Shown here: positions 1 to 64,000 of the stretch, in pieces
Numbering within the stretch: position 1 is the first letter of the stretch
How the letters are laid out: the number at the start of each line of letters is the position of its first letter
From: Kiritimatiellia bacterium
GTDB taxonomy: Bacteria > Verrucomicrobiota > Kiritimatiellia > RFP12 > DVOR01
Direction of reading: 5' to 3'
Assembly: GCA_031553315.1 (NCBI GenBank)
Contig: JAVBLT010000001.1
Span: 4,139 to 68,138 of the forward strand
Length of the DNA: 64,000 nucleotides
Notes under the pieces: generated by a model
Database searches by the model: none
Told to the model about the DNA's origin: nothing
What the model saw: the letters and a program-made list of their open reading frames with translations, nothing else
Made by a program: the position numbers and the translations under genes

Positions 1-224
1 GCGCCACCGTGCTCATTGCGGGGCAAGCCGCCGCCAACATGGGCGTGGTGACGGGGGTGCTCCCGACCAAAGGCCTGGCCCTTCCCTTCATCAGCTACGG
101 CGGCTCCAACCTGATTGTGGCCCTGGGCGCGGTCGGCCTTCTCTTCAACGTGGGCTGGAAATCGCTCATCGCGCGCGACGACGGCTCCCGCAGCCTCTCG
201 GAAAGCAAGATCCGCGAAATCTAG
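1..224 (+). CDS. SEDS-family protein (FtsW/RodA/SpoVE), C-terminal fragment; 5' end lies outside the window
   Basis: Translation ...NMGVVTGVLPTKGLALPFISYGGSNLIVALG... carries the conserved C-terminal PTKG-LPFISYGGSS signature of FtsW/RodA. Confidence 0.7.
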   Translation, partial: ATVLIAGQAAANMGVVTGVLPTKGLALPFISYGGSNLIVALGAVGLLFNVGWKSLIARDDGSRSLSESKIREI

Positions 225-318
225 CATCCGTACGGGCAACGGAATCTCCTCTTCACCGGCACGGCCTTTCCGATGAGGCGCGGGTAAAAGCGGAACACCG
301 GCTTTCTAAAACGCCGCA

Positions 319-347
319 TTGACTGCGCAGGCGGCTTTTGCTATCCT
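319..347 (+). promoter_or_regulatory. sigma70-like promoter for tRNA-Ser (TTGACT-17 nt-TATCCT)
   Basis: TTGACT at 319-324, 17-nt spacer, TATCCT at 342-347, 18 nt upstream of the tRNA 5' end. Confidence 0.4.
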
Positions 348-364
348 ATCACCGCCTTTCACAT

Positions 365-452
365 GGAGGGATGTCTGAGTGGTTTAAAGAACCGGTCTTG
401 AAAACCGGCGTGCCGCAAGGTACCGGGGGTTCGAATCCCTCTCCCTCCGCCA
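365..452 (+). tRNA. tRNA-Ser (anticodon TGA), long variable arm, encoded CCA
   Basis: GGAGGGATGTCTGAGTGG...anticodon loop CTTGAAA...long extra arm...GGTTCGAATCCC...CCGCCA; cloverleaf readable by eye. Confidence 0.9.
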
Positions 453-507
453 CTTTTGAAGCAGGCAACAGGTTCTTTCAGAGAGTGATAGCAACGGGTA
501 AAAAGCC

Positions 508-1548
508 ATGTCATTGATTTGTCGCCACATCGAGAAACTCCAAGGCTATACGCCCGGCGAGCAGCCCCGCTTCGAGGGCATGATCAAGCTCAACACCAAC
601 GAAAACCCCTACCCGCCCTCGCCCAAAGTCGGTGAAGCGCTGCACGCCTTCGATTACCGCAAGCTGCGCCTCTACCCCGACCCCATTTTCACACAGGTGC
701 GCCAACGCATCGCCCAGCTGCACGGCTGCCAGCCCGAACAGGTCTTTGTCGGCAACGGTTCCGACGAGATCCTCGCCCTGGTCACCCGCGCGTTTGTGGA
801 AGACGCCGGAACCGTGGGTTATCTCGACCCCACCTATTCGCTTTATTCCGTGCTGACGGAAATCCGCGATGCCGCCAAAAAATCCTGGCCGCTGAAAAAC
901 GACTTCACCTGGGAGGCGCCCCCCGCCGATTTTTCCTCCGTCTTCTTCCTCACCAACCCCAACGCGCCCACCAGCCTCACGGCCTCGCCCGAAAAGGTCA
1001 AAGCCTTCTGCTCGGCCTTTAAAGGCCTCGTTCTGATCGACGAGGCCTATGCCGATTTCGCCGATGCCGACTGCATGAGCATCGCGACCGCCCCCGACAA
1101 CGCCAATACCCTCGTGATGCGCACGCTCTCCAAATCGTTCTCCCTCGCCGGCATCCGCTTCGGCTACGCCATCGGCCCCGCCCGCCTCATCGCGGCGCTT
1201 TACAAGATCAAAGATTCCTACAACATGGATACCCTCGTTCAGCTCATCGGCCTGGCCGCGCTGAACGATATCCCCCACATGCGGGAAAACACCCGGAAAA
1301 TCCGGCTGACCCGCGCGCGCCTCACCGCCGCCCTCAAAGAGCTGGGCTGGAGCGTGCTCGATTCCTCAACCAATTTCCTCTTCGCCCGCCCCCCCAACGG
1401 CGAAGCGCTCCGCTACTTCGAAGAGCTCCGAAAACGGTATATCTTTGTGCGTTACTTCCCAGGTCCCAAAACCGAAGAATATCTGCGCATCTCCATCGGC
1501 ACCGATGAGGAAATCGACCGCCTGATCACCCTCTTCAAACACTGTTAG
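508..1548 (+). CDS. hisC: histidinol-phosphate aminotransferase
   Basis: 346 aa; LNTNENPYPPSP N-terminal motif and SKSFSLAGIRFGYA PLP-lysine region typical of HisC; followed by hisB and hisA. Confidence 0.9.
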   Translation: MSLICRHIEKLQGYTPGEQPRFEGMIKLNTNENPYPPSPKVGEALHAFDYRKLRLYPDPIFTQVRQRIAQLHGCQPEQVFVGNGSDEILALVTRAFVEDAGTVGYLDPTYSLYSVLTEIRDAAKKSWPLKNDFTWEAPPADFSSVFFLTNPNAPTSLTASPEKVKAFCSAFKGLVLIDEAYADFADADCMSIATAPDNANTLVMRTLSKSFSLAGIRFGYAIGPARLIAALYKIKDSYNMDTLVQLIGLAALNDIPHMRENTRKIRLTRARLTAALKELGWSVLDSSTNFLFARPPNGEALRYFEELRKRYIFVRYFPGPKTEEYLRISIGTDEEIDRLITLFKHC

Positions 1549-1558
1549 GAACCTGCGC

Positions 1559-2146
1559 ATGCGAACAGCAACCCTTCACCGCGCCACGCGCGAAACCGAT
1601 ATCGAAGCGACCCTGAACCTCGATGGAACCGGCGTTTCCTCCATCTCCACGGGGATCCCCTTCCTCGACCACATGCTCGAGCTCTTCTCGCGCCATTCCC
1701 TCATCGACCTCACCGTAAAGGCCACCGGCGACCTCGCCGTGGATTACCACCACCTGGTCGAAGACCTCGGCCTGGTCATCGGCACCTGCCTCGACGAAGC
1801 CCTCGGCAACCCCCGCAAAGGCATCCGCCGCTACGGCTGGGCCATGCTCCCGATGGATGAATCGCTGGCCGAAGTGGCCGTGGACCTCGGCGGCCGCCCC
1901 TTCCTGGTGTGGCAGATTTCCTGCCGCGAACGCTTCATCCGCGATTTCAATGTGAAACTGCTCGAAGAATTTTTCCGCGCGCTCATCGTCCAGGCCCGCA
2001 TGAACCTCCATGTGCGCCAGCCCTACGGCGACGAAGTGCACCACGCCTACGAAGCCGTTTTCAAGGGCTTTGCCCGCGCCATGCGCACGGCGGCCGAACC
2101 CGACCCGCGCGATACCGGCATCCCTTCAAGCAAAGGTGTGATTTAG
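1559..2146 (+). CDS. hisB: imidazoleglycerol-phosphate dehydratase
   Basis: 195 aa; ATRETDIEATLNLDGTG...PFLDHMLELFSRHSLIDL...DYHHLVEDLGLVIG matches IGPD signatures. Confidence 0.9.
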   Translation: MRTATLHRATRETDIEATLNLDGTGVSSISTGIPFLDHMLELFSRHSLIDLTVKATGDLAVDYHHLVEDLGLVIGTCLDEALGNPRKGIRRYGWAMLPMDESLAEVAVDLGGRPFLVWQISCRERFIRDFNVKLLEEFFRALIVQARMNLHVRQPYGDEVHHAYEAVFKGFARAMRTAAEPDPRDTGIPSSKGVI

Positions 2147-2147
2147 C

Positions 2148-2888
2148 ATGATTATCCTCCCCGCCATCGACCTCAAAGACGGCCACTGCGTGCGCCTGCG
2201 CCAAGGCCGCGCACAAGACGTCACCGTATACTCCGACGACCCCGTCGCCCAGGCCCTGAAATGGCGCGACCAAGGCGCCCGGGAGCTCCATGTGGTCGAT
2301 CTCGACGGCGCCTTCTGCGGCCAACCCATGCACACCCTCGTCATCCACGAAATCATCCGAAAAACCGGCATGAGGGTCGAAGTCGGCGGAGGCATCCGCG
2401 ACGACCGCGCCATTGAACAGCTCGTCGAAGCCGGCGTCGCCCGCGCCATCATCGGCACCCGCGCCCTCGAAAACCCCACCCAGCTTAAGCGCTGGATCGG
2501 CCTCTACGGCGACACTGTGGCGGTCGGCATCGACGCCCGCGCCGGCCTGGTCCAGGTGCGCGGCTGGGTTGAATCGAGCGACACCCGCGCCACCGACCTC
2601 GCCAGGCGCGTGGCCGATTGGGGCGTGAAAACCATCATCTACACCGACATTGAGACCGACGGCATGCTCGGCGGAACCAACCTCGCCGAAATGGCCGCCA
2701 TGTGCGACGCCGTCCCCGGCGTCAACATCATCGCCTCCGGCGGCGTCAGCGATCCCGCCCACATCCGCGCGCTCGCCGGCCTCACCCGCCCCAATCTCTA
2801 CGGAGCCATCGTCGGCAAAGCCCTTTACGATGGCCGCACCACCCTGCCCGCCATGATCGAAGAGGCCGCCTATGCTGGACAACGTTAA
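2148..2888 (+). CDS. hisA: ProFAR isomerase (phosphoribosylformimino-AICAR-P isomerase)
   Basis: 246 aa; MIILPAIDLKDGHCVRLRQG start and (beta/alpha)8 HisA pattern; last gene of the hisC-hisB-hisA run. Confidence 0.9.
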   Translation: MIILPAIDLKDGHCVRLRQGRAQDVTVYSDDPVAQALKWRDQGARELHVVDLDGAFCGQPMHTLVIHEIIRKTGMRVEVGGGIRDDRAIEQLVEAGVARAIIGTRALENPTQLKRWIGLYGDTVAVGIDARAGLVQVRGWVESSDTRATDLARRVADWGVKTIIYTDIETDGMLGGTNLAEMAAMCDAVPGVNIIASGGVSDPAHIRALAGLTRPNLYGAIVGKALYDGRTTLPAMIEEAAYAGQR

Positions 2889-4155
2889 TTTAACACGCCT
2901 CCCCAACGGCATCCGCGTGGTGACCGTGCCCAACGACCGGGCCGAATCCGCCGTGGCCAGCATCTGGGCGCAGGTCGGCTCCCGGTATGAGACCGACGCG
3001 CTCGCCGGCGCCAGCCACTTCATCGAGCACCTGCTTTTCAAAGGCACGCCTTCGCGCTCGGCCAAAAGCATCTCCCAGGCCATCGAAGGGCGCGGCGGCG
3101 AGCTCAACGCCATGACCGGCGAAGACTACACCTGCTACTACGCCCGCCTCCCCCACGAAAAGCTCGCCGACGGGTTCCGCGTGCTGGCCGACATGTACCA
3201 GAACGCATTGCTGGATCCGGTCGACGTGGAGCGCGAGCGCGCCGTGATCATTGAAGAGATCCGCATGTACAGCGACCTGCCCCAGGAAGTGGCCCAGGAG
3301 CAGCTCAACGCCGCCCTCTGGCCCGGCCACCCGCTCGGCCGCTCCATCGCCGGATCGGAAGCCACCGTCGCGGCCATGACGCGTGAAGCCGTCGCCGATT
3401 TCCGCGCCCGCGCCTACGTGCCCGCCGCCACCTTCCACATCTTCGCCGGCCGCGTCGACCACAGCCGCTGCGTGCGCCTCGTGGAAAAAGCCACCTCCCA
3501 CCTGCCCGCCGCCGCGCCGATCGCCGCCGACCCCTTCACGCCCGCAATCGGGCAAAACCGCCTTGCCGTAACGCGTAAACACGTGGAACAGGCGCAGACG
3601 CTCCTCGGCTTCCGCATCTTCAACCGCGAAGATCCCCGCTGGCCCGTGCTCAAAATGCTCACCACCCTCCTCGGCGGAAACATGAGCTCGCGCCTCTTCC
3701 AATCCGTCCGCGAAAAACACGGGCTTTGCTACGACATCTCCGCCCACACACAGCTCTTCTCCGATACCGGCGTCTTCCTCGTCAGCGCGGGCTTCGACCG
3801 GGCCCGGGCCAAAAAAGCCATCGCCCACGTGCTCAAGGAGCTCGATCGCATCCGCCGCGAAGCCCCCGGCGAAACCGAGCTCCGCCGCACCCGCGATTAT
3901 GTGCTCGGCCACTACCGCCTCGCGATGGAAAACATCTTCACCCAGATTCTCTGGGCGGGCGGCAACTACATCAGCCGCGCAAAACCCCTCATGCCCGAAG
4001 AGTTTATCGAGCAGATTTCCGGCGTGACCGCCGCCGACATCCGCTGCCTCGCCGGTGAAATCCTCACCCGCGAAAACCTCTCGCTTTCCCTCCTTCTTCC
4101 CAACGAAGACCGCACGGCCGACACCGTGTGGCAAAACCTCATCGACCGCTTTTAA
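2872..4155 (+). CDS. M16-family (insulinase-like) zinc peptidase
   Basis: 427 aa; inverted zinc-binding motif HFIEHLLFKGT (HxxEH) near the N-terminus; 17-nt overlap with the hisA end. Confidence 0.8.
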   Translation: MLDNVNLTRLPNGIRVVTVPNDRAESAVASIWAQVGSRYETDALAGASHFIEHLLFKGTPSRSAKSISQAIEGRGGELNAMTGEDYTCYYARLPHEKLADGFRVLADMYQNALLDPVDVERERAVIIEEIRMYSDLPQEVAQEQLNAALWPGHPLGRSIAGSEATVAAMTREAVADFRARAYVPAATFHIFAGRVDHSRCVRLVEKATSHLPAAAPIAADPFTPAIGQNRLAVTRKHVEQAQTLLGFRIFNREDPRWPVLKMLTTLLGGNMSSRLFQSVREKHGLCYDISAHTQLFSDTGVFLVSAGFDRARAKKAIAHVLKELDRIRREAPGETELRRTRDYVLGHYRLAMENIFTQILWAGGNYISRAKPLMPEEFIEQISGVTAADIRCLAGEILTRENLSLSLLLPNEDRTADTVWQNLIDRF

Positions 4156-4169
4156 CACAGGGAATTTTC

Positions 4170-4634
4170 ATGATCATCAATAAAATCTGCATCACCATCG
4201 CCGAATCCGAAATCTCCAACGCCCTCCTCGCCGGCATGGCCCGCGGCGGCGAACAGGCCGAACAGCTCAAGCAGATCAAAGATCCCCGCATTGAATTCAA
4301 ACAAGGCAAGATCGCCTTCAAATGCAAATACACCATGGGCTTCATGCCCGTGCCCGTTGAAGCCCAGATCGAGCTTTCCCCCGCCTGCGACGGCCGCGCG
4401 CTGGCGATTCGCCTGGCCAAAGTCTCCCTCGCCATGATGGGCGGCAACTCCGCCGCCACCGCCCTCCTCCAGCAGCTCGCCCCCCACATCGCCGGAAAAC
4501 CCGGCCTCGCCTTGGATGGCGACACCCTCACCGTGGATCTCAAAACCCTCGGCCAGATGCGCGGCATCGTCGTCAACGGCAGCCTCCGCACCATCGCCGT
4601 CTGCCCCGGCACGCTCACGCTCGAGCTCGAATAG
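4170..4634 (+). CDS. hypothetical protein (154 aa)
   Basis: ATG at 4170 (MIINKICITIAESE...), codon usage consistent with neighbours; no recognisable motif. Confidence 0.45.
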   Translation: MIINKICITIAESEISNALLAGMARGGEQAEQLKQIKDPRIEFKQGKIAFKCKYTMGFMPVPVEAQIELSPACDGRALAIRLAKVSLAMMGGNSAATALLQQLAPHIAGKPGLALDGDTLTVDLKTLGQMRGIVVNGSLRTIAVCPGTLTLELE

Positions 4635-4644
4635 GAGGCGTTTC

Positions 4645-5412
4645 ATGTTGAAAAAACTCATCCTCGGCGCCCTCGCCTTCGCCTCTCTTTCGTTCGCCCA
4701 GGAGCCCGCCAAAGAACGCAAAGACGCCACCGAAGGCCTTACCGCCCCGCAGATCCTCGCGCAGGCGCGCGACATGCTTCCCCGTGAAAACCTCTCGCTG
4801 ACCGGCCGCCTCATCGTCCGCCGCGAGCGCGGGTTCATCAACTCCGAGCGCCCCTTCCGCCTGAACCTCAACTGGTCCGGCCTCAACCCGACGGGCGAGT
4901 GCATCCTCTACCGTTCCGAAAAAGAAAAAGAGCAAATCCAGCGCGCCGTGCTCACCCGCATCGCCAACCGCAAGGCCGATATCCGCATCTTCGATGAAAC
5001 CGACGCCGAATCCACCGTCAAGCCCCGCTTCAACATGACCGTCGGCGAAACCGACATGACCTGGATGGATCTCTCCTTCGACTACCTTTGGTGGACCGAT
5101 GCCCGGATCATCGGCCGCGAAGACCGCATCCTCGGCAGCGATTGCCTGCTCATCCTCGCCAAGCCCCCGCTGCCGATTCCCGGTTGCTCCGCCGTCAAGC
5201 TCTGGGTCGACCGCCGCGTGGGCTTCATGATCCAGGTCGAACACCTCGGTGACGACGGCCAGCCCGTCCGCCGCCTCTGGATCCAAAAGCTCCGCGAAAT
5301 GAAAGAACGCTGGATGCCCCGCCTCATGTACGCCAAGACCCTCGGCCTGAGCCGCATGACCGAATTCTGGATCGACGACCTCATCGTCAACGGAGAAATT
5401 GTGCAGGAATGA
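4645..5412 (+). CDS. hypothetical secreted protein (signal peptide, 255 aa)
   Basis: GGAGG RBS 7 nt upstream of ATG; N-terminus MLKKLILGALAFASLSFAQE is a typical Sec signal; no motif recognised. Confidence 0.55.
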   Translation: MLKKLILGALAFASLSFAQEPAKERKDATEGLTAPQILAQARDMLPRENLSLTGRLIVRRERGFINSERPFRLNLNWSGLNPTGECILYRSEKEKEQIQRAVLTRIANRKADIRIFDETDAESTVKPRFNMTVGETDMTWMDLSFDYLWWTDARIIGREDRILGSDCLLILAKPPLPIPGCSAVKLWVDRRVGFMIQVEHLGDDGQPVRRLWIQKLREMKERWMPRLMYAKTLGLSRMTEFWIDDLIVNGEIVQE

Positions 5413-6581
5413 AAACCGATCGCGTGCCGCTCCGCTTCACCCCCCACCAGAACAAGCTCATCACGGGAGCCATCACCGCGCTGAGCCTTCTGGTTTTCGT
5501 GGTGATCGCCTTCTACGCGGTCACCGCGGGGCTCCAGCTCCTCGGGCGGTTCGTGCACATCGTCGGGCCGGTCATCGTCGGCTTCTTCCTCTCCATCCTC
5601 ACCAAACCCTGGTACCTTTTGATCCGCCGGCACCTGCATATCCGCAACGACGTGCCCGCGCTCATCGTCTTCGCCCTTTCCCTCCTTCTGCCCGTTCTGC
5701 TCACCGGCTGGCTTTTCGGTTCGCTTCTCGTGACCCAGGTCGCAAACCTCATCACCGCCCTCCCCGAGCTCGCGGGAAAAGTCTGGTCGAGCCTCGTCGA
5801 GCAGACCCCCGCCGTCCGCGAGCTCCTCGCCAAATACGGGCTCGATAAAGCCGTCGCCGACTTCCTCAAGACCTTCCCCGCGCACAACGCCGCCAACCTC
5901 GTGCAAAACCTCGGCGCCGTCGGCACCCGACTGCTTCACTTCGGCACGGTCCTGGCCATGTGGTGCGTGCTGCCCATCTACTGGGGCATATTCCTCATCC
6001 GCCCGCCCCTTTCAGGCAGACAGATTGCCGCCGGCGTCCCCTTCCTCTCCGAAAAAGTCATCGATCCCCTCGGCCAGCGCATCCAATCGTTTATCGACAT
6101 CATGGTTTCCTACTTCCACGGCCAGTTTCTCGACGCCTTCATCCAAGGCCTCCTCTACGCCGCCTCCTTCTTCTTCCTCGGCCTCAGCTACGGAATCCCC
6201 GTGGGCTTCACCCTCGGCCTGCTCAACGTCGTCCCCTACCTCGGCAACGCCATCGGCCTGAGCCTCGCCATCCCCCTGGCCCTCTTCGGAGCCGGCGGCG
6301 GCCACCTCCTGCTCATCGGCGTGCTCACAGCCTTCGTGATCATCCAAACGGTCGACGGCTACTTCATCCTTCCCGCCATCCAGGGCAACCGCATGCAGCT
6401 TGAAGCCTGGGTCATCATCTTCGCCCTGCTCTTCTGGACCAGCGTCGGCGGCTTCCTCGGCCTTCTCCTCGCCGTGCCCCTTTCCGCCTTCATCAAACTG
6501 AGCTGGGTCGACGTCATGCGCTATTCCCGCAAGCTCGCCAACGTCCGCGCCCAGCCCCCCCCAAAGGAAACCACCCCATGA
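5409..6581 (+). CDS. AI-2E family transporter (PerM/UPF0118-like permease)
   Basis: 390 aa, polytopic; architecture and length typical of the AI-2E family; ATGA overlap with the upstream gene. Confidence 0.75.
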   Translation: MKTDRVPLRFTPHQNKLITGAITALSLLVFVVIAFYAVTAGLQLLGRFVHIVGPVIVGFFLSILTKPWYLLIRRHLHIRNDVPALIVFALSLLLPVLLTGWLFGSLLVTQVANLITALPELAGKVWSSLVEQTPAVRELLAKYGLDKAVADFLKTFPAHNAANLVQNLGAVGTRLLHFGTVLAMWCVLPIYWGIFLIRPPLSGRQIAAGVPFLSEKVIDPLGQRIQSFIDIMVSYFHGQFLDAFIQGLLYAASFFFLGLSYGIPVGFTLGLLNVVPYLGNAIGLSLAIPLALFGAGGGHLLLIGVLTAFVIIQTVDGYFILPAIQGNRMQLEAWVIIFALLFWTSVGGFLGLLLAVPLSAFIKLSWVDVMRYSRKLANVRAQPPPKETTP

Positions 6582-7135
6582 CCGCCACCGCCTGGTGTTA
6601 CACCCTCGCCGCCCTCGCCTTCATCAAAGCCGCCCTCCTCCTGGCCATTCCCGACCGCACCGCCGCCCTCATGAAAGCCATGCCCACCAGCCTCGCCACA
6701 GGCTGCATCCTCACCGCCATCGCCTGGATCTGGGCCGCCTTCACCCTCAACGCCTACCCGATCGACTTCCTCTCCTTCATCCAAGGCCCCCCCACCTTCA
6801 TCATCGCCATCGTCTGCATCCCCCTCTCCTGCCTCCTCATGCCCGACCTCCTCGCCTGCCGCGCCCTCGCCGCCCTCTACATGCTCTACCCCATGCCCCT
6901 CATCCTCGCCACCCGCGACGCCGAAACCGCCTGGCGCCTCCTGCCCATCACCCTCGGCTACATCTCCCTCACCCTCGGCATGGTCATCATGTTTTACCCC
7001 TGGCACCTCCGCCGCCTCATCTTCCGGTTGACGGCGCGCCGCCCCCTCATGATCGCCTCCGGCCTCCTCTCCCTCCTCGCGGGCGCCGCCCTCTGCGCCG
7101 CCGCCCTTGCCCTCGCCGCCGAAGCCGCCCGTTAG
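6578..7135 (+). CDS. hypothetical integral membrane protein (185 aa)
   Basis: ATGA overlap with the AI-2E gene; several hydrophobic helices; no motif. Confidence 0.5.
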   Translation: MTATAWCYTLAALAFIKAALLLAIPDRTAALMKAMPTSLATGCILTAIAWIWAAFTLNAYPIDFLSFIQGPPTFIIAIVCIPLSCLLMPDLLACRALAALYMLYPMPLILATRDAETAWRLLPITLGYISLTLGMVIMFYPWHLRRLIFRLTARRPLMIASGLLSLLAGAALCAAALALAAEAAR

Positions 7136-7147
7136 AAAGTTTTTTTC

Positions 7148-8245
7148 ATGCGCATTCTCAGCCGCTACGTCCTCCGCGAATTCCTCATTCCCTTCAGCTA
7201 CTGCTTCCTGGGCCTCACCTCCATTTACCTCCTCTTCGAATCGTTCGACATCATCGGCGCCCTCTTCGAAAAACGCCCCCCCCTCGCCCTCGTCTTCGCC
7301 TACTTCGGCGGCCGCTTCGCCCTTTACCTCGAATGGCTCCTCCCCGCCACCTTCCTCCTCGCCACCCTCTACACCATGTGGCAATTCTGCCGCCACAGCG
7401 AGCTCATCGCCATGCGCGCCAACGGCATCGGCTTCCCCACCATCGTCCGCCCCATCCTCACCGTCGCCGCCATCGGCGCCATCCTCTGCTACCTCAGCAA
7501 CGAATACTACGCCCCCAACGCCGCCGAATACGCCAAAACCATCTCCCTCAACAAATTCGAACCCGTCAAGGCCGACGTCAAGACCAACATCGCCTTCGAC
7601 AACTCCCTCCAGCACCGCACCTGGCTCATCCAGGAGATCGACTTCGCCAACCCCACCACCCTCACCGGCGTCAAAATCACCGTCCGCCGGCCCGACCGCA
7701 GCAAAGACTACGAAATCTTCTCCCGCCACGTTGAATACCTCGACGGCGCCTGGTGGTTCCACACCCCCGTCTGGAGCTTTTTCGACGAATTCGACCTCCC
7801 CGTCGACCCCCCCTCCCCCCACTACGCCTGCTCCACCCTCCGCCCCCTCTTCTTCCTCACCGAAACCCCCAAAGACATCGTCATCCAAAACAAAACCGTC
7901 GAATTCCACAGCATCCGCAACCTCCGCCACTACCTCCAGATCAACCCCTTCCTCACCCGCGAAGACCGCGTCGCCCGCAAATACGAAATCTACCGCCGCT
8001 ACGCCTCCCCCCTCGCCTCCGTCATCATCGCCCTCTTCGCCATCCCCGCCGGCGTCGCCACCGGCCGCCAGAGCGTCTTCAAAGGCATCCTCACCGCCCT
8101 GGGCCTCTTCCTCGGCTTCTACATCCTCACCAGCGCCTCCATGGTTCTCGCCAACCGCATGATCCTGCCCCCCGCCTGGGCCGCCTTCCTGCCCAACATC
8201 ATCTTCCTCATCCTCGGCGGCTACCTCTTCCACCGCCAGCGCTAG
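7148..8245 (+). CDS. LptF/LptG-family LPS export permease (YjgP/YjgQ)
   Basis: 365 aa; N-terminus MRILSRYVLREFLIPFSYCFLGLTSIYLLFESFDIIG is the characteristic LptF/LptG start; 6 TM pattern. Confidence 0.8.
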   Translation: MRILSRYVLREFLIPFSYCFLGLTSIYLLFESFDIIGALFEKRPPLALVFAYFGGRFALYLEWLLPATFLLATLYTMWQFCRHSELIAMRANGIGFPTIVRPILTVAAIGAILCYLSNEYYAPNAAEYAKTISLNKFEPVKADVKTNIAFDNSLQHRTWLIQEIDFANPTTLTGVKITVRRPDRSKDYEIFSRHVEYLDGAWWFHTPVWSFFDEFDLPVDPPSPHYACSTLRPLFFLTETPKDIVIQNKTVEFHSIRNLRHYLQINPFLTREDRVARKYEIYRRYASPLASVIIALFAIPAGVATGRQSVFKGILTALGLFLGFYILTSASMVLANRMILPPAWAAFLPNIIFLILGGYLFHRQR

Positions 8246-8252
8246 GGCCGCC

Positions 8253-9650
8253 ATGCTTCTTTTCGTCGCCGTCAACGCCAAATACACCCACCCCGCCTAC
8301 GCCGCCCGCAGCCTCCGCGCCAACCTTCCCCCCGGCATAGAAGCCGATATCCTCGAAGCCGACCTCGCCGCCACACCCTTCCAGCTCGCCGAAGCCATCC
8401 ACGCCCGCCGCCCCACCCGCCTCGCCTTCTCCACCTACCTCTGGAACGCCCCCCTCCTCCGCCAGACCGCCCGCATCATCCGCCGGATCGCCCCAGACCT
8501 GCCCATCCTCTTCGGCGGCCCCGAAATCACCCCCGACACCGCCCCCCGCTACCAGGATTGCGCCGACTTCCTCCTCATCGGCGAAGGCGAAACCATCCTT
8601 CCCCAATGGGCCCTCAACCCCGCCGCCTTCCCCCGCGTCATCCACGCAGACCCCGTCGACACCGCCACCCTCCGCATCCCCACCCACCTCCACACCGAGA
8701 CCGACATCGCCCAAAAACGCACCCTCTACCTCGAAACCACCCGCGGCTGCCCCTACTCCTGCGCCTACTGCACCTCCGCCAACACACAGCTCCGCCCCCT
8801 CCCCCTCCAAACCCTCCTCCCCGCCATCGACGCCTACCTCGCCCGCGGCATCCGCTCCTTCAAATTCCTCGACCGCTCCTTCAACGCCCTCCCCGACCAC
8901 GCCGCCGCCATTTTACAACACATCCTCGCCTCACCCCACGCCCCCCGCCTCACCCTCCACTTCGAAATCCACCCCCGCCACCTCCCCGCCGCCCTCAAAA
9001 CCCTCTTCACCCAATGCCCCCCCGGCATGCTCCACCTCGAAGTCGGCATCCAGACCCTCAATCCCGCCGTCTCCCAAACCATCGGTCGCGGGGCCGACAC
9101 CGAGACCGCCTTGGAAAATCTCCGCTACCTCACCCGCCACACCGGCGCCGACATCCACGCCGACCTCATCTTCGGCCTTCCCGGCGAAGACGAAGCCTCC
9201 TTCGCCGCCGGCTTCAACCGCCTCATGACCGAATGCCGCCCCGCCGAGCTCCAGGTCAACCTCCTCAAACTCCTCCCCGGCACCCGCCTCCTGCGGGAAG
9301 CCCGCCTCCACGGCCTGCGCCACAACCCCGCCCCCCCCTACGAACTCCTCTCCACCCCTCACATGGATTTCGAGACCCTCACCCGCCTCCAGCGCTTCGC
9401 CCGCGCCTGGGAGCTCACCCACAACCGCGGCCGCTTCCCCCGCGCCGCCGGGCTCCTCCTTCAGCACAACACCCCCTACGCCGCCTACACCGCCCTCGCC
9501 GACCGCATCCACCTTGCCGAAGGCCGCCTCCACGCCCTGGGCCTCCCCACCCTCGGCCGGCACCTCGAAGCCACCCTCCTCGCCCTCGGCCACCCCTCCG
9601 CCGAAGTCACCGCCGCCCTCCACGCCGATCTCAACGCAAAACCCCTTTAG
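8253..9650 (+). CDS. B12-binding domain radical SAM protein (DUF4080-type C-terminus)
   Basis: 465 aa; N-terminal B12-binding-like fold (LLFVAVNAKYTHPAYAARSL), radical SAM core, C-terminal helical DUF4080-like region; stop codon TAG is the first triplet of MITE copy A. Confidence 0.7.
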   Translation: MLLFVAVNAKYTHPAYAARSLRANLPPGIEADILEADLAATPFQLAEAIHARRPTRLAFSTYLWNAPLLRQTARIIRRIAPDLPILFGGPEITPDTAPRYQDCADFLLIGEGETILPQWALNPAAFPRVIHADPVDTATLRIPTHLHTETDIAQKRTLYLETTRGCPYSCAYCTSANTQLRPLPLQTLLPAIDAYLARGIRSFKFLDRSFNALPDHAAAILQHILASPHAPRLTLHFEIHPRHLPAALKTLFTQCPPGMLHLEVGIQTLNPAVSQTIGRGADTETALENLRYLTRHTGADIHADLIFGLPGEDEASFAAGFNRLMTECRPAELQVNLLKLLPGTRLLREARLHGLRHNPAPPYELLSTPHMDFETLTRLQRFARAWELTHNRGRFPRAAGLLLQHNTPYAAYTALADRIHLAEGRLHALGLPTLGRHLEATLLALGHPSAEVTAALHADLNAKPL

Positions 9651-9810
9651 AGCATGTTTCGAATGAGATTTCCGGATCCTTCGAAGGTGATTTTGGGTTT
9701 TGACAAACGCTTTCAGATCGCCGCAGCAACGCTACGGCGATCTGAAAGCGTGAAGTTCAAACAGGAAAAGCACCGAGAAAAATCGAAAAGATCAATCGAA
9801 ATTTGCTCTA
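9648..9810. mobile_element. MITE copy A (IS630-derived, 163 bp, TIR TAGAGCA..TTTC.ATTGA)
   Basis: Left end TAGAGCATGTTTCGAATGAG, right end GATCAATCGAAATTTGCTCTA (inverted); internal hairpin GATCGCCGCAGC-AAC-GCTACGGCGATC; ~90% identical to copy E. Confidence 0.6.
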
Positions 9811-10569
9811 ACGAAATTCAAGGCGGTTGCCGATGGCGTTGTTGCGGAGCAGCGCTTCGGGAGAGGGAACGGGATCACAGGCGGTCTCAAGCCAGCGGTG
9901 AGCGCGGCGGGCGGGAGCGTCGTCGGCGATCAGGCGATAGAGAACGGCGAGGTTGAGCGTGCGCCCGTTCCAGGCGGTGAGGGCGGGGTCGGCGCCCCAG
10001 GAGCCCTCGGGAAGCTGGGTTTCAATGAGCGCGGCAAGCGCGCGGTCAAGCGGGGCTTTGAGCGTGGCGTCGCCGCCGGTGTGGCGGATGAGCAAGGCGT
10101 AGGTCACGAGGGCGTGGTTGTAAGCGCCGGCGAAGCTTCCATTGGGCTGTTGGATCGCCAGGAGAGCGCGCTGGGCACGCTCCACGGCGAAGCGGGTCGC
10201 TTCGGCGCCGGTGTTGAGCCGCAGGAGGGCAAGCGCGGTCAGACCGGGGGCGTAGGCGGCGGGGGCGGGCGGATCCGGGAGCCAAAAACCGTCGGCCTGC
10301 TGAGCGGCGAGCAACCGCTCAAGCGCCGGGTCGGCGGGCTTTTCGCCGGCCTTGGGCATGAAAAGCGGCAGCACAAGCAACAGAACCAACAGCACCAGCG
10401 CGGCGGCGATAAAAGGATAAAACCGGGGAGAGCGGCGCACGCCGGCTTCGGCTTTCACGGCCTCCATAATGCGCCGCGTGAGCTCGGGGGAATAGGTGGC
10501 GGTGGCGCGGCGGTCGATGGTTTTGCGAAGAGTTTCGAGATCGGGGTCGTTTTCGGGTGTTTTGTTCAT
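9808..10569 (-). CDS. putative membrane-anchored anti-sigma factor with C-terminal prenyltransferase/terpene-cyclase-like repeats
   Basis: 253 aa; ATGA overlap with the upstream ECF sigma gene; single TM helix (FIAAALVLLVLLLVLPLF); stop codon is the terminal CTA of MITE A. Confidence 0.5.
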   Translation of the reverse strand: MNKTPENDPDLETLRKTIDRRATATYSPELTRRIMEAVKAEAGVRRSPRFYPFIAAALVLLVLLLVLPLFMPKAGEKPADPALERLLAAQQADGFWLPDPPAPAAYAPGLTALALLRLNTGAEATRFAVERAQRALLAIQQPNGSFAGAYNHALVTYALLIRHTGGDATLKAPLDRALAALIETQLPEGSWGADPALTAWNGRTLNLAVLYRLIADDAPARRAHRWLETACDPVPSPEALLRNNAIGNRLEFR

Positions 10570-11165
10570 GAGTCACCTCGCTTTCCGTCGAAGAAGGCGC
10601 GGAGGGAACGCAGGGCGTTGAAAAGGCGCGATTTAACAGTCCCCACCGGAATGTTCATGGCGTCGGCGATTTCCTGGTGAGGCTGATCCATGAGAAAAGA
10701 ACGCTCGACCACTTCGCGCAGCGCGGGGCTGAGCCGGTCAAGGGCGGCGGGCAAATCAAGCAGAAGCGGGTTTTCAGGCAGACCGCAATCGGCGGCCGCG
10801 ATTTGGATTTCCTGCGTGAAGGCATCGGCGGTGCGTTCAATCCGCCGGCGCTTCCTCCAATGATCGACCCACACCTGCCGGGCGATGAGGTAGAGAAAGG
10901 TCGAGACTCGGGCGGAAGGCCGGTAGCGGTCGCGATAACGGTAAATGCGCAGAAACGTCTGCTGGGTAAGATCTTCGGCTTCATTTCGCACGCCGCAGCG
11001 CAGAAAAAAGTTCATGAGCCGCACCTGCCACCGGGCGACGAGTTCCTCAAACGCCTCAAGATTTCCCTTCACGATGAGCCGCATGAGGGGGGCGTCGGGA
11101 TCGGGGGTGGTATCATCGGGCGCGGTCATGCCCCTACTAACGCCGGAGGCTGCCGCGAAGTTCAC
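10566..11165 (-). CDS. ECF (sigma-24 family) RNA polymerase sigma factor
   Basis: region 2 (FLRIYRYRDRYRPSARVSTFLYLIARQ) and region 4 (QEIADAMNIPVGTVKSRL) motifs; alternative start ATG 11129. Confidence 0.85.
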   Translation of the reverse strand: MNFAAASGVSRGMTAPDDTTPDPDAPLMRLIVKGNLEAFEELVARWQVRLMNFFLRCGVRNEAEDLTQQTFLRIYRYRDRYRPSARVSTFLYLIARQVWVDHWRKRRRIERTADAFTQEIQIAAADCGLPENPLLLDLPAALDRLSPALREVVERSFLMDQPHQEIADAMNIPVGTVKSRLFNALRSLRAFFDGKRGDS

Positions 11166-12045
11166 TCACCGAGGAAAAACCGTGGCGCTTCATGTAGGCG
11201 GCAATGCCGTCGATCACCCGCAAAGGCGTGGTCGGGTCGATGAAGTTGGCGGTGCCGACGGCGACGGCGGTCGCGCCCACAATGATGAATTCAATGGCGT
11301 GCTCCGGCTCCATGACGCCGCCCATCGCCAAGATCGGAATCTTCACCGCCTGGGCGGCTTCGTACACGCACTTCACGGCCACCGGGTGAATCGCCGGGCC
11401 GGAGAGGCCGCCGAAACAGTTGGCCAGCACGGGGCGGCGCTTCTCAATGTCGACCACCATCGCGGGAATGGTGTTGATGAGCGCAAGAGCGTCGGCCCCC
11501 GCGTCTTCGGCGGCCTTGGCGAAGTCTTTGACGTTGGGCACGTTGGGCGCGAGCTTGGGCATGAGCGGCAGCGTGGTGTGGCGGCGCACGCGCCTGACGA
11601 GCGCCTCAAAGGGTTTCAAACTGGTGCCGAAGGAGGCGCCGCCCTCCTTCACGTTGGGGCACGACACGTTGACCTCGAGCCCGCTCACGCCCGGCACCCC
11701 CGTGAGGCGCTCGGCCACTTCGGCGTATTCCTCTTCGCTGGTGCCCCAGATGTTGACGATGACCGGCACGCCGCGTTCGCGCAAAAACGGCACGTCGTCG
11801 CGGATAAAGGCCTCTACGCCCGGCCCCTGCAGGCCGATGGCGTTGACCATGCCGCCGGAGACTTCCGCATGGCGCGGCAGCGGATTGCCCGGCCACGGGC
11901 AGGCACGAATGCCTTTCACCGTCACGGCGCCCAGGCGGGAGATGTCGATCAGCTCCGCGTATTCCTGGCCGTAGCCGAAGGTGCCGGAGGCCACGGTGAC
12001 GGGATTCTTCATGGCGATGCCGCCGAGGTTGACGCTCAGATCCAT
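11137..12045 (-). CDS. pyrD: dihydroorotate dehydrogenase, class 1 catalytic subunit
   Basis: 302 aa; MDLSVNLGGIAMKNPVTVASGTFGYG...NAIGLQGPGVEAF typical of class-1 PyrD. Confidence 0.85.
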   Translation of the reverse strand: MDLSVNLGGIAMKNPVTVASGTFGYGQEYAELIDISRLGAVTVKGIRACPWPGNPLPRHAEVSGGMVNAIGLQGPGVEAFIRDDVPFLRERGVPVIVNIWGTSEEEYAEVAERLTGVPGVSGLEVNVSCPNVKEGGASFGTSLKPFEALVRRVRRHTTLPLMPKLAPNVPNVKDFAKAAEDAGADALALINTIPAMVVDIEKRRPVLANCFGGLSGPAIHPVAVKCVYEAAQAVKIPILAMGGVMEPEHAIEFIIVGATAVAVGTANFIDPTTPLRVIDGIAAYMKRHGFSSVSELRGSLRR

Positions 12046-12082
12046 AGTGCTTCCTTTGATTCAGTGTGAAGGAGTCAATCGC

Positions 12083-12669
12083 TTACGCTTGCGGTCTTGC
12101 CAGCGTGCGCAGCCACGGCCACCAGCGGGTGCCGAGGAAGAAAGCGGCATAGCCCAAAAATATGCCGGGAGTGTTCAGGATAACATCGTCGACATCCACA
12201 TAGCGCCCGACGAAAAGCTGTGCCGCCTCAATGCCGCACGCAAACACCAGGCACACCGCAAGCGTTTTCCAGAGGTTTTGAAAACATCGCCAGAACAACG
12301 GCAGACCGCACGCGATCGGCGCAAAGAAACCGAGGTTTCCAAGGATGTTGACCAGAAAACGCCAATGGTCAATCATCCCTAAAAAGATGCGGATTTCATG
12401 AAAAGGCCATAGGTTGATCCCCCACCCCGAATGGAGCCGCCCCCATGCGAAGGAAGGCATCTCCAGGAATGGAATCTTTTGCTGAACCACAAAAACGGTG
12501 AGCGTGAGGATGGCGGCAATGTAGAGCGCCCAGGCGGCCAATGCCGCCTCGCGCCAGGGGTCGACGGGGTCTTTCGTCGCCGCGCGAAAGCGTCCGCGAA
12601 CATAAAAATAAACAGCCCCGGCGAAACAAACAAGCCAAGGCAGGGTATGGAAGGTGTAGACCTTTTCCA

Positions 12670-12670
<1 letters not shown>
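12083..12670 (-). CDS. VanZ-family membrane protein
   Basis: 195 aa; conserved VanZ motif GIEAAQLFVGRYVDVDDVILNTPGIFLGY. Confidence 0.7.
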
Positions 12671-14052
<1,382 letters not shown>

Positions 14053-15243
14053 TTACGATTTGTTTTTGGTGAGGATTTCGCGGCGGGACGTGAAGCGCTC
14101 CATCAGCCGTTTGGCGCGGAGCTGCTCGGGGAAGCTCGAAGGCGAGAGCGATTGCGAAAAACTTTCCAGAATCCGCTTTTGCTCCGAAGTCAGATACTGC
14201 GGCGTCTCCGCGCAGACCCGCACATGCAGATCGCCCGCCGGGTGGCCGTTGAAAGCCGGCACACCCTGACCGCGCAGGCGGAAGACATGGCCGTTGGCCG
14301 AGCCCGGCGGAATCTTGATTTTGCCCTCGCCGTTGGGCGTCACCACCGGAAGCTCGCCGCCCAGCGTCAGCAACACAGGCGAAACCGACACCTCACAGGC
14401 CAGTTCCTGACCCTCGCGGTGAAAGAACTCATGATCCCTCACATGAAACTCCACATGGATATCGCCCCGCGGCCCGCCGTTGACGCCGCCATTGCCCTCG
14501 CCGGGAATGCGCATCACATTGCCGGAATCCACCCCCGCCGGAATCTTCACCGCAATCGTGCGGCGATTGCGGTTCTGTCCGCTGCCGCGGCATTTTTTAC
14601 ACGGCGATTTGATAACCGAACCCTGACCGCGGCACACCGGGCACGTCTGCTGCATCATCATGCCGAAAAGGCCGCCGTTGACCGCGACCGAACCCCGGCC
14701 CCCGCATTGCTTACAGGTTTCCTTCGAAGATCCCGGCTCCGCGCCCGAGCCGTTGCACCCATCGCAACGGTCACTGACATCAAGCTCCACCGTGCGCGTG
14801 CTTCCGAAAAGCGCCTCTTCGCAATCAATCTCCATCGCACAGCGGATCGACTCCCCCTTCTGAGGCGCATTGGGATCCGGGCGCCGACGCGCCCCCCCCC
14901 CCCCGCCAAAATTGAAACCGCCCCCTCCGAAAAAGGAATTGAGAATGTCATTGATATCCGCGCCGTGCGTGAAATCGCGATTGAAATCGAAACCGCCCGC
15001 GCCAAAGGCCGACTTCATGCCATCGTGCCCGAACTGGTCGTATTGCTGCCGCTTCTTCTCATCGCTCAAGACCTCATAGGCCTCGCTGATTTCCTTAAAC
15101 TTCGCCTCCGCCTCCGCATTCCCCTGATTCTTATCCGGGTGGTACTGCATCGCCAGCTTTCGGTAAGCCTTCTTCAACTCATCGGCCGTAACTGCGCGCG
15201 CGACGCCCAGCACCTCGTAATAATCACGTTTCTTCGCTGCCAT
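14053..15243 (-). CDS. dnaJ: chaperone DnaJ
   Basis: J domain DYYEVLGV...YHPDKN, Gly-rich linker (a C12 run on the plus strand), CxxCxGxG zinc-finger repeats. Confidence 0.9.
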
Positions 15244-15249
15244 AACAGA

Positions 15250-15855
15250 TCAACCCTCTTCCGTTCCGGCCGGGCTGCCCGCCGAAACGATCACCTGCGC
15301 CGGCCGGATCAACTTGCCGTCCAGGCGCCACCCCTTGCGAAACTGCTGCACAACCTCATGCTCCGGCACCGTTTCCGACGGCACCGCCTGAAGCGCCTCA
15401 TGCAGAGCCGGGTCAAAGACCGCCCCCTCCGCATCAACCACCTCAACACCGGCCTCCGTGAGCACATTCAAAAACTGCGCGCCAACCATTTTAACACCCT
15501 TCGTGAACGCATCCTCAGCCTTCACATTCGCCAGCGCCAGCTCCAAATGGTCAAACACCGGCAACAGCTTTTCGAGCAAGCCCTCATTGGCCCGCTTGAT
15601 TACCTCCTCGCGTTCGCGGATCTGCCGCTTGCGCATATTGTCGAAATCGGCCAACAGGCGCACATAGCGCTCCTTCGCGGCGGCAAGCTCCCCCTGCGCG
15701 GTTTCGAGCGCCTTTTCGGCATCATCCGCCCGCTTTTCCAACACCTTGAGCGCTTCGGGTTCAGCCTCCGCGCCCTCAACGGCCTCATCAACCGGTTCCT
15801 GTCCCACATCCGGCTGTTTGTGCGGCGTTTTTTCATCGGATTTTTTCTTGAACAT
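15250..15855 (-). CDS. grpE: nucleotide exchange factor GrpE
   Basis: 201 aa; RLLADFDNMRKRQIRERE GrpE signature; directly upstream of dnaJ with no dnaK between them. Confidence 0.85.
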   Translation of the reverse strand: MFKKKSDEKTPHKQPDVGQEPVDEAVEGAEAEPEALKVLEKRADDAEKALETAQGELAAAKERYVRLLADFDNMRKRQIREREEVIKRANEGLLEKLLPVFDHLELALANVKAEDAFTKGVKMVGAQFLNVLTEAGVEVVDAEGAVFDPALHEALQAVPSETVPEHEVVQQFRKGWRLDGKLIRPAQVIVSAGSPAGTEEG

Positions 15856-15883
15856 GATTCCTCCTCCGGCGTTTGGCCTTCAA

Positions 15884-15971
15884 TGGTGCCCGGGGGGGGA
15901 TTCGAACCCCCACGCCTTGTTAAGGGCTGCGGATTTTAAGTCCGCTGTGTCTGCCATTCCACCACCCGGGC
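15884..15971 (-). tRNA. tRNA-Leu (anticodon TAA)
   Basis: reverse complement GCCCGGGTGGTGGAATGGCAGACACAGCGGACTTAAAATCCGC...long extra arm...GGGGGTTCGAATCCCCCCCCGGGCACCA. Confidence 0.85.
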
Positions 15972-16127
15972 GATAACCAAATCAAGCCATAAACGCTTAT
16001 TTCAAATTTTCTGTCTTTGCAATTGCGCTTTTTGAAACGCTATGCCACACTTGTGCTACATGGTTTGAACGAACACCACTCTAACGCGAAATGAAGCGAA
16101 ACGAAGCGCAATGAAACGAAACAGGGG

Positions 16128-16337
16128 TTGATTATGCCATACGAAGGCTATCTTGTAAAGCGTAAGCAGTCGCCCTTTTGGTATATGCGGGTCGTGATTG
16201 ATGGCGTGCAGAAATGGAAGCCGACCGGCACACGCAATGAAAAAGAAGCCGAGAAGATGCTGATTGATTTTTGTTCGCCCTATAATGCCGCTGATAAGGC
16301 TGCCGCTTGGCTGTTTCTGCTCAAAGACAGGAGGTAA
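16128..16337 (+). pseudogene. N-terminal fragment of a tyrosine integrase (arm-type DNA-binding domain only)
   Basis: 69 aa: YLVKRKQSPFWYMRVVIDGVQKWKPTGTRNEKEAEKML resembles the integrase N-terminal AP2-like domain; no catalytic domain follows; low-GC region next to tRNA-Leu. Confidence 0.5.
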
Positions 16338-16509
16338 AGAACTGGCAAGCCTGTCTTCCGTCGTTTTCGTCAGCACACGCGACAAATCAAATCTTCTCAA
16401 ATACAATTGTTTTTCTGTGTCAAATACAGCCTCTTTTGGGATCTCGTTACGCATATTCCAACGGAACCGTTCAGTTGCAAATCCTTTGGAGCAAAAAAAT
16501 ATTCCCTGT

Positions 16510-16673
16510 TAGAGCAATTTTCAAATGAGAATTCCTGATTTTATGAAAGCGATTTTCTTTTTGACGAACCCTTGAAAGGGAAGCGTAGCCGCGCTGCGAC
16601 AACCTGAAAAGGGTGAAGTTCAAAAACAAAAAGTACCGAGAAAAAGCGGAAAGATCAATCGAAATATGCTCTA
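16510..16673. mobile_element. MITE copy B (164 bp)
   Basis: TAGAGCAATTTTCAAATGAG ... GATCAATCGAAATATGCTCTA; the terminal CTA is the stop codon of the minus-strand antiporter gene. Confidence 0.55.
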
Positions 16674-17705
16674 TCCCTTCCAGCAGAGATAAGCCGTGTA
16701 AACACCGTAAAGCCCCAACAGAACCGCGCCGTGGAAGCGGTTGAGGCGCCCCATGCGCCCCTTGCTGAAACGGTAGCAAAAAGCGAAAAGCAGCAGTGTG
16801 ACCACATTCATGACCGGCAAGTCGCGCAGAATGATCACCGGTTCGACCGGCATCCCCGATTGATCCGGCCAGACCAGCCCCGCCACGCCGACCACGGCCA
16901 GCGTGTTGAACAGGTTGGAACCGATAACGTTGCCGATGGCCAGATCGTCTTCCCCCCGGAAAACCGCCACAATCGACGAAAAAAGCTCGGGCAGCGATGT
17001 GCCCACCGCCACCACCGTCAGCCCGATAACCAGCTCGGAAACGCCAAAGGCCCGCGCAAGCGCCACGGAACCGTTCACAAAAAAACGGGAGCTGATCACG
17101 AGCGCGGCCAGCCCGATCACCGACCAGACAATCGCATGGCGGCGGGAAATCAGCGGCTTCGCGGCCGCGGAAACGCCAAAAGGCTCCTGCGCGAGAATGT
17201 CGAAAGTCTGCACCCGCGTTTGCCGCACCGTGCGGATCATCAGCACCGCAAACACAAGCAACAGGATCACCGCATCGATCTTCGAGAGCATGCCGCCATC
17301 GACCAGGCCCACCGAAAGCAGGCTCACGCCCGCCAGCAGCGGCAGCTCCTCCGTCAGCACCTGCGAGTGCACGCGCATCGGCTTGAGCAACGCCGCCAGA
17401 CCCAGAATCAACGCGATGTTGACGATGTTGGAGCCATAGGCATTGCCTAGCGCAATCCCCGGCTGGTGCCTCAGTGAACTGATGGCCGAAACCATCATCT
17501 CCGGGGCCGACGTTCCGAATCCGATGATCACCATGCCGATCACCAGCGGCGATATTTTAAAATGGCGGGCAATCGCGGCCGAACCGGCCACAAAACGATC
17601 CGCGCTCCACACCAGCACGGCCAGGCTGACCCCCACTTCAATCAAAGCAAGCGCAAAAGGCGACATAGAACCTCCAGTATGTGCCCGAAAGTGTACTTGA
17701 CCCAC
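16671..17705 (-). CDS. CaCA-family sodium/calcium antiporter (YrbG-like)
   Basis: 344 aa; duplicated alpha-repeat motifs GTSAPEMMVS and GTSLPELFSS with GNAYGSNIVNI / GNVIGSNLFN. Confidence 0.85.
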   Translation of the reverse strand: MGQVHFRAHTGGSMSPFALALIEVGVSLAVLVWSADRFVAGSAAIARHFKISPLVIGMVIIGFGTSAPEMMVSAISSLRHQPGIALGNAYGSNIVNIALILGLAALLKPMRVHSQVLTEELPLLAGVSLLSVGLVDGGMLSKIDAVILLLVFAVLMIRTVRQTRVQTFDILAQEPFGVSAAAKPLISRRHAIVWSVIGLAALVISSRFFVNGSVALARAFGVSELVIGLTVVAVGTSLPELFSSIVAVFRGEDDLAIGNVIGSNLFNTLAVVGVAGLVWPDQSGMPVEPVIILRDLPVMNVVTLLLFAFCYRFSKGRMGRLNRFHGAVLLGLYGVYTAYLCWKG

Positions 17706-17778
17706 CTCCCGAGGTCAAGCCGTATTGTTCATAAAAAAGCGCGCGCGAAGCCTTTTTTTCATCAACCCCTCTCGCGGC

Positions 17779-17808
17779 TTGACGAACCGCCCGCAAGTGT
17801 CATATACT
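17779..17808 (+). promoter_or_regulatory. sigma70-like promoter upstream of rpoZ-smpB-tatA (TTGACG-17 nt-ATATAC/TATACT)
   Basis: TTGACG at 17779-17784, -10 region at 17802-17808, 28 nt before the rpoZ start. Confidence 0.35.
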
Positions 17809-17835
17809 TGTTTTCTCAACTGATTGGAGGGATTG

Positions 17836-18083
17836 TGAACGTTGAATTGATTGAAAAAGCGAAAATCCGAATTCCGAGCGTGCCCGTGCTGGTGAATCTC
17901 GTGTCGCAGCGCGTGCGCCAGCTCAACCGCGGCGAACGCCCTTTTCTGAAGCCCCTGAGCCCCGATGAAGACAAGGCCGACATCGCCCTGCGCGAAATTG
18001 CCGACGGTCTAATCGTCGCCGAAGTGGATTTCGACGCGCTCCAGCGCCGCGAAATCGCCCAGACCCGCTGGTCCGATTATTGA
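17836..18083 (+). CDS. rpoZ: DNA-directed RNA polymerase omega subunit
   Basis: 82 aa from GTG with GGAGGG RBS; SVPVLVNLVSQRVRQLNRGERPFL and DIALREIADGLI match the RpoZ core; the longer track ORF from 17562 is rejected. Confidence 0.6.
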
Positions 18084-18111
18084 TTCACCCGCCGGCCGGG
18101 AGAGCACCGTC

Positions 18112-18588
18112 ATGGCTGAGAAAAAACCACGCGCCGCCTCGGCAAACCTTGCAGTCAACCGCAAGGCTTTGCACGATTACGCCGTGCTGGAAAAATTCGA
18201 AGCCGGAATCGAGCTCGTCGGCACCGAAGTGAAAGTGCTGAGAAACGGCGAAGGCGGCCTCCTCGGCGCCTGGTGCAAAGTGGAAAACGGCCAGCTGTTC
18301 ATCCACCAGGTTCGCATCCCGCCCTACGCCTACGGCAACCGTTTCAATCACGACGCGCTCCGCACCCGCCGCCTGCTGATGCACAAGCGCGAGATCCTCC
18401 GCCTCCAGGCCAAGACCGAACAAAAAGGCCTGGCCTTGATTCCCCTGCGCATCTACCTCACGCCGAAAGGGCTGATCAAAATCGAGGTCGCGCTGTGCCA
18501 GGGCAAGAACCAGTATGACAAACGAGAAACAGTCAAACGGCGCGAAGCCGATCGCGACGCCCGGCGGGCAATCGCGCATTTCCGTTGA
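18112..18588 (+). CDS. smpB: SsrA-binding protein
   Basis: 158 aa; HDYAVLEKFEAGIELVGTEVK...YGNRFNHDALRTRRLLMHKREI... is a canonical SmpB. Confidence 0.9.
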   Translation: MAEKKPRAASANLAVNRKALHDYAVLEKFEAGIELVGTEVKVLRNGEGGLLGAWCKVENGQLFIHQVRIPPYAYGNRFNHDALRTRRLLMHKREILRLQAKTEQKGLALIPLRIYLTPKGLIKIEVALCQGKNQYDKRETVKRREADRDARRAIAHFR

Positions 18589-18603
18589 AAAGGAAGGTGA
18601 GCC

Positions 18604-18840
18604 ATGATCCCCATCGCATTTTTACAGAACTTCAGCGGCCCCGAAATCCTCGTGGTCCTCGTCGTCATCATCGTGCTTTTCGGTGCCAAGAAGATTCCCG
18701 ACATCGCCCGCTCCCTCGGCCGCAGCATGGGCGAATTCAAAAAAGGCCAGAAAGAAGGCGAAGATCTCGCCCGCCAGACCGCCGAGCAGAAAGCCGTGGA
18801 ACCTCCCGCCGAAAACAGCGACAAACCCGCCGCCCAGTAG
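18604..18840 (+). CDS. tatA: twin-arginine translocase subunit TatA/E
   Basis: 78 aa; single TM helix then amphipathic helix FGAKKIPDIARSLGRSMGEFKKG; stop codon TAG is the first triplet of MITE copy C. Confidence 0.85.
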   Translation: MIPIAFLQNFSGPEILVVLVVIIVLFGAKKIPDIARSLGRSMGEFKKGQKEGEDLARQTAEQKAVEPPAENSDKPAAQ

Positions 18841-18904
18841 AGCGCCTTTCGATTGAAAAGGAAAAGCGCCCAAAAAAGCGGCCTGTTCAATCGAAACATG
18901 CTCT
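18838..18904. mobile_element. MITE copy C (minimal 67-bp, palindrome-like version)
   Basis: TAGAGCGCCTTTCGATTGAAAAGG ... CCTGTTCAATCGAAACATGCTCT; both TIR cores present, internal region reduced. Confidence 0.45.
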
Positions 18905-18958
18905 TGTATCCGTTTTAAATCGTAGAAGCAACCCCTGAAAGTGGAGCGAAAGCAACGT

Positions 18959-21118
18959 ATGGAACCGAGTTCTTTGGATGCAAAAATGGCTGCCGCCCTC
19001 GCGGCCTCCCCGATCCCCGTGGCCGACATGCTGGCAGAGCTTGCCGCCGTGGCGGCGCTCAACGCCCCCGCGGTCGAGAAAAACCTCAACGCGTTGATCG
19101 AGGCCGTGGAGAAAGCCAAAGATTTCCCCGGCGCCGTCGCCTGCATCCGCTCCGCCGGCCGCTGGTTCCCCGCCTACCCCCGCGTTAAAGCCCGCGACAC
19201 ACTCTGCCGCACCGCATCCTGCCGCCGCCAGCAAGCCTTCATCGAACACGTCGGCATCATGGAAGCCGCGTCGCTGATCGACGCGATGAACCGGCTCGAC
19301 ACTCTTGCCGCGCTCGAACCCGGTGACCTCGTTTTCAACAAATCCTGGGGCTTCGGCATCATCCGCAAAATCGACGATTTTTACGCAAAAATCATCGTAG
19401 ACTTCACCGACAAAACCGGCTACACCTTCGGCTTCGCCGTCGCCGGCGAGCACCTCATGTCGGCCCCCGCCGACCACATCATGACCCGCCTCCACACCGA
19501 CAAAGCCTCCGTTCTCGCCGCCGCCTCCGAGACCCCCGGCGAGCTCCTCAAACACGTGATCCGCAGCTACGGCCCCATGACCGTCGCCCGCATCGAAACC
19601 CTTCTCGACCAGACCGGCATCGTGCCCAAAGGCAAATGGAAGACCTTCTGGTCCGCCGCCCGCGCAGAACTCAAGGGCGACAAGAAAATCGCCATTCCCG
19701 CCAAGCGCACCGAAACCGTCCGCATCCTCGACCGCGAACAGGGCCACGACGACGCCTGGCTCGACGCCCTCCGCGCCAACCGCGAGCCTAAAAAGATTTA
19801 TGCCGAAATCGGCGACTACCTCGCCGCCACCGAAGACGCCCCCCTCGCCGGCGCCTGGCTCGAAACCATCGAGAACCGCACCCGCTTCGCCATCCTCGGC
19901 GCCTACAAAACCGACCCCGCCCTCTACGCCCAGACCATCCTCCTCCTCAACCGCCTGCGCACCACCGGCGAAAACGGCGCCATCGTCTCCGTCGCCACGC
20001 AGGCGGATCGCGACGCCGCCTGCGAACACCTGATCGACGAAGACCGCTTCCTCGCCGCCGCCCAGGATCTCTCCGCCCGCGACATCCACGGCATGCTCGA
20101 TTTCCTCGTGCGCAACTGCTCCCAGGCCCCGGCCCGCGTCCGCGCCGCCTTCCCTCAGATGACCAGCGTCTGCCTCACCGAGGCGCTCGCCGTGCTCAAA
20201 GCCGACCCCGAAGCCGGAGCCGAAGTCCGCCGCCTCCTGAAAGACGCCAACGCCGCCCCCACCCTCCTCGTGTGGGCCATCCGCAACCGCGAAGCCGCCG
20301 ACGCCTGGCAAGCTCCCGGCCTCTTCGAGCTCCTCATGCAAGCCGTCCACGTCATCGAGCAAAAGCACACCGGCGAATCCCTGCGCATGCGCAACACCCT
20401 CCAGCAGTTCTTCGACTCCCAGAAATGGCTCGAAGAGGTGATGAAACAGCTTAAACCCTTCGAGCAGAGCGTCCTCTTCGAACGCATCCAGGCCGCCTCC
20501 GCCTGGGAAACCACCTCCCAGCGCAGCGTGCTCAACCGCATGGTCCGCTTCAACCCCGAGCTTGCCAAATCACGCAAAGTGCTCGCCGCCGAAGCCCAGG
20601 CCGAACACTACACCTCCTGGCGCTCACTCGCCGAATACCGCAACCAATACGAACGCCTTGTCCGCATCGAAATGCCGAAAAACGCCCAAGACATCGCCGC
20701 CGCGCGAAGCTACGGCGACCTGCGCGAAAACTTCGAATACCAGGCCGCCAAGGATCACCAGCGCGTGCTCCTCAACCGCCAGGCCGAAATGGATCTCGAG
20801 CTCAAAACCATCAAAGGCACCGATTTCGCCGACGCCAAGACCGACGTAGCCATGCCCGGCACCCAGATCACCCTGAGAATGGAAGACGGCAAAATCCGCA
20901 TCTTCACCATTCTCGGCGAATGGGATCGCAACGAAAAGCTCAACATCATCTCCAACAAAAGCCGCCTCGCCCTTTCCGTGCTCGGAAAGCCCGCCGGCAC
21001 CACCGTCCTGGTTCCCTCCGCCCTGGGCGAGCTCCAGGCCTCCCTCGAAAAGGTCGAACCAATCAGCGACGCCGTCAGGACCTGGCTCTCCTCCGAGCCG
21101 CCCCCGGTTAAAGAGTAA
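18959..21118 (+). CDS. GreA/GreB-domain protein with ~570-aa N-terminal extension
   Basis: C-terminal 150 aa (YGDLRENFEYQAAKDHQRVLLNRQAEMDLELKT...GTQITLRMEDGK...LSVLGKPAGTTVLVP) matches the GreA coiled-coil tip plus FKBP-like domain; N-terminal 570 aa has no recognised motif; start could be 18941 (GTG) or 18986. Confidence 0.65.
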   Translation: MEPSSLDAKMAAALAASPIPVADMLAELAAVAALNAPAVEKNLNALIEAVEKAKDFPGAVACIRSAGRWFPAYPRVKARDTLCRTASCRRQQAFIEHVGIMEAASLIDAMNRLDTLAALEPGDLVFNKSWGFGIIRKIDDFYAKIIVDFTDKTGYTFGFAVAGEHLMSAPADHIMTRLHTDKASVLAAASETPGELLKHVIRSYGPMTVARIETLLDQTGIVPKGKWKTFWSAARAELKGDKKIAIPAKRTETVRILDREQGHDDAWLDALRANREPKKIYAEIGDYLAATEDAPLAGAWLETIENRTRFAILGAYKTDPALYAQTILLLNRLRTTGENGAIVSVATQADRDAACEHLIDEDRFLAAAQDLSARDIHGMLDFLVRNCSQAPARVRAAFPQMTSVCLTEALAVLKADPEAGAEVRRLLKDANAAPTLLVWAIRNREAADAWQAPGLFELLMQAVHVIEQKHTGESLRMRNTLQQFFDSQKWLEEVMKQLKPFEQSVLFERIQAASAWETTSQRSVLNRMVRFNPELAKSRKVLAAEAQAEHYTSWRSLAEYRNQYERLVRIEMPKNAQDIAAARSYGDLRENFEYQAAKDHQRVLLNRQAEMDLELKTIKGTDFADAKTDVAMPGTQITLRMEDGKIRIFTILGEWDRNEKLNIISNKSRLALSVLGKPAGTTVLVPSALGELQASLEKVEPISDAVRTWLSSEPPPVKE

Positions 21119-21120
21119 GC

Positions 21121-22137
21121 ATGAAACCGCCCCACAGCGAAGCCAGCCGCAACACGCGCCCGCGCGGCAACGCCGCGCGCGTGCTGCAAGCCCTGCACGC
21201 TTACCCCCGCATCCTCGTGACCGGCCACGTCCGGCCCGACGGCGACTCCGTCGGCTCCTCCGTCGCCCTCGTCCTCATCCTCCAGGCCCTCGGGCACCGC
21301 GCCGCCCTCTCCATCCTCCCCGAAACCGTCGGCGGCCCCCGCTTTCTCCTTCAAGGCCTCCCCAACATCGCCCCCGCCGACCTTGCCGCCGGCGATTTCG
21401 ACGCCGTGGTCGCCCTCGACAGCAGCGCCGATTACCGCATCCCCGACCACATCCAGCCCCTCCTCCAGCGCCTCCCCGTCATCACCATCGACCACCACGG
21501 CACCAACCCCGGCTTCGGCATCATCTCCTGGGTCGAAAGCAACGCCTCCTCCACCGGCGAGCTCATCTACCGCCTCGCCCACCACGCCAGGCTCCCCCTC
21601 ACCCCAGCCATCGCCGAAGCCCTCTGGGTCGCCGTAATCACCGACACAGGCCGCTTCGCCTACGACTCCACCCACCCCTCCACCCTGCGCATGGCCGCCC
21701 GCCTCCTCGCAGCCGGCGTCCGCACCGCCGAAATCAACGACAAAATCTACATCTTCGCCTCCCGCAACGCCCTCGACCTGAAAAGCCGCGCCTACCAATC
21801 CCTCCAGACCTGGTACGAGGACCGCGTCTCCCTCGTCTCCCTCACAGCGGCCGACTTCCGCGAAACCGGCTGCAACAAGAGCGATGTGGAAGACGTCGTC
21901 GACATTCCCCGCGCCATCGAAAACAGCCTCGTCAACCTCTTCTTCTACGAATCCAACAGCCAGCCCGGCGTCACCCGCCTCAGCATCCGCACCCGCGGCG
22001 CGTGCGACGCCACCCTCCTCGCCGCCCAATTCGGCGGCGGCGGCCACTACCGCGCCGCCGGGTGCGACATCCCCGGCGACCTGCCCGCCGCCCGGCAAAC
22101 CGTCAAACAAGCCCTCGCCACCTGGTTCACACGCTAA
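21121..22137 (+). CDS. nrnA: DHH/DHHA1 phosphoesterase (NrnA-like oligoribonuclease/pAp phosphatase)
   Basis: 338 aa; DHH motifs ILVTGHVRPDGDSVGS, ALDSS, ITIDHHGTN; DHHA1 C-terminus with GGGH. Confidence 0.8.
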   Translation: MKPPHSEASRNTRPRGNAARVLQALHAYPRILVTGHVRPDGDSVGSSVALVLILQALGHRAALSILPETVGGPRFLLQGLPNIAPADLAAGDFDAVVALDSSADYRIPDHIQPLLQRLPVITIDHHGTNPGFGIISWVESNASSTGELIYRLAHHARLPLTPAIAEALWVAVITDTGRFAYDSTHPSTLRMAARLLAAGVRTAEINDKIYIFASRNALDLKSRAYQSLQTWYEDRVSLVSLTAADFRETGCNKSDVEDVVDIPRAIENSLVNLFFYESNSQPGVTRLSIRTRGACDATLLAAQFGGGGHYRAAGCDIPGDLPAARQTVKQALATWFTR

Positions 22138-22141
22138 CGCC

Positions 22142-23101
22142 ATGCAAAAAACACCCACCGTCTCCATCGGCCTGCCCGCCTACAAAGCCGCCTACTTCAG
22201 AACCGCCATCGAAAGCCTCCTCGCCCAGACCTACCCGCACTTCGAGCTCATCATCGTAAACGACGCCTCCCCCGAAGACCTCACCGCCATCGTCAATTCA
22301 TACACCGACCCCCGCATCCGCTACTACATCAACGAAGAAAACCTCGGCAAAACCTGCATCGTCAAAACCTGGAACCGCTGCCTCTCCTACGCCACCGGCG
22401 ATTACTTCGTCCTCGCCTCCGACGACGACATCTACCACCCCCGATTCCTCGAAAAGCTCATCGCGCGCGCCCTTGAGCAACCCGCCACCAACGTCTTCCA
22501 CTGCCGCATCAGCGTCGTCGACGAAAACGAAAACCTCCTCAGCGTGGCCCTCCCCTGCCTCACCCACGAAAGCCAGCTCGAATTCATCTTCAACCGCACC
22601 GTCCTGCGCCGCCAGCAAGTCGCCCCCGACTTCATGAGCCGCACCAGCCGCCTGCGTGAAATCGGCGGCTTCATCGAGCTCCCCCTCGGCTGGTACAGCG
22701 ACGACCTCACCTGGTTCCACCTCGCCGACCACGGCGTCGGCTACATCGAAGACCCCCTCTTCAAATGGCGCCTCTCCAAAATCAACATCTCCGGCTCCCC
22801 CGCCCAAGGCGAACAAAAAGCCCTCGCCGCCTTCGAATTCCACCGCCGCCTCTTCGACCTCATCCGCACCCTCGCCCCCGCCAACGAACGCGAAGCCTAC
22901 TGGCTCGGCAAAATCAACGCAAAAGGCCCCAGCGCGATCTTCATCCAGATGGTGAACGACATCCTCCCCCTCACCCACCTCCATTTCTGCAAGCTCTTCC
23001 TCCAGTTTGCCCGCCGCCGCGACTACCCCCGCCGCTTCCTCCCCTACATGCTCTTCAAAAAAATACAGCACACACTCGGCATCGAATTCCACTGGCCCTG
23101 A
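22142..23101 (+). CDS. family 2 glycosyltransferase
   Basis: VSIGLPAYKAAYFRTAIESLLAQTYPHFELIIVNDASPED and DxD (LASDDDIYHP) motifs of GT2. Confidence 0.8.
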   Translation: MQKTPTVSIGLPAYKAAYFRTAIESLLAQTYPHFELIIVNDASPEDLTAIVNSYTDPRIRYYINEENLGKTCIVKTWNRCLSYATGDYFVLASDDDIYHPRFLEKLIARALEQPATNVFHCRISVVDENENLLSVALPCLTHESQLEFIFNRTVLRRQQVAPDFMSRTSRLREIGGFIELPLGWYSDDLTWFHLADHGVGYIEDPLFKWRLSKINISGSPAQGEQKALAAFEFHRRLFDLIRTLAPANEREAYWLGKINAKGPSAIFIQMVNDILPLTHLHFCKLFLQFARRRDYPRRFLPYMLFKKIQHTLGIEFHWP

Positions 23102-23170
23102 GAAACACCCTTTACCTTCAATCAGCAATCCGGTATAGTATCAGGCGTTAGAACCGATATAGGAGACGCC

Positions 23171-25258
23171 ATGAACGTGACCGCCCTCTTCCCCATCCTC
23201 ATCGCCGGCAGCCTCTTCGCCGCCCCCGCCCGCCACCCCAGCTACGAACCCGACCCCCCGACCCCCGCCCTCGGCGGCCCCCAAAACCTCTTCCTCAACG
23301 CCAAAACAACCGCCAAAGACCACTGGTCCGACCGCACCCCCGCCCTCGCCGTCAACGGAAAAACCACCCCCGACAACCACTGGGCCAGCGACACCCTCCC
23401 CTCCTGGCACAGGATCGACCTCGAAAAAATCCAAACCCTCTCCACAATCCGCATCATCCCCTATTGGCCCGACGGCCGCATTTACCAGTTCCACATCGAA
23501 GCCTCGACCGACGGCCAAACCTGGATCACCCTCGCCGACCAGCGCGCCAACTCAATCAACACCGGCCCCAGCGGCTTCACCTTCACCTTCGACCCCACCC
23601 CCGCCCGCCACATCCGCACCACCTTCACCGGCAACACCGCCAACAACGCCGGCCACATCGTCGCCATCGAAGGCTACGCCGCAAAAATCGACCCCGCCGC
23701 CATCACCCTCCACCCCGGCCAGCGCTGGAAACGCTACCACCGCGACCAACCCGCCGACCTTGCCGGCGCCCCCACCGCCATCACCCTCCGCGGCTGGAAA
23801 GGCGAACGCGTCAACGCCATCGCCGTCGCCCAATCCCCCGAAAGCTTCAAAGAACTCATCATCGAACCCTGCACCCTCACCGGCCCGAAAGGCGAACAAA
23901 TCCCCGTAAAGGTCGACATCATCCGCTACACCCTCGCCAACGGAAACCTCACCCCCGACATCCTCGACGGCACCACCCAAACCACCTTCAAAGGCATCAC
24001 CCGCCCCCTCTTCATCAGCATCGACATCCCCCCCGCCGCCCCCCCCGCCGCCCACGGCACCCTCACCCTCCACATCAACGGCAACACCCGCACCCTCCCC
24101 ATCACCCTCAAGGTCGACGACCTCACCCTCCCCCCTCCCCCCCAATGGGTCAGCCATATCGACATCTGGCAACACCCCCACGCCGTCGCCCGCTGGCACG
24201 ACGTCCCCCCCTGGTCCCCCCAGCACCTCGCCCTCATGAAACCCGGCCTCAAACACCTCGCCGGCATCGGCCAGAAAACCATCACCGCCACCCTCATCGA
24301 CGAAGCCTGGAACAGCCAGACCTACGACCGCTTCCCCTCCATGATCCAATGGATCAAAAACCCCGACGGCACCTTCACCTACGACTACACCGCCTTCGAC
24401 ACCTGGGTCAGCTTCATGATCAGCGAAATCGGCATCAACAGCCAGATCTCCTGCTACACCATGCTCCCCTGGACCCTCACCTTCCCCTACTACGACAAAA
24501 CCCTCAACCGCACCATCTCCCCCCGCCTCCAGCCCGGCACCCCCCAATACGAAGCCCACTGGGGCCCCTTCCTCACCGACTTCACCACCCACCTCCGCCA
24601 AAAAGGCTGGCTCGGCATCGCCACAATCGCCATCGACGAACGCCCCGACAACCAAATCAAACCCGCCCTCGCCATCCTCAAAAAATACGCCCCCCAGCTC
24701 CGAATCACCTCCGCCTGCAACGCCCCCAGCGCCATCAACGAAGAATTTCACGACGTCTCCTACATCTTCACCCACGCCGAAAAAGCCGCCGCCCTCGCCG
24801 CCCAGCGCCGCGCCCAAGGCAAAAAAACCACCTACTACGTCTGCGTCCACCCCTTCCGCCCCAACACCTTCCTCGTATCCGACCTCGCCGAATCCGAATG
24901 GTTCCCCACCATGGCCGCCCACTACGGGTTCGACGGCATCCTCCGCTGGGCCTACCAATCCTGGGTTGAAAACCCCCTCCACACCACCGACTACACCGCC
25001 TTCCCCACCGGCGACACCGCCCTCATCTACCCCGGCGACCGCTCCTCCCTCCGCCTCGAATACCTGCGCGACGGCATCGAAACCCTCGAAAAATTCCACA
25101 TCCTGCGCACCATCGCCACCCCCCAGCAACGCGCCCCCATCGAAAAAGCCATCCAAGCCTTCACCGTCAAACGCGGCGGCACCCCCGGCATCCACGCCAG
25201 CGACCTCATCCCCCTGCACACCGCCCTCGACCACGTCGCCGACAACCTCGCGAAATAA
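23171..25258 (+). CDS. secreted protein: N-terminal F5/8 type C (discoidin/CBM32-like) domain plus DUF4091-like putative glycoside hydrolase domain
   Basis: signal peptide MNVTALFPILIAGSLFAAPA; discoidin-like block HWSDRTPALAVNGKT...NHWASD...WHRIDLEK...IPYW; the family of the C-terminal 450 aa is uncertain. Confidence 0.55.
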   Translation: MNVTALFPILIAGSLFAAPARHPSYEPDPPTPALGGPQNLFLNAKTTAKDHWSDRTPALAVNGKTTPDNHWASDTLPSWHRIDLEKIQTLSTIRIIPYWPDGRIYQFHIEASTDGQTWITLADQRANSINTGPSGFTFTFDPTPARHIRTTFTGNTANNAGHIVAIEGYAAKIDPAAITLHPGQRWKRYHRDQPADLAGAPTAITLRGWKGERVNAIAVAQSPESFKELIIEPCTLTGPKGEQIPVKVDIIRYTLANGNLTPDILDGTTQTTFKGITRPLFISIDIPPAAPPAAHGTLTLHINGNTRTLPITLKVDDLTLPPPPQWVSHIDIWQHPHAVARWHDVPPWSPQHLALMKPGLKHLAGIGQKTITATLIDEAWNSQTYDRFPSMIQWIKNPDGTFTYDYTAFDTWVSFMISEIGINSQISCYTMLPWTLTFPYYDKTLNRTISPRLQPGTPQYEAHWGPFLTDFTTHLRQKGWLGIATIAIDERPDNQIKPALAILKKYAPQLRITSACNAPSAINEEFHDVSYIFTHAEKAAALAAQRRAQGKKTTYYVCVHPFRPNTFLVSDLAESEWFPTMAAHYGFDGILRWAYQSWVENPLHTTDYTAFPTGDTALIYPGDRSSLRLEYLRDGIETLEKFHILRTIATPQQRAPIEKAIQAFTVKRGGTPGIHASDLIPLHTALDHVADNLAK

Positions 25259-25460
25259 CCCATGCACAGCGGCATAGACAACGTCGTCATCTGCGCCTCC
25301 GCCGGCTCAGGCAAAACCTACCAGCTCGCCCAGCGCTACATCAGCCTCCTCCGCCAAGGCGTCCCACCCGAACGCATCTGCGCCCTCACCTTCACCCGCA
25401 AAGCCGCCGGAGAAATGTTCGATAAAATCGTAGAAGCCCTCCTCCGCGCCCAACACGAAG

Positions 25461-25472
25461 CCCCCCCCCCCC
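25461..25472 (+). repeat. homopolymeric C12 tract at the first frameshift site of the helicase gene
   Basis: 12 consecutive C; reading frame changes from phase A to phase B across it. Confidence 0.8.
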
Positions 25473-27447
25473 GAAGCCCAAACCCTCACCCACATCCTCC
25501 GCAAACTCCTCCACGCCATCCCCCGCCTCCAAATCGCCACCCTCGACTCCTTCGCCTCCGGCATGGCCCGCGCATTCGCCTTCGAGCTCGGCCTCCCCGC
25601 CGCCATCACCCTCATGGACACCCAATCCCCCGAAGGCCGCGAAGAACAAGCCAAGCTCCTCGCCAACCTCACCGACCCCCGCCGCATCACCAAAAAAGCC
25701 CGCAACGACCTCCTCAAAGCCCTCACCCTCGCCACCCACGGCCAAGCCAGCAAAAAAAGCATCGAAACCACCCTCCAAACCTTCCTCGACCACTACGCCC
25801 CCACCCTCCGCGCCACCGCCCGCCACTGGGGCGACCTCACCCGCGCCTTCCCCCAAGGCCACCCCCGCCCCATCGCCGACCCCAGCCACCGCCGGCAGCT
25901 CCTCCAAACCGCCCAAACCAGCCTCCAGGCCGAAGCCCCCCAAATCGCCGACCGCCTCCTGCCCACCCTCCGCGCCTGCGCCCAATTCACCCCCGACCAC
26001 CCCCTGCCCAAATTTGAAGAGACCCTCCCCAAACAGCTCCTCACCCTCCTCGACCCCAGCCAAACCACCCTCACCTACAACCGCAAAACCTACCCCCTCA
26101 GCCAGCAAACCCTCACCCCCATCCGCGCCCTCCTCACCCACCTCGCCGCCACCGACCTCCAGCGCCACGCCCGCCAGACACACGGCATCGCCCTCGCCCT
26201 CGAACCCTACCTCCAGCTCGAAAGCAACCACATCATCCGCACCGGCCGCATGACCTTCGACGACCTCACCCGCCTCCTCACCCTCGCCGACGCCACCTTC
26301 ACCTCCGCCCACCCCACCCTCCTCGAAAAACGAATCTACATCGACTTCCGCATGGACACCCGCCTCGACCACTACATGCTCGACGAATTCCAAGACACCA
26401 GCGACCGCCAGTGGCAGCTCCTCCAACCCCTCATCAGCGAAGTCGTCACCCCCCCCCCCGGCGAAAAACGCTCCTTCTTCTACGTCGGCGACGTCAAACA
26501 ATCCATCTACGGCTGGCGCGGCGGCAACTACCACCTCTTCGGCCAGATCCACGACCAATACCGCCCCTGGCTCACCCAGCGCCAGCTCAACCAATCCTTC
26601 CGCTCCTCCCCCCCCGTCATCCAAACCATCAACCACGCCTTCGACCTCACCCGCCTCACCCAAACAACCCGCCAAAACCTCCCCCCCGCCACCCTCCAAT
26701 TCTGGCAAAACCAGTGGCAGCCCCACACCATCTCCCCCAAAAGCAAACCCCGCAACGGCATCGCCGAGCTCATCACCCACCCCCCCGGCGCCCCCGCCTC
26801 CGACACCATCGGCGACATCCTCCGCCACCTCCAAAGCCACGGCCCCAAACAGCTCAGCATCGCCATCCTCACCCGCAGCAACGACCAAGGCGCACACCTC
26901 GCCCAAGCCCTCAAAAGCCAAGGCTTCCCCATAGCCCTCGAAGGCAACCGCGACATCCTCGACTCCCCCCTCATCCACCTCGCCATCTCCTTCCTCCGCG
27001 CCATCAGCCACCCCGCCGACACCGCCGCCTGGGGCCACCTCCTCATCAGCCCCCTCGCCGCCACCTACGCCCCCGCCTGCGGCACCCCCACCGAACCCGG
27101 CACCCAAGCCCTCCGCACCGCCTTCTCCCACACCCACCTCCGCCACCTCCACCGCCACGGCCTCCAAAACCTCCTCAACAACCACCTCCTCCCCTTCCTC
27201 TGCCCCCAAACCTTCACCCCCCACGACACCCGCCGCTGGCGCGACCTCCTCCGCCTCGCCCGCCACGCCGACCAAAACGGCGACACCGACCTCGACACCT
27301 TCCTCCGCGCCATCCAAAGCCACACCATCCAAGACACCCCCACCGCCGGCACCATCCGCATCATGACCATCCACAAATCCAAAGGCCTCGGCTTCAACAT
27401 CGTCATCCTCCCCTTCCCCGAGCACGGCGAATCCCTCTCCAACCCCG

Positions 27448-27458
27448 CCCCCCCCCCC
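27448..27458 (+). repeat. homopolymeric C11 tract at the second frameshift site of the helicase gene
   Basis: 11 consecutive C; reading frame returns to the original phase across it. Confidence 0.8.
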
Positions 27459-28422
27459 TCCTCACCGGCCCCGACTGGGCCCTCCTCCGCCCCCACCCCC
27501 CCACCTGCAAGCTCCTCCCCCCCATCACCCAACACGACCAGCCCGCCCGCGCCGACAAAGCCTACGAAACCCTCGCCACCCTCTACGTCGCCCTCACCCG
27601 CGCCGAAAACGCCCTCTACATGATCCTCCCCCCCCCACCCAAAACAGAAACCACCATCCGCCCCGCCACCCTCCTACGCGAGACCCTCGCCGGCCAAACC
27701 CAAGGCACCTACCCCTCCGGCGCCGAAATCCACTACCGCCAAGGCGACCCCCACTGGCACCAAACCATCGCCCCCCTCCCCACAGCCACCCCCGCCCCAC
27801 CCTTCGACCCCGCCACCCTCAACCTACCCCCCGGGCACCCCCGGCCCAAACGCTTCGAGCCCTCCGCCACCCCCCCCCACCCCCAAACCATCGCCAGCCT
27901 CCTCGACCCCGCCCAAATCGCCATACGCGATTTCGGCACCGCCATCCACCGCCTCTTCAGCCGCATCCGCTGGCTCACCGACACCGACCTCGAAACCCAG
28001 ATCGCCACCTGGAAAGCAACCGCCCCCGAAGACCCCCAAATCATCCGCGACGCCGAAACCCAATTCCGCCACGCCATCACCCAGCCCCCCATCCGCGCCG
28101 CCCTCACCCCCCCCCCCACCCCCTGCACACTCTGGCTCGAAACCCCCTTCACCACCCGCCTCAGCCCCAGCCAATACATCGGCGGCCGCTTTGACCGCGT
28201 CCACATCCACCCCCACCGCGCCGAAATCTTCGACTACAAAAGCAGCCTCGTCGACACCCCCGCCCAAGCCCGCCACGCCGCCCAAACCTACCACCCCCAA
28301 ATGGCCCTCTACCGCCTCGCCCTCGCCCGCCTCCTCAACCTCCCCCCCCCCGCCATCACCGCCCACCTCCTCTTCACCCGCACCGGCCAACGCATCACCC
28401 TCACCTTCCAGGATTGATCGCC

Positions 28423-29343
28423 ATGCACCTCACCACCACCCCCGCCCACACCGGCACCCGCCTCGACGCCACCCTCGCCGCCCACCTCCCCCACTACCCC
28501 CGCCCCCTCCTGAAAGACGCCTTCGCCGCCGGCCTCATCCACGTCAACAACCGCCCCGCCCCCAAAGGCCTCATCCTCCAGCCCCACATGACCATCGACC
28601 TCAGCCGCCTCCCCCCCCCCGCCAGCCAATTTGCCCACCCCAACCCCGACCTCCCCCTTCCCCTCATCCACCAAGACCCCCACCTCCTCGCCTTCAACAA
28701 ACCCGCCGGCATACCCTGCCACCCCAACCGCCGCACCGAGCGCCACACCCTCGCCAACGCCATCGCCCACCACTACCCCACCCTCCTCGGCCTGGGCGAC
28801 ACCCCCCTCATGACCGGCATCCTCCACCGCATCGACACCCACACCTCCGGCCTCACCCTCGCCGCCCGCACCCCACACGCCTACACCCACCTCCGCCGCC
28901 AATTCCAGGCCCACACCATCGAAAAAATCTACCACGCCCTCGTCATCGGCACCCTCACCCGCCCCGCCACCCTCCGCCACAACCTCGCCCACCACCCCAC
29001 CTGCCCCGGCCGCATCATCAACGCCGACCACTGGCACGCCCCCCCCCGCCCCATGCCCGCCACCACCGCCTACACCCCCCTCAGCCACCACACCCTCAGC
29101 GGGCGCCCCTACACCCTCCTGGAAGTCACCATCCACACCGGCGTCACCCACCAGATCCGCGCCCAGCTCAGCTTCAGCGGCCACCCCATCCTGGGCGACA
29201 CCCGCTACGGCGCCCCCCCCCACCCCGCCTTCCCCCGCCACTTCCTCCACGCCAGCGCCCTCACCCTCCTCCACCCCCAAACCAGCCACCCCATCACCCT
29301 GCGCGCCCCCCTTCCCCCCGACCTCCAGCAACTTCTCACCTGA
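28423..29343 (+). CDS. RluA-family pseudouridine synthase
   Basis: HQDPHLLAFNKPAGIPCHP and LHRIDTHTSGLTLAART (catalytic Asp motif); overlaps the helicase stop. Confidence 0.8.
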   Translation: MHLTTTPAHTGTRLDATLAAHLPHYPRPLLKDAFAAGLIHVNNRPAPKGLILQPHMTIDLSRLPPPASQFAHPNPDLPLPLIHQDPHLLAFNKPAGIPCHPNRRTERHTLANAIAHHYPTLLGLGDTPLMTGILHRIDTHTSGLTLAARTPHAYTHLRRQFQAHTIEKIYHALVIGTLTRPATLRHNLAHHPTCPGRIINADHWHAPPRPMPATTAYTPLSHHTLSGRPYTLLEVTIHTGVTHQIRAQLSFSGHPILGDTRYGAPPHPAFPRHFLHASALTLLHPQTSHPITLRAPLPPDLQQLLT

Positions 29344-29348
29344 AAAGT

Positions 29349-29377
29349 TTGACACTCCCCCCGCATTCTGTTATTCT
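29349..29377 (+). promoter_or_regulatory. sigma70-like promoter for tRNA-Thr (TTGACA-17 nt-TATTCT)
   Basis: TTGACA at 29349-29354, TATTCT at 29372-29377, 16 nt before the tRNA. Confidence 0.45.
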
Positions 29378-29393
29378 CCTTCCCACATTTACC

Positions 29394-29469
29394 GCCGGGT
29401 TAGCTCAGTTGGTAGAGCAGCTGATTTGTAATCAGCAGGTCGTCGGTTCGAGTCCGGCCCCCGGCTCCA
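29394..29469 (+). tRNA. tRNA-Thr (anticodon TGT)
   Basis: GCCGGGTTAGCTCAGTTGGTAGAGCAGCTGATTTGTAATCAGCAGGTCGTCGGTTCGAGTCCGGCCCCCGGCTCCA. Confidence 0.85.
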
Positions 29470-29552
29470 AATAACAAAATAAAAATCAATTATTTAATCA
29501 AAACAAGCCCAAATAAAAACAGTCAAGCAATTCAAAAATTTCTGACAGCTTC

Positions 29553-30656
29553 TAGAGCAACTTTCTATTGAAATGTCCTTGCCTGGCATGATCTGAACCA
29601 CCCTTCTGTATCAAGACTTGTAACCCTTGAAATCGCCTCCGTAATGGCATCAGACAAGAGCTCTTGTGTTCGTGCGGCCAAACCGCGTAACGTTGTTTTG
29701 ACCTTGCTCCACATCTTTTCAATCGGGTTGAAATCAGGACTGTAAGGCGCAAGAAAGAGAACACGGGCACCACAATTTTCAATGATCACTCTGGCTTGAG
29801 GATCAAGGAGTGTGCTGAGATCGTCCATCACAACGACATCGCCCGGGCGCAGTTTGGGCGACAAAACGTACTCAACACAGGCGCGAAACGCGGCTCCATT
29901 CATGGCTCCCGGCAATTCCATCACCGCCGTTGAACCATCCAGCCAGACGGCGCCAATGAGCGTGGTCGTACACCCATGCCCGTGCGGCGCGTGGGCAAAG
30001 AGGCGTTCGCCGCCGTAAGCCCATCCGCGCAAACGGGTCATGTTGGTTTTCGCACCGGATTCATCGATAAAAATCAGGTGTTCGGGATCGAGCGTTTGGA
30101 GTAATTGGAGCCACAGGAGCGCGCCGGTCGAATCGAAACACCAATCCGCCACTTCCCACGGCAGCCACAGCGAGAGGCGCACCCGGTCGCCGAGGGCTTG
30201 GCGCTGGGCAAGGGTGCGCTGCACGGGCCGCCCGGTCTCGGGGTCAACGGCGGCGGCGCACCGGTCGGCCTGAACCCAGAGCCACTGGCACGCGGTGAGC
30301 GTTTCCGACACATCGAGCCAGAAATCGGCAATGCTTTTGCCGGTGCCCGTGCAGTCGGCCTCAAACGCGGGGTCGATGCCCGCGCGCTCGATCTCGCGGC
30401 TGAACAGATACTGATTGATTTTGGCGGCCACGCGACCCGCGTCGTTGACCACCGCCGCGCGGTTGCGGCGGCCGGTGCACCCCGAGGCGGCGAAAGGGCG
30501 GTTGCCCGTCCACGACGCCTCGCTTTCATTGGGCGCCCTCCACAGGCGGGCGTCTACATACGCCCTGCCGCCGTGCAGCGCCAAAACGTTCAAGACAAGC
30601 TGATCCTTGCGCCCGGCCAGAATCCGGTGCCGCCGCTTCGCGATGATTCCCTGCAT
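29553..30656 (-). mobile_element. IS630-family insertion sequence (one recognisable end at 29553; the other end not identifiable)
   Basis: terminal sequence TAGAGCAACTTTCTATTGAAATG at 29553 shares the TIR core of the five MITE copies; contains the transposase ORF below. Confidence 0.6.
29565..30656 (-). CDS. IS630/Tc1-mariner family DDE transposase
   Basis: 363 aa; IFIDESG (first D) and APYSPDFNPIEKMWSKVK (the classic IS630 D-34-E region). Confidence 0.85.
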   Translation of the reverse strand: MQGIIAKRRHRILAGRKDQLVLNVLALHGGRAYVDARLWRAPNESEASWTGNRPFAASGCTGRRNRAAVVNDAGRVAAKINQYLFSREIERAGIDPAFEADCTGTGKSIADFWLDVSETLTACQWLWVQADRCAAAVDPETGRPVQRTLAQRQALGDRVRLSLWLPWEVADWCFDSTGALLWLQLLQTLDPEHLIFIDESGAKTNMTRLRGWAYGGERLFAHAPHGHGCTTTLIGAVWLDGSTAVMELPGAMNGAAFRACVEYVLSPKLRPGDVVVMDDLSTLLDPQARVIIENCGARVLFLAPYSPDFNPIEKMWSKVKTTLRGLAARTQELLSDAITEAISRVTSLDTEGWFRSCQARTFQ

Positions 30657-30658
30657 GG

Positions 30659-31183
30659 TTACCCTTTCACAATCCGTTCGATCATCTTTTCAAAGTCTTC
30701 GGTGATTTTTTTTTCGCTGTCGGCCAGTGCCCGCTCGATGAATTTATGGTCGGCGCGGTCGCCCTTCGCCCGCGTGCCGGGGCCGCGTTTGCGCCAACTG
30801 GTACCCTTTTCATTGTGGATTTTCGCGGCGTATTTGCCCGCCTCGCTGTTGGCGGCCACAAAAACCTCGGCCTCAAGGCTGGGATACACCTTCTGTTCGA
30901 TGCTCCGCTCAAGACCTCGGGGTTTGGCGCGGCTTGTGGCGCGGTTGTTGCGCTTACCTTTGCGCTTGGTTTTTTTGAGAGCGTTTTTCTGTGCCTGCGT
31001 GGGGCTTCGGGGGGCGTTGCGCCGCGCCTCGCGCTGCACGAGCAGAGCGGCTTTCGCAAGTTGATCATTGACCCTTTCGAGCAATTTCTTGCCCTTGAAG
31101 CCCAATTGCGCGACCAATAAGCCGACGTCTAAACCTGTGGTGTAAATCTCCATGCCATTGGCCACGGTGTCAACCCGGGGCAC
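30659..31183 (-). CDS. phage-related protein, possibly an HK97-gp10-like head-tail connector (weak)
   Basis: 174 aa, Lys/Arg-rich middle; stop codon lies 2 nt from the transposase start; lies in the phage-remnant island. Confidence 0.35.
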   Translation of the reverse strand: MPRVDTVANGMEIYTTGLDVGLLVAQLGFKGKKLLERVNDQLAKAALLVQREARRNAPRSPTQAQKNALKKTKRKGKRNNRATSRAKPRGLERSIEQKVYPSLEAEVFVAANSEAGKYAAKIHNEKGTSWRKRGPGTRAKGDRADHKFIERALADSEKKITEDFEKMIERIVKG

Positions 31184-31198
31184 AAAAAAGCCGCCCGG

Positions 31199-31465
31199 TC
31201 AGGGGCGGCGGTTGAGGCGTGCGAGGCGTGATTGCTTCGGGTCGAAACCGATGAGATTCCATCGCTTCTTTTTTGGGTCGTACTCATACTCGGCGTCTTT
31301 TTCAACAAATTCTTTGATGCGCGCCTCGGTTACAGTCATATCAAGGTCGGGCTCATTTGCGAATCTCGCCATGCCGATAGCTTTATGAATGGCGAATGCC
31401 CGCGCGGGGTGGCGCCCCGTTCCGGCGGGAAGGGTACCCCAATCCTCTTTGTAAAGCCCGACCAT
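31199..31465 (-). CDS. small hypothetical protein immediately downstream of the MuF C-terminal module (candidate immunity protein); start uncertain (31465 ATG or 31582 TTG)
   Basis: 88-127 aa; lies in the same low-GC (~45%) segment as the MuF C-terminal domain; no motif. Confidence 0.3.
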   Translation of the reverse strand: MVGLYKEDWGTLPAGTGRHPARAFAIHKAIGMARFANEPDLDMTVTEARIKEFVEKDAEYEYDPKKKRWNLIGFDPKQSRLARLNRRP

Positions 31466-31529
31466 CTCATCGAAGTCGGCGTCTGTGTAGCCCAAATCCG
31501 GGCGAAAATCATAAATTAAATGCACGGAG

Positions 31530-32816
31530 TTACTCCTCTTTGTGGCGAAGCACCTTATACGACATTCCTGTTTCTTTTGCAACTCTTTTCCAAATCATAT
31601 TTCCTTCCAATATGTCACGTTCGGCTCTGGTTATCCGTTCGCTTGCCATTCGTTTGGAAAGGATTTCATTCACTTCTCTTTCCGCCTTCAAGTAGGATCT
31701 TGTGATGTCGTTTTCGTGTGGCCATTTTCCCTCACGGGTCATTACATAGTCGCGGCGAGGCGAAACCGCGCGAATCGAGCGCATGTTGCCATCTGCCGCC
31801 GTCACCACGTCCGCAAAGGAAAGACTGGTTCCGTATCCCATAAACTGCCCGGGGTGGTTGTGAACCATCGTCGCATCAACAAGTTTTCCAAACCACTCTT
31901 TTGGAAGTTTCCCGCCGTTTACGCCACTGCGCTTCCGGTCGAAAAGCATATTGCCGTTGGAATCCATCGCACTGAAATACTCGCACCCCTTCGATTTCAT
32001 GTAGTCGCGCTCACTGGCAATTTTAGCCTTCAGTTCCGGGCTTTCGATACGGTCTTCGGCGCGTTGCTTTTCAATTTGCTTCGCTTCCTCTTTTTCGAGT
32101 TTTTCACCGTATTTTCGCCCCTCCGCCGCCGCGCGTTCCCGTGCCTTTTCGAGTCGCGTTTCTTTTCGGTCATCTTCGCGCTGTTTTACGCGTTCCTTCG
32201 CTCCTGCTATTTTTTCTTTTCTCGCCGCTTCCCGCGCCTTCTTCGCTTCGCGCTCGGGGTCTTCGCCGCGGGCTCGCCCCGCCGCCGCCTTGAGGCCGCC
32301 GACAACCTCCTCGGCTCCGGCGCCGCGTTCCACGCGTAAAACGCCGCCCCTGCTACTCATGCGGAAGCCCGGCTGTTCGCCCTTCTTGGCATACTGGATG
32401 CGCGGCAGCTCGCCCTTGTAAAACGTATCAAGGTCTTCGGGCTTGGCCGATGCCGCCGCTTCCTTCGCAATGGCGCTGTCGAAAAGACCGTGGCGCACGG
32501 CGGTTTCGACTTCATCGCGGGCGGTCTGGCGCTCGGCATCTTGCCGCGAAAGCCCCCCCTCCTCCATGTGGCGCCGCGTGGTCAATTCGCGTTGGCGGCG
32601 GTGCATGGCCTCTTCATCGGCCATCTCATCGGCGGTCGGCTTGCCCAGCGCCGCCTGCCGCGCCATTTCGCCCGCTTCGCGCGGTTCGTCGATGTATTCC
32701 AGGCGATGGGTGCAGTTGGGGTGAAAGACTCCCGCCGCCTGCGCCTCGGCGTAGGTCGGGTAATCCTTCGATTTGCCCGCCACGCAGACGATTTGCCCCT
32801 CCCATGCGCCGCACAC
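31530..32816 (-). pseudogene. N-terminally truncated phage MuF/SPP1-gp7 family head morphogenesis protein with charged linker and divergent C-terminal domain
   Basis: begins (GTG) just before the MuF domain's terminal motif VFHPNCTHRLEY (hPNCRC-like); open frame upstream to 32990 lacks the rest of the domain; long E/K/R-rich linker; the last ~150 aa sit in a low-GC segment. Confidence 0.5.
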
Positions 32817-33021
32817 ATCGCAGGGGGAGCCGGAATCGGCGGAAATCAGCGCCAGTGAAATCTCGCTTTCAACGGGGGTGTCGATGTAGGCCTCGTTATG
32901 ACGAACTGCGGGGGCGGAAGGTTTTTTCTTTTTGGCTTGTCTTTCGGGCTCGGCGGGATTATTCTGTTCGCTTCCATTTTTGTATCATAGAGGCGTATTT
33001 TTTTATTGTTAGAGGCAGAAT

Positions 33022-35029
33022 TATGGCAACGATCACTCACGAGCAACTGGCGTTGGCGGCAAATACCCTGCGCTGTCTTTCCATCGATGCGGTTCAGGCG
33101 GCTAAATCCGGTCATCCCGGCATTGCCCTGGGCCTGGCCGATGTGGCGGCTGTGCTGTGGCTCAAATACCTGAAGGCCTGGTCGGGTCACTCCAAATGGC
33201 CCGACCGCGACCGTTTTGTGCTCTCCGGCGGTCACGGCAGCGCTTTGCTCTACAGCCTTCTGCACCTCTCGGGGTATCAGATTTCGATCGATGATCTCAA
33301 GCGCTTCCGTCAATTCGGCAGCAAAACCCCCGGCCACCCCGAATACGGCTACACCGATGGCGTGGAAACCACCACCGGCCCGCTCGGCCAGGGCATCGCC
33401 AACGGTGTGGGCATGGCCGTCGCCGAGCGTATGCTGGCGGTGCGTTTCAACTGCGAGGCGCGCACGGTGGTCGACCACCGCACCTGGGTCTTTTGCGGCG
33501 ACGGCGACATGATGGAGGGCATCAGCCACGAAGCCTGTTCCATGGCCGGTCACCTCGGGCTTGAAAAGCTTGTGATGTTTTACGATTCGAACAACATCAC
33601 CATCGAAGGCAAGGTCGACCTTGCCATGACCGATGATACCGCCAAGCGTTTCCAGGCCTACGGCTGGCATGTGCTCGCCTGCAACGGCCATGATTTCGAC
33701 GACATCGACAAAACCATCCGCAAGGCCACCCGCCTCACCGGCAAGCCCGTCCTCATCATTTGCACGACGACCATCGGCAAAGGCTCCCCCAACAAGGCCA
33801 ATTCCGAGGAAAGCCACGGAGCGCCTTTGGGCGAAGACGAAGTGCGCCTCACCAAAACCGCCCTCGGCTGCGACCCCGACCTGCATTTCCACGCCCCCGA
33901 TTCCGTCTACGATCTCTTCCAGGCCCGCCAGGACGAAGTCAAAAAAACTTACGGTCGCTGGAACCGCATGCAGAAGGCCTGGGCCAAGGAAGACAAAACC
34001 TCCTTCGAGCTTTGGCGCGCGTATAATGAAGACGTTATTCCCGACCTGAGCGGCGTGATGCCCTCTTTCGACCCCGCCAAACCCGTCGCCACCCGCTCCG
34101 CCTCCGGGGCCGTGCTCAACGCCATCGCCCCGCTTGTGCCTCAGCTCGTGGGCGGTTCCGCCGATCTGGGCTCCAGCAACATGACTGTGCTCAAAGGCCT
34201 GGGCGACATCACCGCCGGCGCCTTCGAAGGGCGCAACTTCCACTTCGGCGTGCGCGAGCTGGGCATGGCCGGCGTGATGAACGGCATCGCCATCCACGGC
34301 GGTCTGCGCGTCTACGGCGCCACCTTTTTCGTGTTCAGCGACTACTGCCGCCCCGCCATGCGCATCGCCGCGCTCATGGGCGCTCCCGTGGTCTATGTGT
34401 TCTCGCACGACAGCTTCTATGTGGGCGAAGACGGCCCCACTCACGAACCCGTGGAGCAGCTCGCGGCGCTTCGGATGATGCCCGGCATGACCGTGATCCG
34501 CCCGGCCGACGCCACCGAAACCGTCGCCGCCTGGAACGTGGCCCTCAACCACAAGCACGGCCCCGTGGCTCTCCTGCTCACCCGCCAGAACGTGCCTGTG
34601 CTCGACCGCGCCGTTTACCCCGCGGCCGAAAACCTCGCCAGGGGCGCCTACACCCTCTGGCAGACCCGCCCGGAAGAGACGCCGGAAATGATCATCATCG
34701 CCACCGGATCCGAGGTGGAAATCGCCCTCGAAGCCGCCAAGGCCTTCACGCACCGCAATGTCCGCGTCGTCAGCATGCCCTCGTGGGAACTGTTCGACGA
34801 ACAGCCCAAAGCGTACCGCGATTCCGTGCTCGACCCCGCCTGCGCCAAGCGCATGGCCGTGGAAGCCGGTTCCTCCTTCGGCTGGCAGAAATACATCGGG
34901 TGCGACGGCGCCACCGTCTGCCTCGACACCTTCGGCGCCTCCGGCCCCTTCAAAGTGCTCGCCACGCAATTCGGTTTCACCGCCGAAAACGTGCTCATGG
35001 TCGCCCGCACTCACATGATCGCCAAGTAA
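33022..35029 (+). CDS. tkt: transketolase
   Basis: 669 aa; N-terminus EQLALAANTLRCLSIDAVQAAKSGHPGIALGLADVAAVLW and the GDGDMMEG TPP-binding motif. Confidence 0.9.
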
Positions 35030-35043
35030 CCCCAGGATTTTCC

Positions 35044-36525
35044 ATGACCGAAGAACCCACCCTCGAAACCGCTCCCACCCAGGCCGAGCTCAACGAATAC
35101 CGCGCCAACCGCCTCGCGAACCGCGATGCTCTCGCCGCCCTCGGCTACAAGCCCTACGGCCGCGCCTTCGCCCGCACCGGCAACCTCGCCGAAATCCGCG
35201 CGGCCTTCGCCGAAGGCCTCGAAGTGAGAGCCGCGGGGCGCATCACCACCGTCCGCCGCATGGGCAAAGCGCTCTTCATGGACATCAACGACGGCTCGGA
35301 TCGCTTCCAGCTTTTCATCAAGAAAGACGGCGTGGGCGAAGCCGCTTTCGAAGCCACCAAACACCTCGATCTGGGCGACTTCATCGGCGTGGCGGGTTCC
35401 CTCTTCACCACCAAGACCGGCGAACCCAGCGTCAACGTGGCTTCGTGGGACCTCCTTGCCAAAGCCGTGATGCAGCCCCCCGGCAAGTGGCACGGTTTGC
35501 AGGATATTGAAGACCGCTACCGCAAGCGCTACCTCGACCTCATGAGCAACCCCGAATCGCGCGAGCGCTTCAACAAGCGCCACAAGATTCTCCTCGAAAT
35601 CCGCAACTACCTCACCAGCCGCGGCTTCGTCGAAGTGGAAACTCCGATGATGCAGATTCAGGCCGGCGGCGCTGCGGCCAAGCCCTTCATCACCCACCAC
35701 AATGCGCTCGACACCGAAATGTACATGCGCATCGCCCCCGAGCTCTACCTCAAGCGCCTGCTCGTGGGCGGGTTCGACAAAATCTTCGAGCTGGGCAAAG
35801 ACTTCCGCAACGAAGGCATCGACCGCACCCACAACCCCGAGTTCACCGTCCTTGAAATCTACGAGGCGTATGGCGACCGCACCTCCATGAAGAACATCAT
35901 TGAGGGCCTCCTTCCGTACCTCTGTGAAAAGGTGCTCGGCGGCATGACCGTGGCATTCGGCGAGCAGAAAGAGCTGATCGATTTCACCCCCCCTTACCGC
36001 GAAGCGGCGTACTGCGACCTCGTGAAGGAACGCATGGGCGCCGACTGGTTCTCCCTGCCTTACGAAACCATGCGCGAAAAAGCCCTCGCCGAAGGCCTCG
36101 CGCTCGACAAGGAGGTCGACAGCGCTCTCCTCGTTACCCATGAAATCTACGATAAGCTCATTGAGAAAACCCTGCGCCAGCCGACCTTCGTCACCCGCGT
36201 GCCGCGCCAGTTCGTGCCGCTGGCCAAAGCGTGCGAAGACGATCCCGATCTGGTCGACGTGTTTGAATTCGTGGTGGGCGGCAAGGAGCTGTGCCCCGGC
36301 TACACCGAGCAGAACGACCCCGACGCCCAGCGCGCCGCCCTCGCCGACCAGGCCAATGAGGATCCCGAGAAGATGGATGAGGATTTCATCCTCGCCCTCG
36401 AGCACGGCATGCCCCCCACCGGCGGCCTCGGGATGGGCATCGACCGCCTCGTGATGTTTCTGACCAACACCGAGGTCATCCGCGACGTGATCCTCTTCCC
36501 GCAGATGAAAAACGCCGGAAAATAA
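35044..36525 (+). CDS. lysS: lysyl-tRNA synthetase (class II)
   Basis: 493 aa; OB-fold N-terminus, class II motifs 1-3 (FRNEGID, GGLGMGIDRLVMFLT). Confidence 0.9.
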   Translation: MTEEPTLETAPTQAELNEYRANRLANRDALAALGYKPYGRAFARTGNLAEIRAAFAEGLEVRAAGRITTVRRMGKALFMDINDGSDRFQLFIKKDGVGEAAFEATKHLDLGDFIGVAGSLFTTKTGEPSVNVASWDLLAKAVMQPPGKWHGLQDIEDRYRKRYLDLMSNPESRERFNKRHKILLEIRNYLTSRGFVEVETPMMQIQAGGAAAKPFITHHNALDTEMYMRIAPELYLKRLLVGGFDKIFELGKDFRNEGIDRTHNPEFTVLEIYEAYGDRTSMKNIIEGLLPYLCEKVLGGMTVAFGEQKELIDFTPPYREAAYCDLVKERMGADWFSLPYETMREKALAEGLALDKEVDSALLVTHEIYDKLIEKTLRQPTFVTRVPRQFVPLAKACEDDPDLVDVFEFVVGGKELCPGYTEQNDPDAQRAALADQANEDPEKMDEDFILALEHGMPPTGGLGMGIDRLVMFLTNTEVIRDVILFPQMKNAGK

Positions 36526-36534
36526 GACAACGAA

Positions 36535-36562
36535 GGGCGCGGCAAACGTCGCGCCTTTTTTG
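36535..36562 (+). terminator. intrinsic terminator after lysS
   Basis: GGGCGCGG-caaacgt-CGCGCC followed by TTTTTT. Confidence 0.5.
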
Positions 36563-36645
36563 TGCCGAATTATTTCCTTGCGGCAAATGGGAAATCACGG
36601 GTAAAATGACCCTGTTTTTTAAAAGTCAGAAATAGGGAGATTTTT

Positions 36646-37920
36646 ATGACAGTCGCCGAATTTTTCGCCGTCAACGGGTTTTCAACGGGCGCCGAGTGCG
36701 AACAGCAGATGCTGGCCGACTTTTTCCGCGAGATGGACGCGGGGCTTGCCGGCGCCCCCTCGACCCTGCGGATGATCCCCTCCTACGTCTCGCCCGGCAA
36801 GGCGCTGCCGCTCAATACGCCCGTGCCCGTGCTCGATGCGGGCGGCACCAACCTGCGCGCGGCGATTGTGGAATTCGATTCCTCCGGCAAGCCCGCCATC
36901 AGCAACTTCACCAAAACCTCCATGCCCGGCACGCTGAGCCCTGTGGACAACGAGGCTTTTTACAATGCCCTCGCCGATGTGCTCGCGCCGGTGATTCAGC
37001 CCGGCCAGACCTTCGGCTTCTGTTTTTCGTACTCGGCCGACGTGACCCCCGAAAGCGACGCGCGCCTCTACAAGTGGTCCAAAAACATTCAGGCGCCCGG
37101 CATCGAGGGGCGGCTTGTGGGCAGCGACCTCTCCGCCTGCCTCGCCCGGCGCGGCATTCCCGGCACCCGCGCCGTGGTGTTGAACGACACGGTGGCCACG
37201 CTTCTCGCCGCCTCTTCCGAAAACATCTCCGACTGCATCGCCTGCGTGGGCTTCATTCTCGGCACCGGCACCAACACCGCGTATTTCGAAAGCAACGCCG
37301 CCATTGCCAAGCTCCCCGCGCTCGACCCCGCCGGGCTGACGGCGATCAACTGCGAATCGGGCGCGTTTGGCTGTGTGGCGCAAAGCGCCTTCGACCGCGA
37401 AACCGATCGCCTGACCCTTGACCCCGGCCGCTACCAGCTTGAGAAGACAATGGCCGGCGCTCACATGGGCGCGCTGGGCACGGTGATCCTCCGCCGCGCC
37501 GCCGAGGCGGGCCTCTTCTCGGATGCCGCCGCCAAAGCCATTCTTGAGCACGCACCTTATACCAACATCGCGCTTGATTGTTTCTGCGCCAACCCTTCCG
37601 GGAGCCTCTTCGCCGGAACGGCCGGAGATTTCGCCGCCGCGGCGGATCTGATCCGACCGATCTACATCCGGGCGGCCCATTTTGCCGCCGTCAACATGAC
37701 CGCCGCGACACTCCGCGCCGCCCGGGCCGCCGGAAAGAAGGGCACGGTCTGCATCAATGTGGATGGTTCCACGTTTTACAAGACCCAGGCGATTCCCTTC
37801 CGCGCCACGGTCGAGGACCACATGAAACGCCTGCTGGCGCCTTACGGCCTCAGCTACCGCATCATCCATGTCGCCGACGCTCCCATGCTCGGCGCGGCTG
37901 TGGCCGCTCTGACCCGCTGA
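36646..37920 (+). CDS. hexokinase (eukaryote-type hexokinase family)
   Basis: 424 aa; LRMIPSYV, LDAGGTNLRAAIVEF (phosphate-1), GQTFGFCFSY (hexokinase signature LGFTFSFP-like), VLNDTVATLLAAS. Confidence 0.7.
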   Translation: MTVAEFFAVNGFSTGAECEQQMLADFFREMDAGLAGAPSTLRMIPSYVSPGKALPLNTPVPVLDAGGTNLRAAIVEFDSSGKPAISNFTKTSMPGTLSPVDNEAFYNALADVLAPVIQPGQTFGFCFSYSADVTPESDARLYKWSKNIQAPGIEGRLVGSDLSACLARRGIPGTRAVVLNDTVATLLAASSENISDCIACVGFILGTGTNTAYFESNAAIAKLPALDPAGLTAINCESGAFGCVAQSAFDRETDRLTLDPGRYQLEKTMAGAHMGALGTVILRRAAEAGLFSDAAAKAILEHAPYTNIALDCFCANPSGSLFAGTAGDFAAAADLIRPIYIRAAHFAAVNMTAATLRAARAAGKKGTVCINVDGSTFYKTQAIPFRATVEDHMKRLLAPYGLSYRIIHVADAPMLGAAVAALTR

Positions 37921-37929
37921 AAGTAAACT

Positions 37930-39372
37930 ATGCAACACTCTGTTTCCAGGCAGCTCGCGACCGAGGATATCGGCCGGTTGCTCTGGCGGTTTTCCACGCC
38001 CGCCGTCATCGGCATGGCGGCCAACGCCCTTTACAACGTGATCGACCGCCTCTATGTGGGGCGGTGCGTGGGGCAGGCGGGGCTGGCGGGTTTCGCGCTG
38101 ACCTTTCCCCTGAGCATGATTCTGCTCGGGGTGGGGCTGCTCACGGGGGTGGGAACCGCCACGCTCGTTTCGCTCTACATGGGCAAGGGCAAGCGCCGCA
38201 TTGCCGAGTGCCTGCTGGGGCAGGCCGTGTTGATCTATGTGATTCTCTCGGCGGTTGTCTTTCCGTTGTGCGGGTGGTTCGTGGTGCCGATTTTGGGGGC
38301 TTTCGGCGGCACGCCCGATACCATTCCCTACGCAAAGAGCTACATGGAGATTATTTTTTACTGCTCCTTCGCCCAGTTTGCCGCCTTCGGCCTGAACCAC
38401 ACGATCCGGGCCGACGGTTTTCCGAAGAAGGCGCTCGTCACGCTGCTCATCGGCGCCGTGCTCAACGCGGTTCTCGATCCGTTTTTTATCTTTGCCGAAT
38501 TCACCCTCTTCGGCCTGCGCATGCCCTGCCTGAACCTGGGCGTTCGCGGCGCGGCGATTGCCACGGTGCTGTCGCAGTGCGTGAGCGCGGTGTGGGTGCT
38601 TTCGCACTTTTTGGGAAAAAGCGCCACGATTCGGCTCAAAGCGGGGTACATGAAATTTTACCCGTCGCTTTTCTTTCAGGTCGCGGGTGTGGGGATCGCG
38701 CCTTTTTTGCTCAACACCATGGGCAGCCTCATCCAGGCCGCCTACAACATTTCATTCCGCCATTACTCCGCCACCTTTGCCGAGGCGGAGATGAACATGG
38801 CCGCCTTCGGCATCATCATGACTGTGGGCGGGCTGATCGTGATGCCGGTGCTGGGGATCGCGCAGGGCATGCAGCCTATTGTGGGCTACAACTACGGCGC
38901 CCGCAATTACCGGCGCGCGCTCAAGGCGTTTTACAAGGCGATGCTTTTTTCCACCGTGTGGGTCACGGCGGGAATGCTTGGCGTTTTCCTGTGGAGCCGG
39001 CAGATTGTGGCTGTTTTCAGCAACGATGAGCTGGCCGCCGGGCTGATCGCCCACGCGCCTCACGCGATGAAGGTGGTCTACGGCATGTTTTTTCTTGTGG
39101 GCGCTTCGATTATCGTGGGGCAATTCTTCCAATCCACGGGGCGCGCGCTGATTTCGGTGTTTATGAGCCTGTCGCGCCAGGGTTTGATGCTTCTGCCGTT
39201 GATTCTGCTTCTGCCGCGCTTCTGGGGCGTGCCGGGGATCTGGTGGAGCGCGCCGGTTTCCGATCTCCTCGCGGCGGCGGTGGCGGCCTGGCTCTTCTTT
39301 CGCGAACGCGCGCGCCTCACGCGGCTGATTGCCGAAACCGCGCCGCTCAACCCTGCGGAGCGAAGAGAATAA
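37930..39372 (+). CDS. MATE-family efflux transporter
   Basis: 480 aa, 12 TM; the N-terminal lobe and a second repeat have MATE-like topology. Confidence 0.8.
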   Translation: MQHSVSRQLATEDIGRLLWRFSTPAVIGMAANALYNVIDRLYVGRCVGQAGLAGFALTFPLSMILLGVGLLTGVGTATLVSLYMGKGKRRIAECLLGQAVLIYVILSAVVFPLCGWFVVPILGAFGGTPDTIPYAKSYMEIIFYCSFAQFAAFGLNHTIRADGFPKKALVTLLIGAVLNAVLDPFFIFAEFTLFGLRMPCLNLGVRGAAIATVLSQCVSAVWVLSHFLGKSATIRLKAGYMKFYPSLFFQVAGVGIAPFLLNTMGSLIQAAYNISFRHYSATFAEAEMNMAAFGIIMTVGGLIVMPVLGIAQGMQPIVGYNYGARNYRRALKAFYKAMLFSTVWVTAGMLGVFLWSRQIVAVFSNDELAAGLIAHAPHAMKVVYGMFFLVGASIIVGQFFQSTGRALISVFMSLSRQGLMLLPLILLLPRFWGVPGIWWSAPVSDLLAAAVAAWLFFRERARLTRLIAETAPLNPAERRE

Positions 39373-39375
39373 AAA

Positions 39376-39406
39376 AAGACGCGCTTTTGGGGCGCGTCTT
39401 TTTTTG
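39376..39406. terminator. bidirectional intrinsic terminator between convergent MATE and glycosidase genes
   Basis: AAAAAAA-GACGCGC-ttttggg-GCGCGTC-TTTTTTT. Confidence 0.55.
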
Positions 39407-39420
39407 TTTTGATTTTTGCC

Positions 39421-41256
39421 TCAATCGATTTTGGGCATGGGCGATTCGTAGAGGTGGAAATCTTTGTTGGGGTCGAGGAGCTCGGGGAATTCGTTGTCGG
39501 CGATGACGACGTTGACGGCGCGGTCGAGCTTGAAGATGAATGTGTTGGGGTGCCAGGGCTTGTAATCTTCGGTTTTCACGATCTCGTTGCCGCGGAAGGT
39601 GAGGCCGTCGATCGATTTGGCGTAGAGGATGGGGCGGTCGAAGGTTTCGAAGAGGTTGTTTTCGATGACGACGCCGCTGTGGAAGTATTTCTTCTGGTTC
39701 AGGAGGTCGGGAATCTCGGGGTAGATGGAGATGACGGCTTCGGTGAACTGGTAGGCGGAGGTGAGGCCGTTGAGGAAGCGGTTGTTGCGGATGGTGACGT
39801 CGCGGCAGGCGCCGGTTTCGTACCAGCCGTTGCAGTCGCCGCAGAGGAGGATGGCGGTGCCGGAGGTGTGGTCGAAGAAGTTTTCTTCAATGACGACGGG
39901 TTTGGGGGTGCTGAAGAGGGCGCCGCGGGCGCGGTTGTTGCGGACGGTGTTTTTGCGGAAGACCACGGAAGGAGTCCAGGTCAGGTTTTCGATGCCGATG
40001 GAGGCTTCGGGGGTGATGCCGGCGGCGAGGGGCTTTTCGAAGGTGATTTCGAATTCGCGGCAGCCCTGGTTGATGGGTTTGTCGAGGGATTTGATGGATT
40101 TGACGGTGTTGGGTTCGCCGGTGATTTCCATGGTCTTGGAGGCGATGAACTGGACCTGGTCGCCGGGGTCGCCCCATTTGAAGCCCCAGGCCTGGCCGTG
40201 CATGTAGCGGGCGCGGAGGGTGTTGTCGCCGGTGCGGGCGAGCACTTTGAGATAGGTGCCGTGGACGTTGATCGCGTCGTCCATCATGCCTTCGTAGAGG
40301 CCGTTTTCGGAGAGGATGAGGCCTTTGCAGCCGGAGAAGTGGGTGGCGTCGGCCTGGGTGGTGAAGGCGCGGGGGTCGTCTTTGCCGCGGAGGGAGACGT
40401 TGAAGCGGTCGAGGTGGATGTTGTCGCAGAGCTGGGCCACGAGGGCCATGCCGTCGGCGTAATGGATGGTGACGTCGCGCAGGGTGGTGTCGGTGCATTC
40501 GGCGAGGAAGATGCCGGGGCAGGGGCGCTCCCAGGAGCGGGCGGCGAACATCATGCCGGGGGCGTAGCGGGCGGCGTTGTTGACTTTGGAGGCTTTGAAG
40601 AGGTTGTCGCCGATGGGTTCCACGTGTTTGAGGTTGAGGCCGAAATCGGCGGTTTGCTGAACCACGCGCTTGGTGCCCGCTTCGAAGAGGATGCCCATGC
40701 CGGGCTGGTTTTTCCAACCGTCGCGACCGGGTGTGAAGCGGCCGTTTTCGAGGGTGTACCGCACGCCGGGGAGGAGGGAGAAGGTGAGGGATTTTTCGGC
40801 GGGGTCGACGCTTTGGATGTTGATCTGGGTGATTTGGGGCTGTTCGAAATCGAAGGAGAAGTTTTTGAGGGTGAGGTTGGCGCAGTTGAGGGCGCCGATT
40901 TCCATCATGCGGCCGTGGATGATGAAGTCGGAGCCGCCGCCGTCGAGGGTGAAGTCTTTGAGGCCTTCGAGGGCGAAGGCCACGCGGCGGGGGTTGACCT
41001 GGTCGTGGTTGGAGGTGTACCACTCGCGGGAGGCGGCGTTTTCCTGGCGGAAGTGGTAAGTGCCTTTGGGAAAGAAGAGGGTCACGCCGCCTTCGGGGGG
41101 ATTGGCTTTGATGCCGGCGAGGAGTTTTTCCACGAGCGGGGAGGCGTCGCACGCCGGGGTGGGAAGGATGCCGTGATCGGCCACGTTGATGCGGGTCGCG
41201 GCGGCGAGGGGGAGGGTGAAGAGGGCGGCGAGGGCGAAGACAATCGGTTGTTTCAT
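39421..41256 (-). CDS. secreted right-handed parallel beta-helix protein, putative glycoside hydrolase (GH110/pectate-lyase-fold-like)
   Basis: 612 aa from ATG 41256 (AGGAG RBS) with signal peptide MKQPIVFALAALFTLPLAAA; repeated NN/GxxxxN beta-helix rungs; family assignment tentative. Confidence 0.55.
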   Translation of the reverse strand: MKQPIVFALAALFTLPLAAATRINVADHGILPTPACDASPLVEKLLAGIKANPPEGGVTLFFPKGTYHFRQENAASREWYTSNHDQVNPRRVAFALEGLKDFTLDGGGSDFIIHGRMMEIGALNCANLTLKNFSFDFEQPQITQINIQSVDPAEKSLTFSLLPGVRYTLENGRFTPGRDGWKNQPGMGILFEAGTKRVVQQTADFGLNLKHVEPIGDNLFKASKVNNAARYAPGMMFAARSWERPCPGIFLAECTDTTLRDVTIHYADGMALVAQLCDNIHLDRFNVSLRGKDDPRAFTTQADATHFSGCKGLILSENGLYEGMMDDAINVHGTYLKVLARTGDNTLRARYMHGQAWGFKWGDPGDQVQFIASKTMEITGEPNTVKSIKSLDKPINQGCREFEITFEKPLAAGITPEASIGIENLTWTPSVVFRKNTVRNNRARGALFSTPKPVVIEENFFDHTSGTAILLCGDCNGWYETGACRDVTIRNNRFLNGLTSAYQFTEAVISIYPEIPDLLNQKKYFHSGVVIENNLFETFDRPILYAKSIDGLTFRGNEIVKTEDYKPWHPNTFIFKLDRAVNVVIADNEFPELLDPNKDFHLYESPMPKID

Positions 41257-41444
41257 GGCGAGGCTCCTGAAAAAGGTGTGCGGTATGCGGTTTTTGCGTC
41301 GACGGGCGTCATCATACAAGGCTCTTCCGATGAAAACAATCCTTTCAATCTGAAAAAGCATTTCCCCTGCGTTGCGCAGCACGCAGCTTTTTTGCCTTGT
41401 AACCGGTTTTGTTTTCAGGTACTGTTTATGTAGAGGAGAAAAAC

Positions 41445-43583
41445 ATGAGAACGATCGGATTTCTGCTGTGCACATGGGCGATTCTGGCCGCGGGCGCGCT
41501 TCGCGCGGAGAAGCTGCGCATCCCGGAAGGCGAGGCGGTGAAGACGGATGCGGCGTATCTCGCCGAAAAGGCCGTTCCCTTTTACACCCGCCACCTGGTC
41601 GATTCCTTCGACCCCGCCGCGATTGCCGCGAAGGAACGCATCCCCGATATCGTGGCCGTTCGCAACGCGCTGGCGTTGCGCTATGCTGCGGGGAACCGGG
41701 CGTATTGCGGGCCGGCGATGCGTGAAAAGGCTCAGGCTCTGGTGAAAGGCGGCTGCAAAGACGCAGGCGTGGCGCTGATGCAGGCGGAGCGCGATTCCGT
41801 GGCGGCGAATGACCGCCTCAAAAGCATTGACGCGGCGTTGGCGGAGCTTCAAAAGGCGGAAAAGCCCGATGCGGTGCTGATGGCGATGCTGAGGATGAGT
41901 GCTTTTGTGCTGAAGGCCGATGATGCGCGCGAGAAGGCGTTTTGCGAGAGCCTGGCATCGGCTTTTGCGTGTTCCGACGGATTCGCACAGGCCGACCCGC
42001 GCATTGCGCTGCGCCTGCTCAAGCCGGTCAAACGCAACAAAAAACACCCTGCCGGCATTTTTACCATTCAGATGCCCGACCCGTGGATTCAAATGATTTT
42101 GCGCGGCAATGATCTTGGAACAGAAGCATTTGATGCGCGCGGGCGCGGTCTTGCCTATACCGTGACGGATGAAGGCTGGAAAGGATTCGCCGAAAAAAAC
42201 ACAACCGCTTACCGCCTCCTTGAAGCGGCTCACAGCCTCCATCCCCAATGGCCCGACGCCGCCGCCGAACTGGCCGATTTGGCGCATCACGCCAAGGGAA
42301 AACCCGCGCTCTACTGGTTGAACAAAACCCTCGCCGCTTCGTTCGACGTACCCGAAGCCGTGAAGCGCCACGCTCATTTTTCCACCAGCCGCTGGTGCGG
42401 CTCCACCGAGGGAATCGTTGCGCTCGCCAAAGCGTGCATGCGTACGAAACGGTATGATTCACTGTTGCCGTTTGCCGGAATGCGCATTGTCTTCGAAACG
42501 ATTCCCGCCTATGAAATGGGCCTCCCTGAAGCGGCTGAAGCCTGGTTGCGCCAAGATCGCGAACTTTTCGATCTGATCTATGCCACGGCAGAAGGCTATC
42601 TGGACGAGCCTGAGCACCCGCAGACGGGGCCGCGCGATTTTTACGCCCGTGCCGGCATCGTGGCGGCGCTTTTCGACGGCGACTGGGCAAAAGCCCGCTC
42701 TTTCGCCGATCGGCTCACAACTAAAAAACAAATTTTTCAGGATTGGCCCTTCTTCCGCTCCATGTCTCCTTTGCGCATGAGCCATTGTTACTTTCCCGCC
42801 ACACAGGCCTTGATCAACGGGCGGTTCCCTGCCGACATCGCCCGCGCCGAATCCCTCGCCGCTTCCGGAAAAACGGATGAGGCTCTCGCGTTGTTCAAAG
42901 AAATCCGCACCCGGAAAAATGCAACGGAGGCCGACTGCAACTATTGCGATGCGCGCTTTTTCACCCTCCGCGCCCGTGCGGGCATGAAAAGCGGCGAATG
43001 GTTCAGCCTCATGCCCACGCCCTCGGGAATCGAAGGCATGAGTTTCTGGACGCGTTGCAAGGTGGAAAACGGCATCGTGCGCGGCCGCAACAACACCCAA
43101 TCCGTGCAATGCAGCGCAACCCCGCTGCCCGATGACTGCCTCGAATTCGCCGGAACCATCCATTTCCTCCCCAACGAAAAACAGAAGAAATGGGAAGCCG
43201 GCTGGACCTTCAATCACATCTACGATTGCGCCACCTACATCCCCGAATTCCAATTTGTAAGGGAAAACGGTCGCGACACCCTTCATGTGAAGAAACGGAC
43301 GAAACCCTACAAAACCATCGCGCTCGAAGGCACCCCGGCCACCCGCGATTTCCGCGCAGTGATTAAAAACGGGCGCTTTGTGTTTGAGGTCGATGGTAAA
43401 ACGGTCGTGGACGACGCACAGGAGGAAATGACCGACCCCGACATCTGCATCTACCTGGGCGGCAACTGCTGCCTGCCCGTGATTCACATGAACGTGAATA
43501 CCGGCATCGGCGAGTACCGCTGCCGCACGCTCCCCGGCTGGGATCGCGGCCGGCCGTGGAGCAGCCCCGCTTTCCATGATTGA
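41445..43583 (+). CDS. hypothetical secreted protein (712 aa)
   Basis: RBS AGAGGAG; signal peptide MRTIGFLLCTWAILAAGALRA; no recognised motif. Confidence 0.5.
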   Translation: MRTIGFLLCTWAILAAGALRAEKLRIPEGEAVKTDAAYLAEKAVPFYTRHLVDSFDPAAIAAKERIPDIVAVRNALALRYAAGNRAYCGPAMREKAQALVKGGCKDAGVALMQAERDSVAANDRLKSIDAALAELQKAEKPDAVLMAMLRMSAFVLKADDAREKAFCESLASAFACSDGFAQADPRIALRLLKPVKRNKKHPAGIFTIQMPDPWIQMILRGNDLGTEAFDARGRGLAYTVTDEGWKGFAEKNTTAYRLLEAAHSLHPQWPDAAAELADLAHHAKGKPALYWLNKTLAASFDVPEAVKRHAHFSTSRWCGSTEGIVALAKACMRTKRYDSLLPFAGMRIVFETIPAYEMGLPEAAEAWLRQDRELFDLIYATAEGYLDEPEHPQTGPRDFYARAGIVAALFDGDWAKARSFADRLTTKKQIFQDWPFFRSMSPLRMSHCYFPATQALINGRFPADIARAESLAASGKTDEALALFKEIRTRKNATEADCNYCDARFFTLRARAGMKSGEWFSLMPTPSGIEGMSFWTRCKVENGIVRGRNNTQSVQCSATPLPDDCLEFAGTIHFLPNEKQKKWEAGWTFNHIYDCATYIPEFQFVRENGRDTLHVKKRTKPYKTIALEGTPATRDFRAVIKNGRFVFEVDGKTVVDDAQEEMTDPDICIYLGGNCCLPVIHMNVNTGIGEYRCRTLPGWDRGRPWSSPAFHD

Positions 43584-43608
43584 AAAGAAACGGCGAATCT
43601 GGTATAGT
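43580..43608 (+). promoter_or_regulatory. sigma70-like promoter (TTGAAA-17 nt-TATAGT) upstream of the HIT gene
   Basis: near-consensus hexamers 33 nt before ATG 43641. Confidence 0.45.
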
Positions 43609-43640
43609 CCGGCCGTGCTTTTCACAAAGAGGAAGTCATT

Positions 43641-44048
43641 ATGAGCGATTCATGTGTTTTTTGCCGGATTTTCAAAGGGGAAATCCCTTCGCGCCGTATC
43701 TTTGAAGACGACCACGCCTACGCGTTTCTCGATATTGAGCCCGCCGAAGAAGGCCATACCCTCGTGATCCCCAAATTCCATGCCGCCACCCTCTTCGAGC
43801 TCCCCCCCGAAGAGCTCGCCGGCATGATGCCCGCCGTTCACCGCGTGGCCATGATGCTCCGCCACCGCCTCGCCTGCCACGGCATGAACCTCCTGCAATC
43901 CAACGGCGCCTGCGCCCTCCAGACCGTGGGCCACGTGCATTTCCACCTCATTCCCCGCTGGGAGAACCGGGCCGTGACCTGGCACGCCAACCGCGAAGCC
44001 GCCGCTCCCGAACAGCTCGATGCGCTTCACAAAAAAATCATTGGCTAA
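43641..44048 (+). CDS. HIT-family nucleotide hydrolase (HinT-like)
   Basis: 135 aa; CVFCRIFKGEIPS..., histidine triad HVHFHLIPR. Confidence 0.85.
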   Translation: MSDSCVFCRIFKGEIPSRRIFEDDHAYAFLDIEPAEEGHTLVIPKFHAATLFELPPEELAGMMPAVHRVAMMLRHRLACHGMNLLQSNGACALQTVGHVHFHLIPRWENRAVTWHANREAAAPEQLDALHKKIIG

Positions 44049-44066
44049 GCCCCGGAAAATTTGAAC

Positions 44067-47000
44067 ATGGACAACGCACACATCGAGCAGCTGCCCGCTC
44101 CAGGCCAGCGCCTTCTCAAATGGGTTGGAGACGTTCTGGAAATCAACGTCAAGCGCCTGGGCGAAAAGCGCCCCGGCCGCATGGTCTTCCGCACCAACAT
44201 CGGCCAAGCCCCCGTCTACCGCCGCGAGCTCATCGCCGAAGTGGAGACCGACGCCCCCATCCTCGGGAAAGACTGGCACGACCTGCCCATGCTCGAAACC
44301 ATCCCCGGCCATTACCGCGTGCGCATTCCCCTGCTCCAGGTCGGCATTTTCTCCGGCAAGGCCTGCTTCCTCCCCGCCGGCTGCGACACCCCCGAATGGC
44401 CCTGCGGCGCGAACCTCACCGTTAAAGTGGCCCCCGCCCACACCGCCGCCGGCAACACCCTCTACGCCGCCTTCACCCGCCAGTTCTCGAAAACCTACAC
44501 CCTCCCCGCCTCACCCGGCGCCCACGCCGCCCTCGAAAAGCTCTTGGATCAACACGGCTACACCGTGATCCCCCCCTCGGGCACCTTCCGCGCCCTCATC
44601 CGCGAGCTGGATCACATCCTCGGCGCCCTCGGTTTCCGCACGCTCCTGCTCCTGCCCATCCACCCCACGCCGACCACCTACGCCCGCATGGGCCGCTTCG
44701 GCTCCCCCTTCGCGGGGCTCGACTTTCTCTCCATCGACCCCGCCCTGGCCGAGTTCGACCCCGCCGCCACCCCGCTCGACCAGTTCAAAGAACTCCTCAA
44801 CGCCGTCCATGCCCGCCAGAGCGCCCTCTTCATGGATCTGCCCGCCAACCACACCGGCTGGGCCGCCACCTTTCAGACCCACCACCCCGAATGGTACAAA
44901 CGCAACCCCGACGGCTCCTTCCATTCCCCCGGCGCCTGGGGCGTGGTCTGGGAAGACCTCGTGGAGCTCGATTACAGCCACGACGCCCTCCGCCGCGCCA
45001 TGGCCGACGTGTTTCTCTACTGGTGCCGGCAGGGGGTCGACGGTTTCCGCTGCGACGCCGGCTACATGATCCCCGCCGCCGCCTGGTCCTACATCGTCGC
45101 CCGCGTCCGCGAAGAATTCCCCAACACCATCTTCCTCCTCGAAGGCCTCGGCGGCCCCATGCAGACCACCGACGACCTCCTCAGCCATTCCCACCTCGAC
45201 TGGGCCTACTCCGAGCTCTTCCAGACCTACGACCGCTCCGCCTGCGAACAGATGCTCCCCCACGCCATCGCCCTTTCCCAGGCCTGCGGCCCCCTCGTCC
45301 ACTTCGCCGAAACCCACGACAACAACCGCCTCGCCGCCCAAGGCCCCCTCTACGCCCGCCTGCGCACAGCCCTCTCCGCCCTCCTCTCCCAGCAAGGCGC
45401 ATTCGGCATCACCGCCGGCGTGGAATGGCTCGCCACCGAGAAGATCGACGTCCACCGCGCATCCGCCCTCAACTGGGGCGCGACCCCCAACCTCGTGGCC
45501 TGGATCCGCCGCCTCAACCTCATCCTCGCCCAGCACCCCGCCTTCGGCCCCCACACCACCCTGGGCATGATCCAGCAAGGCGGAGGCAACGTCCTCGCCG
45601 TTCGCCGCGCCTACGGGCAAGGCTGCGCCAAAGCGCTTCTCATCCTCATCAACTTCGAGCTCGGCCACCCCCAGACCGTCAGCTTCTCCGACCCCCTCTT
45701 CACCGAAACCACCCTCCACGACCTCATCACCGGCCGCGCCGTCGCCATCCACCCGGGCGGCCTCGTATCGCTCCAGCCCGGCGAAGCGCTCTGCCTCACC
45801 GCCGACCCCGGCGAGGTCGCCGCCATTGAAGCCGCCGCCCACCGCACCCAAGGCTGTTACCCCGTGCAGGGGCTCATCGAGCGCGCCCGCCGCGTGATGG
45901 CCATGCGCACCAAAGAAGCCCTCGGCGAAACCTACGACACCGACCCCGAAGCCCTCAAAAACCTCGGCCACGAACTCTTCAGCAACCCCGCCCGATTCTG
46001 CTCCGACCGCCACGGCATCCCCCGCGCCATCCGCTTCAGCCTCCCCGAAGACCTGACCCGCCAAGTCATGGTCCCCCCCGGCTTCCTCCTCTGGGTCGCC
46101 TCACCCGCCGAATTCCGAGCCCAAGTCGCCCGGCCCGACGGCACCGTCTACCACACCACCGCCTCCATACCCTTTGAAGACGGCACCCACGGCGCCATCT
46201 TCAGCGTACACGACGGCCACACCCGCACCCCCCACACCGCCCTCATCACCTTCGGCATCTACGCCCGCGAAAAAGCGTACCGCGCCCAGGCCCAAATCAT
46301 CGCCCTCCCCGAGCCCGGCCTTCAGAAAACCGTCATCCGCCAATTCCCCGGCCACCAGATCCGCAAAGACGAAACCCTCCTCACCCTCCTGACCAACGGC
46401 ACCGGCGCCATGAGCCAGATCCGCCTCGCCTGGAGCGCCATCCGCAGCCAATACGATTGCCTCCTCGCCCTCAACAGCCACCCCGGCGTGCCCGCAGACC
46501 GCACCGTTTTCCTCACCCGCTGCCGCGCCTGGCTCCGCTACAACGGCTACTCCGCCCCCATCGACGCCTCCTGCCTTGAACACTTCACCGCCGACGCCGC
46601 CGGCGAAGCCGCCGAATGGCTCTTCGCCGTACCCTCCGGCATGGGCCGCAAAGTGCAGATCCGCCTCCGCCTCGCCCTCCAGCCCGGCGCCAACCGCCTC
46701 GCCATGGCCATCACCCGCGAAGACAGCCCCAACACCCCCGCCGACGCCGTCACCCTCATCCTCAGGCCCGACATCGAATGGCGCAACTTCCACACCAAAA
46801 CCAAAGCCTTCGCCGGCCCCGAAAAAGACTTCCCCCATTGGTCCCGCCACACCGATACCGGCTTCCACTTCACACCGCCGGGCGCCCAACCCCTCGAAAT
46901 CAGCCTCAGCCAAGGCCAATGGCACCCCCAGCCCGAATGGATCTACATGGTGCCCAACCCCGACGAAACCGCCCGCGGGCAAGACGGCTCCACCGACCTC

Positions 47001-48317
47001 CACAGCCCCGGCTGGTTCGAGCTCCCCCTGCAAAACGGCCAGACCGCCCGCCTCACCGCCGGCGAACAAAACGCCCCCCAAGCCCCCATCCCAGGCCTCC
47101 ACAAAACCCTCGACCCCGAACCGCTCACCCTGCGAGAAGCCATGCACCAGGCCATCCGCGCCTACGTCGTCCGGCGCGACACCCATAAAACCGTCATCGC
47201 CGGCTACCCCTGGTTCCTCGACTGGGGCCGCGACACCCTCATCGTCCTGCGCGGCCTCATCGCCGACGGCCAGATCGACACCGCCTACGACATCATCTAC
47301 GAATTCGGCCGCTTTGAAAAACACGGCACCCTCCCCAACATGATCCGCGGCGAAGACGACGCCAACCGCGAAACCGTCGACGCCCCCCTCTGGTTCGGCG
47401 TCTGCGCCGGCGACCTCATCGCCCACAGCGGCCCCCAAAAAGCCCTCGCCTTCCGTTGCGGCCAGCGCACCCTGCGCGAAATCCTCCTCTCCATCGCCGA
47501 AAACTACATCAAAGGCACCCCCAACGGCATCCGCGTAGACCCCGAAAGCGGCCTCGTCTTCAGCCCCTCCCATTACACCTGGATGGACACCAACTACCCC
47601 GCCGGCACCCCCCGCGAAGGCTACCCCGTTGAAATCCAGGCCCTCTGGGCCCGCCTGCTCGACATCCTCGCCCAGCACATCGACCCCCGCTGGAAAGACC
47701 TCGCCGCCCAAGTCCGCACCTCATTCGCCCGCCTCTTCGCCCTCCCCGGCGCCGGCGGCCTCGCCGACTGCCTCCGCGCCACCCCCGGCACCCCCGCCGC
47801 CCTCGCCGCCCAGGACGACGCGATCCGCCCCAACCAGCTCTACGCCGTCACCCTCGGCCTCCTCGACCAGAACCGCCCCCTCGCCCGCGCCGTCATCCAA
47901 ACCTGCGAACAGCTCCTCACCCCCGGCTCCATCCGCACCCTCGCCAACCGCCCCGTCAAACTCCCCCTTGAAATCCTGCGCAACGGCCACCTCCTCGGCG
48001 ACCCCCGCCACCCTTACCGCGGCCGCTACGAAGGCGACGAAGACACCCTCCGCAAACCCGCCTACCACAACGGCACCGGCTGGACCTTCCCCTTCCCCCT
48101 CTACGCCGAAGCCCTCCACCGCGCCTACGGCCCCCACGCCCGCGCCACCGCCCTCGCCTGGCTCGGTTCCGCCACAGACCTCGTCAACAAAGACTGCGTA
48201 ACCCAGCTCCCCGAATGCACCCAGGGCGACGCCCCCCACGAACCCTGCGGCACCCACGCCCAAGCCTGGGGCGTCAGCGAGCTCCTGCGCGTGCTCATCC
48301 TCCTCCAGCAGCCATGA
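44067..48317 (+). CDS. glycogen debranching enzyme, eukaryote-type (GH13 alpha-amylase catalytic domain plus amylo-alpha-1,6-glucosidase GDE_C domain)
   Basis: ~1416 aa; GH13 region (GFRCDAGYMIPAAAW; FLLEGLGG); C-terminal six-hairpin glucosidase region (GYPWFLDWGRDTLIVLRGL). Confidence 0.7.
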   Translation: MDNAHIEQLPAPGQRLLKWVGDVLEINVKRLGEKRPGRMVFRTNIGQAPVYRRELIAEVETDAPILGKDWHDLPMLETIPGHYRVRIPLLQVGIFSGKACFLPAGCDTPEWPCGANLTVKVAPAHTAAGNTLYAAFTRQFSKTYTLPASPGAHAALEKLLDQHGYTVIPPSGTFRALIRELDHILGALGFRTLLLLPIHPTPTTYARMGRFGSPFAGLDFLSIDPALAEFDPAATPLDQFKELLNAVHARQSALFMDLPANHTGWAATFQTHHPEWYKRNPDGSFHSPGAWGVVWEDLVELDYSHDALRRAMADVFLYWCRQGVDGFRCDAGYMIPAAAWSYIVARVREEFPNTIFLLEGLGGPMQTTDDLLSHSHLDWAYSELFQTYDRSACEQMLPHAIALSQACGPLVHFAETHDNNRLAAQGPLYARLRTALSALLSQQGAFGITAGVEWLATEKIDVHRASALNWGATPNLVAWIRRLNLILAQHPAFGPHTTLGMIQQGGGNVLAVRRAYGQGCAKALLILINFELGHPQTVSFSDPLFTETTLHDLITGRAVAIHPGGLVSLQPGEALCLTADPGEVAAIEAAAHRTQGCYPVQGLIERARRVMAMRTKEALGETYDTDPEALKNLGHELFSNPARFCSDRHGIPRAIRFSLPEDLTRQVMVPPGFLLWVASPAEFRAQVARPDGTVYHTTASIPFEDGTHGAIFSVHDGHTRTPHTALITFGIYAREKAYRAQAQIIALPEPGLQKTVIRQFPGHQIRKDETLLTLLTNGTGAMSQIRLAWSAIRSQYDCLLALNSHPGVPADRTVFLTRCRAWLRYNGYSAPIDASCLEHFTADAAGEAAEWLFAVPSGMGRKVQIRLRLALQPGANRLAMAITREDSPNTPADAVTLILRPDIEWRNFHTKTKAFAGPEKDFPHWSRHTDTGFHFTPPGAQPLEISLSQGQWHPQPEWIYMVPNPDETARGQDGSTDLHSPGWFELPLQNGQTARLTAGEQNAPQAPIPGLHKTLDPEPLTLREAMHQAIRAYVVRRDTHKTVIAGYPWFLDWGRDTLIVLRGLIADGQIDTAYDIIYEFGRFEKHGTLPNMIRGEDDANRETVDAPLWFGVCAGDLIAHSGPQKALAFRCGQRTLREILLSIAENYIKGTPNGIRVDPESGLVFSPSHYTWMDTNYPAGTPREGYPVEIQALWARLLDILAQHIDPRWKDLAAQVRTSFARLFALPGAGGLADCLRATPGTPAALAAQDDAIRPNQLYAVTLGLLDQNRPLARAVIQTCEQLLTPGSIRTLANRPVKLPLEILRNGHLLGDPRHPYRGRYEGDEDTLRKPAYHNGTGWTFPFPLYAEALHRAYGPHARATALAWLGSATDLVNKDCVTQLPECTQGDAPHEPCGTHAQAWGVSELLRVLILLQQP

Positions 48318-49198
48318 CCGACAGCGGCCCCCCCACCCTCACCCGCCTCCGCCAGCGCAGCGACCTCCTGCGCGCCGTGCGAAACTTCTTTTACGACCGC
48401 GCCTTCCTCGAAGTAGAGACCCCCGTCCGCATACCCGCCCCCCCCAACGAAGCCTTCCTCGAAGCCCCCCCCTCCGGCCCCCGCGCCTGGCTGCGCACCT
48501 CCCCCGAGCTCCACATGAAACGCCTCCTCGCCGCCGGCACAGGCCCCATCTTCCAGATCGGCCCCTGCTTCCGCCAAAACGAACGCGGCGCCCGCCACAA
48601 CCCCGAATTCACCATGCTCGAATGGTACCGCCCCAACGAAACCATCGAAAGCCTTTATGCCGACGTCGAGGCCCTCTGCCACACCCTCGGCCTCACACAC
48701 CCCGCCCCCTTCCCCCGCCACACCCTCGACACCCTCTACCGCCGCCACGCCCACTGGTCCCCCCTCGAAACCTGGGATGAAGACCGCTTCGACACCGACA
48801 TGGCCCTCCTCATCGAGCCCGCCCTCCCCCAGACCACCCCCTGCTTCCTCACCGGCTACCCCGCCCAAGCCGCCGCCCTCGCCCGCCTCAGCCCCACCGA
48901 TCCCCGCATCGCCGAACGCTTCGAATTTTACCTCAACGGCATTGAAATCGCCAACGCCTACGGCGAGCTCACCGACCCCGCCGCCCAGCGCGCCCGCTTT
49001 CAAGAAGCCGCCGCCCGCCGCGCCCGCCACACCCTCACCGTGTACCCGCTCGACGAACCCTTCCTCCAAGCCCTCCCCGCCATGCCCCCCTCCGCCGGCA
49101 TCGCCCTGGGCCTCGACCGCCTCGCCATGCACCTCAGCGGCGCAACAGCCATCGACCAGGTTCGCGGCTTCTGCCCCCCCATCGGCCACTGCTGGTAA
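48314..49198 (+). CDS. epmA: EF-P lysine ligase (lysyl-tRNA synthetase paralog GenX/PoxA)
   Basis: class II aaRS core without anticodon-binding domain: FLEVETPV, FQIGPCFRQNERGARHNPEFTMLEWY, GIALGLDRL; ATG overlaps the GDE stop. Confidence 0.7.
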   Translation: MTDSGPPTLTRLRQRSDLLRAVRNFFYDRAFLEVETPVRIPAPPNEAFLEAPPSGPRAWLRTSPELHMKRLLAAGTGPIFQIGPCFRQNERGARHNPEFTMLEWYRPNETIESLYADVEALCHTLGLTHPAPFPRHTLDTLYRRHAHWSPLETWDEDRFDTDMALLIEPALPQTTPCFLTGYPAQAAALARLSPTDPRIAERFEFYLNGIEIANAYGELTDPAAQRARFQEAAARRARHTLTVYPLDEPFLQALPAMPPSAGIALGLDRLAMHLSGATAIDQVRGFCPPIGHCW

Positions 49199-49263
49199 AA
49201 GAAGCGCCCTATGATTCCACCGATAAATGACAGCGCGAAATGATTGCCAATTGAAGCCGCATC

Positions 49264-50271
49264 GTGTATACTACACCGGATATCTTAGAGGAAGCTAAAG
49301 CGATGCAAACACTCGACACCTCCACGTTCACCCAGGCGCTTGAAAAGACCCGCCGCCCCTATCAGGCCGATTACTACGCCTTCTACTCCAGCCTCTGGGA
49401 TGCCGTGACCTTCGACCCCGCCCTCATGCTCATTCCGGTCGACGACCACGTGGCGCACCGCGGCGACGGAGTCTTCGAAACCTTCAAATGCGTCAACGGC
49501 GCCGCCTACCTGCTCGAAGCCCACCTCAGCCGCTTTCACCGCTCCGCCTCCGGCATCTGCATCAGCTTTCCCGGCGGCAAAGCCGCCATCCGCGAAAAAG
49601 TGATCGCCGTGATGAAAGCCGCCGGAAAAGCCGATTGCTCCGTGCGCCTGCTCCTCTCCCGCGGCCCCGGCAGCTTCGGGGCAGACCCCGCCTCCGCCAT
49701 CGGAGCCGTGCTCTACATCGCCGTCTACGCCCTGGGCAAGCCCTTCATGGTCAAACACCCCGAAGGCGCCCGCGCCTGCCGGAGCCGCATCCCCCAGAAA
49801 CACGCCGACTTCGCAACCATCAAAACCTGCAACTACCTCCCCAACGCCCTCATGAAAGAAGAAGCCCGCCTGCTGGATGTAGACTTCACCGTGGGCTTCG
49901 ACGACAACGGCTTTATGACCGAAGGCGCGGTCGAAAACGTCGGCATCGTCTCCAAAACCGGTCGCCTCACCTTCCCCCCGCTCGACACCATTCTCCCCGG
50001 CACCACCATGCTCAGAGCCGCCGACCTCGCCCGGAGCCTCGAGGAAAAAGGCCTCATCAGCGGCGTGACCTTCCAGCAGATCACCTATAAAGACATGCTC
50101 GAAGCCCGCGAAATCCTCATCGTCGGCACCACCCTCAACGCCGTCGCCGTCGTCCAATTCGAAGGCAGAACCGTCGGCACAGGCACCCCGGGCCCCGTTT
50201 GGGAAGCCCTCAACAGCCTCCTCGTTTGCGACATCGAAAGCAATCCCGCCCTCCGCACCCCCTTTATGTGA
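49264..50271 (+). CDS. class IV (fold type IV) aminotransferase, BCAT/aminodeoxychorismate-lyase-like; alternative start 49303
   Basis: 335 aa; fold type IV pattern with EAHLSRFHRSA and catalytic-lysine region. Confidence 0.65.
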   Translation: MYTTPDILEEAKAMQTLDTSTFTQALEKTRRPYQADYYAFYSSLWDAVTFDPALMLIPVDDHVAHRGDGVFETFKCVNGAAYLLEAHLSRFHRSASGICISFPGGKAAIREKVIAVMKAAGKADCSVRLLLSRGPGSFGADPASAIGAVLYIAVYALGKPFMVKHPEGARACRSRIPQKHADFATIKTCNYLPNALMKEEARLLDVDFTVGFDDNGFMTEGAVENVGIVSKTGRLTFPPLDTILPGTTMLRAADLARSLEEKGLISGVTFQQITYKDMLEAREILIVGTTLNAVAVVQFEGRTVGTGTPGPVWEALNSLLVCDIESNPALRTPFM

Positions 50272-50291
50272 TTGAAAGAAAAGGTTTCCCC

Positions 50292-50747
50292 ATGAAATCA
50301 TACAACACCATGCTTGAAGACGCCGTCGTCGTCAGCGACCTCAAAGCCACCGACATGTTTGGCGCCATCGCCGAATTGACCGATGCCCTCGTTGAAAACG
50401 GCAAGCTCTCCACCGAAAGCCGCGAAGCCGCCCAGCAAGCCGTCGTCCGCCGCGAAATGAGCGCAACCACCGTCATGACCGACGAAATCGCCCTGCCCCA
50501 CGGCCGCACCGACGCCGTCGACACCCTCATCTGCGCCGTCGGCGTCAGCAAACAAGGCTTCAACGGCGAAGCCCCCGATGAAAAGCTCACCCGCATCGTC
50601 GTCATGCTCCTCATCCCCCCCAATTCAGGCGTCGGCTACATCCAGTTTCTCGCCAACCTCAGCCGCGTGCTCATGGAACCGCGCAACCGCGAAACCATCG
50701 TCAGCGCACCCACCCGCGAAGCCGTCCTCACCGCAATGACCGTCTAG
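50292..50747 (+). CDS. ptsN: PTS EIIA type-2 domain protein (PtsN/EIIA-Ntr-like regulator)
   Basis: 151 aa; active-site His in IALPHGRTD; no other PTS component nearby, which fits a regulatory EIIA-Ntr. Confidence 0.65.
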   Translation: MKSYNTMLEDAVVVSDLKATDMFGAIAELTDALVENGKLSTESREAAQQAVVRREMSATTVMTDEIALPHGRTDAVDTLICAVGVSKQGFNGEAPDEKLTRIVVMLLIPPNSGVGYIQFLANLSRVLMEPRNRETIVSAPTREAVLTAMTV

Positions 50748-50760
50748 CAAGGATAGCCCC

Positions 50761-53700
50761 ATGTTCAAGCCCGTCTCAAACAAGCCCGACTTCCCCGCCA
50801 ACGAAGAAGCCATCCTCGCCCAGTGGCAGGAAGAACAAACCTTCAAACAAAGCCTTGAACAGCGCAAAGACGCCCCCCCCTTCGTCTTCTACGACGGCCC
50901 CCCCTTCGCCACCGGCCTCCCCCACTACGGCCACCTCCTCGCCGGCACCATCAAAGACATCGTCCCCCGCTACCAGACCATGCGCGGCCGCTACGTGGAG
51001 CGCCGCTTCGGCTGGGATTGCCACGGCCTGCCCATCGAAGCCCTCGCCCAAGAAGCCCTCGGCGTGAGCGGAGCCTACGAAATCCGCAACCTCGGCATCG
51101 CCGCCTTCAACGAACAATGCCGATCCATGGTCCAGCGCTACGTCGCCGAATGGGAAAAAACCGTCACCCGCATGGGGCGGTGGGTCGACTTCGAAAACGA
51201 CTACAAAACCATGGATCCCACCTTCATGGAAACCATCTGGTGGGTCTTCAAACGCATCTTCGACCAGGGCCGCGTCTACAAATCCCACCGCATCATGCCC
51301 TACAGCTGGAAACTCTCCACCCCCCTCTCCAACTTCGAAGCCGGCAACAATTATAAAGACGTCCAAGACCCCGCCGTCACCGTCCGCTGCCGCCTCAAAG
51401 CCCCCGACCCCGCCTGGGGCGAAGAAACCCACCTCCTCATCTGGACCACCACCCCCTGGACCCTCCTCACCAACTTCGCCATCTGCGCCGGCCCCGACAT
51501 CGACTACGTCGCCCTTCGCGACCTCAAAGAAAGCCGCACCTACATCCTCGCCCAGGCCCGCGTGTGCGCCTACTACAAAAACCCCGAAGAATACCAGATC
51601 CTCCAGACCTTCAAAGGCAGCCGCCTCAAAAGCCTCGCCTACGAACCCATCTTCCCCTGCTACGCCGGCAAACCCAACGCCTTCGTCGTCGCCACCGACG
51701 ACTACGTCACCACCACCGACGGCACCGGCCTCGTCCACAACTCCCCCGCCTACGGCGAAGACGACTTCCGCGTCTGCCAAGCCCTCGGCATCACCCTCGA
51801 AGACCCCATGGACGAATCCTGCGCCTTCACCGCCCCCGCCCCCGAAGAATACCGCGGCCGCTTCTGCAAAGACTGCGACAAAGACATCATCAAAGCCCTC
51901 AAAGCCACCGGCAAACTCGTCCACCAAACCACCATCGTCCACTCCTACCCCTTCTGCGACCGCACCGACACCCCCCTCATCTACCGCGCCATCGACGCCT
52001 GGTACATCCGCATCGAAGACATCCGCCACCGCCTCCTCGCCGCCAACGCCACCACCCGCTGGATGCCCGAATACGTCGGCGAAAAACGCTTCGAAAACTG
52101 GCTCAAAGACGCCAAAGACTGGAACATCTCCCGCAACCGCTTCTGGGGCTCCTGCATCCCCATCTGGGTCAACGAAACCGACCCCACCGACCTCATCTGC
52201 ATCGGCTCCATCGCCGAGCTCGAAACCCTCAGCGGCCAAAAAGTCACCGACCTGCACAAACACAACATCGACCCCATCCTCATCCAAAAAGACGGCAAAA
52301 CCTACCGCCGCACCCCCGAAGTCCTCGATTGCTGGTTCGAATCCGGCGCCATGCCCTACGCCCAGCGCCACTACCCCTTCAGCGGCACCGGCACAGAAGC
52401 CGACTTCTTCCCCGCCCACTTCATCGCCGAAGGCCTCGACCAGACCCGCGGCTGGTTCTACACCCTCCTCGTGCTCGGCACCCTCCTCTTCGACCAATCC
52501 CCCTACCGCAACGTCGTCGTCAACGGCCTCATCCTCGCCGAAGACGGCAAAAAAATGAGCAAACGCCTCAAAAACTACCCCGACCCCATCCACGTCATCA
52601 ACACCTACGGCGCCGACGCCCTCCGCCTCTACATGGTCCACTCCCCCGTCGTCCGAGCCGAAAACCTCCGCTTCAGCGAAAGCGGCGTCAAACAGCTCCT
52701 CCGCGACCTCCTCATCCCCTGGTGGAACGCCTACAGCTTCTTCGTCACCTACGCCAACGTCGACGGCTTCGAAGAACCCCAAGTCACCGTCCCCGACAGC
52801 CCCAACGACCTCGACCGCTGGATCGTCAGCTCCATCGAAACCCTCATCCAAGACGTCACCGCCGCCATGGATTCCTACGACCTCCAGCGCGCCGTCCGCC
52901 CCTTCGTCGCCTGCGTCGAAGACCTCACCAACTGGTACATCCGCCGCTCCCGCCGCCGCTTCTGGAAAACCAAAGACGACGCCGACAAACGCCACGCCTA
53001 CCGCACCCTCCGCTACATCCTCGTACAGCTCGCCAAAGTCGCCGCCCCCTTCACCCCCTTCATCAGCGACACCATCTACCGCAACCTCAAAGGCCCCGGC
53101 GATCCCCCCTCCGTCCACCACAGCCCCTTCCCCACCCCCAACGCCGCCGCCCGCGACCGCGACCTCGAAACCCGCATGGCCCTCGTCCAGCAAGTCGTCA
53201 AACAAGGCCGCCAGCTCCGCACCGAAAACGACCTCAAAACCCGCCAGCCCCTCCCCGCCCTACACATCGTCAGCGCCAACCCCGAAATCCGCCGCATGCT
53301 CACCGGCTTCGAAGCCACCATCTGCGAAGAGCTCAACGTCAAAGAAATCCGCTACGGCGCCGACGAAACCACCCTCGCCACCCTCACCGTAAAGGCCGAC
53401 TTCCGCAAACTCGGCCCCCGCTTCGGCGCCAACATGAAACACATCGCCGAGCTCATCACCCGCCTCACCCAGCAGCAAGCCTCCCACCTCGCCGCCGGCG
53501 CCCCCATCGACCTCACCCTCGACGGCGAACCCATCACCCTCACCGCCGCCGACATCACCCTCCAGCGCACCCCCCACCACGGCCTCGTCGTCTCCACCGG
53601 CGGCGACCTCCTCACCGCCCTCGAGACCGACCTCACCCCCGCCCTCATCCACGAAGGCCTCGCCCGCGAAACCGTCAGCCGCATCCAAGCCCTCCGCAAA

Positions 53701-53901
53701 GACGCCGACCTCGCCGTCACCCAGCGCATCGCCCTCACCCTCCAGACCGACCCCGAGCTCCAGACCGCCCTCCAAACCTGGCGCGCCTACCTCCTCGAAG
53801 AAACCCAGGCCGACACCCTCCTCTTCGCCCCCACCGAAGCCCCCCCCCTCGACATCAACGGCCACCCCTGCGCCATCCAAATCGACCCCATCGCCGGGTA
53901 A
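50761..53901 (+). CDS. ileS: isoleucyl-tRNA synthetase (type 2, eukaryote/archaea-like form)
   Basis: 1046 aa; HIGH (PHYGHLL), KMSKS (KMSKRLKN), CP1 editing domain, no C-terminal Zn-finger extension. Confidence 0.9.
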   Translation: MFKPVSNKPDFPANEEAILAQWQEEQTFKQSLEQRKDAPPFVFYDGPPFATGLPHYGHLLAGTIKDIVPRYQTMRGRYVERRFGWDCHGLPIEALAQEALGVSGAYEIRNLGIAAFNEQCRSMVQRYVAEWEKTVTRMGRWVDFENDYKTMDPTFMETIWWVFKRIFDQGRVYKSHRIMPYSWKLSTPLSNFEAGNNYKDVQDPAVTVRCRLKAPDPAWGEETHLLIWTTTPWTLLTNFAICAGPDIDYVALRDLKESRTYILAQARVCAYYKNPEEYQILQTFKGSRLKSLAYEPIFPCYAGKPNAFVVATDDYVTTTDGTGLVHNSPAYGEDDFRVCQALGITLEDPMDESCAFTAPAPEEYRGRFCKDCDKDIIKALKATGKLVHQTTIVHSYPFCDRTDTPLIYRAIDAWYIRIEDIRHRLLAANATTRWMPEYVGEKRFENWLKDAKDWNISRNRFWGSCIPIWVNETDPTDLICIGSIAELETLSGQKVTDLHKHNIDPILIQKDGKTYRRTPEVLDCWFESGAMPYAQRHYPFSGTGTEADFFPAHFIAEGLDQTRGWFYTLLVLGTLLFDQSPYRNVVVNGLILAEDGKKMSKRLKNYPDPIHVINTYGADALRLYMVHSPVVRAENLRFSESGVKQLLRDLLIPWWNAYSFFVTYANVDGFEEPQVTVPDSPNDLDRWIVSSIETLIQDVTAAMDSYDLQRAVRPFVACVEDLTNWYIRRSRRRFWKTKDDADKRHAYRTLRYILVQLAKVAAPFTPFISDTIYRNLKGPGDPPSVHHSPFPTPNAAARDRDLETRMALVQQVVKQGRQLRTENDLKTRQPLPALHIVSANPEIRRMLTGFEATICEELNVKEIRYGADETTLATLTVKADFRKLGPRFGANMKHIAELITRLTQQQASHLAAGAPIDLTLDGEPITLTAADITLQRTPHHGLVVSTGGDLLTALETDLTPALIHEGLARETVSRIQALRKDADLAVTQRIALTLQTDPELQTALQTWRAYLLEETQADTLLFAPTEAPPLDINGHPCAIQIDPIAG

Positions 53902-53961
53902 TCCGCTCCAAACAGAAAAGTGGTTTTGTGATATTCTGGTGCGAAATGAAAGGGTTTCTCC

Positions 53962-54206
53962 ATGCCGGAATGCAAAAACCGTAAATGCGGACGCCTCATC
54001 AAAAGTGAATTCACACGAGGAAAGCAACCGTATCACTGCTTGGAATCCGGTTATCATTTTGTTGCCGGCGAGGCCGGACCCATGAAAAAATCGCGGCTCG
54101 AAAAGCGATGTGCGTGTTGCTTTACACGCAGGGCAAAGCCTCCTTCACCATGATTGCCAAACGCTTTGATATGCGGCAAAAACAAGCACTTGCCATCTGT
54201 AGGTGA
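53962..54206 (+). pseudogene. remnant of a transposase N-terminal DNA-binding region (Zn-ribbon CxxRxCG..YHC plus HTH), frameshifted
   Basis: MPECKNRKCGRLIKSEFTRGKQPYHCLESGYHF (zinc ribbon), then RLEKRCAC with a frameshift into VLLYTQGKASFTMIAKRFDMRQKQ (HTH-like); low-GC; abuts ssrA. Confidence 0.3.
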
Positions 54207-54305
54207 AAACTCTCAAATTTACCCAAATCCGGCATGGAAAGATATGGGGCCTGAAAAAGAAAAAGTCGCTATTGCTTTCACAATAACGACTTATCATTTT
54301 GAGAT

Positions 54306-54660
54306 TGGTGGAGGCGGGGGGAGTTGAACCCCCGTCCGAAACAGCGTTATTCCAGCCTCTACGTGCGTGTTTCACCTTCAGTTCTCGCCGCGGGGAATGC
54401 CGGTGAACGGGCTCACCCCGCGGCCAGAAGCCACGATTCGTCAAGACTCGGACGCCCGGCTACCCGGCCTCCGGCAGGATCTGCTAGTCGTCGCGTTCCC
54501 GCTCAGCAGACATCGGCGGTTCAGCGTCGGGGCCTAATTAGGCCGCGAGGGCGAAGTTATCGTTCGCAGTTGTGTTGTTGATGGATGTTTTACGGGGCCA
54601 ACCATCATCCCCGGCACGCAACCAAAACTCCGACATGCCCCGTCGAAACCGGTCGCCCCC
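54306..54660 (-). ncRNA. ssrA: tmRNA (ssrA); encoded tag peptide ANDNFALAA
   Basis: 5' end GGGGGCGACCGGTTTCGACGGGG, 3' tRNA-like end GGACGGGGGTTCAACTCCCCCCGCCTCCACCA, tag ORF GCG AAC GAT AAC TTC GCC CTC GCG GCC TAA. Confidence 0.9.
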
Positions 54661-54722
54661 TTAAATAAGGAACGGCGTCACTCTATCACATCTGGCGCGC
54701 TTGGGCAAGCCCAAAGCAACGG

Positions 54723-54751
54723 TTGACCTTTCGGGGCGGGCGTGGTATCAT
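54723..54751 (+). promoter_or_regulatory. sigma70-like promoter for htpG (TTGACC-17 nt-TATCAT), preceded by the palindrome TTGGGCAAGCCCAA at 54701-54714
   Basis: hexamers 43 nt before ATG; perfect 6+2+6 inverted repeat just upstream of the -35. Confidence 0.4.
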
Positions 54752-54794
54752 TTTTCCCATTATTTTTCAGCCCGATACCGATAGGAGAAAAACC

Positions 54795-56663
54795 ATGGCT
54801 CAAACACACGAATTCAAAGCGGAAATCAAACAGGTCCTCGACCTTGTGATCCATTCTCTTTACTCAAAGAAGGAAATCTTCCTCCGTGAACTGATTTCCA
54901 ACGCCTCCGACGCCATCGACCGCGCGCAGTATCTCGGCCTCACGGAGGCGGAGGTGGTGGCGGATAATCCGGTCTGGGGGATCTCGCTCATCGCCGATAA
55001 AACGGCTCGCACGCTGACCGTCGCCGATAATGGCATCGGGATGACGCCGGAGGAATTGGAGGATTCGCTCGGCACCATCGCCAAGTCGGGCACGAAGGCT
55101 TTCATGGAGGCGCTCAAGGGCAAGGACGGCGCCAATGCGCCTGAGCTTATCGGTCAATTCGGCGTGGGTTTTTACGCGGCGTTTATGGTCGCCGATTCCG
55201 TCACCGTGGAAACGCTTCGCCGCGGCAAGGGCCAGAAGGCCGTGCGCTGGTTCTCCACGGGCGACGGCACTTATTCCATCGACGACGGCTCGCAGGCAAC
55301 CCCCGGCACGACCATCACGCTGCACCTGCGCGAAGAGATGGACAATTTCACTGCGGAGTGGACGCTCAAGGATCTTGTGAAGCGCTACTCCGATTTCATC
55401 GCCTACCCCATTCTTCTCGGCCAGGACGGCAAGCCGCCCGCCGCCGACGCTCAGCCGATCAACACCATGCGCGCCATCTGGAAGCGCTCCAAGAGCGAAA
55501 TCACCCCCGAAGAATACACTACCTTCTACAAGCACATCGCCCATGAGGTGAAAGACCCGCTCAAGGTGTTGCACATTTCGGCCGAAGGCGTGCTCGAATA
55601 CAAGGCCATTCTTTTCATTCCGCAGGACGGCGGCATGGATCTGATGATGCCCGGCCCCAGGCGCGGCATCAACCTCTATGTGAAAAACGTGTTTATCGGC
55701 AACGACTTCGAGGAGCTCATGCCCTCTTACCTGCGCTTCATCAAGGGCGTGGTCGATTCGAGCGACCTCCCGCTCAACGTCTCGCGCGAAATGCTCCAAG
55801 ACGACCTCGTGATCCGCAAGATCCGCACCGATCTCACCAACCGCGTGCTCAAAGCGCTCGCCGAAATGGCCAAGGACAAACCCGAGGATTACGCCGCCTT
55901 CTACAAAGCCCTCGGCGCCATCCTCAAAGAAGGCCTCCACGCCGACTGGGAAAACAAGGACAAGCTCAAGGAGCTCCTCCGCTACCCCTCCATGAAAACC
56001 GAAAGCGGCGAACCCATCAGCCTCAAAACCTACCGCGAAGCCATGCCCGAAGGCCAGAAAGCCATCTACTACATCGTGGCCGATTCCCTCCAGACCGCCC
56101 GCCACTCTCCCTACCTCGAAACCTTCCGCAAACGCGGCTTCGACGTGCTCTTCATGGCGGATCCCGTGGATGAATGGATCGCCGATTCCCTCGGCGAGTT
56201 CGACAAGATTCCCATTCAATCCATCGCCGCCGCCGACCTCGACCTCGGCGAGCCCGAAGCCGAAAAGGAAGCCGAAAAGAAGGCGCTCGATGAAGCCGCC
56301 GACGGTTTCAAGGCGCTCACTGGCGCGATCCAGACCCGCCTCGCGGCCGATGTGAGCGAAGTCCGCGTCTCCTCCCGCCTGGTGGATTCCCCCTGCATCC
56401 TCGTCGCCGCCAAAGACGCGCTCTCCCCCTCCATGGCCCGCATGATGCAGGCCATGGGCCAGAGCGTGCCCAAACAGCTGCGCGTGCTCGAAATCAACCC
56501 CCGGCACCCCCTCCTCGAAAAAATGAAGGCCGCCGCCGCCGCAGGCGAAGACCTCGCCGACGCAATCGACCTGCTCTACGGCCAGGCCCTCATCGCCGAA
56601 GGCTCGGAGCTGCCCGACCCCGGCCGCTTCGTGAAACTCGTCAGCACCCTCATGATGAAATAA
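54795..56663 (+). CDS. htpG: molecular chaperone HtpG (Hsp90)
   Basis: 622 aa; LRELISNASDAIDRAQY (Bergerat ATP lid), GQFGVGFYAAFMVAD, C-terminal dimerisation region. Confidence 0.9.
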   Translation: MAQTHEFKAEIKQVLDLVIHSLYSKKEIFLRELISNASDAIDRAQYLGLTEAEVVADNPVWGISLIADKTARTLTVADNGIGMTPEELEDSLGTIAKSGTKAFMEALKGKDGANAPELIGQFGVGFYAAFMVADSVTVETLRRGKGQKAVRWFSTGDGTYSIDDGSQATPGTTITLHLREEMDNFTAEWTLKDLVKRYSDFIAYPILLGQDGKPPAADAQPINTMRAIWKRSKSEITPEEYTTFYKHIAHEVKDPLKVLHISAEGVLEYKAILFIPQDGGMDLMMPGPRRGINLYVKNVFIGNDFEELMPSYLRFIKGVVDSSDLPLNVSREMLQDDLVIRKIRTDLTNRVLKALAEMAKDKPEDYAAFYKALGAILKEGLHADWENKDKLKELLRYPSMKTESGEPISLKTYREAMPEGQKAIYYIVADSLQTARHSPYLETFRKRGFDVLFMADPVDEWIADSLGEFDKIPIQSIAAADLDLGEPEAEKEAEKKALDEAADGFKALTGAIQTRLAADVSEVRVSSRLVDSPCILVAAKDALSPSMARMMQAMGQSVPKQLRVLEINPRHPLLEKMKAAAAAGEDLADAIDLLYGQALIAEGSELPDPGRFVKLVSTLMMK

Positions 56664-56674
56664 GGGCGTTTCCC

Positions 56675-57223
56675 ATGGCTAAAAACATCCTCATCCTCAC
56701 CGGCAGCCCCCGCAAGGGCGGCAACACCGACCTGCTGGCCGACGCCTTCGCCAAAGGCGCCGCCGCCGCAGGCCACACCGTGGCCCGGTTCGATTCGGGC
56801 CGCGCCCGAATCGGCGGCTGTGTAGACTGCAAGACCTGTTTCAGCAACGAGGGCAAGGCCTGTTCGTTTGACGACGACTTCAACGCCCTCGCCCCCCTCA
56901 TTGCCCAGGCCGATGCGATCGTCTTCGCCGCCCCGCTCTACTTCTTCACCTTTCCCGCCCAGATCAAGGCCGCCATCGACAAACTCTACGCCTTCTTCGT
57001 AGCCGGAAAACCGCTGAAGATCAAGGAAAGCGCCTTCATCGCCTGCGGCGAGACCGACGACCCCGCCCACTTCAAAGGCATGGTCGAAACCTACCAAATC
57101 ATGGCCGGATTCCTCGGCTGGGCCGACAAAGGCCGGATCATCGCAACCGGCGTCCACACGAAAGGCGACGTGCTCGGCACACCCTTCCTTCAGCAGGCCG
57201 AAGCGCTCGGAAGCGCACTTTAA
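56675..57223 (+). CDS. flavodoxin-fold NADPH-dependent FMN reductase / iron-sulfur flavoprotein-like
   Basis: 182 aa; ILILTGSPRKGGNT FMN-binding start, compact Cys cluster CVDCKTCFSNEGKAC. Confidence 0.65.
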   Translation: MAKNILILTGSPRKGGNTDLLADAFAKGAAAAGHTVARFDSGRARIGGCVDCKTCFSNEGKACSFDDDFNALAPLIAQADAIVFAAPLYFFTFPAQIKAAIDKLYAFFVAGKPLKIKESAFIACGETDDPAHFKGMVETYQIMAGFLGWADKGRIIATGVHTKGDVLGTPFLQQAEALGSAL

Positions 57224-57233
57224 CGAACGCGCC

Positions 57234-57328
57234 TAGAGCAGGTTTAAATTGAAACTTCGTGATTTTTGCCGAATCCTTGAACGCGAGCCGTAGCAGCGTT
57301 GCCGAAGTTTCATTTTAAATATGCTCTA
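57234..57328. mobile_element. MITE copy D (95 bp)
   Basis: TAGAGCAGGTTTAAATTGAAAC ... GTTTCATTTTAAATATGCTCTA, a 22-bp inverted repeat pair. Confidence 0.5.
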
Positions 57329-57339
57329 TACACAAAAAA

Positions 57340-57381
57340 GCACAGATGCGCCCATGATCCGCATCTGTGCTTTTCTTTTTT
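57340..57381. terminator. intrinsic terminator (11-bp perfect stem plus T-run)
   Basis: GCACAGATGCG-cccatgatc-CGCATCTGTGC-TTTTCTTTTTT with an A-run upstream. Confidence 0.6.
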
Positions 57382-57426
57382 CCGCCAATCAGGTATCCTT
57401 AGTCCGTATCATGTTACAAAGGAGCT

Positions 57427-60051
57427 ATGATGAAACGTCTACTGAGCTGTGTTGTCCTCCTCTTCGCAAGCGGCCCCGCATTCGGTTATCCCGCGGTCGA
57501 AGGCCTCATCGGCCGCCTCCTGCCCGCCTATCAGGATCAGATCGTGTTGGAAGACAATCTCCCCCCCGCCCCCGGCGGGCGCGACGCCTTCATCATTTCC
57601 ACCGACGCCCGGGGCCGCCTCGTGCTCGGCGGCTCCAGCCCCGTGGCCCAGGCCTCCGCCCTCGGCTGGTACCTCCGCCACACAGCCGGTTGCGAAGTGA
57701 GCTGGGAAGGCACACAGCTCAACCTCCCCGAAAAGCTCCCCCCCCTCGCCCAGCCCATCCAAAAAACCACCCCCTACCGCTTCCGCCCCTACCTCAACTA
57801 CTGCACCCTCAGCTACTCCGCCCCCTTCTGGAACTGGCAACGCTGGGAGCGCGAGATCGACGTCATGGCCCTCAACGGCATCAACATGCCCCTCTCCCCC
57901 ATCGGCCTTGAAGGCGTGTGGTACAACATGCTCCGCCAATTCGCCTTCACCGATGCCGAAGCGCGCGAATTCCTCGTAGGCCCCGCCTTCTTCGCCTGGC
58001 AGTGGATGACCAACATCGAAGACTTCGCCGGCCCCCTCCCCAAAAACTGGATCGAGACCCACATCACCCTCGGCCAGCGCATCATGAAACGCCAGCTCGA
58101 TTTCGGCATGACCCCCATCCAGCAAGGCTTCACCGGCTTCGTACCCCTTAAAATGAAAGAAAAATTCCCCCAGGCCGCCATCAGACAGCAGCCCCCCTGG
58201 TGCGGAGCCTTCAAAGGCAGCGCCCAGATCGACCCCCTCGACCCCCTCTTCCCCAAGCTCGCCGCCGCCTTCTACGCCGAGCAGAAAAAACTCTTCGGCG
58301 CCCACGGCTACTACGGCGCCGACCCCTTCCACGAAAGCTCACCCCCCCAAGCCGGCGACGCCTACCTCACCGCCGTCGGCAAAATCATCTGCCAAGAAGC
58401 CCTCAAAGCCGACCCCGACGCCACCCTCTGCATGCAATCCTGGAGCCTCCGCACCCCCATCATGCGCGCCATCCCCAAAAACCACCTCCTCGTGCTCGAC
58501 ATCGGCGGCAAATGGGCCCGCTCAAACGCGTTCGACGGCTACCCCTTCACCATCGGCACCATCCACAACTTCGGCGGCCGCACCCGCCTCTTCGGCGATC
58601 TCGCCGGCCTTGCCCGCAACAGCTTCCTCAGCGCAAAAACCCAAAATCCCAACTGCATCGGCATGGGCCTCTTCCCCGAAGCCATCCAAAACAACCCCGT
58701 CTACTTCGGCATGATCTTCGACCTCATCTGGCGCGACACCCCCCTCGACATCGCCCAATGGATCCCCGCCTACACCGCCCGCCGCTACGGCACCCAAGAC
58801 CCCGCCATCGACCAAGCCTGGCGGCTCCTCCTCCAAAGCGTCTACAAACCCGGAACCGGCCGCGGCTCCTCGCTCATCTGCGCAAGCCCCGCCCTCAACA
58901 TACGCCAGGCAGACCCCAACGAAGGCTTCCGCATCGACTACAACCCCCTCACCCTCCTCAGCGCCTGGGAAACCCTCCTCAGCGCCAGCCCCAAAATCAA
59001 AAACGCCCCCGGCTACAGCTTCGACCTCGCCGACATCGGCCGCCAAGTCATGGCCGACACCCTCCTCGCCCTCCACTGCACCGTCGCCAACGCCTACCTC
59101 GACCAAAACCTCGCCGCCTACCGCCGCGCCGTCGAGACCTTTCACGCCTTCGCCCTCGATTTCGACGCGCTCATGAAAACCCAGCCCCTCTTCTCCTTCG
59201 AGAAATGGGTTCAGGATGCCCGCGCCTGGGGCGCCACCCCCGCCGAAAAAGACCTCTACGCCCTCAACGCCGCCCTCCAGATCACCCAATGGGGCGCCAA
59301 CGGCAACCACCGCCCCCGCATCTGCGAATACGCCTGGAAAGAATGGTCCGGCCTCATCCGCGACTACTACATCCCCCGCTGGGCCATCTTCCACAACGAG
59401 CTCGAAAAAAACCTCATCGCCGGCGCCCCCTGGCCCGATGAAGACAAAAACAAAATCAAAGACTGGGGCCGCACCGCCTACCGCACAACCCCCTTCATGA
59501 ACACCTTGGCCGACTTCGAAGACCCCTGGATCCGCTCCCCCCACATCTACCCCCCCCATCACCCCGGCGACACCCCCGCCGAAGCCGCCCGCATCCTCGC
59601 CAAATGGGGCAGCCACATCAAAGCCAGCCTCGCGACCAACCCCATCGACCAGATCCGCCGGATCCGCCAGCGCATCGCCGCGCGCGACACCACCGCCGAC
59701 CTCGGCGCCCCCGTCTTCACCTGGTCCAAAAAAGACTGCGCCCTCGGCTGGAAAACCTGGACTGTCGACATCACCCCCGCCATCATCCAAAACGGCCAAT
59801 ACGAAATCACCTTCCTCTACCAAAACGGCGGCGCCCGCCTCGACATCGCCGAAGCCACCCTCCTCCAAAACGGCCGCGAAATTTCCAAAGACGCCCACCC
59901 CGGATCCACCGGCGACATCAACACCGCCAACACCTACCTCCTGAGCCACACCGACCCCATCATCGGCGCCACCTTCACCCTCCAGGCCAAAGTCAAAACC
60001 CACGGCTCCACCAGCTCCAACGGCAAAATCTGGGTTCGCCTCCGCAAATAG
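57427..60051 (+). CDS. alpha-N-acetylglucosaminidase (GH89, NAGLU-like) with C-terminal F5/8-type C / CBM32-like domain
   Basis: 874 aa; signal peptide; YRFRPYLNYCTLSYSAPFWNWQRWEREIDVMALNGINMPL matches the GH89 N-terminal/TIM-barrel junction; stop TAG is the first triplet of MITE E. Confidence 0.8.
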   Translation: MMKRLLSCVVLLFASGPAFGYPAVEGLIGRLLPAYQDQIVLEDNLPPAPGGRDAFIISTDARGRLVLGGSSPVAQASALGWYLRHTAGCEVSWEGTQLNLPEKLPPLAQPIQKTTPYRFRPYLNYCTLSYSAPFWNWQRWEREIDVMALNGINMPLSPIGLEGVWYNMLRQFAFTDAEAREFLVGPAFFAWQWMTNIEDFAGPLPKNWIETHITLGQRIMKRQLDFGMTPIQQGFTGFVPLKMKEKFPQAAIRQQPPWCGAFKGSAQIDPLDPLFPKLAAAFYAEQKKLFGAHGYYGADPFHESSPPQAGDAYLTAVGKIICQEALKADPDATLCMQSWSLRTPIMRAIPKNHLLVLDIGGKWARSNAFDGYPFTIGTIHNFGGRTRLFGDLAGLARNSFLSAKTQNPNCIGMGLFPEAIQNNPVYFGMIFDLIWRDTPLDIAQWIPAYTARRYGTQDPAIDQAWRLLLQSVYKPGTGRGSSLICASPALNIRQADPNEGFRIDYNPLTLLSAWETLLSASPKIKNAPGYSFDLADIGRQVMADTLLALHCTVANAYLDQNLAAYRRAVETFHAFALDFDALMKTQPLFSFEKWVQDARAWGATPAEKDLYALNAALQITQWGANGNHRPRICEYAWKEWSGLIRDYYIPRWAIFHNELEKNLIAGAPWPDEDKNKIKDWGRTAYRTTPFMNTLADFEDPWIRSPHIYPPHHPGDTPAEAARILAKWGSHIKASLATNPIDQIRRIRQRIAARDTTADLGAPVFTWSKKDCALGWKTWTVDITPAIIQNGQYEITFLYQNGGARLDIAEATLLQNGREISKDAHPGSTGDINTANTYLLSHTDPIIGATFTLQAKVKTHGSTSSNGKIWVRLRK

Positions 60052-60180
60052 AGCAGATTCCGAATGAGATTTCCGGATTCTTCGAAGGTGATTTTGGGTT
60101 TTTACAAACGCTTGAGGTGAGCCGTAGCAACGCTACGGCGAGCTGAAAGGCAGATTGCAACGGAATCAAGCACGATACCC
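60049..60180. mobile_element. MITE copy E (left end defined, right end degenerate)
   Basis: TAGAGCAGATTCCGAATGAGATTTCCGGATTCTTCGAAGGTGATTTTGGGTTTT...GCCGTAGCAACGCTACGGCGAGCTGAAAG is ~90% identical to copy A over ~110 bp. Confidence 0.5.
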
Positions 60181-60195
60181 CCCCGCCCATTCAAT

Positions 60196-61026
60196 TCAGC
60201 GAAGAGCCGAATTTTGGTAGACGCGGACATAATCAATCACGAAATACGCCGGAAGAGCCGTTTTTTCGAGGCTCCCGCCGGTGCTGCCCATCGCGAGGTT
60301 GAGGAGCAGATACATCGGTTCGCGGAAGGGCTCTTTGGCGCCCTTGCCATCGGGATTGAGGGCTTCGGAGAGAGGCACGGCATTGAGCAGCTCCTCATCG
60401 AGATAAAGGCGGATGGATTCGGGCGACCAATCCATGCGCCACGTGTGGAAGGATTGATCCCAATCGTCGGCGCCGAAGTGGCTCATGGGGCGCTTGGCGG
60501 AGCGCCAGTTTTGCGCATAAGCTTCGCCTTCTTTCGCCCAGCAGAGGTTGGCGAGAATCGAATGGTGGTAGTATTCCATGAGGTCGATTTCGCCGCATTC
60601 AGGCCATGCGCGATGGGTGCCCAGGAACCAGATGGCGGGCCAGAGGCCGGTTTCGGCGCGGATTTTGGCGCGGATTTCAAAGCGCCCATACGTCCACGCC
60701 TGGCGGTGCCGGGTGGTGAGGCAGGCGGAGGTGTATTCAATGTTTTTGCGCGCGGCGCGCCAATCGTCTTTTTTTTCGGGGTTGTAGAGCGGGTTGGGGC
60801 GGATTTCCCTCCGGCCTTCAATCCAGAGAAAGCCGTTGGAGCAGGCGGCGTTTTCGGCCTGATACCACTGCATTTCCTTGTTGCGCGAATAGCCGATCTC
60901 GTAGTTCCACCTGGCGGGGTCGGGGGCGCCGGCGAGGTCGAATTCGTCGCTCCAGACCAAACGGTAACCGTCATCCGCCACTGCCGGCCCTGCAATGAAG
61001 AGGGCGAAAAACAAAAAAGCACGCAT
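60196..61026 (-). CDS. GH16 family glycoside hydrolase (laminarinase/beta-glucanase-like), secreted
   Basis: 276 aa from ATG 61026; signal peptide MRAFLFFALFIAGPAVA; catalytic motif GEIDLMEY (ExDxxE). Confidence 0.8.
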   Translation of the reverse strand: MRAFLFFALFIAGPAVADDGYRLVWSDEFDLAGAPDPARWNYEIGYSRNKEMQWYQAENAACSNGFLWIEGRREIRPNPLYNPEKKDDWRAARKNIEYTSACLTTRHRQAWTYGRFEIRAKIRAETGLWPAIWFLGTHRAWPECGEIDLMEYYHHSILANLCWAKEGEAYAQNWRSAKRPMSHFGADDWDQSFHTWRMDWSPESIRLYLDEELLNAVPLSEALNPDGKGAKEPFREPMYLLLNLAMGSTGGSLEKTALPAYFVIDYVRVYQNSALR

Positions 61027-61181
61027 CGTTTGATTCCTTTCCGGAGGCAGAGTATAACGCGGTTTTTGCTTTTGGAAAAGCCGCGTGCGGAAAATTCCCG
61101 GCATTCGGATGCGTATTGCGGTATGCAGCCGCGGGCTTTTTGCGGGGCTGCGGGAATCGTTGTTGACAAAAACCGCCCGAG

Positions 61182-61730
61182 ATGGAAGACTATTTGATAA
61201 TGAATCGCACACCCGCACATATTCGCGCCCGTTCATCCGGTCAGGCGATCACGGAACTGGTCATCACGATGATTCTTTTTTTAATCATCGCGATCGGAAC
61301 GGTTCATTTCGCGGAGCTTGCTTTCGCGCAGCTTGGCCTGAAGACGGAACTGCGCGCGCAAACGGGAGTCGACGCCATGAGCATGGCCTCCCGGATGCTT
61401 CCCGAAGCGGTTTACGATTGGAACGCGGGCGCGGACGGTTTGGATTATACCGCCGACGACCGGCCTCAGCCCGGCGGCGCCACGGCCTTTTCGAGGCTGC
61501 ACAGCTTTGCGGAGTATGACGGCGGCGCGATGCTCACGCGAAGCCGGCTCGATGATTCGCCCGCCCAGCTTTCGAGCGCGGGATTCTCGCTTTTTCAGGT
61601 GGGGCTGATCCGCCGGACGAATTCGGCGGATGTGCCGGTCGACCCTTTTCTGGTGGATACGGTTTACGCGAAGCCGGTCGTGAAGCTGCGTGAAACCCGC
61701 TGGATGCCGCTGATGGGGGGGATGTTGTGA
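61182..61730 (+). CDS. TadE/TadG-like Flp pilus assembly protein (pseudopilin-like)
   Basis: N-terminal SSGQAITELVITMILFLIIAIG resembles the TadE-like hydrophobic segment; located upstream of cpaB/cpaF. Confidence 0.45.
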   Translation: MEDYLIMNRTPAHIRARSSGQAITELVITMILFLIIAIGTVHFAELAFAQLGLKTELRAQTGVDAMSMASRMLPEAVYDWNAGADGLDYTADDRPQPGGATAFSRLHSFAEYDGGAMLTRSRLDDSPAQLSSAGFSLFQVGLIRRTNSADVPVDPFLVDTVYAKPVVKLRETRWMPLMGGML

Positions 61731-62362
61731 CGAAAAAACGCATCTTCCTCGCCCTTTTTTCAGGCTTTGCCGCGCTGGCGCCGGCGGCGGTTTTCATGAA
61801 GCTGGGGCGCACGCCGCTTGAGGCGCGCGCGGAGGCGCTGGGCGGAAAAAAAGTGTATGAAAGCGCGGTCGAAGTGAACGGCGCGGGCGGTCGGCTGCAG
61901 TGTTTCGGCTTCGAAAGCCGCCCTGAAAACCTGGCGGCGCTGGGGTTGCCCTCCGGCGGATCGGGCGCGCTGGCGACCCGCGAAGAGGGCGGCGAACGGA
62001 TCACCGCGCTTTTTGTGCCGCACGGCGAGGGCGGCGTGCTGACGGTATTCCGCCGGCCGAAGGCGGATGCCGCGGCGCAGTGGCCGGGCGCGCTGCCGCG
62101 CATCGAGGGAATCACGCCGACCTTCTCGGCGGTTTGCCGCGAGAACGATTCAGTCTTGGGTATCGGCACGGTCGAGACGGATGAATTTTCGGCGTTGGGG
62201 CGGGCGGGCGATGCCTTGCGCGCCGCGGGCTGGCGGGGGCTCCCGCCGGAGACCGGCCTGATGCGGTGGTTTTACCGGGACGGGCGGGTGTGCCTCGTCT
62301 TCGCCCGGCAGGCGGATGAAACGGGAAAGGTTCGGCTCGCGTTGCTGACCGGTCGCGGCTGA
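61727..62362 (+). CDS. hypothetical secreted protein in the Tad locus (GTG start)
   Basis: signal-like N-terminus IFLALFSGFAALAPAAVF; overlaps the tadE-like stop. Confidence 0.4.
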   Translation: MTKKRIFLALFSGFAALAPAAVFMKLGRTPLEARAEALGGKKVYESAVEVNGAGGRLQCFGFESRPENLAALGLPSGGSGALATREEGGERITALFVPHGEGGVLTVFRRPKADAAAQWPGALPRIEGITPTFSAVCRENDSVLGIGTVETDEFSALGRAGDALRAAGWRGLPPETGLMRWFYRDGRVCLVFARQADETGKVRLALLTGRG

Positions 62363-62377
62363 CGGAAGGTTTGATGC

Positions 62378-63196
62378 ATGAAACAAAAGGTTGTGTTGAT
62401 TTTATCGGTGGTGATCGGGTTGCTGGCGGCGTTTTTGTCGAGGCAGTTTCTCAACGCCAAGGAACGTCAGCTCGAGCAGGATCGCGCGGAGCTTCAATCG
62501 CAATTCCGCACGGTTCAGGTGGTGGCGCTCAAAGAATCGATGCCCGCGGGCACCATCCTCAAGCGCGAGGATCTGAAATGGCGCCGCTTTGCGGAATCGG
62601 CCCTGCGCGAGCAGGCGATTCTGAAGGTCGAAAACATCGATTACATGCTCGACGGTCGCAAGCTTGCCGTTTCGGTCGAAAAGGAAAAGCCCCTGCTGTG
62701 GTCCGATATCGTGGGCGGCGATCCCCATGCCCGAGGCCTGGCCGACAAGCTTCCCGCCAAGCGCCGGGCGATCTCCATCAACGTGAGCGGGGCGGCTTCG
62801 GTCAGCGGCATGGTTCAGCCCAATGACCGGGTCGACGTGCTGGGCACCTTCTCTTTTCCTTCGAAGACCAACCCCGCCGAGCTGGAGCTTGTGACGATGA
62901 CGGTGCTGCAAAACGTGACCATTCTCGCCACGGGCCGCTCCATGAACCGCCAGGCCGGCAACACCGGTTCACAGGCGGGAGCCTCCTACAGCACCGTCAC
63001 CCTCGAGGTCACGCCGCACGAAGCCGAGATGCTCGTGTTCGCCGAGCAGATCAAGGGCCGCCTCACGCTTTCGCTGCGCAACCCGATCGACATCTACTAC
63101 GAAAAGACCCTCCCGCGGGTCAACTTCGAGTATATCCAGACCCAGATCGAAGAGATGAACCGTTTGCGCCAGGAAGAACGCCCCAGGGCGTTGTAA
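62378..63196 (+). CDS. cpaB: Flp pilus assembly protein CpaB (RcpC)
   Basis: 272 aa; N-terminal TM, SAF-like domain (VVALKESMPAGTILKREDL), C-terminal beta-rich domain. Confidence 0.75.
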   Translation: MKQKVVLILSVVIGLLAAFLSRQFLNAKERQLEQDRAELQSQFRTVQVVALKESMPAGTILKREDLKWRRFAESALREQAILKVENIDYMLDGRKLAVSVEKEKPLLWSDIVGGDPHARGLADKLPAKRRAISINVSGAASVSGMVQPNDRVDVLGTFSFPSKTNPAELELVTMTVLQNVTILATGRSMNRQAGNTGSQAGASYSTVTLEVTPHEAEMLVFAEQIKGRLTLSLRNPIDIYYEKTLPRVNFEYIQTQIEEMNRLRQEERPRAL

Positions 63197-63199
63197 GGA

Positions 63200-64000
63200 A
63201 TGACCATGCCGTATACGCTGACCATCGCCCTGCCGGGGAAATCCGTCAACACCGCGTCTCTTTCCGACGGCGTCTACATCATCGGGCGCGGCGAGGGCGC
63301 GACCCTGCGCCTGCGCCACCCCGAAGTCAGCGAACAGCACGCCCGCCTGACCCTTTCCGGCGGCACGGCGACCATCGAAGACCTGGGGTCCTCCAACGGC
63401 ACAATGGTCGATAACCGGCCCGTGGTCGATCCCGTGACGCTTTCGCCCGACAGCCTGGTTTCGCTCGGCTCCTGCATGCTTCGCGTGGAAACCGGCGGCG
63501 GCGAAGCCCAAACGCCTCCGCCGCCCGCGGTTGAAAAGGCCTCCGCGCCCCCCCCCCCGCCTCCCCCGCCGCCGCCCGCGCCCAAGATCGATCCCAATGC
63601 CGCCGTCCGCCGCGAAGTGAAGAACCAGATTCACTCCGAGCTCATTCAGCGCCTCGACCTCAAGCGGATGACCTCCCTGGGCATCGGCGCCGAAGACCTC
63701 CAGAAAAAAGCCACCGAAACCCTCCACCAGATCATCGGCGAAGTGCGCCAGCGCAACAAGCTCCCCGCCTTCATCAACCCCGATGAGCTGCTCATGGAAA
63801 TCTACAACGAAGCCATGCGCCTGGGGCCCATCGAAGGCTTCCTCGCCGATGATTCCATCAGCGAAATCATGATCAACGGCCCCGACAAGGTCTACGTGGA
63901 GCGCGGCGGGCGCATCGAGCTCACGGGGCAGACGTTTATGGACGATGAATCCGTCGGCGCCGTGATCGAGCGCATCGTGGCGCCCATCGGCCGGCGCATC
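63200..64000 (+). CDS. cpaF: Tad secretion ATPase CpaF/TadA with N-terminal FHA domain; 3' end outside the window
   Basis: FHA (GVYIIGRGEGATLRLRHPEVSEQHARLTL...LGSSNGTMV), P10 linker encoded by a C11 tract, then the CpaF N-terminal domain (IMINGPDKVYVERGGRIELTGQTF). Confidence 0.8.
   Translation, partial: MTMPYTLTIALPGKSVNTASLSDGVYIIGRGEGATLRLRHPEVSEQHARLTLSGGTATIEDLGSSNGTMVDNRPVVDPVTLSPDSLVSLGSCMLRVETGGGEAQTPPPPAVEKASAPPPPPPPPPPAPKIDPNAAVRREVKNQIHSELIQRLDLKRMTSLGIGAEDLQKKATETLHQIIGEVRQRNKLPAFINPDELLMEIYNEAMRLGPIEGFLADDSISEIMINGPDKVYVERGGRIELTGQTFMDDESVGAVIERIVAPIGRRI

Follow-up and report, generated by a model that had tools for sequence, protein, structure and literature searches.

Mobile elements of the IS630/Tc1/mariner type insert at TA dinucleotides and duplicate the TA. 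In bacteria, MITEs that are related to IS630 and end in TA are well established, RUP with its partner IS630-Spn1 being an example (PMC2229807). RUP elements are ~100 bp long, non-coding and A+T-rich, and their ends resemble those of a resident IS630-family IS; they are inserted at TA, and their mobilization in trans has been inferred from the similarity of the ends (PMC2229807, PMC3049150). The Correia/NEMIS elements of Neisseria and the ERIC elements of enterobacteria are likewise TA-bounded and ~100-160 bp long, form long hairpins when transcribed, and are often located in gene 3' regions (PMC2229807). Stowaway MITEs, which derive from Tc1/mariner elements, combine a TA duplication and the ends of a DD34E/D transposon with an unrelated interior (see also PMC3814204). 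Finally, BOX elements of S. pneumoniae can overlap the 3' extremity of a gene and provide its stop codon without evident truncation of the product, which has been reported for 36 CDSs (PMC3049150).

These are the features in which the known systems resemble (or, as regards the TA duplication, probably resemble) a family of five short repeats that is present in the stretch of 64,000 nucleotides analysed here (the window), which belongs to a Verrucomicrobiota MAG. The repeats share no sequence similarity with RUP, whose host is a Firmicute; they are 68-164 bp long, variable, and palindromic in their interior, and their partner IS comes from a subgroup of 1.0-kb elements that have two ORFs and TAGAGCA ends. 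RUP has been reported to insert preferentially into IS elements, whereas stop codons are the sites occupied by four of the five present copies. For Correia/NEMIS and ERIC elements, no cognate transposase is established, and their characteristic motifs (IHF site, RNase III processing, promoters) were not found in the present copies. Stowaway elements differ in their eukaryotic hosts and very high copy numbers, and are unrelated in sequence. BOX elements differ in their modular boxA/B/C structure and in not being TA-G-ended, so that their supply of stop codons is not explained by the target dinucleotide. We interpret the five repeats as decayed MITEs derived from an IS630-type element, and assign to this reading a probability of about 0.85. 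The repeats (copies A to E) and the related IS fragment are the following:

9648..9810, plus strand: copy A, 163 bp including the TA at each end; a near-perfect palindrome over the whole element
16510..16673, plus strand: copy B, 164 bp; full-length identity to A 76%
18838..18905, plus strand: copy C, 68 bp; both inverted repeats and a short right sub-terminal segment
57234..57328, plus strand: copy D, 95 bp; inverted repeats and a central core
60049..60175 (end approximate), plus strand: copy E; right end missing or decayed
29553..30100, minus strand: IS630-family fragment; C-terminal half of a DDE_3 transposase and the terminal repeat TAGAGCAACTTTCTATTGAA at 29553

The family had been noticed in an earlier note on this DNA, and the five copies were indeed found at the places given there. 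When the window was searched for the end motif TAGAGCANNTTTCNATTGA (TAGAGCA-NN-TTTC-N-ATTGA) with up to three mismatches, 11 matches were obtained, compared with 0.21 on average, and never more than 1, in 100 dinucleotide-preserving shuffles. Nine of the 11 matches correspond to both ends of A, B, C and D and to the left end of E. The match at 29553 is a sixth terminus located outside the five copies, and the match at 1947 (3 mismatches) is probably due to chance. In copies A-D, the left and right ends, compared without gaps, are complementary at 15-16 of 19 and at 19-23 of 26 positions, and the ends of copy D pair over ~26 nt; the ~22 bp previously given as the length of the terminal inverted repeats is therefore a fair estimate. 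The dinucleotide TA is found at both ends of A, B and D, while copy C is bounded by TA and TT, because its right end reads ...GCTCTT instead of ...GCTCTA (TA mutated to TT). The inverted repeat was said to occur at both ends of all five copies; this holds for A-D, but E is devoid of the right end. A decayed version of the latter might have been seen at 60223-60249 (alignment z ~3.4), but this candidate was ruled out, because the stretch encodes the conserved C-terminal motif AYFVIDYVRVYQ of a GH16 protein.

The copies differ considerably in length, as the earlier note had remarked, and yet their interiors are not unrelated. Copies A and E share 88% identity over a stretch of 101 nt, corresponding to the first 101 nt of E (~90% had been estimated). 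The central core of A, B and E (CTTGA..GAGCCGTAGCAACGCTACGGC / CTTGA..GAGCCGTAGCA.CG) is retained in D, although the hairpin that it forms, most distinct in A and E, is degenerate in B and D; moreover, the right sub-terminal segment of A and B is retained in C. Because the interiors are related in this way, the family looks like a deletion series that would have originated from an ancestral element of ~164 bp. A profile built from A, B and E recovered both D (E=3e-6) and C (E=9e-3), and detected no further copies in the window. The GC content of the elements is 39-50%, compared with ~62% in the window. The elements are non-coding, and a fully open frame is present in copy A only; no real homologue of the corresponding peptide was found among 1.84 billion representative proteins, the single match being an artefact due to a repeat protein.

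According to the earlier note, no protein gene describes the family. This is not the case, as a truncated IS630 transposase gene carrying the same terminus is present at 29553-30100. The terminus at 29553 is located 12 nt past the stop codon of the ORF 29565-30656(-), whose C-terminal half matches Pfam DDE_3, the transposase domain of the IS630 type (1.2e-25). The catalytic residues D, D and E can be aligned, and the second D is separated from the E by 34 residues (D...D(34)E), while the conserved His of the DNxxH motif is missing (MDDLSTLLD vs MDNLSSH). The relatives of this protein are two-ORF IS630 family transposases of ~180-210 aa, and the few of them that carry an organism name come from Kiritimatiellae and Limisphaerales MAGs. 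The best relative among 5.8 billion proteins, which is also the closest intact transposase, is 78% identical and comes from a different sample.

A contig from another sequencing run (L086), carrying a member of the protein cluster of this best match, contains a complete IS of 999 bp, bounded by TAGAGCA... and ...TGCTCTA. It is composed of the left end TAGAGCAGATTTATGTTGATTTTTCC (starting with TAGAGCAGATTT...), an HTH orfA, a run of eight A, a DDE orfB, and the right end ...TCATTAGAAAGTTGCTCTA (finishing with ...AAAGTTGCTCTA). The same domains are encoded by a second full-length relative (L003, from run SRR29082276), and in both elements the eight-A run is found at the junction of the two ORFs. 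The transposase of the 999-bp IS is 77-78% identical to the window fragment, and the fragment can be aligned with positions 453-999 of the IS (76% nucleotide identity); the window therefore holds just the 3' 55% of the IS, and the 5' 452 bp, comprising orfA and the other end, are absent. In MITEs A and B, the 30 nt at the left show 80-83% identity to the right end of the IS, and the 26-27 nt at the right ~81% identity to its left end. The interiors of the MITEs gave no match to the IS, and the likeness is confined to ~20-30 nt at each end.

Related transposases were found at 79 public genome loci, where they belong to elements of ~1.0 kb with TAGAGCA....CGATTGA at both ends; the hosts include Verrucomicrobiota, Kiritimatiellae, Planctomycetota, Alphaproteobacteria and Desulfovibrio. 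Since the ends recur across the 79 loci, the end motif is a property of this IS630 subgroup. At the locus of a Desulfovibrio MAG (L052; positions 191-309 and 9457-10541), a MITE of 119 bp has ends matching those of the local IS630-family element, and a partial copy of the same MITE adjoins the left end of the IS; in view of this pair, MITE formation seems to be recurrent in the IS630 subgroup with TAGAGCA ends.

A tRNA gene (29394-29466) is followed by an AT-rich spacer and then by the truncated IS, which forms, with a phage portal-like sequence (30101-30656), an in-frame fusion within the ORF 29565-30656(-). A Neck1-like gene (30659-31183) and a minor-head-like gene (31530-32816) come next, all of them on the minus strand. 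The region 29467-32816 looks like a degraded prophage or an element integrated at the tRNA gene.

It should also be noted that codon usage in the window is extremely lopsided. In many genes, for example 28414-29343, 8253-9650 and 57427-60051, 74-89% of the third positions are C and just 6-11% are G, which gives a local GC skew down to -0.53 and coding strands rich in runs of C. In other genes, for example 16671-17705 and 12541-15939, the third-position C fraction is just 0.3-0.4, so that two classes of codon usage coexist. The flank of the full-length IS from SRR29082276 (L003, 987-1070) shows the same NNC-rich coding style as the window, which suggests that a relative of the window organism hosts an intact copy of the IS.

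The five repeats are thus shorter than ~300 bp, non-coding and dispersed, and are bounded by terminal inverted repeats (with the exception of the right end of E). Their ends match those of an autonomous-type IS, represented by the terminus in the window and by both ends of the 999-bp IS. As to the partner, inverted-repeat-bounded elements of ~1.0-1.2 kb, as is usual for IS630, are represented by this IS and by the 79 loci, the copy in the window being partial. The matching ends and the IS630 relatives together bring the repeats within the usual definition of a MITE with the ends of a resident IS, a case that was first made for RUP and IS630-Spn1 (PMC2229807). The earlier description of the repeats as MITEs that have terminal inverted repeats and end in TA is therefore supported, and the family can now be tied to IS630.

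All five copies are located at the 3' ends of genes, and two of them lie between convergent genes. Four of the five (A, B, C and E) provide the TAG stop codon of five genes, including both genes of one convergent pair:

9648..9650, plus strand: stop TAG of the radical-SAM gene 8253-9650; composed of the target TA and the G that is the first base of copy A
9808..9810, minus strand: stop TAG of the gene 9808-10569; provided by copy A at its opposite end
gene 16671-17705, minus strand: stop TAG of the Na/Ca-exchanger gene; right end of copy B
gene 18604-18840, plus strand: stop TAG of tatA; left end of copy C
gene 57427-60051, plus strand: stop TAG of the NAGLU gene; left end of copy E

The gene 9808-10569(-) is supported by its third-position C content (0.55, vs 0.36 for the overlapping ORF on the plus strand), and tatA was identified by the model TIGR01411 (72.6 bits vs a cut-off of 53.9). 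Copy E occupies the gap that extends to 60196, the end of the convergent GH16 gene. The remaining copy, D, starts 10 nt past the TAA stop codon of an FMN-reductase gene, just before the terminator-like hairpin of that gene. As for the surroundings of copy C, the gene order is smpB (18112-18588, plus strand), tatA, and a gene encoding a 725-aa protein with a C-terminal GreA/GreB domain; a one-piece standard tmRNA (54306-54660, minus strand, 151 bits) is also present in the window.

The removal in silico of the element together with one TA gives ccccttTAacgaa, ccctgtTAtccctt and gcccagTAgtatcc, and restores the stop codons TAA (for both genes at A), TAA and TAG, respectively, with no change in position. 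Because the TA is followed by G at either end of the element, insertion into TAA or TAG rebuilds a TAG stop codon on either side. In the reconstructed site at copy A (9645-9650 / 9808-9813), the stop codons of the two genes overlap in the palindrome TTAA, which implies that the genes 8253-9650(+) and 9808-10569(-) once overlapped, with no intergenic spacer. Judging from sequence comparison, the genes at the copies are not shortened by the insertions: the NAGLU orthologues (61-62% identity) stop at the same residue and are not followed by an element, and the Pfam domain of the Na/Ca exchanger reaches within three residues of the end of the protein.

The window is depleted in TA (905 observed vs 2217 expected). 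Depending on gene calls, it contains 28-31 stop codons of the TAA or TAG type, against 84-189 intergenic TA. Under a null model that does not include selection against insertions in 5' regions, the probability of finding four of five sites on stop codons is P=0.001-0.017, and that of finding three of five is P=0.02-0.11. With five sites, and with selection against 5'-region insertions left out of the null model, this enrichment is suggestive only. Through its TA-G ends the MITE is compatible with stop codons, which is a property of modest interest; the idea that it even seeks them is tentative, and we consider it rather improbable.

The possible origin of these repeats deserves to be discussed together with the structures that they may form. 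Copies A-D fold as end-to-end hairpins, with a minimum free energy of -71/-78 kcal/mol for A (z -10/-12), ~-45 kcal/mol for B (z -4), -26 kcal/mol for C (z -5) and -35 kcal/mol for D (z -5), while E is at the level of its shuffles. A structural role in 3' UTRs is possible by analogy with Correia and ERIC elements, and the repeats might be kept because they are useful as RNA or DNA structures at gene 3' ends, for example as hairpins that stabilize mRNA, as barriers to transcription where genes converge or as sites of protein binding, so that their origin from a transposon would be secondary. This explanation, which can coexist with an origin as MITEs, would account for the high stability of the hairpins and for the position of all five copies at gene 3' ends, of two of them between convergent genes and of four on stop codons; in addition, MITEs of the Correia and ERIC type have been reported to affect mRNA processing (PMC2229807). 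The copies, however, have diverged freely, B folding far more weakly than A and E no better than shuffled sequences, and D lies upstream of an existing terminator-like hairpin instead of replacing it. Moreover, no Rfam family matched the elements at the gathering score (in E-value mode, copy A gave only sub-threshold generic hairpins), there is no U-tract, and terminator-like and promoter-like motifs occurred in consensus scans of the elements at chance frequency. We regard retention for such a role as unlikely. The palindromic nature of the elements, and the GTAG...CTAC motif within the core hairpin, are also reminiscent of REP/BIME-type palindromes, which are spread by a RAYT (IS200/IS605-like) enzyme and not by a DDE transposase. 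Nevertheless, the core hairpin is only found inside the MITEs and never standing alone, no clusters or arrays of repeats were found, and no RAYT-like gene is present among the annotated ORFs of the window; as the GTAG core was not seen outside the elements, the REP-like reading of the core hairpin was rejected. Considering also that the ends of the elements match IS630-family ends and that the flanks are TA, an origin of this kind is hardly credible.

According to another view, every one of the elements was left in place by a separate full-length IS630 insertion whose interior was lost later. A truncated IS with the same terminus is indeed present in the window, C and D are unlike A, B and E in length and content, and E has lost one end. 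On the other hand, A, B, D and E have a common core with no similarity to the interior of the IS, and C has a sub-terminal segment, again not derived from the IS, in common with A and B; independent deletions are not expected to leave four or five loci with the same non-IS interior, which makes this view very unlikely compared with that of a family of IS630-derived MITEs.

If the repeats are MITEs of this kind, their history may be envisaged as follows. The transposase would be composed of an HTH orfA and a DDE orfB product, joined at the eight-A run presumably by frameshifting, and would recognize terminal repeats of ~20-28 bp (TA-GAGCA..TTTC.A.TGA). The element would be excised and pasted into a TA dinucleotide, with a presumable duplication of the TA (which, formally, could also belong to the element), and the MITEs would be moved in trans by the IS630 transposase. 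Insertions into stop codons would be harmless and presumably neutral, hence the survivors in a gene-dense, TA-poor genome. The present copies are old: they are diverged, have undergone internal loss (C and D) or loss of one end (E), and lack an intact partner within the window.

The high density of copies had been taken in the earlier note as an indication of recent or ongoing mobilization, a reading that is not supported. The copies differ from each other by 12-24% or more, with no pair above 88% identity. As far as the window is concerned, this divergence, the truncation of E and the dead partner transposase, which is truncated and has lost its His residue, argue against recent activity; the same conclusion is suggested by the closest intact transposase mentioned above, which is only 78% identical and comes from a different sample. 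An intact partner IS is not known in the window organism.

The search for further copies proposed in the earlier note was not productive beyond the window. No copy was found in the 6 kb past its right edge, and the MITE profile detected none in 45 kb around the NAGLU orthologues of the nearest relatives, nor in 1.26 Mb around the related IS630-family elements of the 79 genome loci. One exact pattern for the left end of A, B and E gave no matches in a genome collection and a single one in a metagenome collection, which was attributed to chance because it lies inside an AraC-type gene of an AT-rich organism; in a viral collection, neither this pattern nor one for a right end had any match. It must be considered that the nearest relatives of the window organism are distant (protein identity 63% or lower). 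For NAGLU, the matches following a 100%-identical NCBI protein are at most 63% identical, and the closest named relative is a Puniceicoccales MAG (55% identity).

Additional data came from other assemblies. The sole other run with tatA, a second one of the same organism, has copy C unchanged, and thus did not provide the empty site that the earlier note had suggested looking for. In short-read assemblies from SRR23967709, one contig (L001) stops 27 nt into copy A (window position 9674) and another (L087) begins 63 nt into copy E (window position ~60111); breaks inside A and E fit a repeat that is present more than once in the genome. The second contig differs from the window by one base in copy E (GGCG vs GGTG); this may reflect strain variation, or else a k-mer taken over from a different copy.

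The elements described here are an ordinary kind of bacterial mobile DNA, and leave the present understanding of MITEs unchanged. Their value is mainly for annotation, as they explain five low-GC intergenic islands, the contig breaks in short-read assemblies of the window organism, and the common ...TAGAGCA 3' junction in five genes. In addition, a pair composed of an IS630-family IS and a MITE is now documented in a poorly sampled lineage of Verrucomicrobiota. The stop-codon pattern provides a small, testable idea on the way in which compact, TA-depleted genomes tolerate transposons that target TA. If a preference for stop codons beyond the effect of purifying selection were true, it would represent a target choice not described for IS630-type elements, and would offer a tidy account of the persistence of such elements in very gene-dense, TA-poor genomes.

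Follow-up and report, generated by a model that had tools for sequence, protein, structure and literature searches.

The window (the whole stretch of 64,000 nt from a Kiritimatiellia bacterium that was analysed here) contains a 363-aa open reading frame (ORF) on the minus strand, which lies between a tRNA-Thr gene and a prophage remnant. A preliminary description had taken this ORF as the transposase of a resident IS630-family insertion sequence (IS) with the same terminal repeat as five short non-coding elements (MITEs) elsewhere in the window. The features of the region are:

29394..29469, plus strand: tRNA-Thr(TGT), found by ARAGORN and Rfam, 83 bp from the IS end
29553..29575, minus strand: right terminal inverted repeat, including the flanking TA (29553-29554) and overlapping the stop codon (29565-29567)
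29553..30113, minus strand: IS630-family remnant of 561 bp, from the 3′ part of an element of ~1.0 kb
29565..30113, minus strand: DDE (DD34E) catalytic half, aa 182-363, assigned by Pfam, NCBIfam and homology
30063-30065 (D198), 29823-29825 (D278) and 29718-29720 (E313): catalytic triad with DD34E spacing, intact
30108..30113, minus strand: fusion junction TGGCTC (Trp-Leu), a 6-nt microhomology present in both parent sequences
30114..30656, minus strand: 5′ two-thirds of a portal-like phage gene (phrog_12458 / phrog_145), its 3′ end cut by the junction
29565-30656, minus strand: chimeric ORF of 363 aa, with a phage N-terminus and an IS630 DDE C-terminus
30659..32816, minus strand: prophage remnant of three ORFs with weak but consistent matches (phrog_5, TIGR01725, phrog_4611)
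30659-31183, minus strand: HK97-gp10-like / tail-completion-like ORF
31199-31582, minus strand: 127-aa ORF
31530-32816, minus strand: minor-capsid (MuF-like) ORF of 428 aa, 5′-truncated

IS630/Tc1/mariner transposases bind the inverted repeats of their elements via an N-terminal HTH domain and direct insertion into TA, which is duplicated. The IS630/Tc1 signatures previously read in the ORF are present, namely IFIDESG (aa 195-201) and APYSPDFNPIEKMW, though the transposase occupies only aa 182-363. Pfam gave DDE_3 as the sole domain (aa 194-330, E=1.2e-25), and the NCBIfam profile transpos_IS630 (NF033545) scored 104.7 bits against a cut-off of 100, matching only profile positions 139-298 of 299. 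In having this DDE_3 (DD34E) catalytic domain, the relic resembles members of the IS630 family such as ISY100. No HTH domain was matched in the ORF by Pfam, and positions 1-138 of the transpos_IS630 profile found no counterpart. In relatives of this IS, the HTH is encoded by a separate upstream ORF (orfA, 120-148 aa) that overlaps the DDE ORF (orfB), and tblastn with three orfA sequences found no homologue in the 64 kb.

The N-terminal ~190 aa of the ORF matched the PHROG families phrog_12458 and phrog_145 (portal), at 1.9e-07 and 4.8e-07. A database search with aa 1-181 returned six proteins, none with a DDE domain. The best of them, P0121, is a 273-aa phage protein whose first 180 aa are 55% identical to ORF residues 1-181, and its gene, on a phage-like contig of 36.8 kb (L088), directly follows those for Terminase_2 and Terminase_6N. 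A search with the C-terminal half returned >5,000 IS630 proteins, which among the matches listed were mostly of 180-213 aa with DDE only. The combined phage-DDE architecture occurred in no homologue of either half among the matches listed in both searches, and the ORF forms a singleton cluster in a collection of 15 billion proteins. Since aa 1-181 match phage proteins, the C-terminus has DDE_3 only and the window lacks orfA, we conclude that the ORF is a chimera, most likely a pseudogene fusion.

The breakpoint was located with the closest relative of the IS, the Logan contig SRR29082276_24978 (L001, encoding P0001), whose orfB is 78% identical in amino acids to the DDE half. In a local DNA alignment, homology to L001 spans window positions 30113 to 29553 only and stops exactly at the terminal TA. 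Codon-level comparison placed the crossover in TGGCTC, where the phage gene of P0121 reads ..L-I-W-L.. and L001 orfB reads ..A-W-L-R-L-L.. in the two parent frames. Misassembly at this point is unlikely, as the parents share just 6 nt here and the junction lies inside an independent Logan contig (L169) that matches the window at 100% over 30085-33394. L169 ends 28 nt into IS sequence, roughly the point at which a repeat would cause an assembly graph with k=31 to branch. This hints faintly at further IS copies; the other end of L169 breaks too, in a unique gene.

The preliminary description had suspected a one-ended or damaged copy, and this proved right: the element has its right repeat only (29553-29575), lacks the HTH half and is cut at 30113. 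The left inverted repeat and the frameshift site found in relatives are absent from the relic, with L001 homology stopping internally. A TA is present at the surviving end, and the opposite end is gone. Pattern and matrix scans found no further repeat-like site near the 363-aa ORF, and the window holds no other IS630 sequence besides the relic. The left end had been called unrecognisable on the ground that the transposase start abuts the stop of the next gene, an explanation that the internal cut replaces. The ATG at 30656, 2 nt from the next ORF's stop at 30659, is the start of the phage gene, and the 2-nt spacing is phage-operon packing, not an IS boundary. The window copy differs from IS630-family elements in being a 561-bp 3′ fragment that is fused to phage DNA and has neither HTH half nor left end.

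The surrounding phage DNA is itself disrupted. Positions 30114-32816 form a scrambled prophage fragment of ~2.7 kb with cut genes at both ends, between the transketolase gene (33023-35029) and the IS relic, and its gene order differs from that of the related phage contig L088. The first 160 aa of the 428-aa ORF match an internal part of the L088 Phage_min_cap2 gene (E=5e-13), and this ORF is thus 5′-truncated. The tRNA-Thr gene is likely the landmark of an old integration hotspot; an att-type repeat of its 3′ end or spacer, sought over 29.6-40 kb, was not found beyond 11-mers. Codon usage of the chimeric ORF (C3 0.37, G3 0.33) is unlike that of host genes (C3 0.57-0.82, G3 0.06-0.24), and GC skew is ~0 in the IS/phage block versus -0.4 to -0.65 in neighbouring host genes. 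Given this atypical codon usage and skew, the IS and phage DNA are foreign and not yet adjusted to the host.

The composition of the host genes is itself extreme: their coding strands favour C over G (at third positions, C makes up 57-88% and G 6-24%), and a GC skew of -0.4 to -0.65 is sustained over many kb. C-rich/G-poor stretches lie at 6000-10000, 20000-29300, 44000-54000 and 57400-60050 (plus-strand genes) and at 39421-41475 (a minus-strand gene), and transketolase is among the genes with a much less extreme C bias. An RluA-like ORF (28414-29343) has 88% C at third positions, and its protein is composed of 11% His, 13% Pro and 11% Thr with 1% Glu and 1.3% Val, the HRxD..TSG catalytic motif being kept. 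A tmRNA gene at 54306-54660 (minus strand; ARAGORN, and Rfam at 151 bits) is ordinary, with the tag peptide ANDNFALAA.

Signs of decay were sought in the DDE half by comparison with 120 homologues, among which 86 columns are each at least 90% conserved. The window copy deviates at 8/86 of these columns (homologue mean 2.1), and at least eight deviations were seen in only 6/119 homologues. Two of them, N279D and H283L, fall in the DNxxxH motif and P303A is another; the columns of H283L and P303A are invariant among the homologues. Against L001, dN/dS is ~0.09 with dS saturated. A ratio this low indicates that most of the divergence predates inactivation and argues for purifying selection on the DDE half over the greater part of its past; the truncation may have happened recently.

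The five repeats that the preliminary description had connected with this IS are:

9648..9810: MITE M1, 163 bp, TA on both flanks, with an internal 21-nt hairpin
16510..16673: MITE M2, 164 bp, TA on both flanks, 88% identical to M1 across the right 66 nt
18838..18905: mini-MITE M3, 68 bp, right flank TT and not TA, kinship through the inverted repeats only
57234..57328: mini-MITE M4, 95 bp, 26-nt inverted repeats that are 88% complementary, TA on both flanks
60049..60149: MITE M5, left end and ~100 nt, 89% identical to M1, without a right end

They are non-coding, multi-copy (four complete and one partial) and 68-164 bp long, with inverted repeats that are 83-88% complementary where reported (M3, M4). 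M1, M2 and M5 are alike internally as well, at 88-89% identity over 66-89 nt; M3 and M4 have only their ends in common with other copies. The interiors share nothing with the IS apart from the ends, and Rfam placed no family on the MITEs or the IS. At the centre of M1 (9707-9751), between two convergent genes, lies a hairpin of 21 nt that is near-perfect (95% complementary), has a loop of 3 nt and could be a bidirectional terminator; the central sequences of M2 and M5 are related to it.

The outer (right) end of the IS630-family element reads TAGAGCAACTTTCTATTGAAATG at 29553-29575. Its outer edge lies 12 nt past the stop codon (29565-29567; CTA when read on the plus strand), so that the repeat overlaps the stop. 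To compare it with the MITEs, a 23-nt position matrix was built from the nine MITE ends alone, leaving the IS end out. On this matrix the IS end scored 30.8 bits, within the range of the MITE ends themselves (29.8-38.3), while the best remaining site in the window (128 kb, counting both strands) reached 17.8 bits and the maximum in 30 shuffles was 16.9. Relaxed searches gave the shared terminus of the five short elements as TAGAGCAnnTTTCnAwTGA, and the degenerate 19-mer pattern TAGAGCANNTTTMNAWTGA had 10 matches at ≤1 mismatch in the window versus 0.01 expected, these being the nine MITE ends and the IS end. In pairwise comparison the IS end is identical to individual MITE ends at 16-19/23 positions, with a mismatch at repeat position 14, where the IS has T and the MITEs have G or A. 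The full 23-mer TAGAGCAACTTTCTATTGAAATG, searched exactly and with ≤3 mismatches, had no second site in the window; the MITEs were detected only at 4-7 mismatches or by the degenerate pattern. These results bear out the earlier observation that the sequence beyond the stop matches the MITE repeats, and they answer the proviso that the identity might be expected by chance: scores and match counts alike argue that the likeness is real. The best site outside the MITEs and the IS, TCGAGCAGTTTCACATTGAAATC at 1943-1965 (minus strand, 17.8 bits), is just above the shuffle maximum and may be a decayed solo end.

The IS family to which this end belongs was defined from 89 distinct elements among 168 loci (177 ends), with 53-65% amino acid identity to the window DDE half. 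No near-identical full-length copy was among them, the best being 61% on genome contigs and 65% on metagenome contigs. Full-length relatives measure 990-1060 bp and have two ORFs and TA-GAGC(A/G)... ends on both sides. One element recurs in different flanks (L005, L006 and L007), which fixes its boundaries at TA...TA. The relic thus resembles the IS630 family in its inverted repeats of ~20-26 nt, in the TA flanks seen in relatives and MITEs and in the ~1 kb length of full-length relatives. A run of eight A residues (A8) stands at the end of orfA in L001 and L005, and we infer that it would be a programmed frameshift site yielding an OrfAB fusion. ISY100 has a single ORF; the full-length relatives of the window copy differ in their two overlapping ORFs with the A8 run.

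Within this sample L001 is closest to the window copy. In addition to the 78% identity over the DDE half, its right end (TAGAGCAACTTTCTAATGA) is almost the same, overlaps the stop codon exactly where the window copy does, and has flanks similar in composition. L001 differs in retaining orfA (HTH_28/HTH_29) and the A8 run, both missing from the relic. The contig ends 37 nt upstream of orfA, short of the left repeat of the subfamily. The L001 flank (987-1070) is G-rich on the strand shown and C-rich on the other, like the window host genes, and, read in frame with the terminal TAG of the IS, has 28 codons without a stop; L001 probably comes from a host related to the window organism. On two Kiritimatiellales MAG contigs (L002 and L003), several IS630 copies of this clade stand back to back, and at 2270-2300 of L003 two abutting elements have a single common TA (..gctcTAgagc..). 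IS630 elements inserted at the ends of other IS630 copies, nested or adjacent, appear to be common in such contigs.

Some MITE ends also form the ends of genes. At four of the nine MITE termini (TA|G...), a long ORF takes its TAG stop from the repeat; Pfam supports three of these ORFs as genes:

9648-9650: left end of M1, stop of a radical-SAM/B12 gene
9808-10569, minus strand: 253-aa ORF with its stop in the right end of M1
16671-17714: Na/Ca exchanger gene (matched by Pfam as far as aa 344 of 347) with its stop in the right end of M2
57403-60051: NAGLU-family gene with its stop in the left end of M5

The empty site of M1 would read TTAA, common to two convergent stops. A rather doubtful reading of these four termini is that an intact copy of the IS subfamily is still active elsewhere and that TA|G termini land in the TA of stop codons, rebuilding TAG on both sides. 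If true, this would make insertion at gene ends neutral in a GC-rich genome and explain the persistence of the MITEs. In the flanks of full-length relatives, however, there was no enrichment (19 in-frame versus 16 and 13 in the control frames), and stop-codon targeting as a property of the clade is unsupported.

The likeness of ends could also have arisen if the MITEs came from a different, related IS630 element, the relic sharing with them a clade-wide end motif and not the parent lineage. TAGAGC(A/G) ends do occur in some 90 distinct relatives spread over many phyla, TAGAGCA being clade-wide, and the first 7 nt are consequently uninformative by themselves. The comparison was made on positions 8-23 of the MITE matrix, where the right end of L001 (14.3) and the window end (13.9) are the best two of 177. 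The ends that follow score 12.3, 12.0 and 11.8 (median of the 177 ends, -6.9), some of them near-equal to the window end, and the margin of the window subfamily over sister subfamilies is modest. The MITE interiors, sharing nothing with the IS, would equally suit another parent. Against such a parent stand the two top ranks, the agreement of the L001 right end with the M2 left end at 26/32 positions, including TTCCTGAT at positions 23-30, and the want of any other IS630 sequence in the window. We regard a different parent as unlikely and favour, though not exclusively, the assignment of the MITEs to the IS630 subfamily of the window IS and L001. Relatives with different terminal repeats would have spoken against the link between IS and MITEs, which the 177 ends left standing. 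Judged by the MITE-end matrix, the pairwise identities and the 177 IS ends, the MITEs share their ends with an autonomous element of the family.

Associations of this kind have precedents. RUP of pneumococcus is a short non-coding repeat that inserts at TA and has ends resembling IS630-Spn1 (Oggioni and Claverys 1999, as outlined in the review PMC2229807), and in that review's account its mobilisation in trans was inferred from this similarity of ends (PMC2229807). The same logic links M1-M5 to their IS630 subfamily. The differences are the other host lineage, the unrelated sequence, the heterogeneity of the window MITEs (forms of 163-164 bp, 95 bp and 68 bp) and the fact that the only resident IS in the window is dead. 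Stowaway MITEs and their Tc1/mariner elements are similar in the TA target, in ends shared with an autonomous element and in being miniaturised derivatives, but they are eukaryotic, reach far higher copy numbers and have no sequence relationship to the window MITEs.

We consider it highly probable that the locus is a dead, one-ended IS630 relic fused to a phage gene, and that the MITEs belong to the same subfamily and were moved by another, full-length copy. In this scheme, 29553-30113 would be the right-hand half of an IS of ~1.0 kb in which orfA (HTH) and orfB (DDE) were joined across the A8 slippery run. A deletion between the shared TGGCTC sites would have joined phage codon ~182 to the start of the orfB DDE region, removing the left inverted repeat, orfA, the frameshift site and the remainder of the phage gene, and the open 363-aa frame that resulted would be due to chance. 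What is left keeps the D-D-E triad and one end, has no DNA-binding domain and shows the first losses of invariant residues. The MITEs would be non-autonomous derivatives with ends of ~20 nt and TA flanks, moved by cut-and-paste into TA sites via full-length OrfAB transposase made by a copy elsewhere in the genome or already lost.

The preliminary description had instead proposed the resident IS as the likely autonomous partner of the MITEs, which would require an essentially complete transposase that acts in trans, its left end being merely obscured. The end common to IS and MITEs, the intact D-D-E triad in an open frame and an NCBIfam score barely over the cut-off (104.7 vs 100) are what such a transposase would show. 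However, the ORF has phage-derived sequence in its first 181 aa and no HTH domain, the IS breaks off at 30113, orfA is missing from the window, and invariant residues are lost. Furthermore, in ISY100 of Synechocystis (IS630 family), where insertion duplicates TA, binding of the ends needs the N-terminal HTH domain (PMC2170065). Lacking this domain and having one end only, the relic should be able neither to transpose nor to mobilise MITEs, and we judge this copy a very improbable partner. The shared end does tie the MITEs to a specific type of transposase, as had been claimed; the ability of this particular copy to act in trans is not borne out, as it consists of a DDE half without HTH. Least credible of all is that the fusion is a functional, domesticated protein and not debris: its in-frame 363-aa reading, intact D-D-E triad and low dN/dS against L001 are outweighed by its singleton status, an architecture absent from homologues of either half among the matches listed, parents both cut mid-domain at a 6-nt microhomology, the lost invariant H and P, a location within a scrambled piece of prophage whose codon usage is atypical and the 1-in-3 prior of an in-frame outcome.

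An automatic caller would name the 363-aa ORF an "IS630 family transposase", since it just passes the NCBIfam cut-off, and that label would wrongly imply that the genome holds an autonomous partner for its MITEs. Read as a phage::IS fusion pseudogene, the ORF means that the window offers no evidence of still-mobile MITEs. The locus also documents a clean junction of the kind expected from microhomology-mediated deletion. Neither the junction nor the subfamily placement changes known IS630 or MITE biology, the IS being an ordinary degraded transposon relic. For the MITEs, the outcome is a place in a defined IS630 subfamily, favoured on their ends, that is widespread in MAGs labelled Kiritimatiellae, Verrucomicrobiota, Planctomycetota and Phycisphaerae.

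Follow-up and report, generated by a model that had tools for sequence, protein, structure and literature searches.

A truncated phage MuF2 gene with a JAB/JAMM-like C-terminal domain and a coupled partner gene in a Kiritimatiellia genome

A 428-codon gene of the MuF family in a 64-kb stretch of Kiritimatiellia DNA (the window) raises the question of whether its C-terminal domain and the small ORF behind it form a working toxin-immunity pair that the bacterium has kept, or a leftover of a decayed phage. The initial annotation leaned toward the former. The reading that we prefer, with a probability of about 0.6, is that the locus is a 5′-truncated relic of a phage minor-head MuF2 gene with a polymorphic C-terminus, whose JAB-partner cassette would be inert here. 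The labels “toxin” and “immunity” are applied below on architectural grounds only.

The island and its truncated MuF2 gene

The foreign island is 3.5 kb long and lies between tRNA-Thr and tkt (Table 1). The coding-strand C bias of the host stops at tRNA-Thr, which is likely a former phage integration site; no att-like direct repeats were found around the island. The ORF on the other side was named from reading its sequence and is presumably tkt. Its protein is 60% identical to the homologue in Kiritimatiellae and Lentisphaerae MAGs, and a tkt-anchored genome scan revealed no close host relative (60% identity or lower). A blastn comparison of the island with phages matched the tRNA only, and neither the IS fragment nor any island gene occurred a second time in the 64-kb window.

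Table 1. Features of the island and its boundaries (positions in the window).
Feature	Position	Strand	Evidence or remark
tRNA-Thr(TGT), island boundary	29394..29469	+	ARAGORN; Rfam tRNA 64 bits
IS630-family transposase, C-terminal half	29565..30089	-	NF033545 6e-30, Pfam DDE_3 1e-25
Portal-like gene, N-terminal fragment of ~187 aa	30090..30656	-	PHROG 145 “portal protein” 1.4e-6, residues 63-187
HK97-gp10-like tail-completion/neck gene, 174 aa	30659..31183	-	PHROG 5 3.9e-5
Terminator-like GC hairpin and T run	31190..31209	-	Consensus scan: 7 GC pairs, then TTTTTTGTG
Small partner ORF, 108 aa, GTG start	31199..31525	-	Coupled translationally to the JAB gene
JAB/MPN+ (JAMM)-like C-terminal domain, ORF residues 263-428, then stop codon	31530..32030	-	
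K/E/R-rich low-complexity spacer, residues 181-262	32031..32276	-	GC3, alignment A4
Conserved “pre-module” linker, residues ~58-180	32277..32645	-	Identity to sibling MuF2 proteins
MuF2 (Phage_min_cap2-type) domain, last ~85 codons	32646..32903	-	blastp, alignment A4, PHROG 4611
Transketolase gene (presumed), host; other island boundary	33023..35029	+	GC3 0.82, position-3 GC skew -0.41

On the tRNA side, ORF 29565-30656 (363 aa) is a phage gene fragment fused in frame to an IS630 fragment. The NF033545 model covers residues 187-345 with 104.7 bits against a cut-off of 100 and is matched at positions 139-298 only, as in a truncated copy; the break of the independent SRA contig L001 at 30085 is expected at the edge of such a repeat. 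The portal-like gene was cut by IS630, and a homologue (2.5e-28) is located two genes downstream of the MuF-JAB gene in locus L003. The gp10-like gene is apparently intact (TIGR01725 4.8e-4, below the cut-off), and its product is 53% identical (phmmer 3e-46) to that of the L004 gene that follows MuF-JAB and its small ORF.

The open reading frames of the window include the minus-strand ORF 31530-32816 with a GTG start, encoding 428 aa as annotated. MuF2 homology and the neighboring phage genes support the earlier view of a 5′-truncated MuF-family gene in a prophage remnant. The expected end of the MuF domain was indeed recognized at the N-terminus, where GVFHPNCTHRLEYID aligns to the PF06152 proteins P0010, P0016, and P0019; PHROG 4611 “minor head protein” matched the ORF weakly (E 5e-4), and a Pfam scan of it gave no match. 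However, the statement that no more MuF sequence lies upstream was wrong: about 29 codons at 32817-32903, the first of the MuF2 remnant, are homologous to MuF2 proteins and have no start codon. The remnant includes CDVCGAW and GVFHPNCTHRLEYID (alignment A4); its truncation point is near 32900, leaving only some 120 bp up to 33023, where tkt starts. The blastp alignments start at subject residues 202-231 in seven MuF2 proteins, and about 200-230 N-terminal residues are missing. Since about 85 MuF2 codons are left (29 of them untranslatable), with 40-47% identity to the corresponding region in seven proteins above the PF06152 threshold, the window gene is, judged by its sequence, a remnant of a member of the MuF polymorphic toxin type and not an intact member.

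A charged linker and a C-terminal domain were correctly placed after the MuF part, the domain having about 166 aa. The linker is 40-47% identical in loci L220, L221, L223, L226, and L230, is conserved in P0010, P0016, and P0019, and has as its C-terminal end the junction motif P.IQYAKKGEQPGFRMSSRGGVLRV. Much of the spacer behind it is an insertion relative to the same three proteins (alignment A4), and homology to the sibling MuF2 proteins stops at ORF residues ~175-200.

The C-terminal domain and its partner gene

The C-terminal domain had been described as matching no recognizable motif, but the JAMM signature E...HxH...S..D is present, with the catalytic-type residues E (in CEYFSAM), HNHP, and S..D (in SLSFAD), and the domain test indicated a JAB (deaminase-like alpha+beta) fold. 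Five positions, E268, H308, H310, P311, and D325, do not vary among 79 relatives, and conservation at N309 and S322 is at least 90% (P0001 numbering); the distance from HxH to S..D ranges between about 6 and 21 residues in the family; the window copy retains all conserved JAMM catalytic-type residues. A comparison with the RadC-like protein YicR by hhalign aligned the motifs (72.6%, E 3e-5) over 51 columns only, and at the PF04002 gathering score the window domain had no match, one of 32 family members reaching a sub-threshold E of 0.005. Because of these two results, the domain is assigned by sequence to a clade related to the RadC-like JAB family and not to that family itself. PF14220 (Tox-JAB-2/DUF4329) likewise gave no match with the window domain and a sub-threshold one with 1/32 members (E 0.0045). 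When the four island proteins were searched against Pfam, PHROGs, NCBIfam, and PADLOC, neither the C-terminal domain nor the small ORF was matched, and PDB sequence and profile searches found no match; word-indexed protein searches gave no relatives of the domain, and their profile version returned input members only. Ct_MAD, described as originating from the C-terminal part of COG2369 (Jamet et al., 2017, PMC5576092), was also considered as the domain identity; it would then probably be of the Mu gpF C-terminal (MuF-C/PBECR) type and not a JAB domain. The module is a predicted metal-dependent hydrolase, the substrate of which may be a peptide or isopeptide bond or a nucleic acid.

Clustered at 50% identity, the JAB-like family comprises 192 clusters; public records label all of them “hypothetical,” and Pfam, PHROGs, and NCBIfam have no model for the family. 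PF04233 is matched by 33/79 multidomain relatives and PF06152 by 5/79; some relatives bear ADP-ribosyltransferase, Zeta-toxin, or intein domains, and the full-length MuF-JAB orthologues are located in phage head modules. Several paralogous copies per protein occur in P0027, P0034, and P0056, tandem copies being separated by conserved GGPGSGIxGHxT linkers: P0027 combines MuF, ART, and four JAB-like copies, and P0024 two copies with ADPrib_exo_Tox. Such tandem copies in giant proteins (four in P0027) are unlike classical polymorphic toxins and count against the proposed reading, as does the occurrence of the domain alone: 66 of the 150 relatives listed have <300 aa (some are probably fragments), the stand-alone copy L086 lies in a non-phage neighborhood, and two stand-alone copies have no partner gene. 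Most MuF proteins of cultured phages carry no JAB domain. With tblastn against cultured phages, the window domain found no match and a distant member used as the query found three phages only. Pattern-based locus scans with the 428-aa protein in genome, viral, and metagenome collections gave no match, and those with P0010 and P0006 returned self or nothing; a degenerate DNA pattern for FVHNHPSG in viral contigs gave 120 loci, 8 with weak family matches and 0 with the small ORF.

The small ORF was rightly placed directly downstream of the JAB gene, but its bounds, given as 31199-31465/31582, were corrected to 31199-31525, on which two gene callers agree. Its GTG lies 4 nt past the upstream stop and 7 nt past an AGAGGAG Shine-Dalgarno sequence, and across loci the MuF-JAB stop and the partner start overlap or are 1-9 nt apart. 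The encoded protein has the conserved motif GYTDxDFxxxVxLYxxxFGxxPxGxGxxPSRxFAI ... RW.L. The conservation and co-occurrence on which its interpretation as a partner had been made to depend were borne out: a homologue follows 8/9 MuF-JAB genes and 0/7 sibling MuF genes without JAB (Fisher p 0.0014), in a small sample of 9 and 7 loci that come from metagenomic contigs and were picked by similarity. The hairpin overlaps the stop codon of the small ORF; it is a pattern match, and the number of such sites in the region was not above that in shuffled sequence.

These features bear on the possibility that the domain is a virion-delivered counter-defence isopeptidase, which would strip the ubiquitin-like or CD-NTase conjugates that host Bil or CBASS (Cap2) systems make, in imitation of Cap3/BilC, while the partner keeps JAB folded or without activity until it is packaged. 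Early anti-host effectors have been proposed among MuF-fused and polyvalent domains (Iyer et al., 2017, PMC5512222), and several paralogous copies in one protein would suit many targets. However, the structural similarity to Cap3/BilC is no better than to other JAMM enzymes, no genomic link to Ubl systems was seen, and both HNHP and the hhalign result indicate the RadC clade, whose members have been argued to have no groove for a ubiquitin tail and to use nucleic acids as substrates (PMC5512222, PMC3482391). We therefore regard this role as very improbable.

Module exchange, composition, and the fate of the pair

The MuF tail and the linker of the window protein recur in seven sibling MuF2 genes (40-47% identity), which diverge past one junction, in support of the earlier claim that the C-terminal modules are exchangeable. 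Behind the same MuF2 and linker, JAB is present in the window protein, P0010, P0016, P0019, and P0022, Gln_amidase in L223, LPD3 in L226, an HEQGH zincin-like module in L230, and unassigned modules in L220 and L228, while L221 and L227 have none. Gln_amidase (PF15644), which occupies the JAB position in a sibling phage, is a bona fide toxin domain. The C-terminus of this MuF2 lineage is thus polymorphic at the sequence level.

The same comparison bears on a role of JAB as a morphogenetic peptidase, acting in the producing cell or procapsid on MuF, scaffold, or head proteins or freeing sister domains from polyvalent precursors, with the partner as an assembly factor and no action directed at the next host. 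The genes are always found within head-morphogenesis modules, some MuF-like genes of cultured phages are annotated as “capsid maturation protease,” and the GGPGSGIxGHxT linkers could be cleavage sites. Nevertheless, a deamidase toxin, LPD3, a zincin-like module, or none is present in sibling phages that have this MuF2, linker, and gp10 in common, so the JAB module is dispensable for assembly; its absence from most cultured-phage MuF proteins and the non-phage surroundings of L086 also speak against such a role, which appears rather improbable.

The composition break reported inside the gene is real and significant: GC is 0.669 and GC3 0.78 in aa 1-180 versus 0.496 and 0.56 in the C-terminal domain (Fisher p 1e-5). 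The low-GC part, though, has ~50-54% GC instead of the ~45% given, the small ORF showing a GC of 0.543 and a GC3 of 0.61. Nor does the break lie at the start of the C-terminal domain; it is at about residue 180 (window ~32276), where the K/E-rich spacer begins and GC3 drops to 0.52 from 0.78 upstream. This point coincides with the junction at which the sibling MuF2 genes diverge. The break recurs in 9/9 MuF-JAB loci and in 4/5 other extended siblings, and in 9/9 loci the JAB part and small ORF have a lower GC3 than their flanks (sign test p 0.002). An explanation of the GC drop as a mere effect of K/E-rich amino acid content was rejected, since third codon positions show the drop too, and it extends across the JAB domain into the gene that follows. 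The 67%-GC 5′ part is not host-like either, given a position-3 G/C skew of -0.02 versus -0.4 to -0.9 in host genes. Uniformly lower GC3 could stem from codon selection instead of transfer.

In the mechanism that we propose, the MuF part would position the protein inside the capsid at the portal, with a linker of about 120 aa ending in KKGE..G(F/W)..S.GGV before the module. A module behind this junction would travel in the virion and enter the infected cell with the DNA, in line with reports that MuF-fused domains are in the virion and are ejected (PMC5512222, PMC5576092, PMC3482391). The module of the window gene would be a JAB/JAMM-fold metal-dependent hydrolase with a RadC-like HNHP signature, and such a module, together with one translationally coupled partner of ~60-110 aa, would move between phages as a cassette. 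Inside the producing cell, the partner would most likely bind the JAB domain and serve as its neutralizer (immunity protein) or chaperone. In the window, both the delivery domain and the remaining phage have been lost. A bolder version for the whole family holds that it is either an injected isopeptidase against Bil/CBASS conjugates or a RadC-type nucleic acid enzyme that disarms another defence, that the partner is an inhibitor or chaperone, and that low GC3 marks a cassette passed between phages of very different hosts; we consider it a long shot.

For the window copy itself, the initial annotation saw in its retention a hint of selection, as would be the case in an active addiction or defence pair, in which a protein made from GTG 32816 or GTG 32783 would have a toxic JAB domain neutralized by the 108-aa protein and the two would have been selected after the loss of the prophage. 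Both ORFs are open, the catalytic-type residues are intact, and the partner gene is coupled and has its Shine-Dalgarno sequence and terminator-like hairpin; because of this integrity, the pair could have some residual function. The toxin domain Gln_amidase (PF15644) at the position of the cassette in a sibling phage agrees with this view, JAB toxins with their own immunity proteins are known (Tox-JAB-1/Imm65 and Tox-JAB-2/Imm-NTF2-2; PMC3482391), and small ORFs trail 89% of MuF toxin genes (PMC5576092). Against it, the promoter candidate is only a 9/12 consensus match, no good ribosome-binding site was found 5′ of either GTG, PADLOC matched no known defence-system model in the four island proteins, and the partner is absent beside stand-alone JAB-like genes. 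The copy is represented by a single sequence (two sources, 100% identical), and hence selection is not measurable. The supposed hint finds no support, because gp10 and the portal-like/IS630 fusion were kept as well; with gp10 and a broken portal-like gene retained, the retention of the MuF-JAB pair needs no selection. An active pair is therefore unlikely. The retained genes are what neutral decay between two deletion end-points would be expected to leave, and the JAB-partner pair between tRNA-Thr and tkt is here most likely inert, left over from the decay of the prophage.

As a decaying and probably inert remnant, the window copy would be of little importance to its host. Its relatives matter more widely, as cargo fused to MuF is thought to be carried in the capsid and injected with the DNA, and few cargo types have been tested so far. 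The analysis defines a widespread cargo family in which the JAB/JAMM fold is assigned with confidence, the catalytic-type motif is intact, and a partner gene is dedicated to the module, and provides a clear natural case in which modules of a single MuF2 lineage were exchanged at a defined junction. The role of the domain on entry, as a peptidase or nuclease and in toxicity or anti-defence, is directly testable in cultured phages bearing JAB, such as the MuF-JAB phage DO134P1 of Dorea and Aphanizomenon phage CL131.

Comparison with known systems

With the MuF polymorphic toxins of temperate phages (PMC5576092; “MuF phage-capsid-like” delivery in PMC3482391), the locus and its relatives share the N-terminus, here of the MuF2/PF06152 type and in the window gene a remnant, followed by a conserved junction with variable modules. 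They also share the small ORF that comes next, the location within a head/packaging module or prophage, and a known toxin domain, Gln_amidase, at the module position in a sibling phage. In contrast, the module here has a JAB fold, and the MuF delivery domain has been lost in the window copy. The main text on MuF toxins by Jamet et al. (2017, PMC5576092) does not contain the term “JAB,” and for neither Tox-JAB family is MuF among the delivery routes given in the survey of polymorphic toxins (Zhang et al., 2012, PMC3482391). Polyvalent proteins (Iyer et al., 2017, PMC5512222) are similar in their multidomain architecture, seen in relatives such as P0027, in the presence of LPD3 in a sibling phage, and in their predicted role as virion-delivered early effectors. 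The window protein, however, has a single effector-type domain, fewer than the two or more that characterize polyvalent proteins and that P0027 and P0024 possess.

The RadC-like JAB proteins (PF04002; E. coli YicR and Chlorobium RadC, PDB 2qlc) have the same HNHP(S/G)G ... S..D motif and upstream Glu. The family described here differs from them in a variable insert between HxH and S..D, longer by about 5 to 19 residues, in an added C-terminal extension that comprises two long helices, a strand, and conserved W and Y residues, and in its fusion to MuF with a dedicated partner gene. Tox-JAB modules likewise use the JAB fold as an exchangeable C-terminal module with a dedicated small partner, but are delivered by Rhs, T6SS, T7SS, or TcdB and not by MuF.

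In Rhs and CdiA tips, GC drops abruptly at a conserved junction motif, and the tip and the small gene downstream share the lower GC. The same drop at a junction motif, with a lower GC common to the module and the small gene, was observed here; unlike in those systems, the scaffold is a phage capsid protein, and the drop at third codon positions is found in 9/9 JAB cassettes and 4/5 other modules.

The C-terminal domain and its relatives

Family libraries and word-indexed searches returned no match for the C-terminal domain of the 428-aa ORF. Relatives emerged from an exhaustive HMMER search, run over 1.84 billion cluster representatives: 192 at E<=1e-3, including 21 at E<=1e-10. One Glu, two His, a Pro and an Asp were invariant in the 79 multidomain relatives, and the Asn and Ser of the motif were conserved in at least 90% of them; in nearly all relatives, HNHP is followed by a variable loop and then by S-F/L-S-x-x-D. 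The domain, for which the initial annotation had recognised no motif, in fact carries the JAMM/MPN+ signature E...HxH...S..D, and the window copy keeps all conserved residues. The AlphaFold2 model built from 32 family members was confident, with a pLDDT of 94 and a pTM of 0.88. The top Foldseek matches for the domain were below significance; a profile-to-sequence comparison with YicR, a RadC-like JAB protein of E. coli, aligned the core strand and both motifs (probability 72.6%, E 3e-5). JAB-related Pfam signals among the 32 members were confined to single sub-threshold matches to RadC (0.005) and DUF4329/Tox-JAB-2 (0.0045). Since motif conservation and the structural and profile evidence agree, the domain is a distinct JAB-fold family with a RadC-like HNHP signature. 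It is a member of none of the curated families and has its own C-terminal two-helix extension.

Among the 79 relatives of 300-900 aa, Phage_Mu_F was matched in 33 and Phage_min_cap2 in 5, and in these proteins the JAB-like domain is C-terminal. Proteins shorter than 300 aa, which are stand-alone copies or fragments, made up 66 of the 150 relatives listed, and a few giant proteins carry tandem copies. Two to four such copies were seen in the large phage proteins P0027, P0034, P0056, P0064, P0020 and P0024. In P0027, read by eye, a MuF motif and an ADP-ribosyltransferase-like region precede four copies, between which lie conserved GGPGSGIxGHxT linkers that may be processing sites; P0024 combines two copies with a match to Pfam ADPrib_exo_Tox. 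The contigs with full-length proteins are phage head modules, either with terminase, portal, capsid and MuF-JAB genes or with Mu-like F, G, I and T. Of the cultured phages, Dorea phage DO134P1 has the domain at the end of a 502-aa gene that follows the portal-position gene, whereas the copy of Aphanizomenon phage CL131 stands alone within the structural module; each is annotated as "hypothetical protein."

The MuF2 backbone and its exchangeable C-terminus

The MuF motif noted at the start of the ORF was borne out: GVFHPNCTHRLEYID and, adjacent upstream, CDVCGAWEGQIVCVAG align with the full-length relatives P0010 (637 aa), P0016 (614 aa) and P0019 (627 aa), all of which contain Pfam PF06152 (Phage_min_cap2, the MuF2 type). 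The statement that no MuF sequence lies upstream of the GTG does not hold, as the open frame at 32903-32817 (RHNEAYIDTPVESEISLALISADSGSPCD) is homologous to MuF2 proteins. These first 29 homologous codons include no possible start, the first ATG/GTG/TTG after the stop being at 32816, and neither candidate GTG (32816 or 32783) is preceded by a convincing ribosome-binding site. In seven related MuF2 proteins, the part homologous to the frame starts at residues 202-231; thus, approximately 200-230 N-terminal residues are missing, and about 120 bp separate the truncation point from the start of tkt.

Features of the island and of other regions in window coordinates, with base composition
Feature	Position	Strand	GC	GC3	Remarks
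tRNA-Leu	15884-15971
Low-GC stretch	16001-17000		0.486		adjoins tRNA-Leu
uvrD-like gene	25563-27623
rluA-like gene	28414-29343
tRNA-Thr	29394-29469	+			island boundary
Chimera, 363 aa	29565-30656	-			portal-like fragment and IS630 transposase C-terminal half in one in-frame ORF
HK97-gp10-like tail-completion gene	30659-31183	-			PHROG 5 (3.9e-5); TIGR01725 (4.8e-4)
Small ORF, 108 aa	31199-31525	-	0.543	0.61	second from the tkt side; best reading of its limits
428-aa ORF	31530-32816	-			GTG start; nearest tkt in the island
Last 166 residues of 428-aa ORF			0.496	0.56
K/E-rich spacer, residues 181-262	32031-32276		0.569	0.52	junction to JAB
Direct repeats in spacer (D3)	32159-32235
Residues 1-180 of 428-aa ORF			0.669	0.78
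Transketolase gene (tkt)	start 33023	+			other island boundary
Host genes (tkt, lysS, rluA-like)				0.82-0.94

Loci were collected independently of the MuF gene, by a metagenome scan that used the neighbouring gp10 gene as its anchor; 14 were obtained, seven of them with a MuF2 gene upstream. Over the MuF tail, the window protein shares 40-47% identity with these seven siblings. The match extends through the linker of approximately 120 residues in five (L220, L221, L223, L226 and L230; E 1e-33 to 6e-53) and stops at residues ~175-200 of the window ORF, just after the junction motif ...P.FQ.AKKGE..G(F/W)R..S.GGV(V/L)R; in L227 and L228 it is shorter. The siblings end in a Gln_amidase module ("Papain fold toxin 1," PF15644) in L223 (651-aa ORF), LPD3 (PF18798) in L226 (560 aa), a HEQGH zincin-like region in L230 (672 aa), and modules without known family of ~300 aa in L220 (713 aa) and ~760 aa in L228 (1044 aa), with no module in L221 (435 aa) or L227 (335 aa). 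Module swapping, the central idea of the initial annotation, is supported for this MuF2 lineage, as the siblings share the tail and differ beyond the junction. The lineage has the architecture of a polymorphic system.

In the window, the junction coincides with the position of the GC3 break. The break reported in the initial annotation is real (first 180 against last 166 residues, Fisher p 1e-5) but milder than claimed and located further upstream. The K/E/R-rich spacer, mostly an insertion relative to the orthologues P0010, P0016 and P0019 (alignment A4), has short direct repeats inside it. In each of the nine independent MuF-JAB loci examined (the window, L002, L003, L004, L005, L089, L215, L216 and L218, on MuF1 and MuF2 backbones), GC3 of the JAB part and small ORF was below that of the 5' MuF part and flanking phage genes, with a mean drop of 0.21 (sign test p 0.002). 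The variable part after the junction also had lower GC3 in L220, L223 (from 0.9-0.98 to 0.50-0.58), L228 and L230, but not in L226 with LPD3. The drop beyond the KKGE...GGV junction is therefore not JAB-specific, being found with the Gln_amidase and zincin-like modules and the two modules without known family as well. Its constant direction could stem from modules acquired again and again from a lower-GC pool, or from selection for AT-ending codons.

The downstream partner ORF

The GTG of the small ORF lies 4 nt past the upstream stop codon and 7 nt past AGAGGAG, and a GC hairpin with a trailing T run overlaps the ORF's own stop codon. The ORF previously proposed downstream is present and conserved, with the limits in the table replacing the ends given for it. 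A homologue follows the MuF-JAB gene in eight of the nine loci, with phmmer matches in L002 (5e-13), L003 (7.5e-13) and L005 (1e-5) and profile matches in L004 (2.6e-17), L089 (8e-6), L216 (1.4e-8) and L218 (4.3e-8); the L215 ORF is doubtful, at 0.037. Across the nine loci, the start ranges from 11 nt before to 9 nt after the MuF-JAB stop codon. No homologue was found at the seven sibling MuF2 loci without JAB, so that conservation and co-occurrence with the module were observed in this small set of metagenomic contigs (8/9 vs 0/7, Fisher p 0.0014); none was present at two stand-alone JAB-like loci. With this co-occurrence and the shared low GC3, JAB domain and small ORF act like a single co-transferred unit, in which the partner may confer immunity or serve as an inhibitor or a chaperone.

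In the Mu-like head modules L089/L090 and L216/L217, the MuF-JAB gene and its partner lie between gene F and gene G (Phage_tail_S), with a Mu-like protease after gene G in L089/L090. In Mu itself, no gene is known to separate F from G; the cassette would thus be an insertion into the canonical Mu order. Another small ORF family, Zn-ribbon-like (CxxC...C.AFPDGIP...FDHR.P.PGD.GIRFE), directly follows the MuF2 gene with the zincin-like C-terminus in L230 (3855-4052) and, in L086 (4296-4550), a stand-alone JAB-like gene with non-phage neighbours; the two copies share 43% identity (E 6e-13).

Origin of the island and proposed function

Host genes at 18900-29350, 6000-9000 and 44000-54000 have far more C than G on the coding strand. 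Their GC skew at codon position 3 was -0.4 to -0.88, and in the rluA-like and uvrD-like genes positions 1 and 2 were skewed too, at -0.3 to -0.4; the proteins of these two genes consist of 33-38% H+P+T+Q and only 12-16% G+E+D+V+K, yet match their own Pfam families. Along the co-oriented gene runs from 18.9 to 29.3 kb the skew deepened (-0.25, -0.36, -0.48, -0.55, -0.61), and it ended at the tRNA-Thr/island boundary; tkt and lysS were much less skewed than other host genes. The host is apparently an uncultured member of the PVC group, and its transketolase shares at most 60% identity with those of Kiritimatiellae and Lentisphaerae MAGs. Position-3 G/C skew is about 0 over the island (29565-33022) but -0.4 to -0.9 in host genes. 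By this measure all of the island is foreign, even the 5' part of the MuF gene, whose 67% GC appears host-like if judged by GC% alone. A second low-GC region (15884-17000, including the adjoining tRNA-Leu; window GC ~0.62) may be another integration site.

All four ORFs of the 3.5-kb island are on the minus strand. SRR23967709 contains an identical contig of 3.3 kb, and the 428-aa protein is on record at NCBI, on a contig of 146,896 bp. The first ~187 residues of the chimera are a portal-like phage fragment (PHROG 145, 1.4e-6); the remaining residues belong to an IS630 transposase, of which they form the C-terminal half (NF033545, 6e-30). An independent SRA assembly ends exactly at their junction (30085), which suggests more IS630 copies elsewhere in the genome; no second copy of the IS fragment was found within the window. 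The window copy of MuF-JAB has lost its delivery domain and its phage. Its retention had been taken as a hint of selection; we found no sign of selection, and neutral decay explains the retention, because the gp10 gene and the IS630-broken portal-like gene are equally orphaned beside it. The two intact window ORFs may have residual activity.

MuF proteins (SPP1 gp7, Mu gpF) are located in the capsid, and delivery into the infected cell has been proposed for domains fused to them (PMC5512222, PMC5576092, PMC3482391). The best-supported reading, in which function is inferred throughout, is that the cassette would encode an effector with JAB hydrolase activity, delivered by the virion, together with its cognate partner. 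Tox-JAB-1 and Tox-JAB-2 are JAB modules of polymorphic toxins and predicted nucleases (PMC3482391). The RadC clade is listed among polyvalent proteins only for conjugative elements (PMC5512222), and "JAB" is absent from the main text of the MuF-toxin paper (PMC5576092). On the reading given above, MuF-JAB would be a cargo family new to an already known type of system.

Follow-up and report, generated by a model that had tools for sequence, protein, structure and literature searches.

In a 64,000-nucleotide stretch of Kiritimatiellia DNA (hereafter, the window), the sense strand of every gene is pushed from G and T toward C, or toward A at codons in which C would not be synonymous. The strength of this pressure is set per gene and per operon, along a continuum that runs from near-parity in grpE, dnaJ, the Tad pilus genes, and a transposase to near-fixation in ileS, a helicase gene, rluA, and the GH123 and LptFG genes. 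The anchor of the finding is ileS (50761..53901, plus strand; Pfam: tRNA-synt_1), in which the third-position frequencies of A/C/G/T are 0.12/0.79/0.08/0.01 and C occupies 0.97 of fourfold-degenerate sites. The graded bias is a lineage trait of uncultured gut Kiritimatiellia and not a mixture of two genomes. As its cause we tentatively favor, from the sequence and with somewhat less than even confidence, a gene-graded pressure on the sense strand, most likely a mutational one linked to transcription, overlying an ordinary preference for C-ending codons.

Extent and gradation of the codon bias

C at third codon positions of the sense strand (C3) ranges from 0.20 in grpE to 0.88 in rluA, and third-position T (T3) falls to about 0.01 in biased genes. 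In the pooled extreme genes, CTC, GCC, CCC, ACC, CGC, and GGC constitute 88–95% of their own codon boxes, AAA 89% of Lys codons, and GAA 85% of Glu codons, with T-ending codons at 0–3%. The maximal values are 0.99 for C among NNY codons and 0.8 for A among Lys/Glu/Gln codons, and fourfold-site C reaches 0.98 in the central segment of the helicase gene. These three measures covary across genes (Spearman 0.80–0.93). The original prediction described a nearly exclusive use of NNC codons plus AAA, GAA, and CAA, and the extreme that it described is real in ileS and in all of the other genes that it named (C3 of 0.73–0.88); it does not extend to CAA, which is 49% of Gln codons, or to GTC, which is 74% of Val codons as against 93–95% in the other boxes. 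This inequality among amino acids (compare CAA with AAA) points to a tRNA-level component.

The upper end of the gradient is occupied on the plus strand by a hypothetical gene at 6578 followed by genes for an LptF/G permease and a B12-radical SAM protein (6578..9650; C3 0.82–0.84), by a block encoding a DHH phosphoesterase, a GT2 and a GH123 protein, a UvrD/PD-(D/E)XK helicase-nuclease, and RluA (21121..29343; C3 0.76–0.88, GC skew as low as −0.60), by the genes for a glycogen debranching enzyme (GDE; 0.76), EpmA (0.73), a class IV aminotransferase, and PtsN (44061..50747; 0.67–0.76), and by a GH89 alpha-N-acetylglucosaminidase gene (57427..60051; 0.74). On the minus strand, a gene for a GLAA-B-like beta-helix glycosidase (39421..41256) has a C3 of 0.75 on its own sense strand. 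Intermediate values characterize hisC, hisB, hisA, and the genes for an M16 peptidase, a LolA-like protein, and an AI-2E transporter (508..6581, plus; 0.57–0.69), as well as htpG (0.53) and an FMN reductase gene (0.66; 54723..57223, plus). The segment at 33041..39372 (plus) descends from intermediate to low, with tkt at 0.58, lysS at 0.59, a hexokinase gene at 0.55, and a MATE gene at 0.39 (G3 0.42). The his genes, tkt, and lysS had been described as conventional in codon usage; their C3 values of 0.58–0.69 instead place them in the middle of the range.

Low values are found in a minus-strand block (9808..17705; 0.20–0.54, increasing along the direction of transcription) that contains a hypothetical gene, an ECF sigma factor gene, pyrD, a VanZ gene, purB, dnaJ (0.32), grpE, tRNA-Leu, and a Na/Ca exchanger gene; this block is followed by a plus-strand transition (17808..21118) through rpoZ (0.39), smpB (0.48), tatA (0.59), and the gene for a GreA-domain protein (0.65). 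Also low are a hypothetical gene at 41445 (0.42) and a HIT gene (0.54; 41445..44048, plus), the two ORFs of an IS630-type transposase (DDE_3 and an N-terminal part; 29565..31183, minus; 0.37–0.41) that adjoin tRNA-Thr (29394–29469), and a terminal region (60196..64000) with a minus-strand GH16 gene (0.45) and the plus-strand start of a Tad/Flp pilus operon (0.31, 0.33, 0.40, and 0.55, with 0.54–0.62 farther downstream in the independent contig L081).

Differences among genes greatly exceed sampling noise: fourfold-site counts are heterogeneous (chi-square 2674, 144 df), and the standard deviation of C3 is 0.173 as against 0.028 expected from binomial sampling. The bias that the original prediction noticed is real, but its division into two sharply different regimes is not supported. 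Per-gene C3, C3/(C3+G3), and fourfold C are spread nearly evenly from 0.2 to 0.95, and in mixture models and dip tests of 48 window genes a single Gaussian had the better BIC for five of the six measures (two were favored, by 1.6, on raw C3/(C3+G3) alone), with a bimodality coefficient of 0.47–0.49 (0.555 for a uniform distribution) and an approximate dip test p of 0.28–0.52. Similar genes cluster in space (lag-1 autocorrelation 0.59). Within genes, C3 is 0.53 in the first 50 codons and 0.64 in the remainder (Wilcoxon p = 0.0002); this dip spans the first 25–50 codons, and the profile is flat beyond approximately codon 50.

Block borders were said often to coincide with repeats, tRNA genes, or insertion sequences, which holds at some of them. 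A short repeat lies at a convergent gene junction (9660..9807); its 9660–9748 portion, which has an internal 45-nt palindrome, matches a second copy at 60061..60149, also at a convergent junction (89 nt, 89% identity), and 9745–9807 matches 16608–16670 (87% identity). A further border coincides with tRNA-Thr and the IS630-type element (29394–31183), whereas no repeat was found at 18838 or 57234. Short-read contigs end at the repeat copies. Runs of 12 C (25461..25472) and 11 C (27448..27458), both on the plus strand, mark the first and second frame changes of the helicase-nuclease gene, the reading of which is spread over three frames. The three tRNA genes of the window, tRNA-Ser(UGA), tRNA-Leu(UAA), and tRNA-Thr(UGU), all have UNN anticodons, and no tRNA genes were found in 16 related loci.

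Conservation of the gradient in related genomes

The nearest relatives of the highly biased ileS and of the weakly biased purB are the same Kiritimatiellia (72% identity for ileS and 77–78% for purB), and each gene matches one 605,509-bp contig. Relatives share the syntenic order tkt-lysS-aminotransferase-ptsN-ileS; C3 of these five genes is 0.28–0.70 in them as compared with 0.58–0.79 here, and the ranking is kept: aminotransferase < ptsN < ileS and tkt < lysS < ileS hold in approximately 10 loci, and grpE < dnaJ < purB holds in three (L085, L087, and L089). Only 4 of 483 genes of relatives have a C3 of at least 0.73, as compared with 14 of 49 genes in the window. Housekeeping genes of relatives (SecA, ThiC, ArgG, GalK, ileS, and purB) have high C3, and accessory genes (GT25, RecN-like, endonuclease, and AAA_14) have low C3. 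The interval 36646–49198 is missing between lysS and the aminotransferase gene in relatives, and the closest homologues of GLAA-B are 51–58% identical, yet the gene carries the full bias.

Four independent Logan contigs (run SRR23967709) match the window at 588–9674, 9683–16538 (L086), 16646–23227, and 60111–64000 with 99.96–100% identity. Changes in bias are contained within them: the step from the AI-2E transporter gene to the overlapping gene at 6578 lies inside L083, the transition at 18.8–21.1 kb inside L091, and the rise from 61.2 kb onward inside L081. The joins at approximately 9680 and at 16540–16646 fall on repeats, and no independent contig bridges either.

Strand, operon, and amino-acid dimensions of the bias

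As the original prediction stated, the bias tracks each gene's own sense strand. C exceeds G at fourfold sites on the own strand in 9 of 12 minus-strand genes, and the sign of the sense-strand skew mostly does not flip with gene orientation, with fourfold C reaching 0.89 in GLAA-B. Intergenic DNA has a GC content of approximately 0.45 and a skew near 0 (pooled GC skew −0.05; +0.01 to +0.02 in three large noncoding regions), which makes replication skew unlikely to be the main cause, again as predicted. Four co-directional spacers within biased runs (437 nt in total) have a C content of 0.24–0.26 and a skew of −0.09 to −0.12. These spacers contain sigma-70-like promoter matches at 23111, 43580, 49244, and 50272 and probably carry promoters and ribosome-binding sites; given these promoter-like motifs, they are probably not neutral. 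Stop codons are unaffected, as TAA ends 4 of 14 extreme-class genes and 9 of 22 low-class genes.

A separate observation concerns the level of bias on the two strands. Mean C3 is 0.43 in minus-strand genes and 0.63 in plus-strand genes (p = 0.0007). Relative to one ‘Ca. Spyradenecus’ genome (MAHA01), C3 is lower here in grpE-dnaJ-purB (locus L089) and higher here in plus-strand genes (locus L021). The minus-strand deficit and this comparison hint at an extra DNA-strand or context effect.

C3 is similar within operons and tends to rise along them. In 29 of 42 adjacent window pairs, C3 is higher in the downstream gene (counted from per-gene values; p < 0.0002 for a downstream rise when gene order is permuted within blocks). 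The biased clade shows the rise in 30 of 44 pairs, as compared with 65 of 131 in other Kiritimatiellia. Some steps fall at gene boundaries inside apparent operons, for example from the AI-2E transporter gene (0.67) to the next, overlapping gene (0.82).

The effect is not confined to synonymous choice, as amino-acid usage shifts along the same axis. Extreme genes contain 7.8% Pro, 8.0% Thr, 3.6% His, and 3.6% Val, as compared with 5.2%, 4.9%, 1.9%, and 6.7% in low genes, and Gly, like Val, is scarce in the extreme genes. Fourfold C correlates with (A+C−G−T) at codon positions 1 and 2 when Leu, Arg, and Ser codons are excluded (rho = 0.57, p = 2e-5). In an ortholog-controlled comparison, lineage-specific replacements of ileS at positions 1 and 2 run from G/T to A/C by approximately 2:1 (p = 1e-6 to 1e-8); the ratio is approximately 1.6 in ptsN, 1.4 in hisA, 1.1 in tkt, and 0.88 in both lysS and htpG, so the replacement bias scales with gene C3. 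In an Akashi test of 12 biased-clade ileS genes, conserved residues were not enriched in C-ending codons (Mantel-Haenszel OR 0.66–1.1), whereas in two unbiased relatives (L037 and L045) C-ending codons are commoner at conserved ileS residues (OR 1.5–1.7). Given that the same pressure alters amino acids, matching to tRNAs is insufficient by itself as an explanation, and pure tRNA matching is contradicted by the amino-acid shifts together with the negative conserved-site test.

Candidate causes and comparison with known systems

In the interpretation that we favor, the pressure would target the nucleotides of the transcribed sense strand, beyond codon–anticodon matching. Its likeliest cause would be a transcription-linked, strand-asymmetric bias in mutation or repair, by which G and T of the non-template strand are lost faster than those of the template strand; preferential repair of lesions in the template strand would have this outcome. 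Beneath it would lie the usual bacterial preference for C- over G-ending codons, which would produce the Gln and Val exceptions and the dip in the first codons. More speculatively, the rise along co-directional runs may fit an accumulation of transcription from one internal promoter to the next. This rise and the similarity of C3 within operons would lend indirect support to a dependence on transcription level. As a transcription asymmetry predicts, the bias tracks the sense strand and touches all codon positions. Against this interpretation, the co-directional spacers in biased runs are not C-rich, though they are short (approximately 440 nt); stop codons do not shift to TAA, strength differs among codons, steps occur inside apparent operons, and minus-strand genes have a lower mean C3. 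Moreover, a sense strand enriched in C and A is the reverse of the classical Escherichia coli asymmetry, and an asymmetric G-to-C transversion component is also needed. It is doubtful, though conceivable, that the cause is a previously undescribed sense-strand process, be it transcription- or repair-coupled mutation or selection for mRNA with almost no G or U; such a process would drive fourfold sites to approximately 97% C, strengthen along operons, reshape proteins (Val to Ile; Pro, Thr, and His up), and create slippage-prone poly-C tracts.

Unusually strong translational selection is a possible, though not a probable, alternative. The optimal codons would be those ending in C, decoded by GNN tRNAs, together with AAA/GAA, decoded by modified UNN tRNAs, and the continuum among genes would be one of expression, possibly sharpened by a reduced tRNA set such as the original prediction had proposed. 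It accords with a bias restricted to reading frames that leaves intergenic DNA and stop codons unaffected, with the weaker bias of initial codons, as in classical codon selection, with the weaker response of Gln and Val, and with the housekeeping–accessory contrast in relatives. Across prokaryotes, C-bias is tied to gene ancestry and expression (PMC7374057). The direction is matched in part by GroEL, DnaK, and EF-G-like genes of distant relatives, which have fewer G-ending and more C-ending codons than ileS. However, GroEL and DnaK of these relatives also have more T-ending codons, which are eliminated here; amino-acid usage and replacements share the G/T to A/C axis and scale with gene bias; and conserved residues have no C-ending excess. 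With expression levels assumed, rluA and the helicase-nuclease gene are extreme whereas grpE, dnaJ, htpG, and tkt are low, and the bias climbs along operons, whereas expression usually falls. The original prediction cited a helicase and a secreted glycosidase to argue that the bias is not limited to highly expressed genes, an argument that depends on guessed expression levels. No ribosomal-protein or EF-Tu genes are present in the window or in the biased-clade loci examined. The C-over-T log-odds shift relative to noncoding DNA is approximately 3.8, above the strongest selected codon bias that we know of; Sharp et al. in 2005 reportedly found a maximum of approximately 2.65 (log-odds) for selected codon bias. 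Selection on mRNA for G/U-poor, A/C-rich coding regions, whether as unstructured long polycistronic messages or as good substrates of Rho surveillance, seems improbable. Acting on nucleotides, it would account for the shifted amino-acid usage and for the negative result at conserved sites, would track the sense strand, and could plausibly strengthen toward distal genes of long messages, and the sense strand of the extreme block is only approximately 36% purine (derived from its GC and AT skews). Nevertheless, spacers of the same messages are not A/C-rich, differences between amino acids are left unexplained, and the selection coefficient per site would be tiny, yet fourfold sites are at approximately 97% C.

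We consider it quite unlikely that replication-strand asymmetry combined with frequent inversions, in which the plus strand gains C and A and bias reflects time spent in the present orientation, is responsible. The cumulative GC skew declines almost monotonically over the window, minus-strand genes have the lower C3, several block borders carry repeats or an IS element, and relative to the ‘Ca. Spyradenecus’ genome five plus-strand orthologues have shifted to C and three minus-strand orthologues (grpE, dnaJ, and purB) to G. This minus-strand evidence is essentially one gene block, however, and the idea conflicts with unskewed noncoding DNA, with the minus-strand genes that keep C above G on their own strand, with GLAA-B, which is extreme and for which no flanking inverted repeats were found, and with C3 differences of up to 0.5 between plus-strand neighbors. 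Least probable is a mosaic genome, with imported or recombined blocks of other codon usage, or a chimeric assembly, both of which the original prediction had offered. Similar genes do cluster, the IS630-type transposase, several hypothetical genes, and the Tad operon start at the low end may well be recent arrivals, the 36646–49198 interval is absent from relatives, and short-read contigs break at repeats. The low-to-high transitions inside independent Logan contigs nonetheless speak against a chimera. The mosaic explanation is not supported either: ileS and purB share their nearest relatives, with no closer donor, and the syntenic, vertically inherited genes keep their C3 order; GLAA-B, with only distant homologues, is fully biased.

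If a sense-strand process is the cause, we know of no stronger transcription-oriented compositional asymmetry in a bacterium, and the signature of mitochondria would be mimicked by a different route. If it is mutational and tied to transcription, these genomes would be a natural experiment on the limits of strand-asymmetric mutation in a free-living bacterium and a test bed, in both codon and amino-acid usage, for the long-running argument over mutation and selection in GC3 evolution. Were very strong codon selection the whole cause, no more extreme case would be known to us. Codon-usage tools for detecting horizontal transfer, predicting expression, or binning by composition will misread such genomes, as will origin finding by GC skew; composition tools may split one such genome into “two organisms,” and long poly-C tracts lead to apparent frameshifts for gene callers and assemblers.

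In GC-rich Pseudomonas, Streptomyces, and Mycobacterium, C-bias is linked to expression and ancestry. An intragenomic C3-versus-G3 axis has been described in bacteria (PMC7374057, PMC6538778). The bias reported here resembles that of GC-rich bacteria in its continuous axis, with C-ending replacing G- and T-ending codons, in its preference for C over T in two-fold boxes, and in the contrast between housekeeping and accessory genes of relatives. It differs in that fourfold C reaches 0.95–0.98 in ordinary genes with T-ending codons eliminated, in that amino-acid composition shifts without enrichment at conserved residues, and in that chaperone genes and tkt are low and the bias rises along operons.

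The classical bacterial transcription asymmetry involves cytosine deamination on the non-template strand and transcription-coupled repair, and the sense strand gains G and T. In E. coli coding sequences, an expression-dependent excess of T-to-C over A-to-G has been described (bioRxiv 10.64898/2026.05.22.727198). Our system shares the sense-strand T-to-C excess with E. coli and, like transcription-associated asymmetries of bacteria, is oriented by the sense strand, varies in degree among genes, and extends to nonsynonymous sites; unlike in the classical case, C and A are enriched and the effect is far larger, and it was not detectable in the short transcribed spacers, which are probably not neutral.

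Two further systems couple strand asymmetry to coding composition. Borrelia burgdorferi has two codon-usage classes, bimodal and set by leading or lagging strand; it resembles our case in strong coding GC and AT skew and in affected amino-acid usage, whereas here the distribution is broad and unimodal and minus-strand genes mostly have C above G on their own strand. Animal mitochondrial genomes have an A/C-rich sense strand, G-poor third positions, and a shifted protein composition (PMC2779903). Third-position C and A are likewise up and G and T down in the window, with Thr, Pro, and His up and Val and Gly down; in mitochondria, however, the asymmetry is a property of the replication strand and extends to all DNA, whereas in the window it tracks the sense strand gene by gene, spares noncoding DNA, and differs between neighboring genes.

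Orientation and gradation of the codon bias

The window encodes approximately 50 genes, identified by Pfam scans of long open reading frames, in addition to three tRNA genes and one tmRNA. The extreme preference for C-ending codons that was originally noted is real: in ileS (50761–53901), the third-position frequencies of A, C, G, and T are 0.12, 0.79, 0.08, and 0.01, and 97% of fourfold-degenerate sites carry C. GC skew in 2-kb windows falls to −0.60. When the genes richest in third-position C (C3) are pooled, C-ending codons account for 88–98% of most codon boxes, and the noted use of AAA (89%) and GAA (85%) holds; this does not extend to CAA (49%), and GTC reaches only 74%. The bias follows the sense strand, as had also been proposed: the gene encoding a GLAA-B-like β-helix glycosidase (39421–41256, minus strand) is biased on its own strand, and C exceeds G at fourfold-degenerate sites, read in each gene's own sense, in nine of the 12 minus-strand genes.

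The further proposal of two sharp codon-usage regimes does not hold. Per-gene C3 is spread near-evenly from 0.20 to 0.88, and his, tkt, and lysS, which had been described as conventional, are intermediate. Heterogeneity among genes greatly exceeds sampling noise (chi-square of 2674, 144 df). A two-class model was rejected given that the BIC favors a single Gaussian on five of six measures, with two components ahead by only 1.6 on raw C3/(C3+G3), that the bimodality coefficient is lower than that of a uniform distribution, and that an approximate dip test gives p values of 0.28–0.52. A long 5′-to-3′ gradient within genes, suggested by a 300-nt plot, was likewise discarded; the depression is limited to the first 25–50 codons.

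Neighboring genes are similar in C3 (lag-1 autocorrelation of 0.59), and C3 increases in the direction of transcription within co-directional runs (within-block permutation, p < 0.0002). The downstream gene of an adjacent pair has the higher C3 in 29 of 42 window pairs, as counted from the per-gene values, and in 30 of 44 pairs (18 of 26 without near-duplicate lineages) of the biased clade, the related gut Kiritimatiellia that share the C bias, compared with only 65 of 131 pairs in other Kiritimatiellia. A rank test over entire runs in relatives did not reach significance, which makes it less likely that C3 is determined chiefly by position within a co-directional run, although an effect is evident in the adjacent-pair counts of the biased clade. 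V-shaped C3 profiles occur at divergent junctions near 17.7, 41.3, and 61.2 kb, and C3 also tends to increase from first to final gene in three matching or related loci (L081, L085, and L089). Minus-strand genes have a lower average C3. Three of them, grpE, dnaJ, and purB (within 9808–15855), have C3 values of 0.20, 0.32, and 0.48 compared with 0.51, 0.61, and 0.68 in 'Ca. Spyradenecus' MAHA01; the opposite holds for five plus-strand orthologues, which have a higher C3 in the window than in MAHA01. The lower minus-strand values and these opposite shifts hint at an additional DNA-strand or context effect.

The plus strand of the window contains 46 C homopolymers of at least 7 nt, located mostly within 24–29 kb; runs of this length number 2 for G, 12 for A, and 8 for T. 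The C tracts stem from CCC-rich proline runs, a by-product of the bias, and are a likely source of frameshifts. The gene for a UvrD/PD-(D/E)XK helicase-nuclease (25262–28417) occupies three reading frames, which change exactly at a 12-C run (25461–25472) and an 11-C run (27448–27458) of poly-proline CCC codons. The codon-phase signal is unbroken in all three segments, and the frame changes could reflect misassembly of the homopolymers, recent pseudogene formation, or phase variation by slippage. Codon bias alone also makes unrelated coding segments of extreme genes 63–80% identical over 40–70 nt, so that false families flood repeat finders; a whole-window repeat search was swamped by such matches. 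A 725-amino acid protein (18941–21118), unusually long for the GreA family, has GreA/GreB N- and C-terminal domains confined to its C-terminus (residues 559–706), and an HTH_GRAD domain is also among the precomputed Pfam hits of the Logan contig.

Inheritance of the bias and continuity of the contig

The closest relatives of the IleS protein (65–73% identity) are from metagenome-assembled Kiritimatiellia of animal guts, several of which are labeled 'Candidatus Spyradenecus' or, mistakenly, Lentisphaeraceae. Several public bins with Kiritimatiellia ileS loci (L007, L025, L031, L038, L064, and L068) are titled Agathobacter, Akkermansia, Lachnospira, or Clostridiales, which look like binning or labeling errors. 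The gene order tkt–lysS–aminotransferase–ptsN–ileS is syntenic in relatives, in which the C3 values of the five genes are 0.28, 0.43, 0.39, 0.58, and 0.69 compared with 0.58, 0.59, 0.67, 0.71, and 0.79 in the window, and the C3 ranking of grpE below dnaJ below purB is found in the window and three relatives. These recurring orders and the synteny show that the heterogeneity is inherited and specific to individual genes, with its extreme in this lineage; a C3 of at least 0.73 is reached by 14 of 49 window genes and only 4 of 483 genes of relatives. Literature searches retrieved no study of Kiritimatiellota codon usage. Look-ups with hisC, FMN reductase, and GH123 returned no matches, and no tRNA genes were found in 16 related loci.

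Identical copies of ileS, purB, and the GLAA-B-like protein are recorded on a 146,896-bp NCBI contig, and Logan short-read contigs from run SRR23967709 match window positions 588–9674, 9683–16538, 16646–23227, and 60111–64000 at 99.96–100%. A chimeric assembly, one of the original explanations, is contradicted by three transitions that each sit within a single independent contig: a step at 6578, a climb from 0.30 to 0.80 over 16.6–23.2 kb, and an increase through the Tad operon. The independent contigs stop exactly at copies of a short repeat, so that the joins at those points lack independent bridging. This repeat, detected only by comparing intergenic regions among themselves and not by the whole-window search, is an 89-nt intergenic unit at two convergent gene junctions (9660–9748 and 60061–60149, 89% identity) that includes a 45-nt palindrome; a second piece of 63 nt (9745–9807 and 16608–16670, 87% identity) flanks the 9808–16607 segment on both sides in direct orientation.

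The evidence also speaks against a mosaic genome. The high-bias ileS and the low-bias purB are equidistant (72% and 77–78%) from the same relatives, both match one contig of 605,509 bp, and a closer donor was not found. The GLAA-B-like gene, for which homologues are only 51–58% identical in Bacteroidales and Kiritimatiellia alike, is still fully biased, so the bias arises within this genome; the homologue search returned no close orthologue usable as a baseline. A recent inversion of this gene was rejected based on the absence of flanking inverted repeats. At the low end of the C3 range, the IS630-type transposase and some of the hypothetical genes may well have been acquired recently. The IS630-type element (29394–31183) adjoins tRNA-Thr(UGU), has codon usage near parity, and consists of a DDE_3 open reading frame and a separate upstream one, possibly a frameshifted transposase. 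Relative to related genomes, in which the class IV aminotransferase, ptsN, and ileS directly follow lysS, approximately 12.6 kb is inserted at 36646–49198; this segment mixes low- and high-bias genes encoding a hexokinase, MATE, the GLAA-B-like glycosidase, a 713-amino acid hypothetical protein, HIT, a debranching enzyme, and epmA. The hexokinase (36646–37920) is of the eukaryote type, with Hexokinase_1 and Hexokinase_2 domains, and is uncommon in bacteria. A perfect bidirectional terminator-like hairpin (39366–39410; A7-GACGCGC ... GCGCGTC-T7) separates the convergent MATE and GLAA-B-like genes; a terminator scan performed no better than on shuffled sequence.

Reach into amino acids and likely cause

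The extreme genes are enriched in Pro, Thr, His, and Gln and depleted in Val, Gly, Glu, and Met, and across genes fourfold C correlates with the A+C excess at codon positions 1 and 2 (rho of 0.57, Leu, Arg, and Ser excluded). At sites where the window ileS differs from a consensus of approximately 80 orthologues, G-to-A/C replacements outnumber the reverse 44 to 15 and T-to-C/A replacements 24 to 5, compared with near 1:1 in control lineages. In pairwise comparisons, G/T-to-A/C replacements divided by those in the opposite direction give ratios of ∼2.0 (ileS), ∼1.6 (ptsN), 1.4 (hisA), 1.0–1.6 (aminotransferase), 1.1 (tkt), and 0.88 (both lysS and htpG); at the same level of protein divergence, directional replacement thus scales with the synonymous bias of the individual gene. 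Conserved IleS residues have no excess of C-ending codons in the biased clade, whereas an excess is present in unbiased relatives. The E. coli proteins EF-Tu, GroEL, DnaK, L7/L12, and EF-G served as tblastn queries in a search for highly expressed reference genes, and GroEL and DnaK were matched in distant, unbiased relatives only. Compared with ileS, these have fewer G-ending and more T-ending codons; the extreme class is nearly devoid of T-ending codons. The amino-acid shifts, directional replacements, conserved-residue result, and T-ending loss are evidence for a nucleotide-level pressure.

Other observations point to a component at the level of decoding: GC content in noncoding DNA is ∼0.45 without skew, co-directional spacers included, stop codons show no shift to TAA, bias strength varies between amino acids, and the first 25–50 codons carry weaker bias. 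The spacers are short and contain promoter-like motifs and are therefore a weak neutral control. Very strong translational selection is the main rival, followed by selection for G/U-poor mRNA and then by replication asymmetry combined with inversions. Replication as the main cause is opposed by the zero noncoding skew and by the GLAA-B-like gene, which is biased on its own strand. A mosaic or chimeric origin ranks last.

With low to moderate confidence, we favor a sense-strand-directed pressure acting on nucleotides. The data show its orientation, its gradation among genes, its inheritance, and its extension to amino acids; we infer its link to transcription and a repair mechanism. The likeliest cause would be a mutation or repair asymmetry linked to transcription, by which G and T would be lost faster from the non-template than from the template strand, superimposed on an ordinary preference for C-ending codons. 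In E. coli, a sense-strand excess of T-to-C that depends on expression has been described (bioRxiv 10.64898/2026.05.22.727198). In GC-rich bacteria, a C3-versus-G3 axis has been well characterized (PMC7374057); the bias in the window has the same direction but differs in size, is not restricted to synonymous sites, and lacks the link to conserved residues. Animal mitochondria (PMC2779903) have the same signature of an A/C-rich sense strand with Thr, Pro, and His increased and Val and Gly decreased, but their replication-strand logic is missing here.
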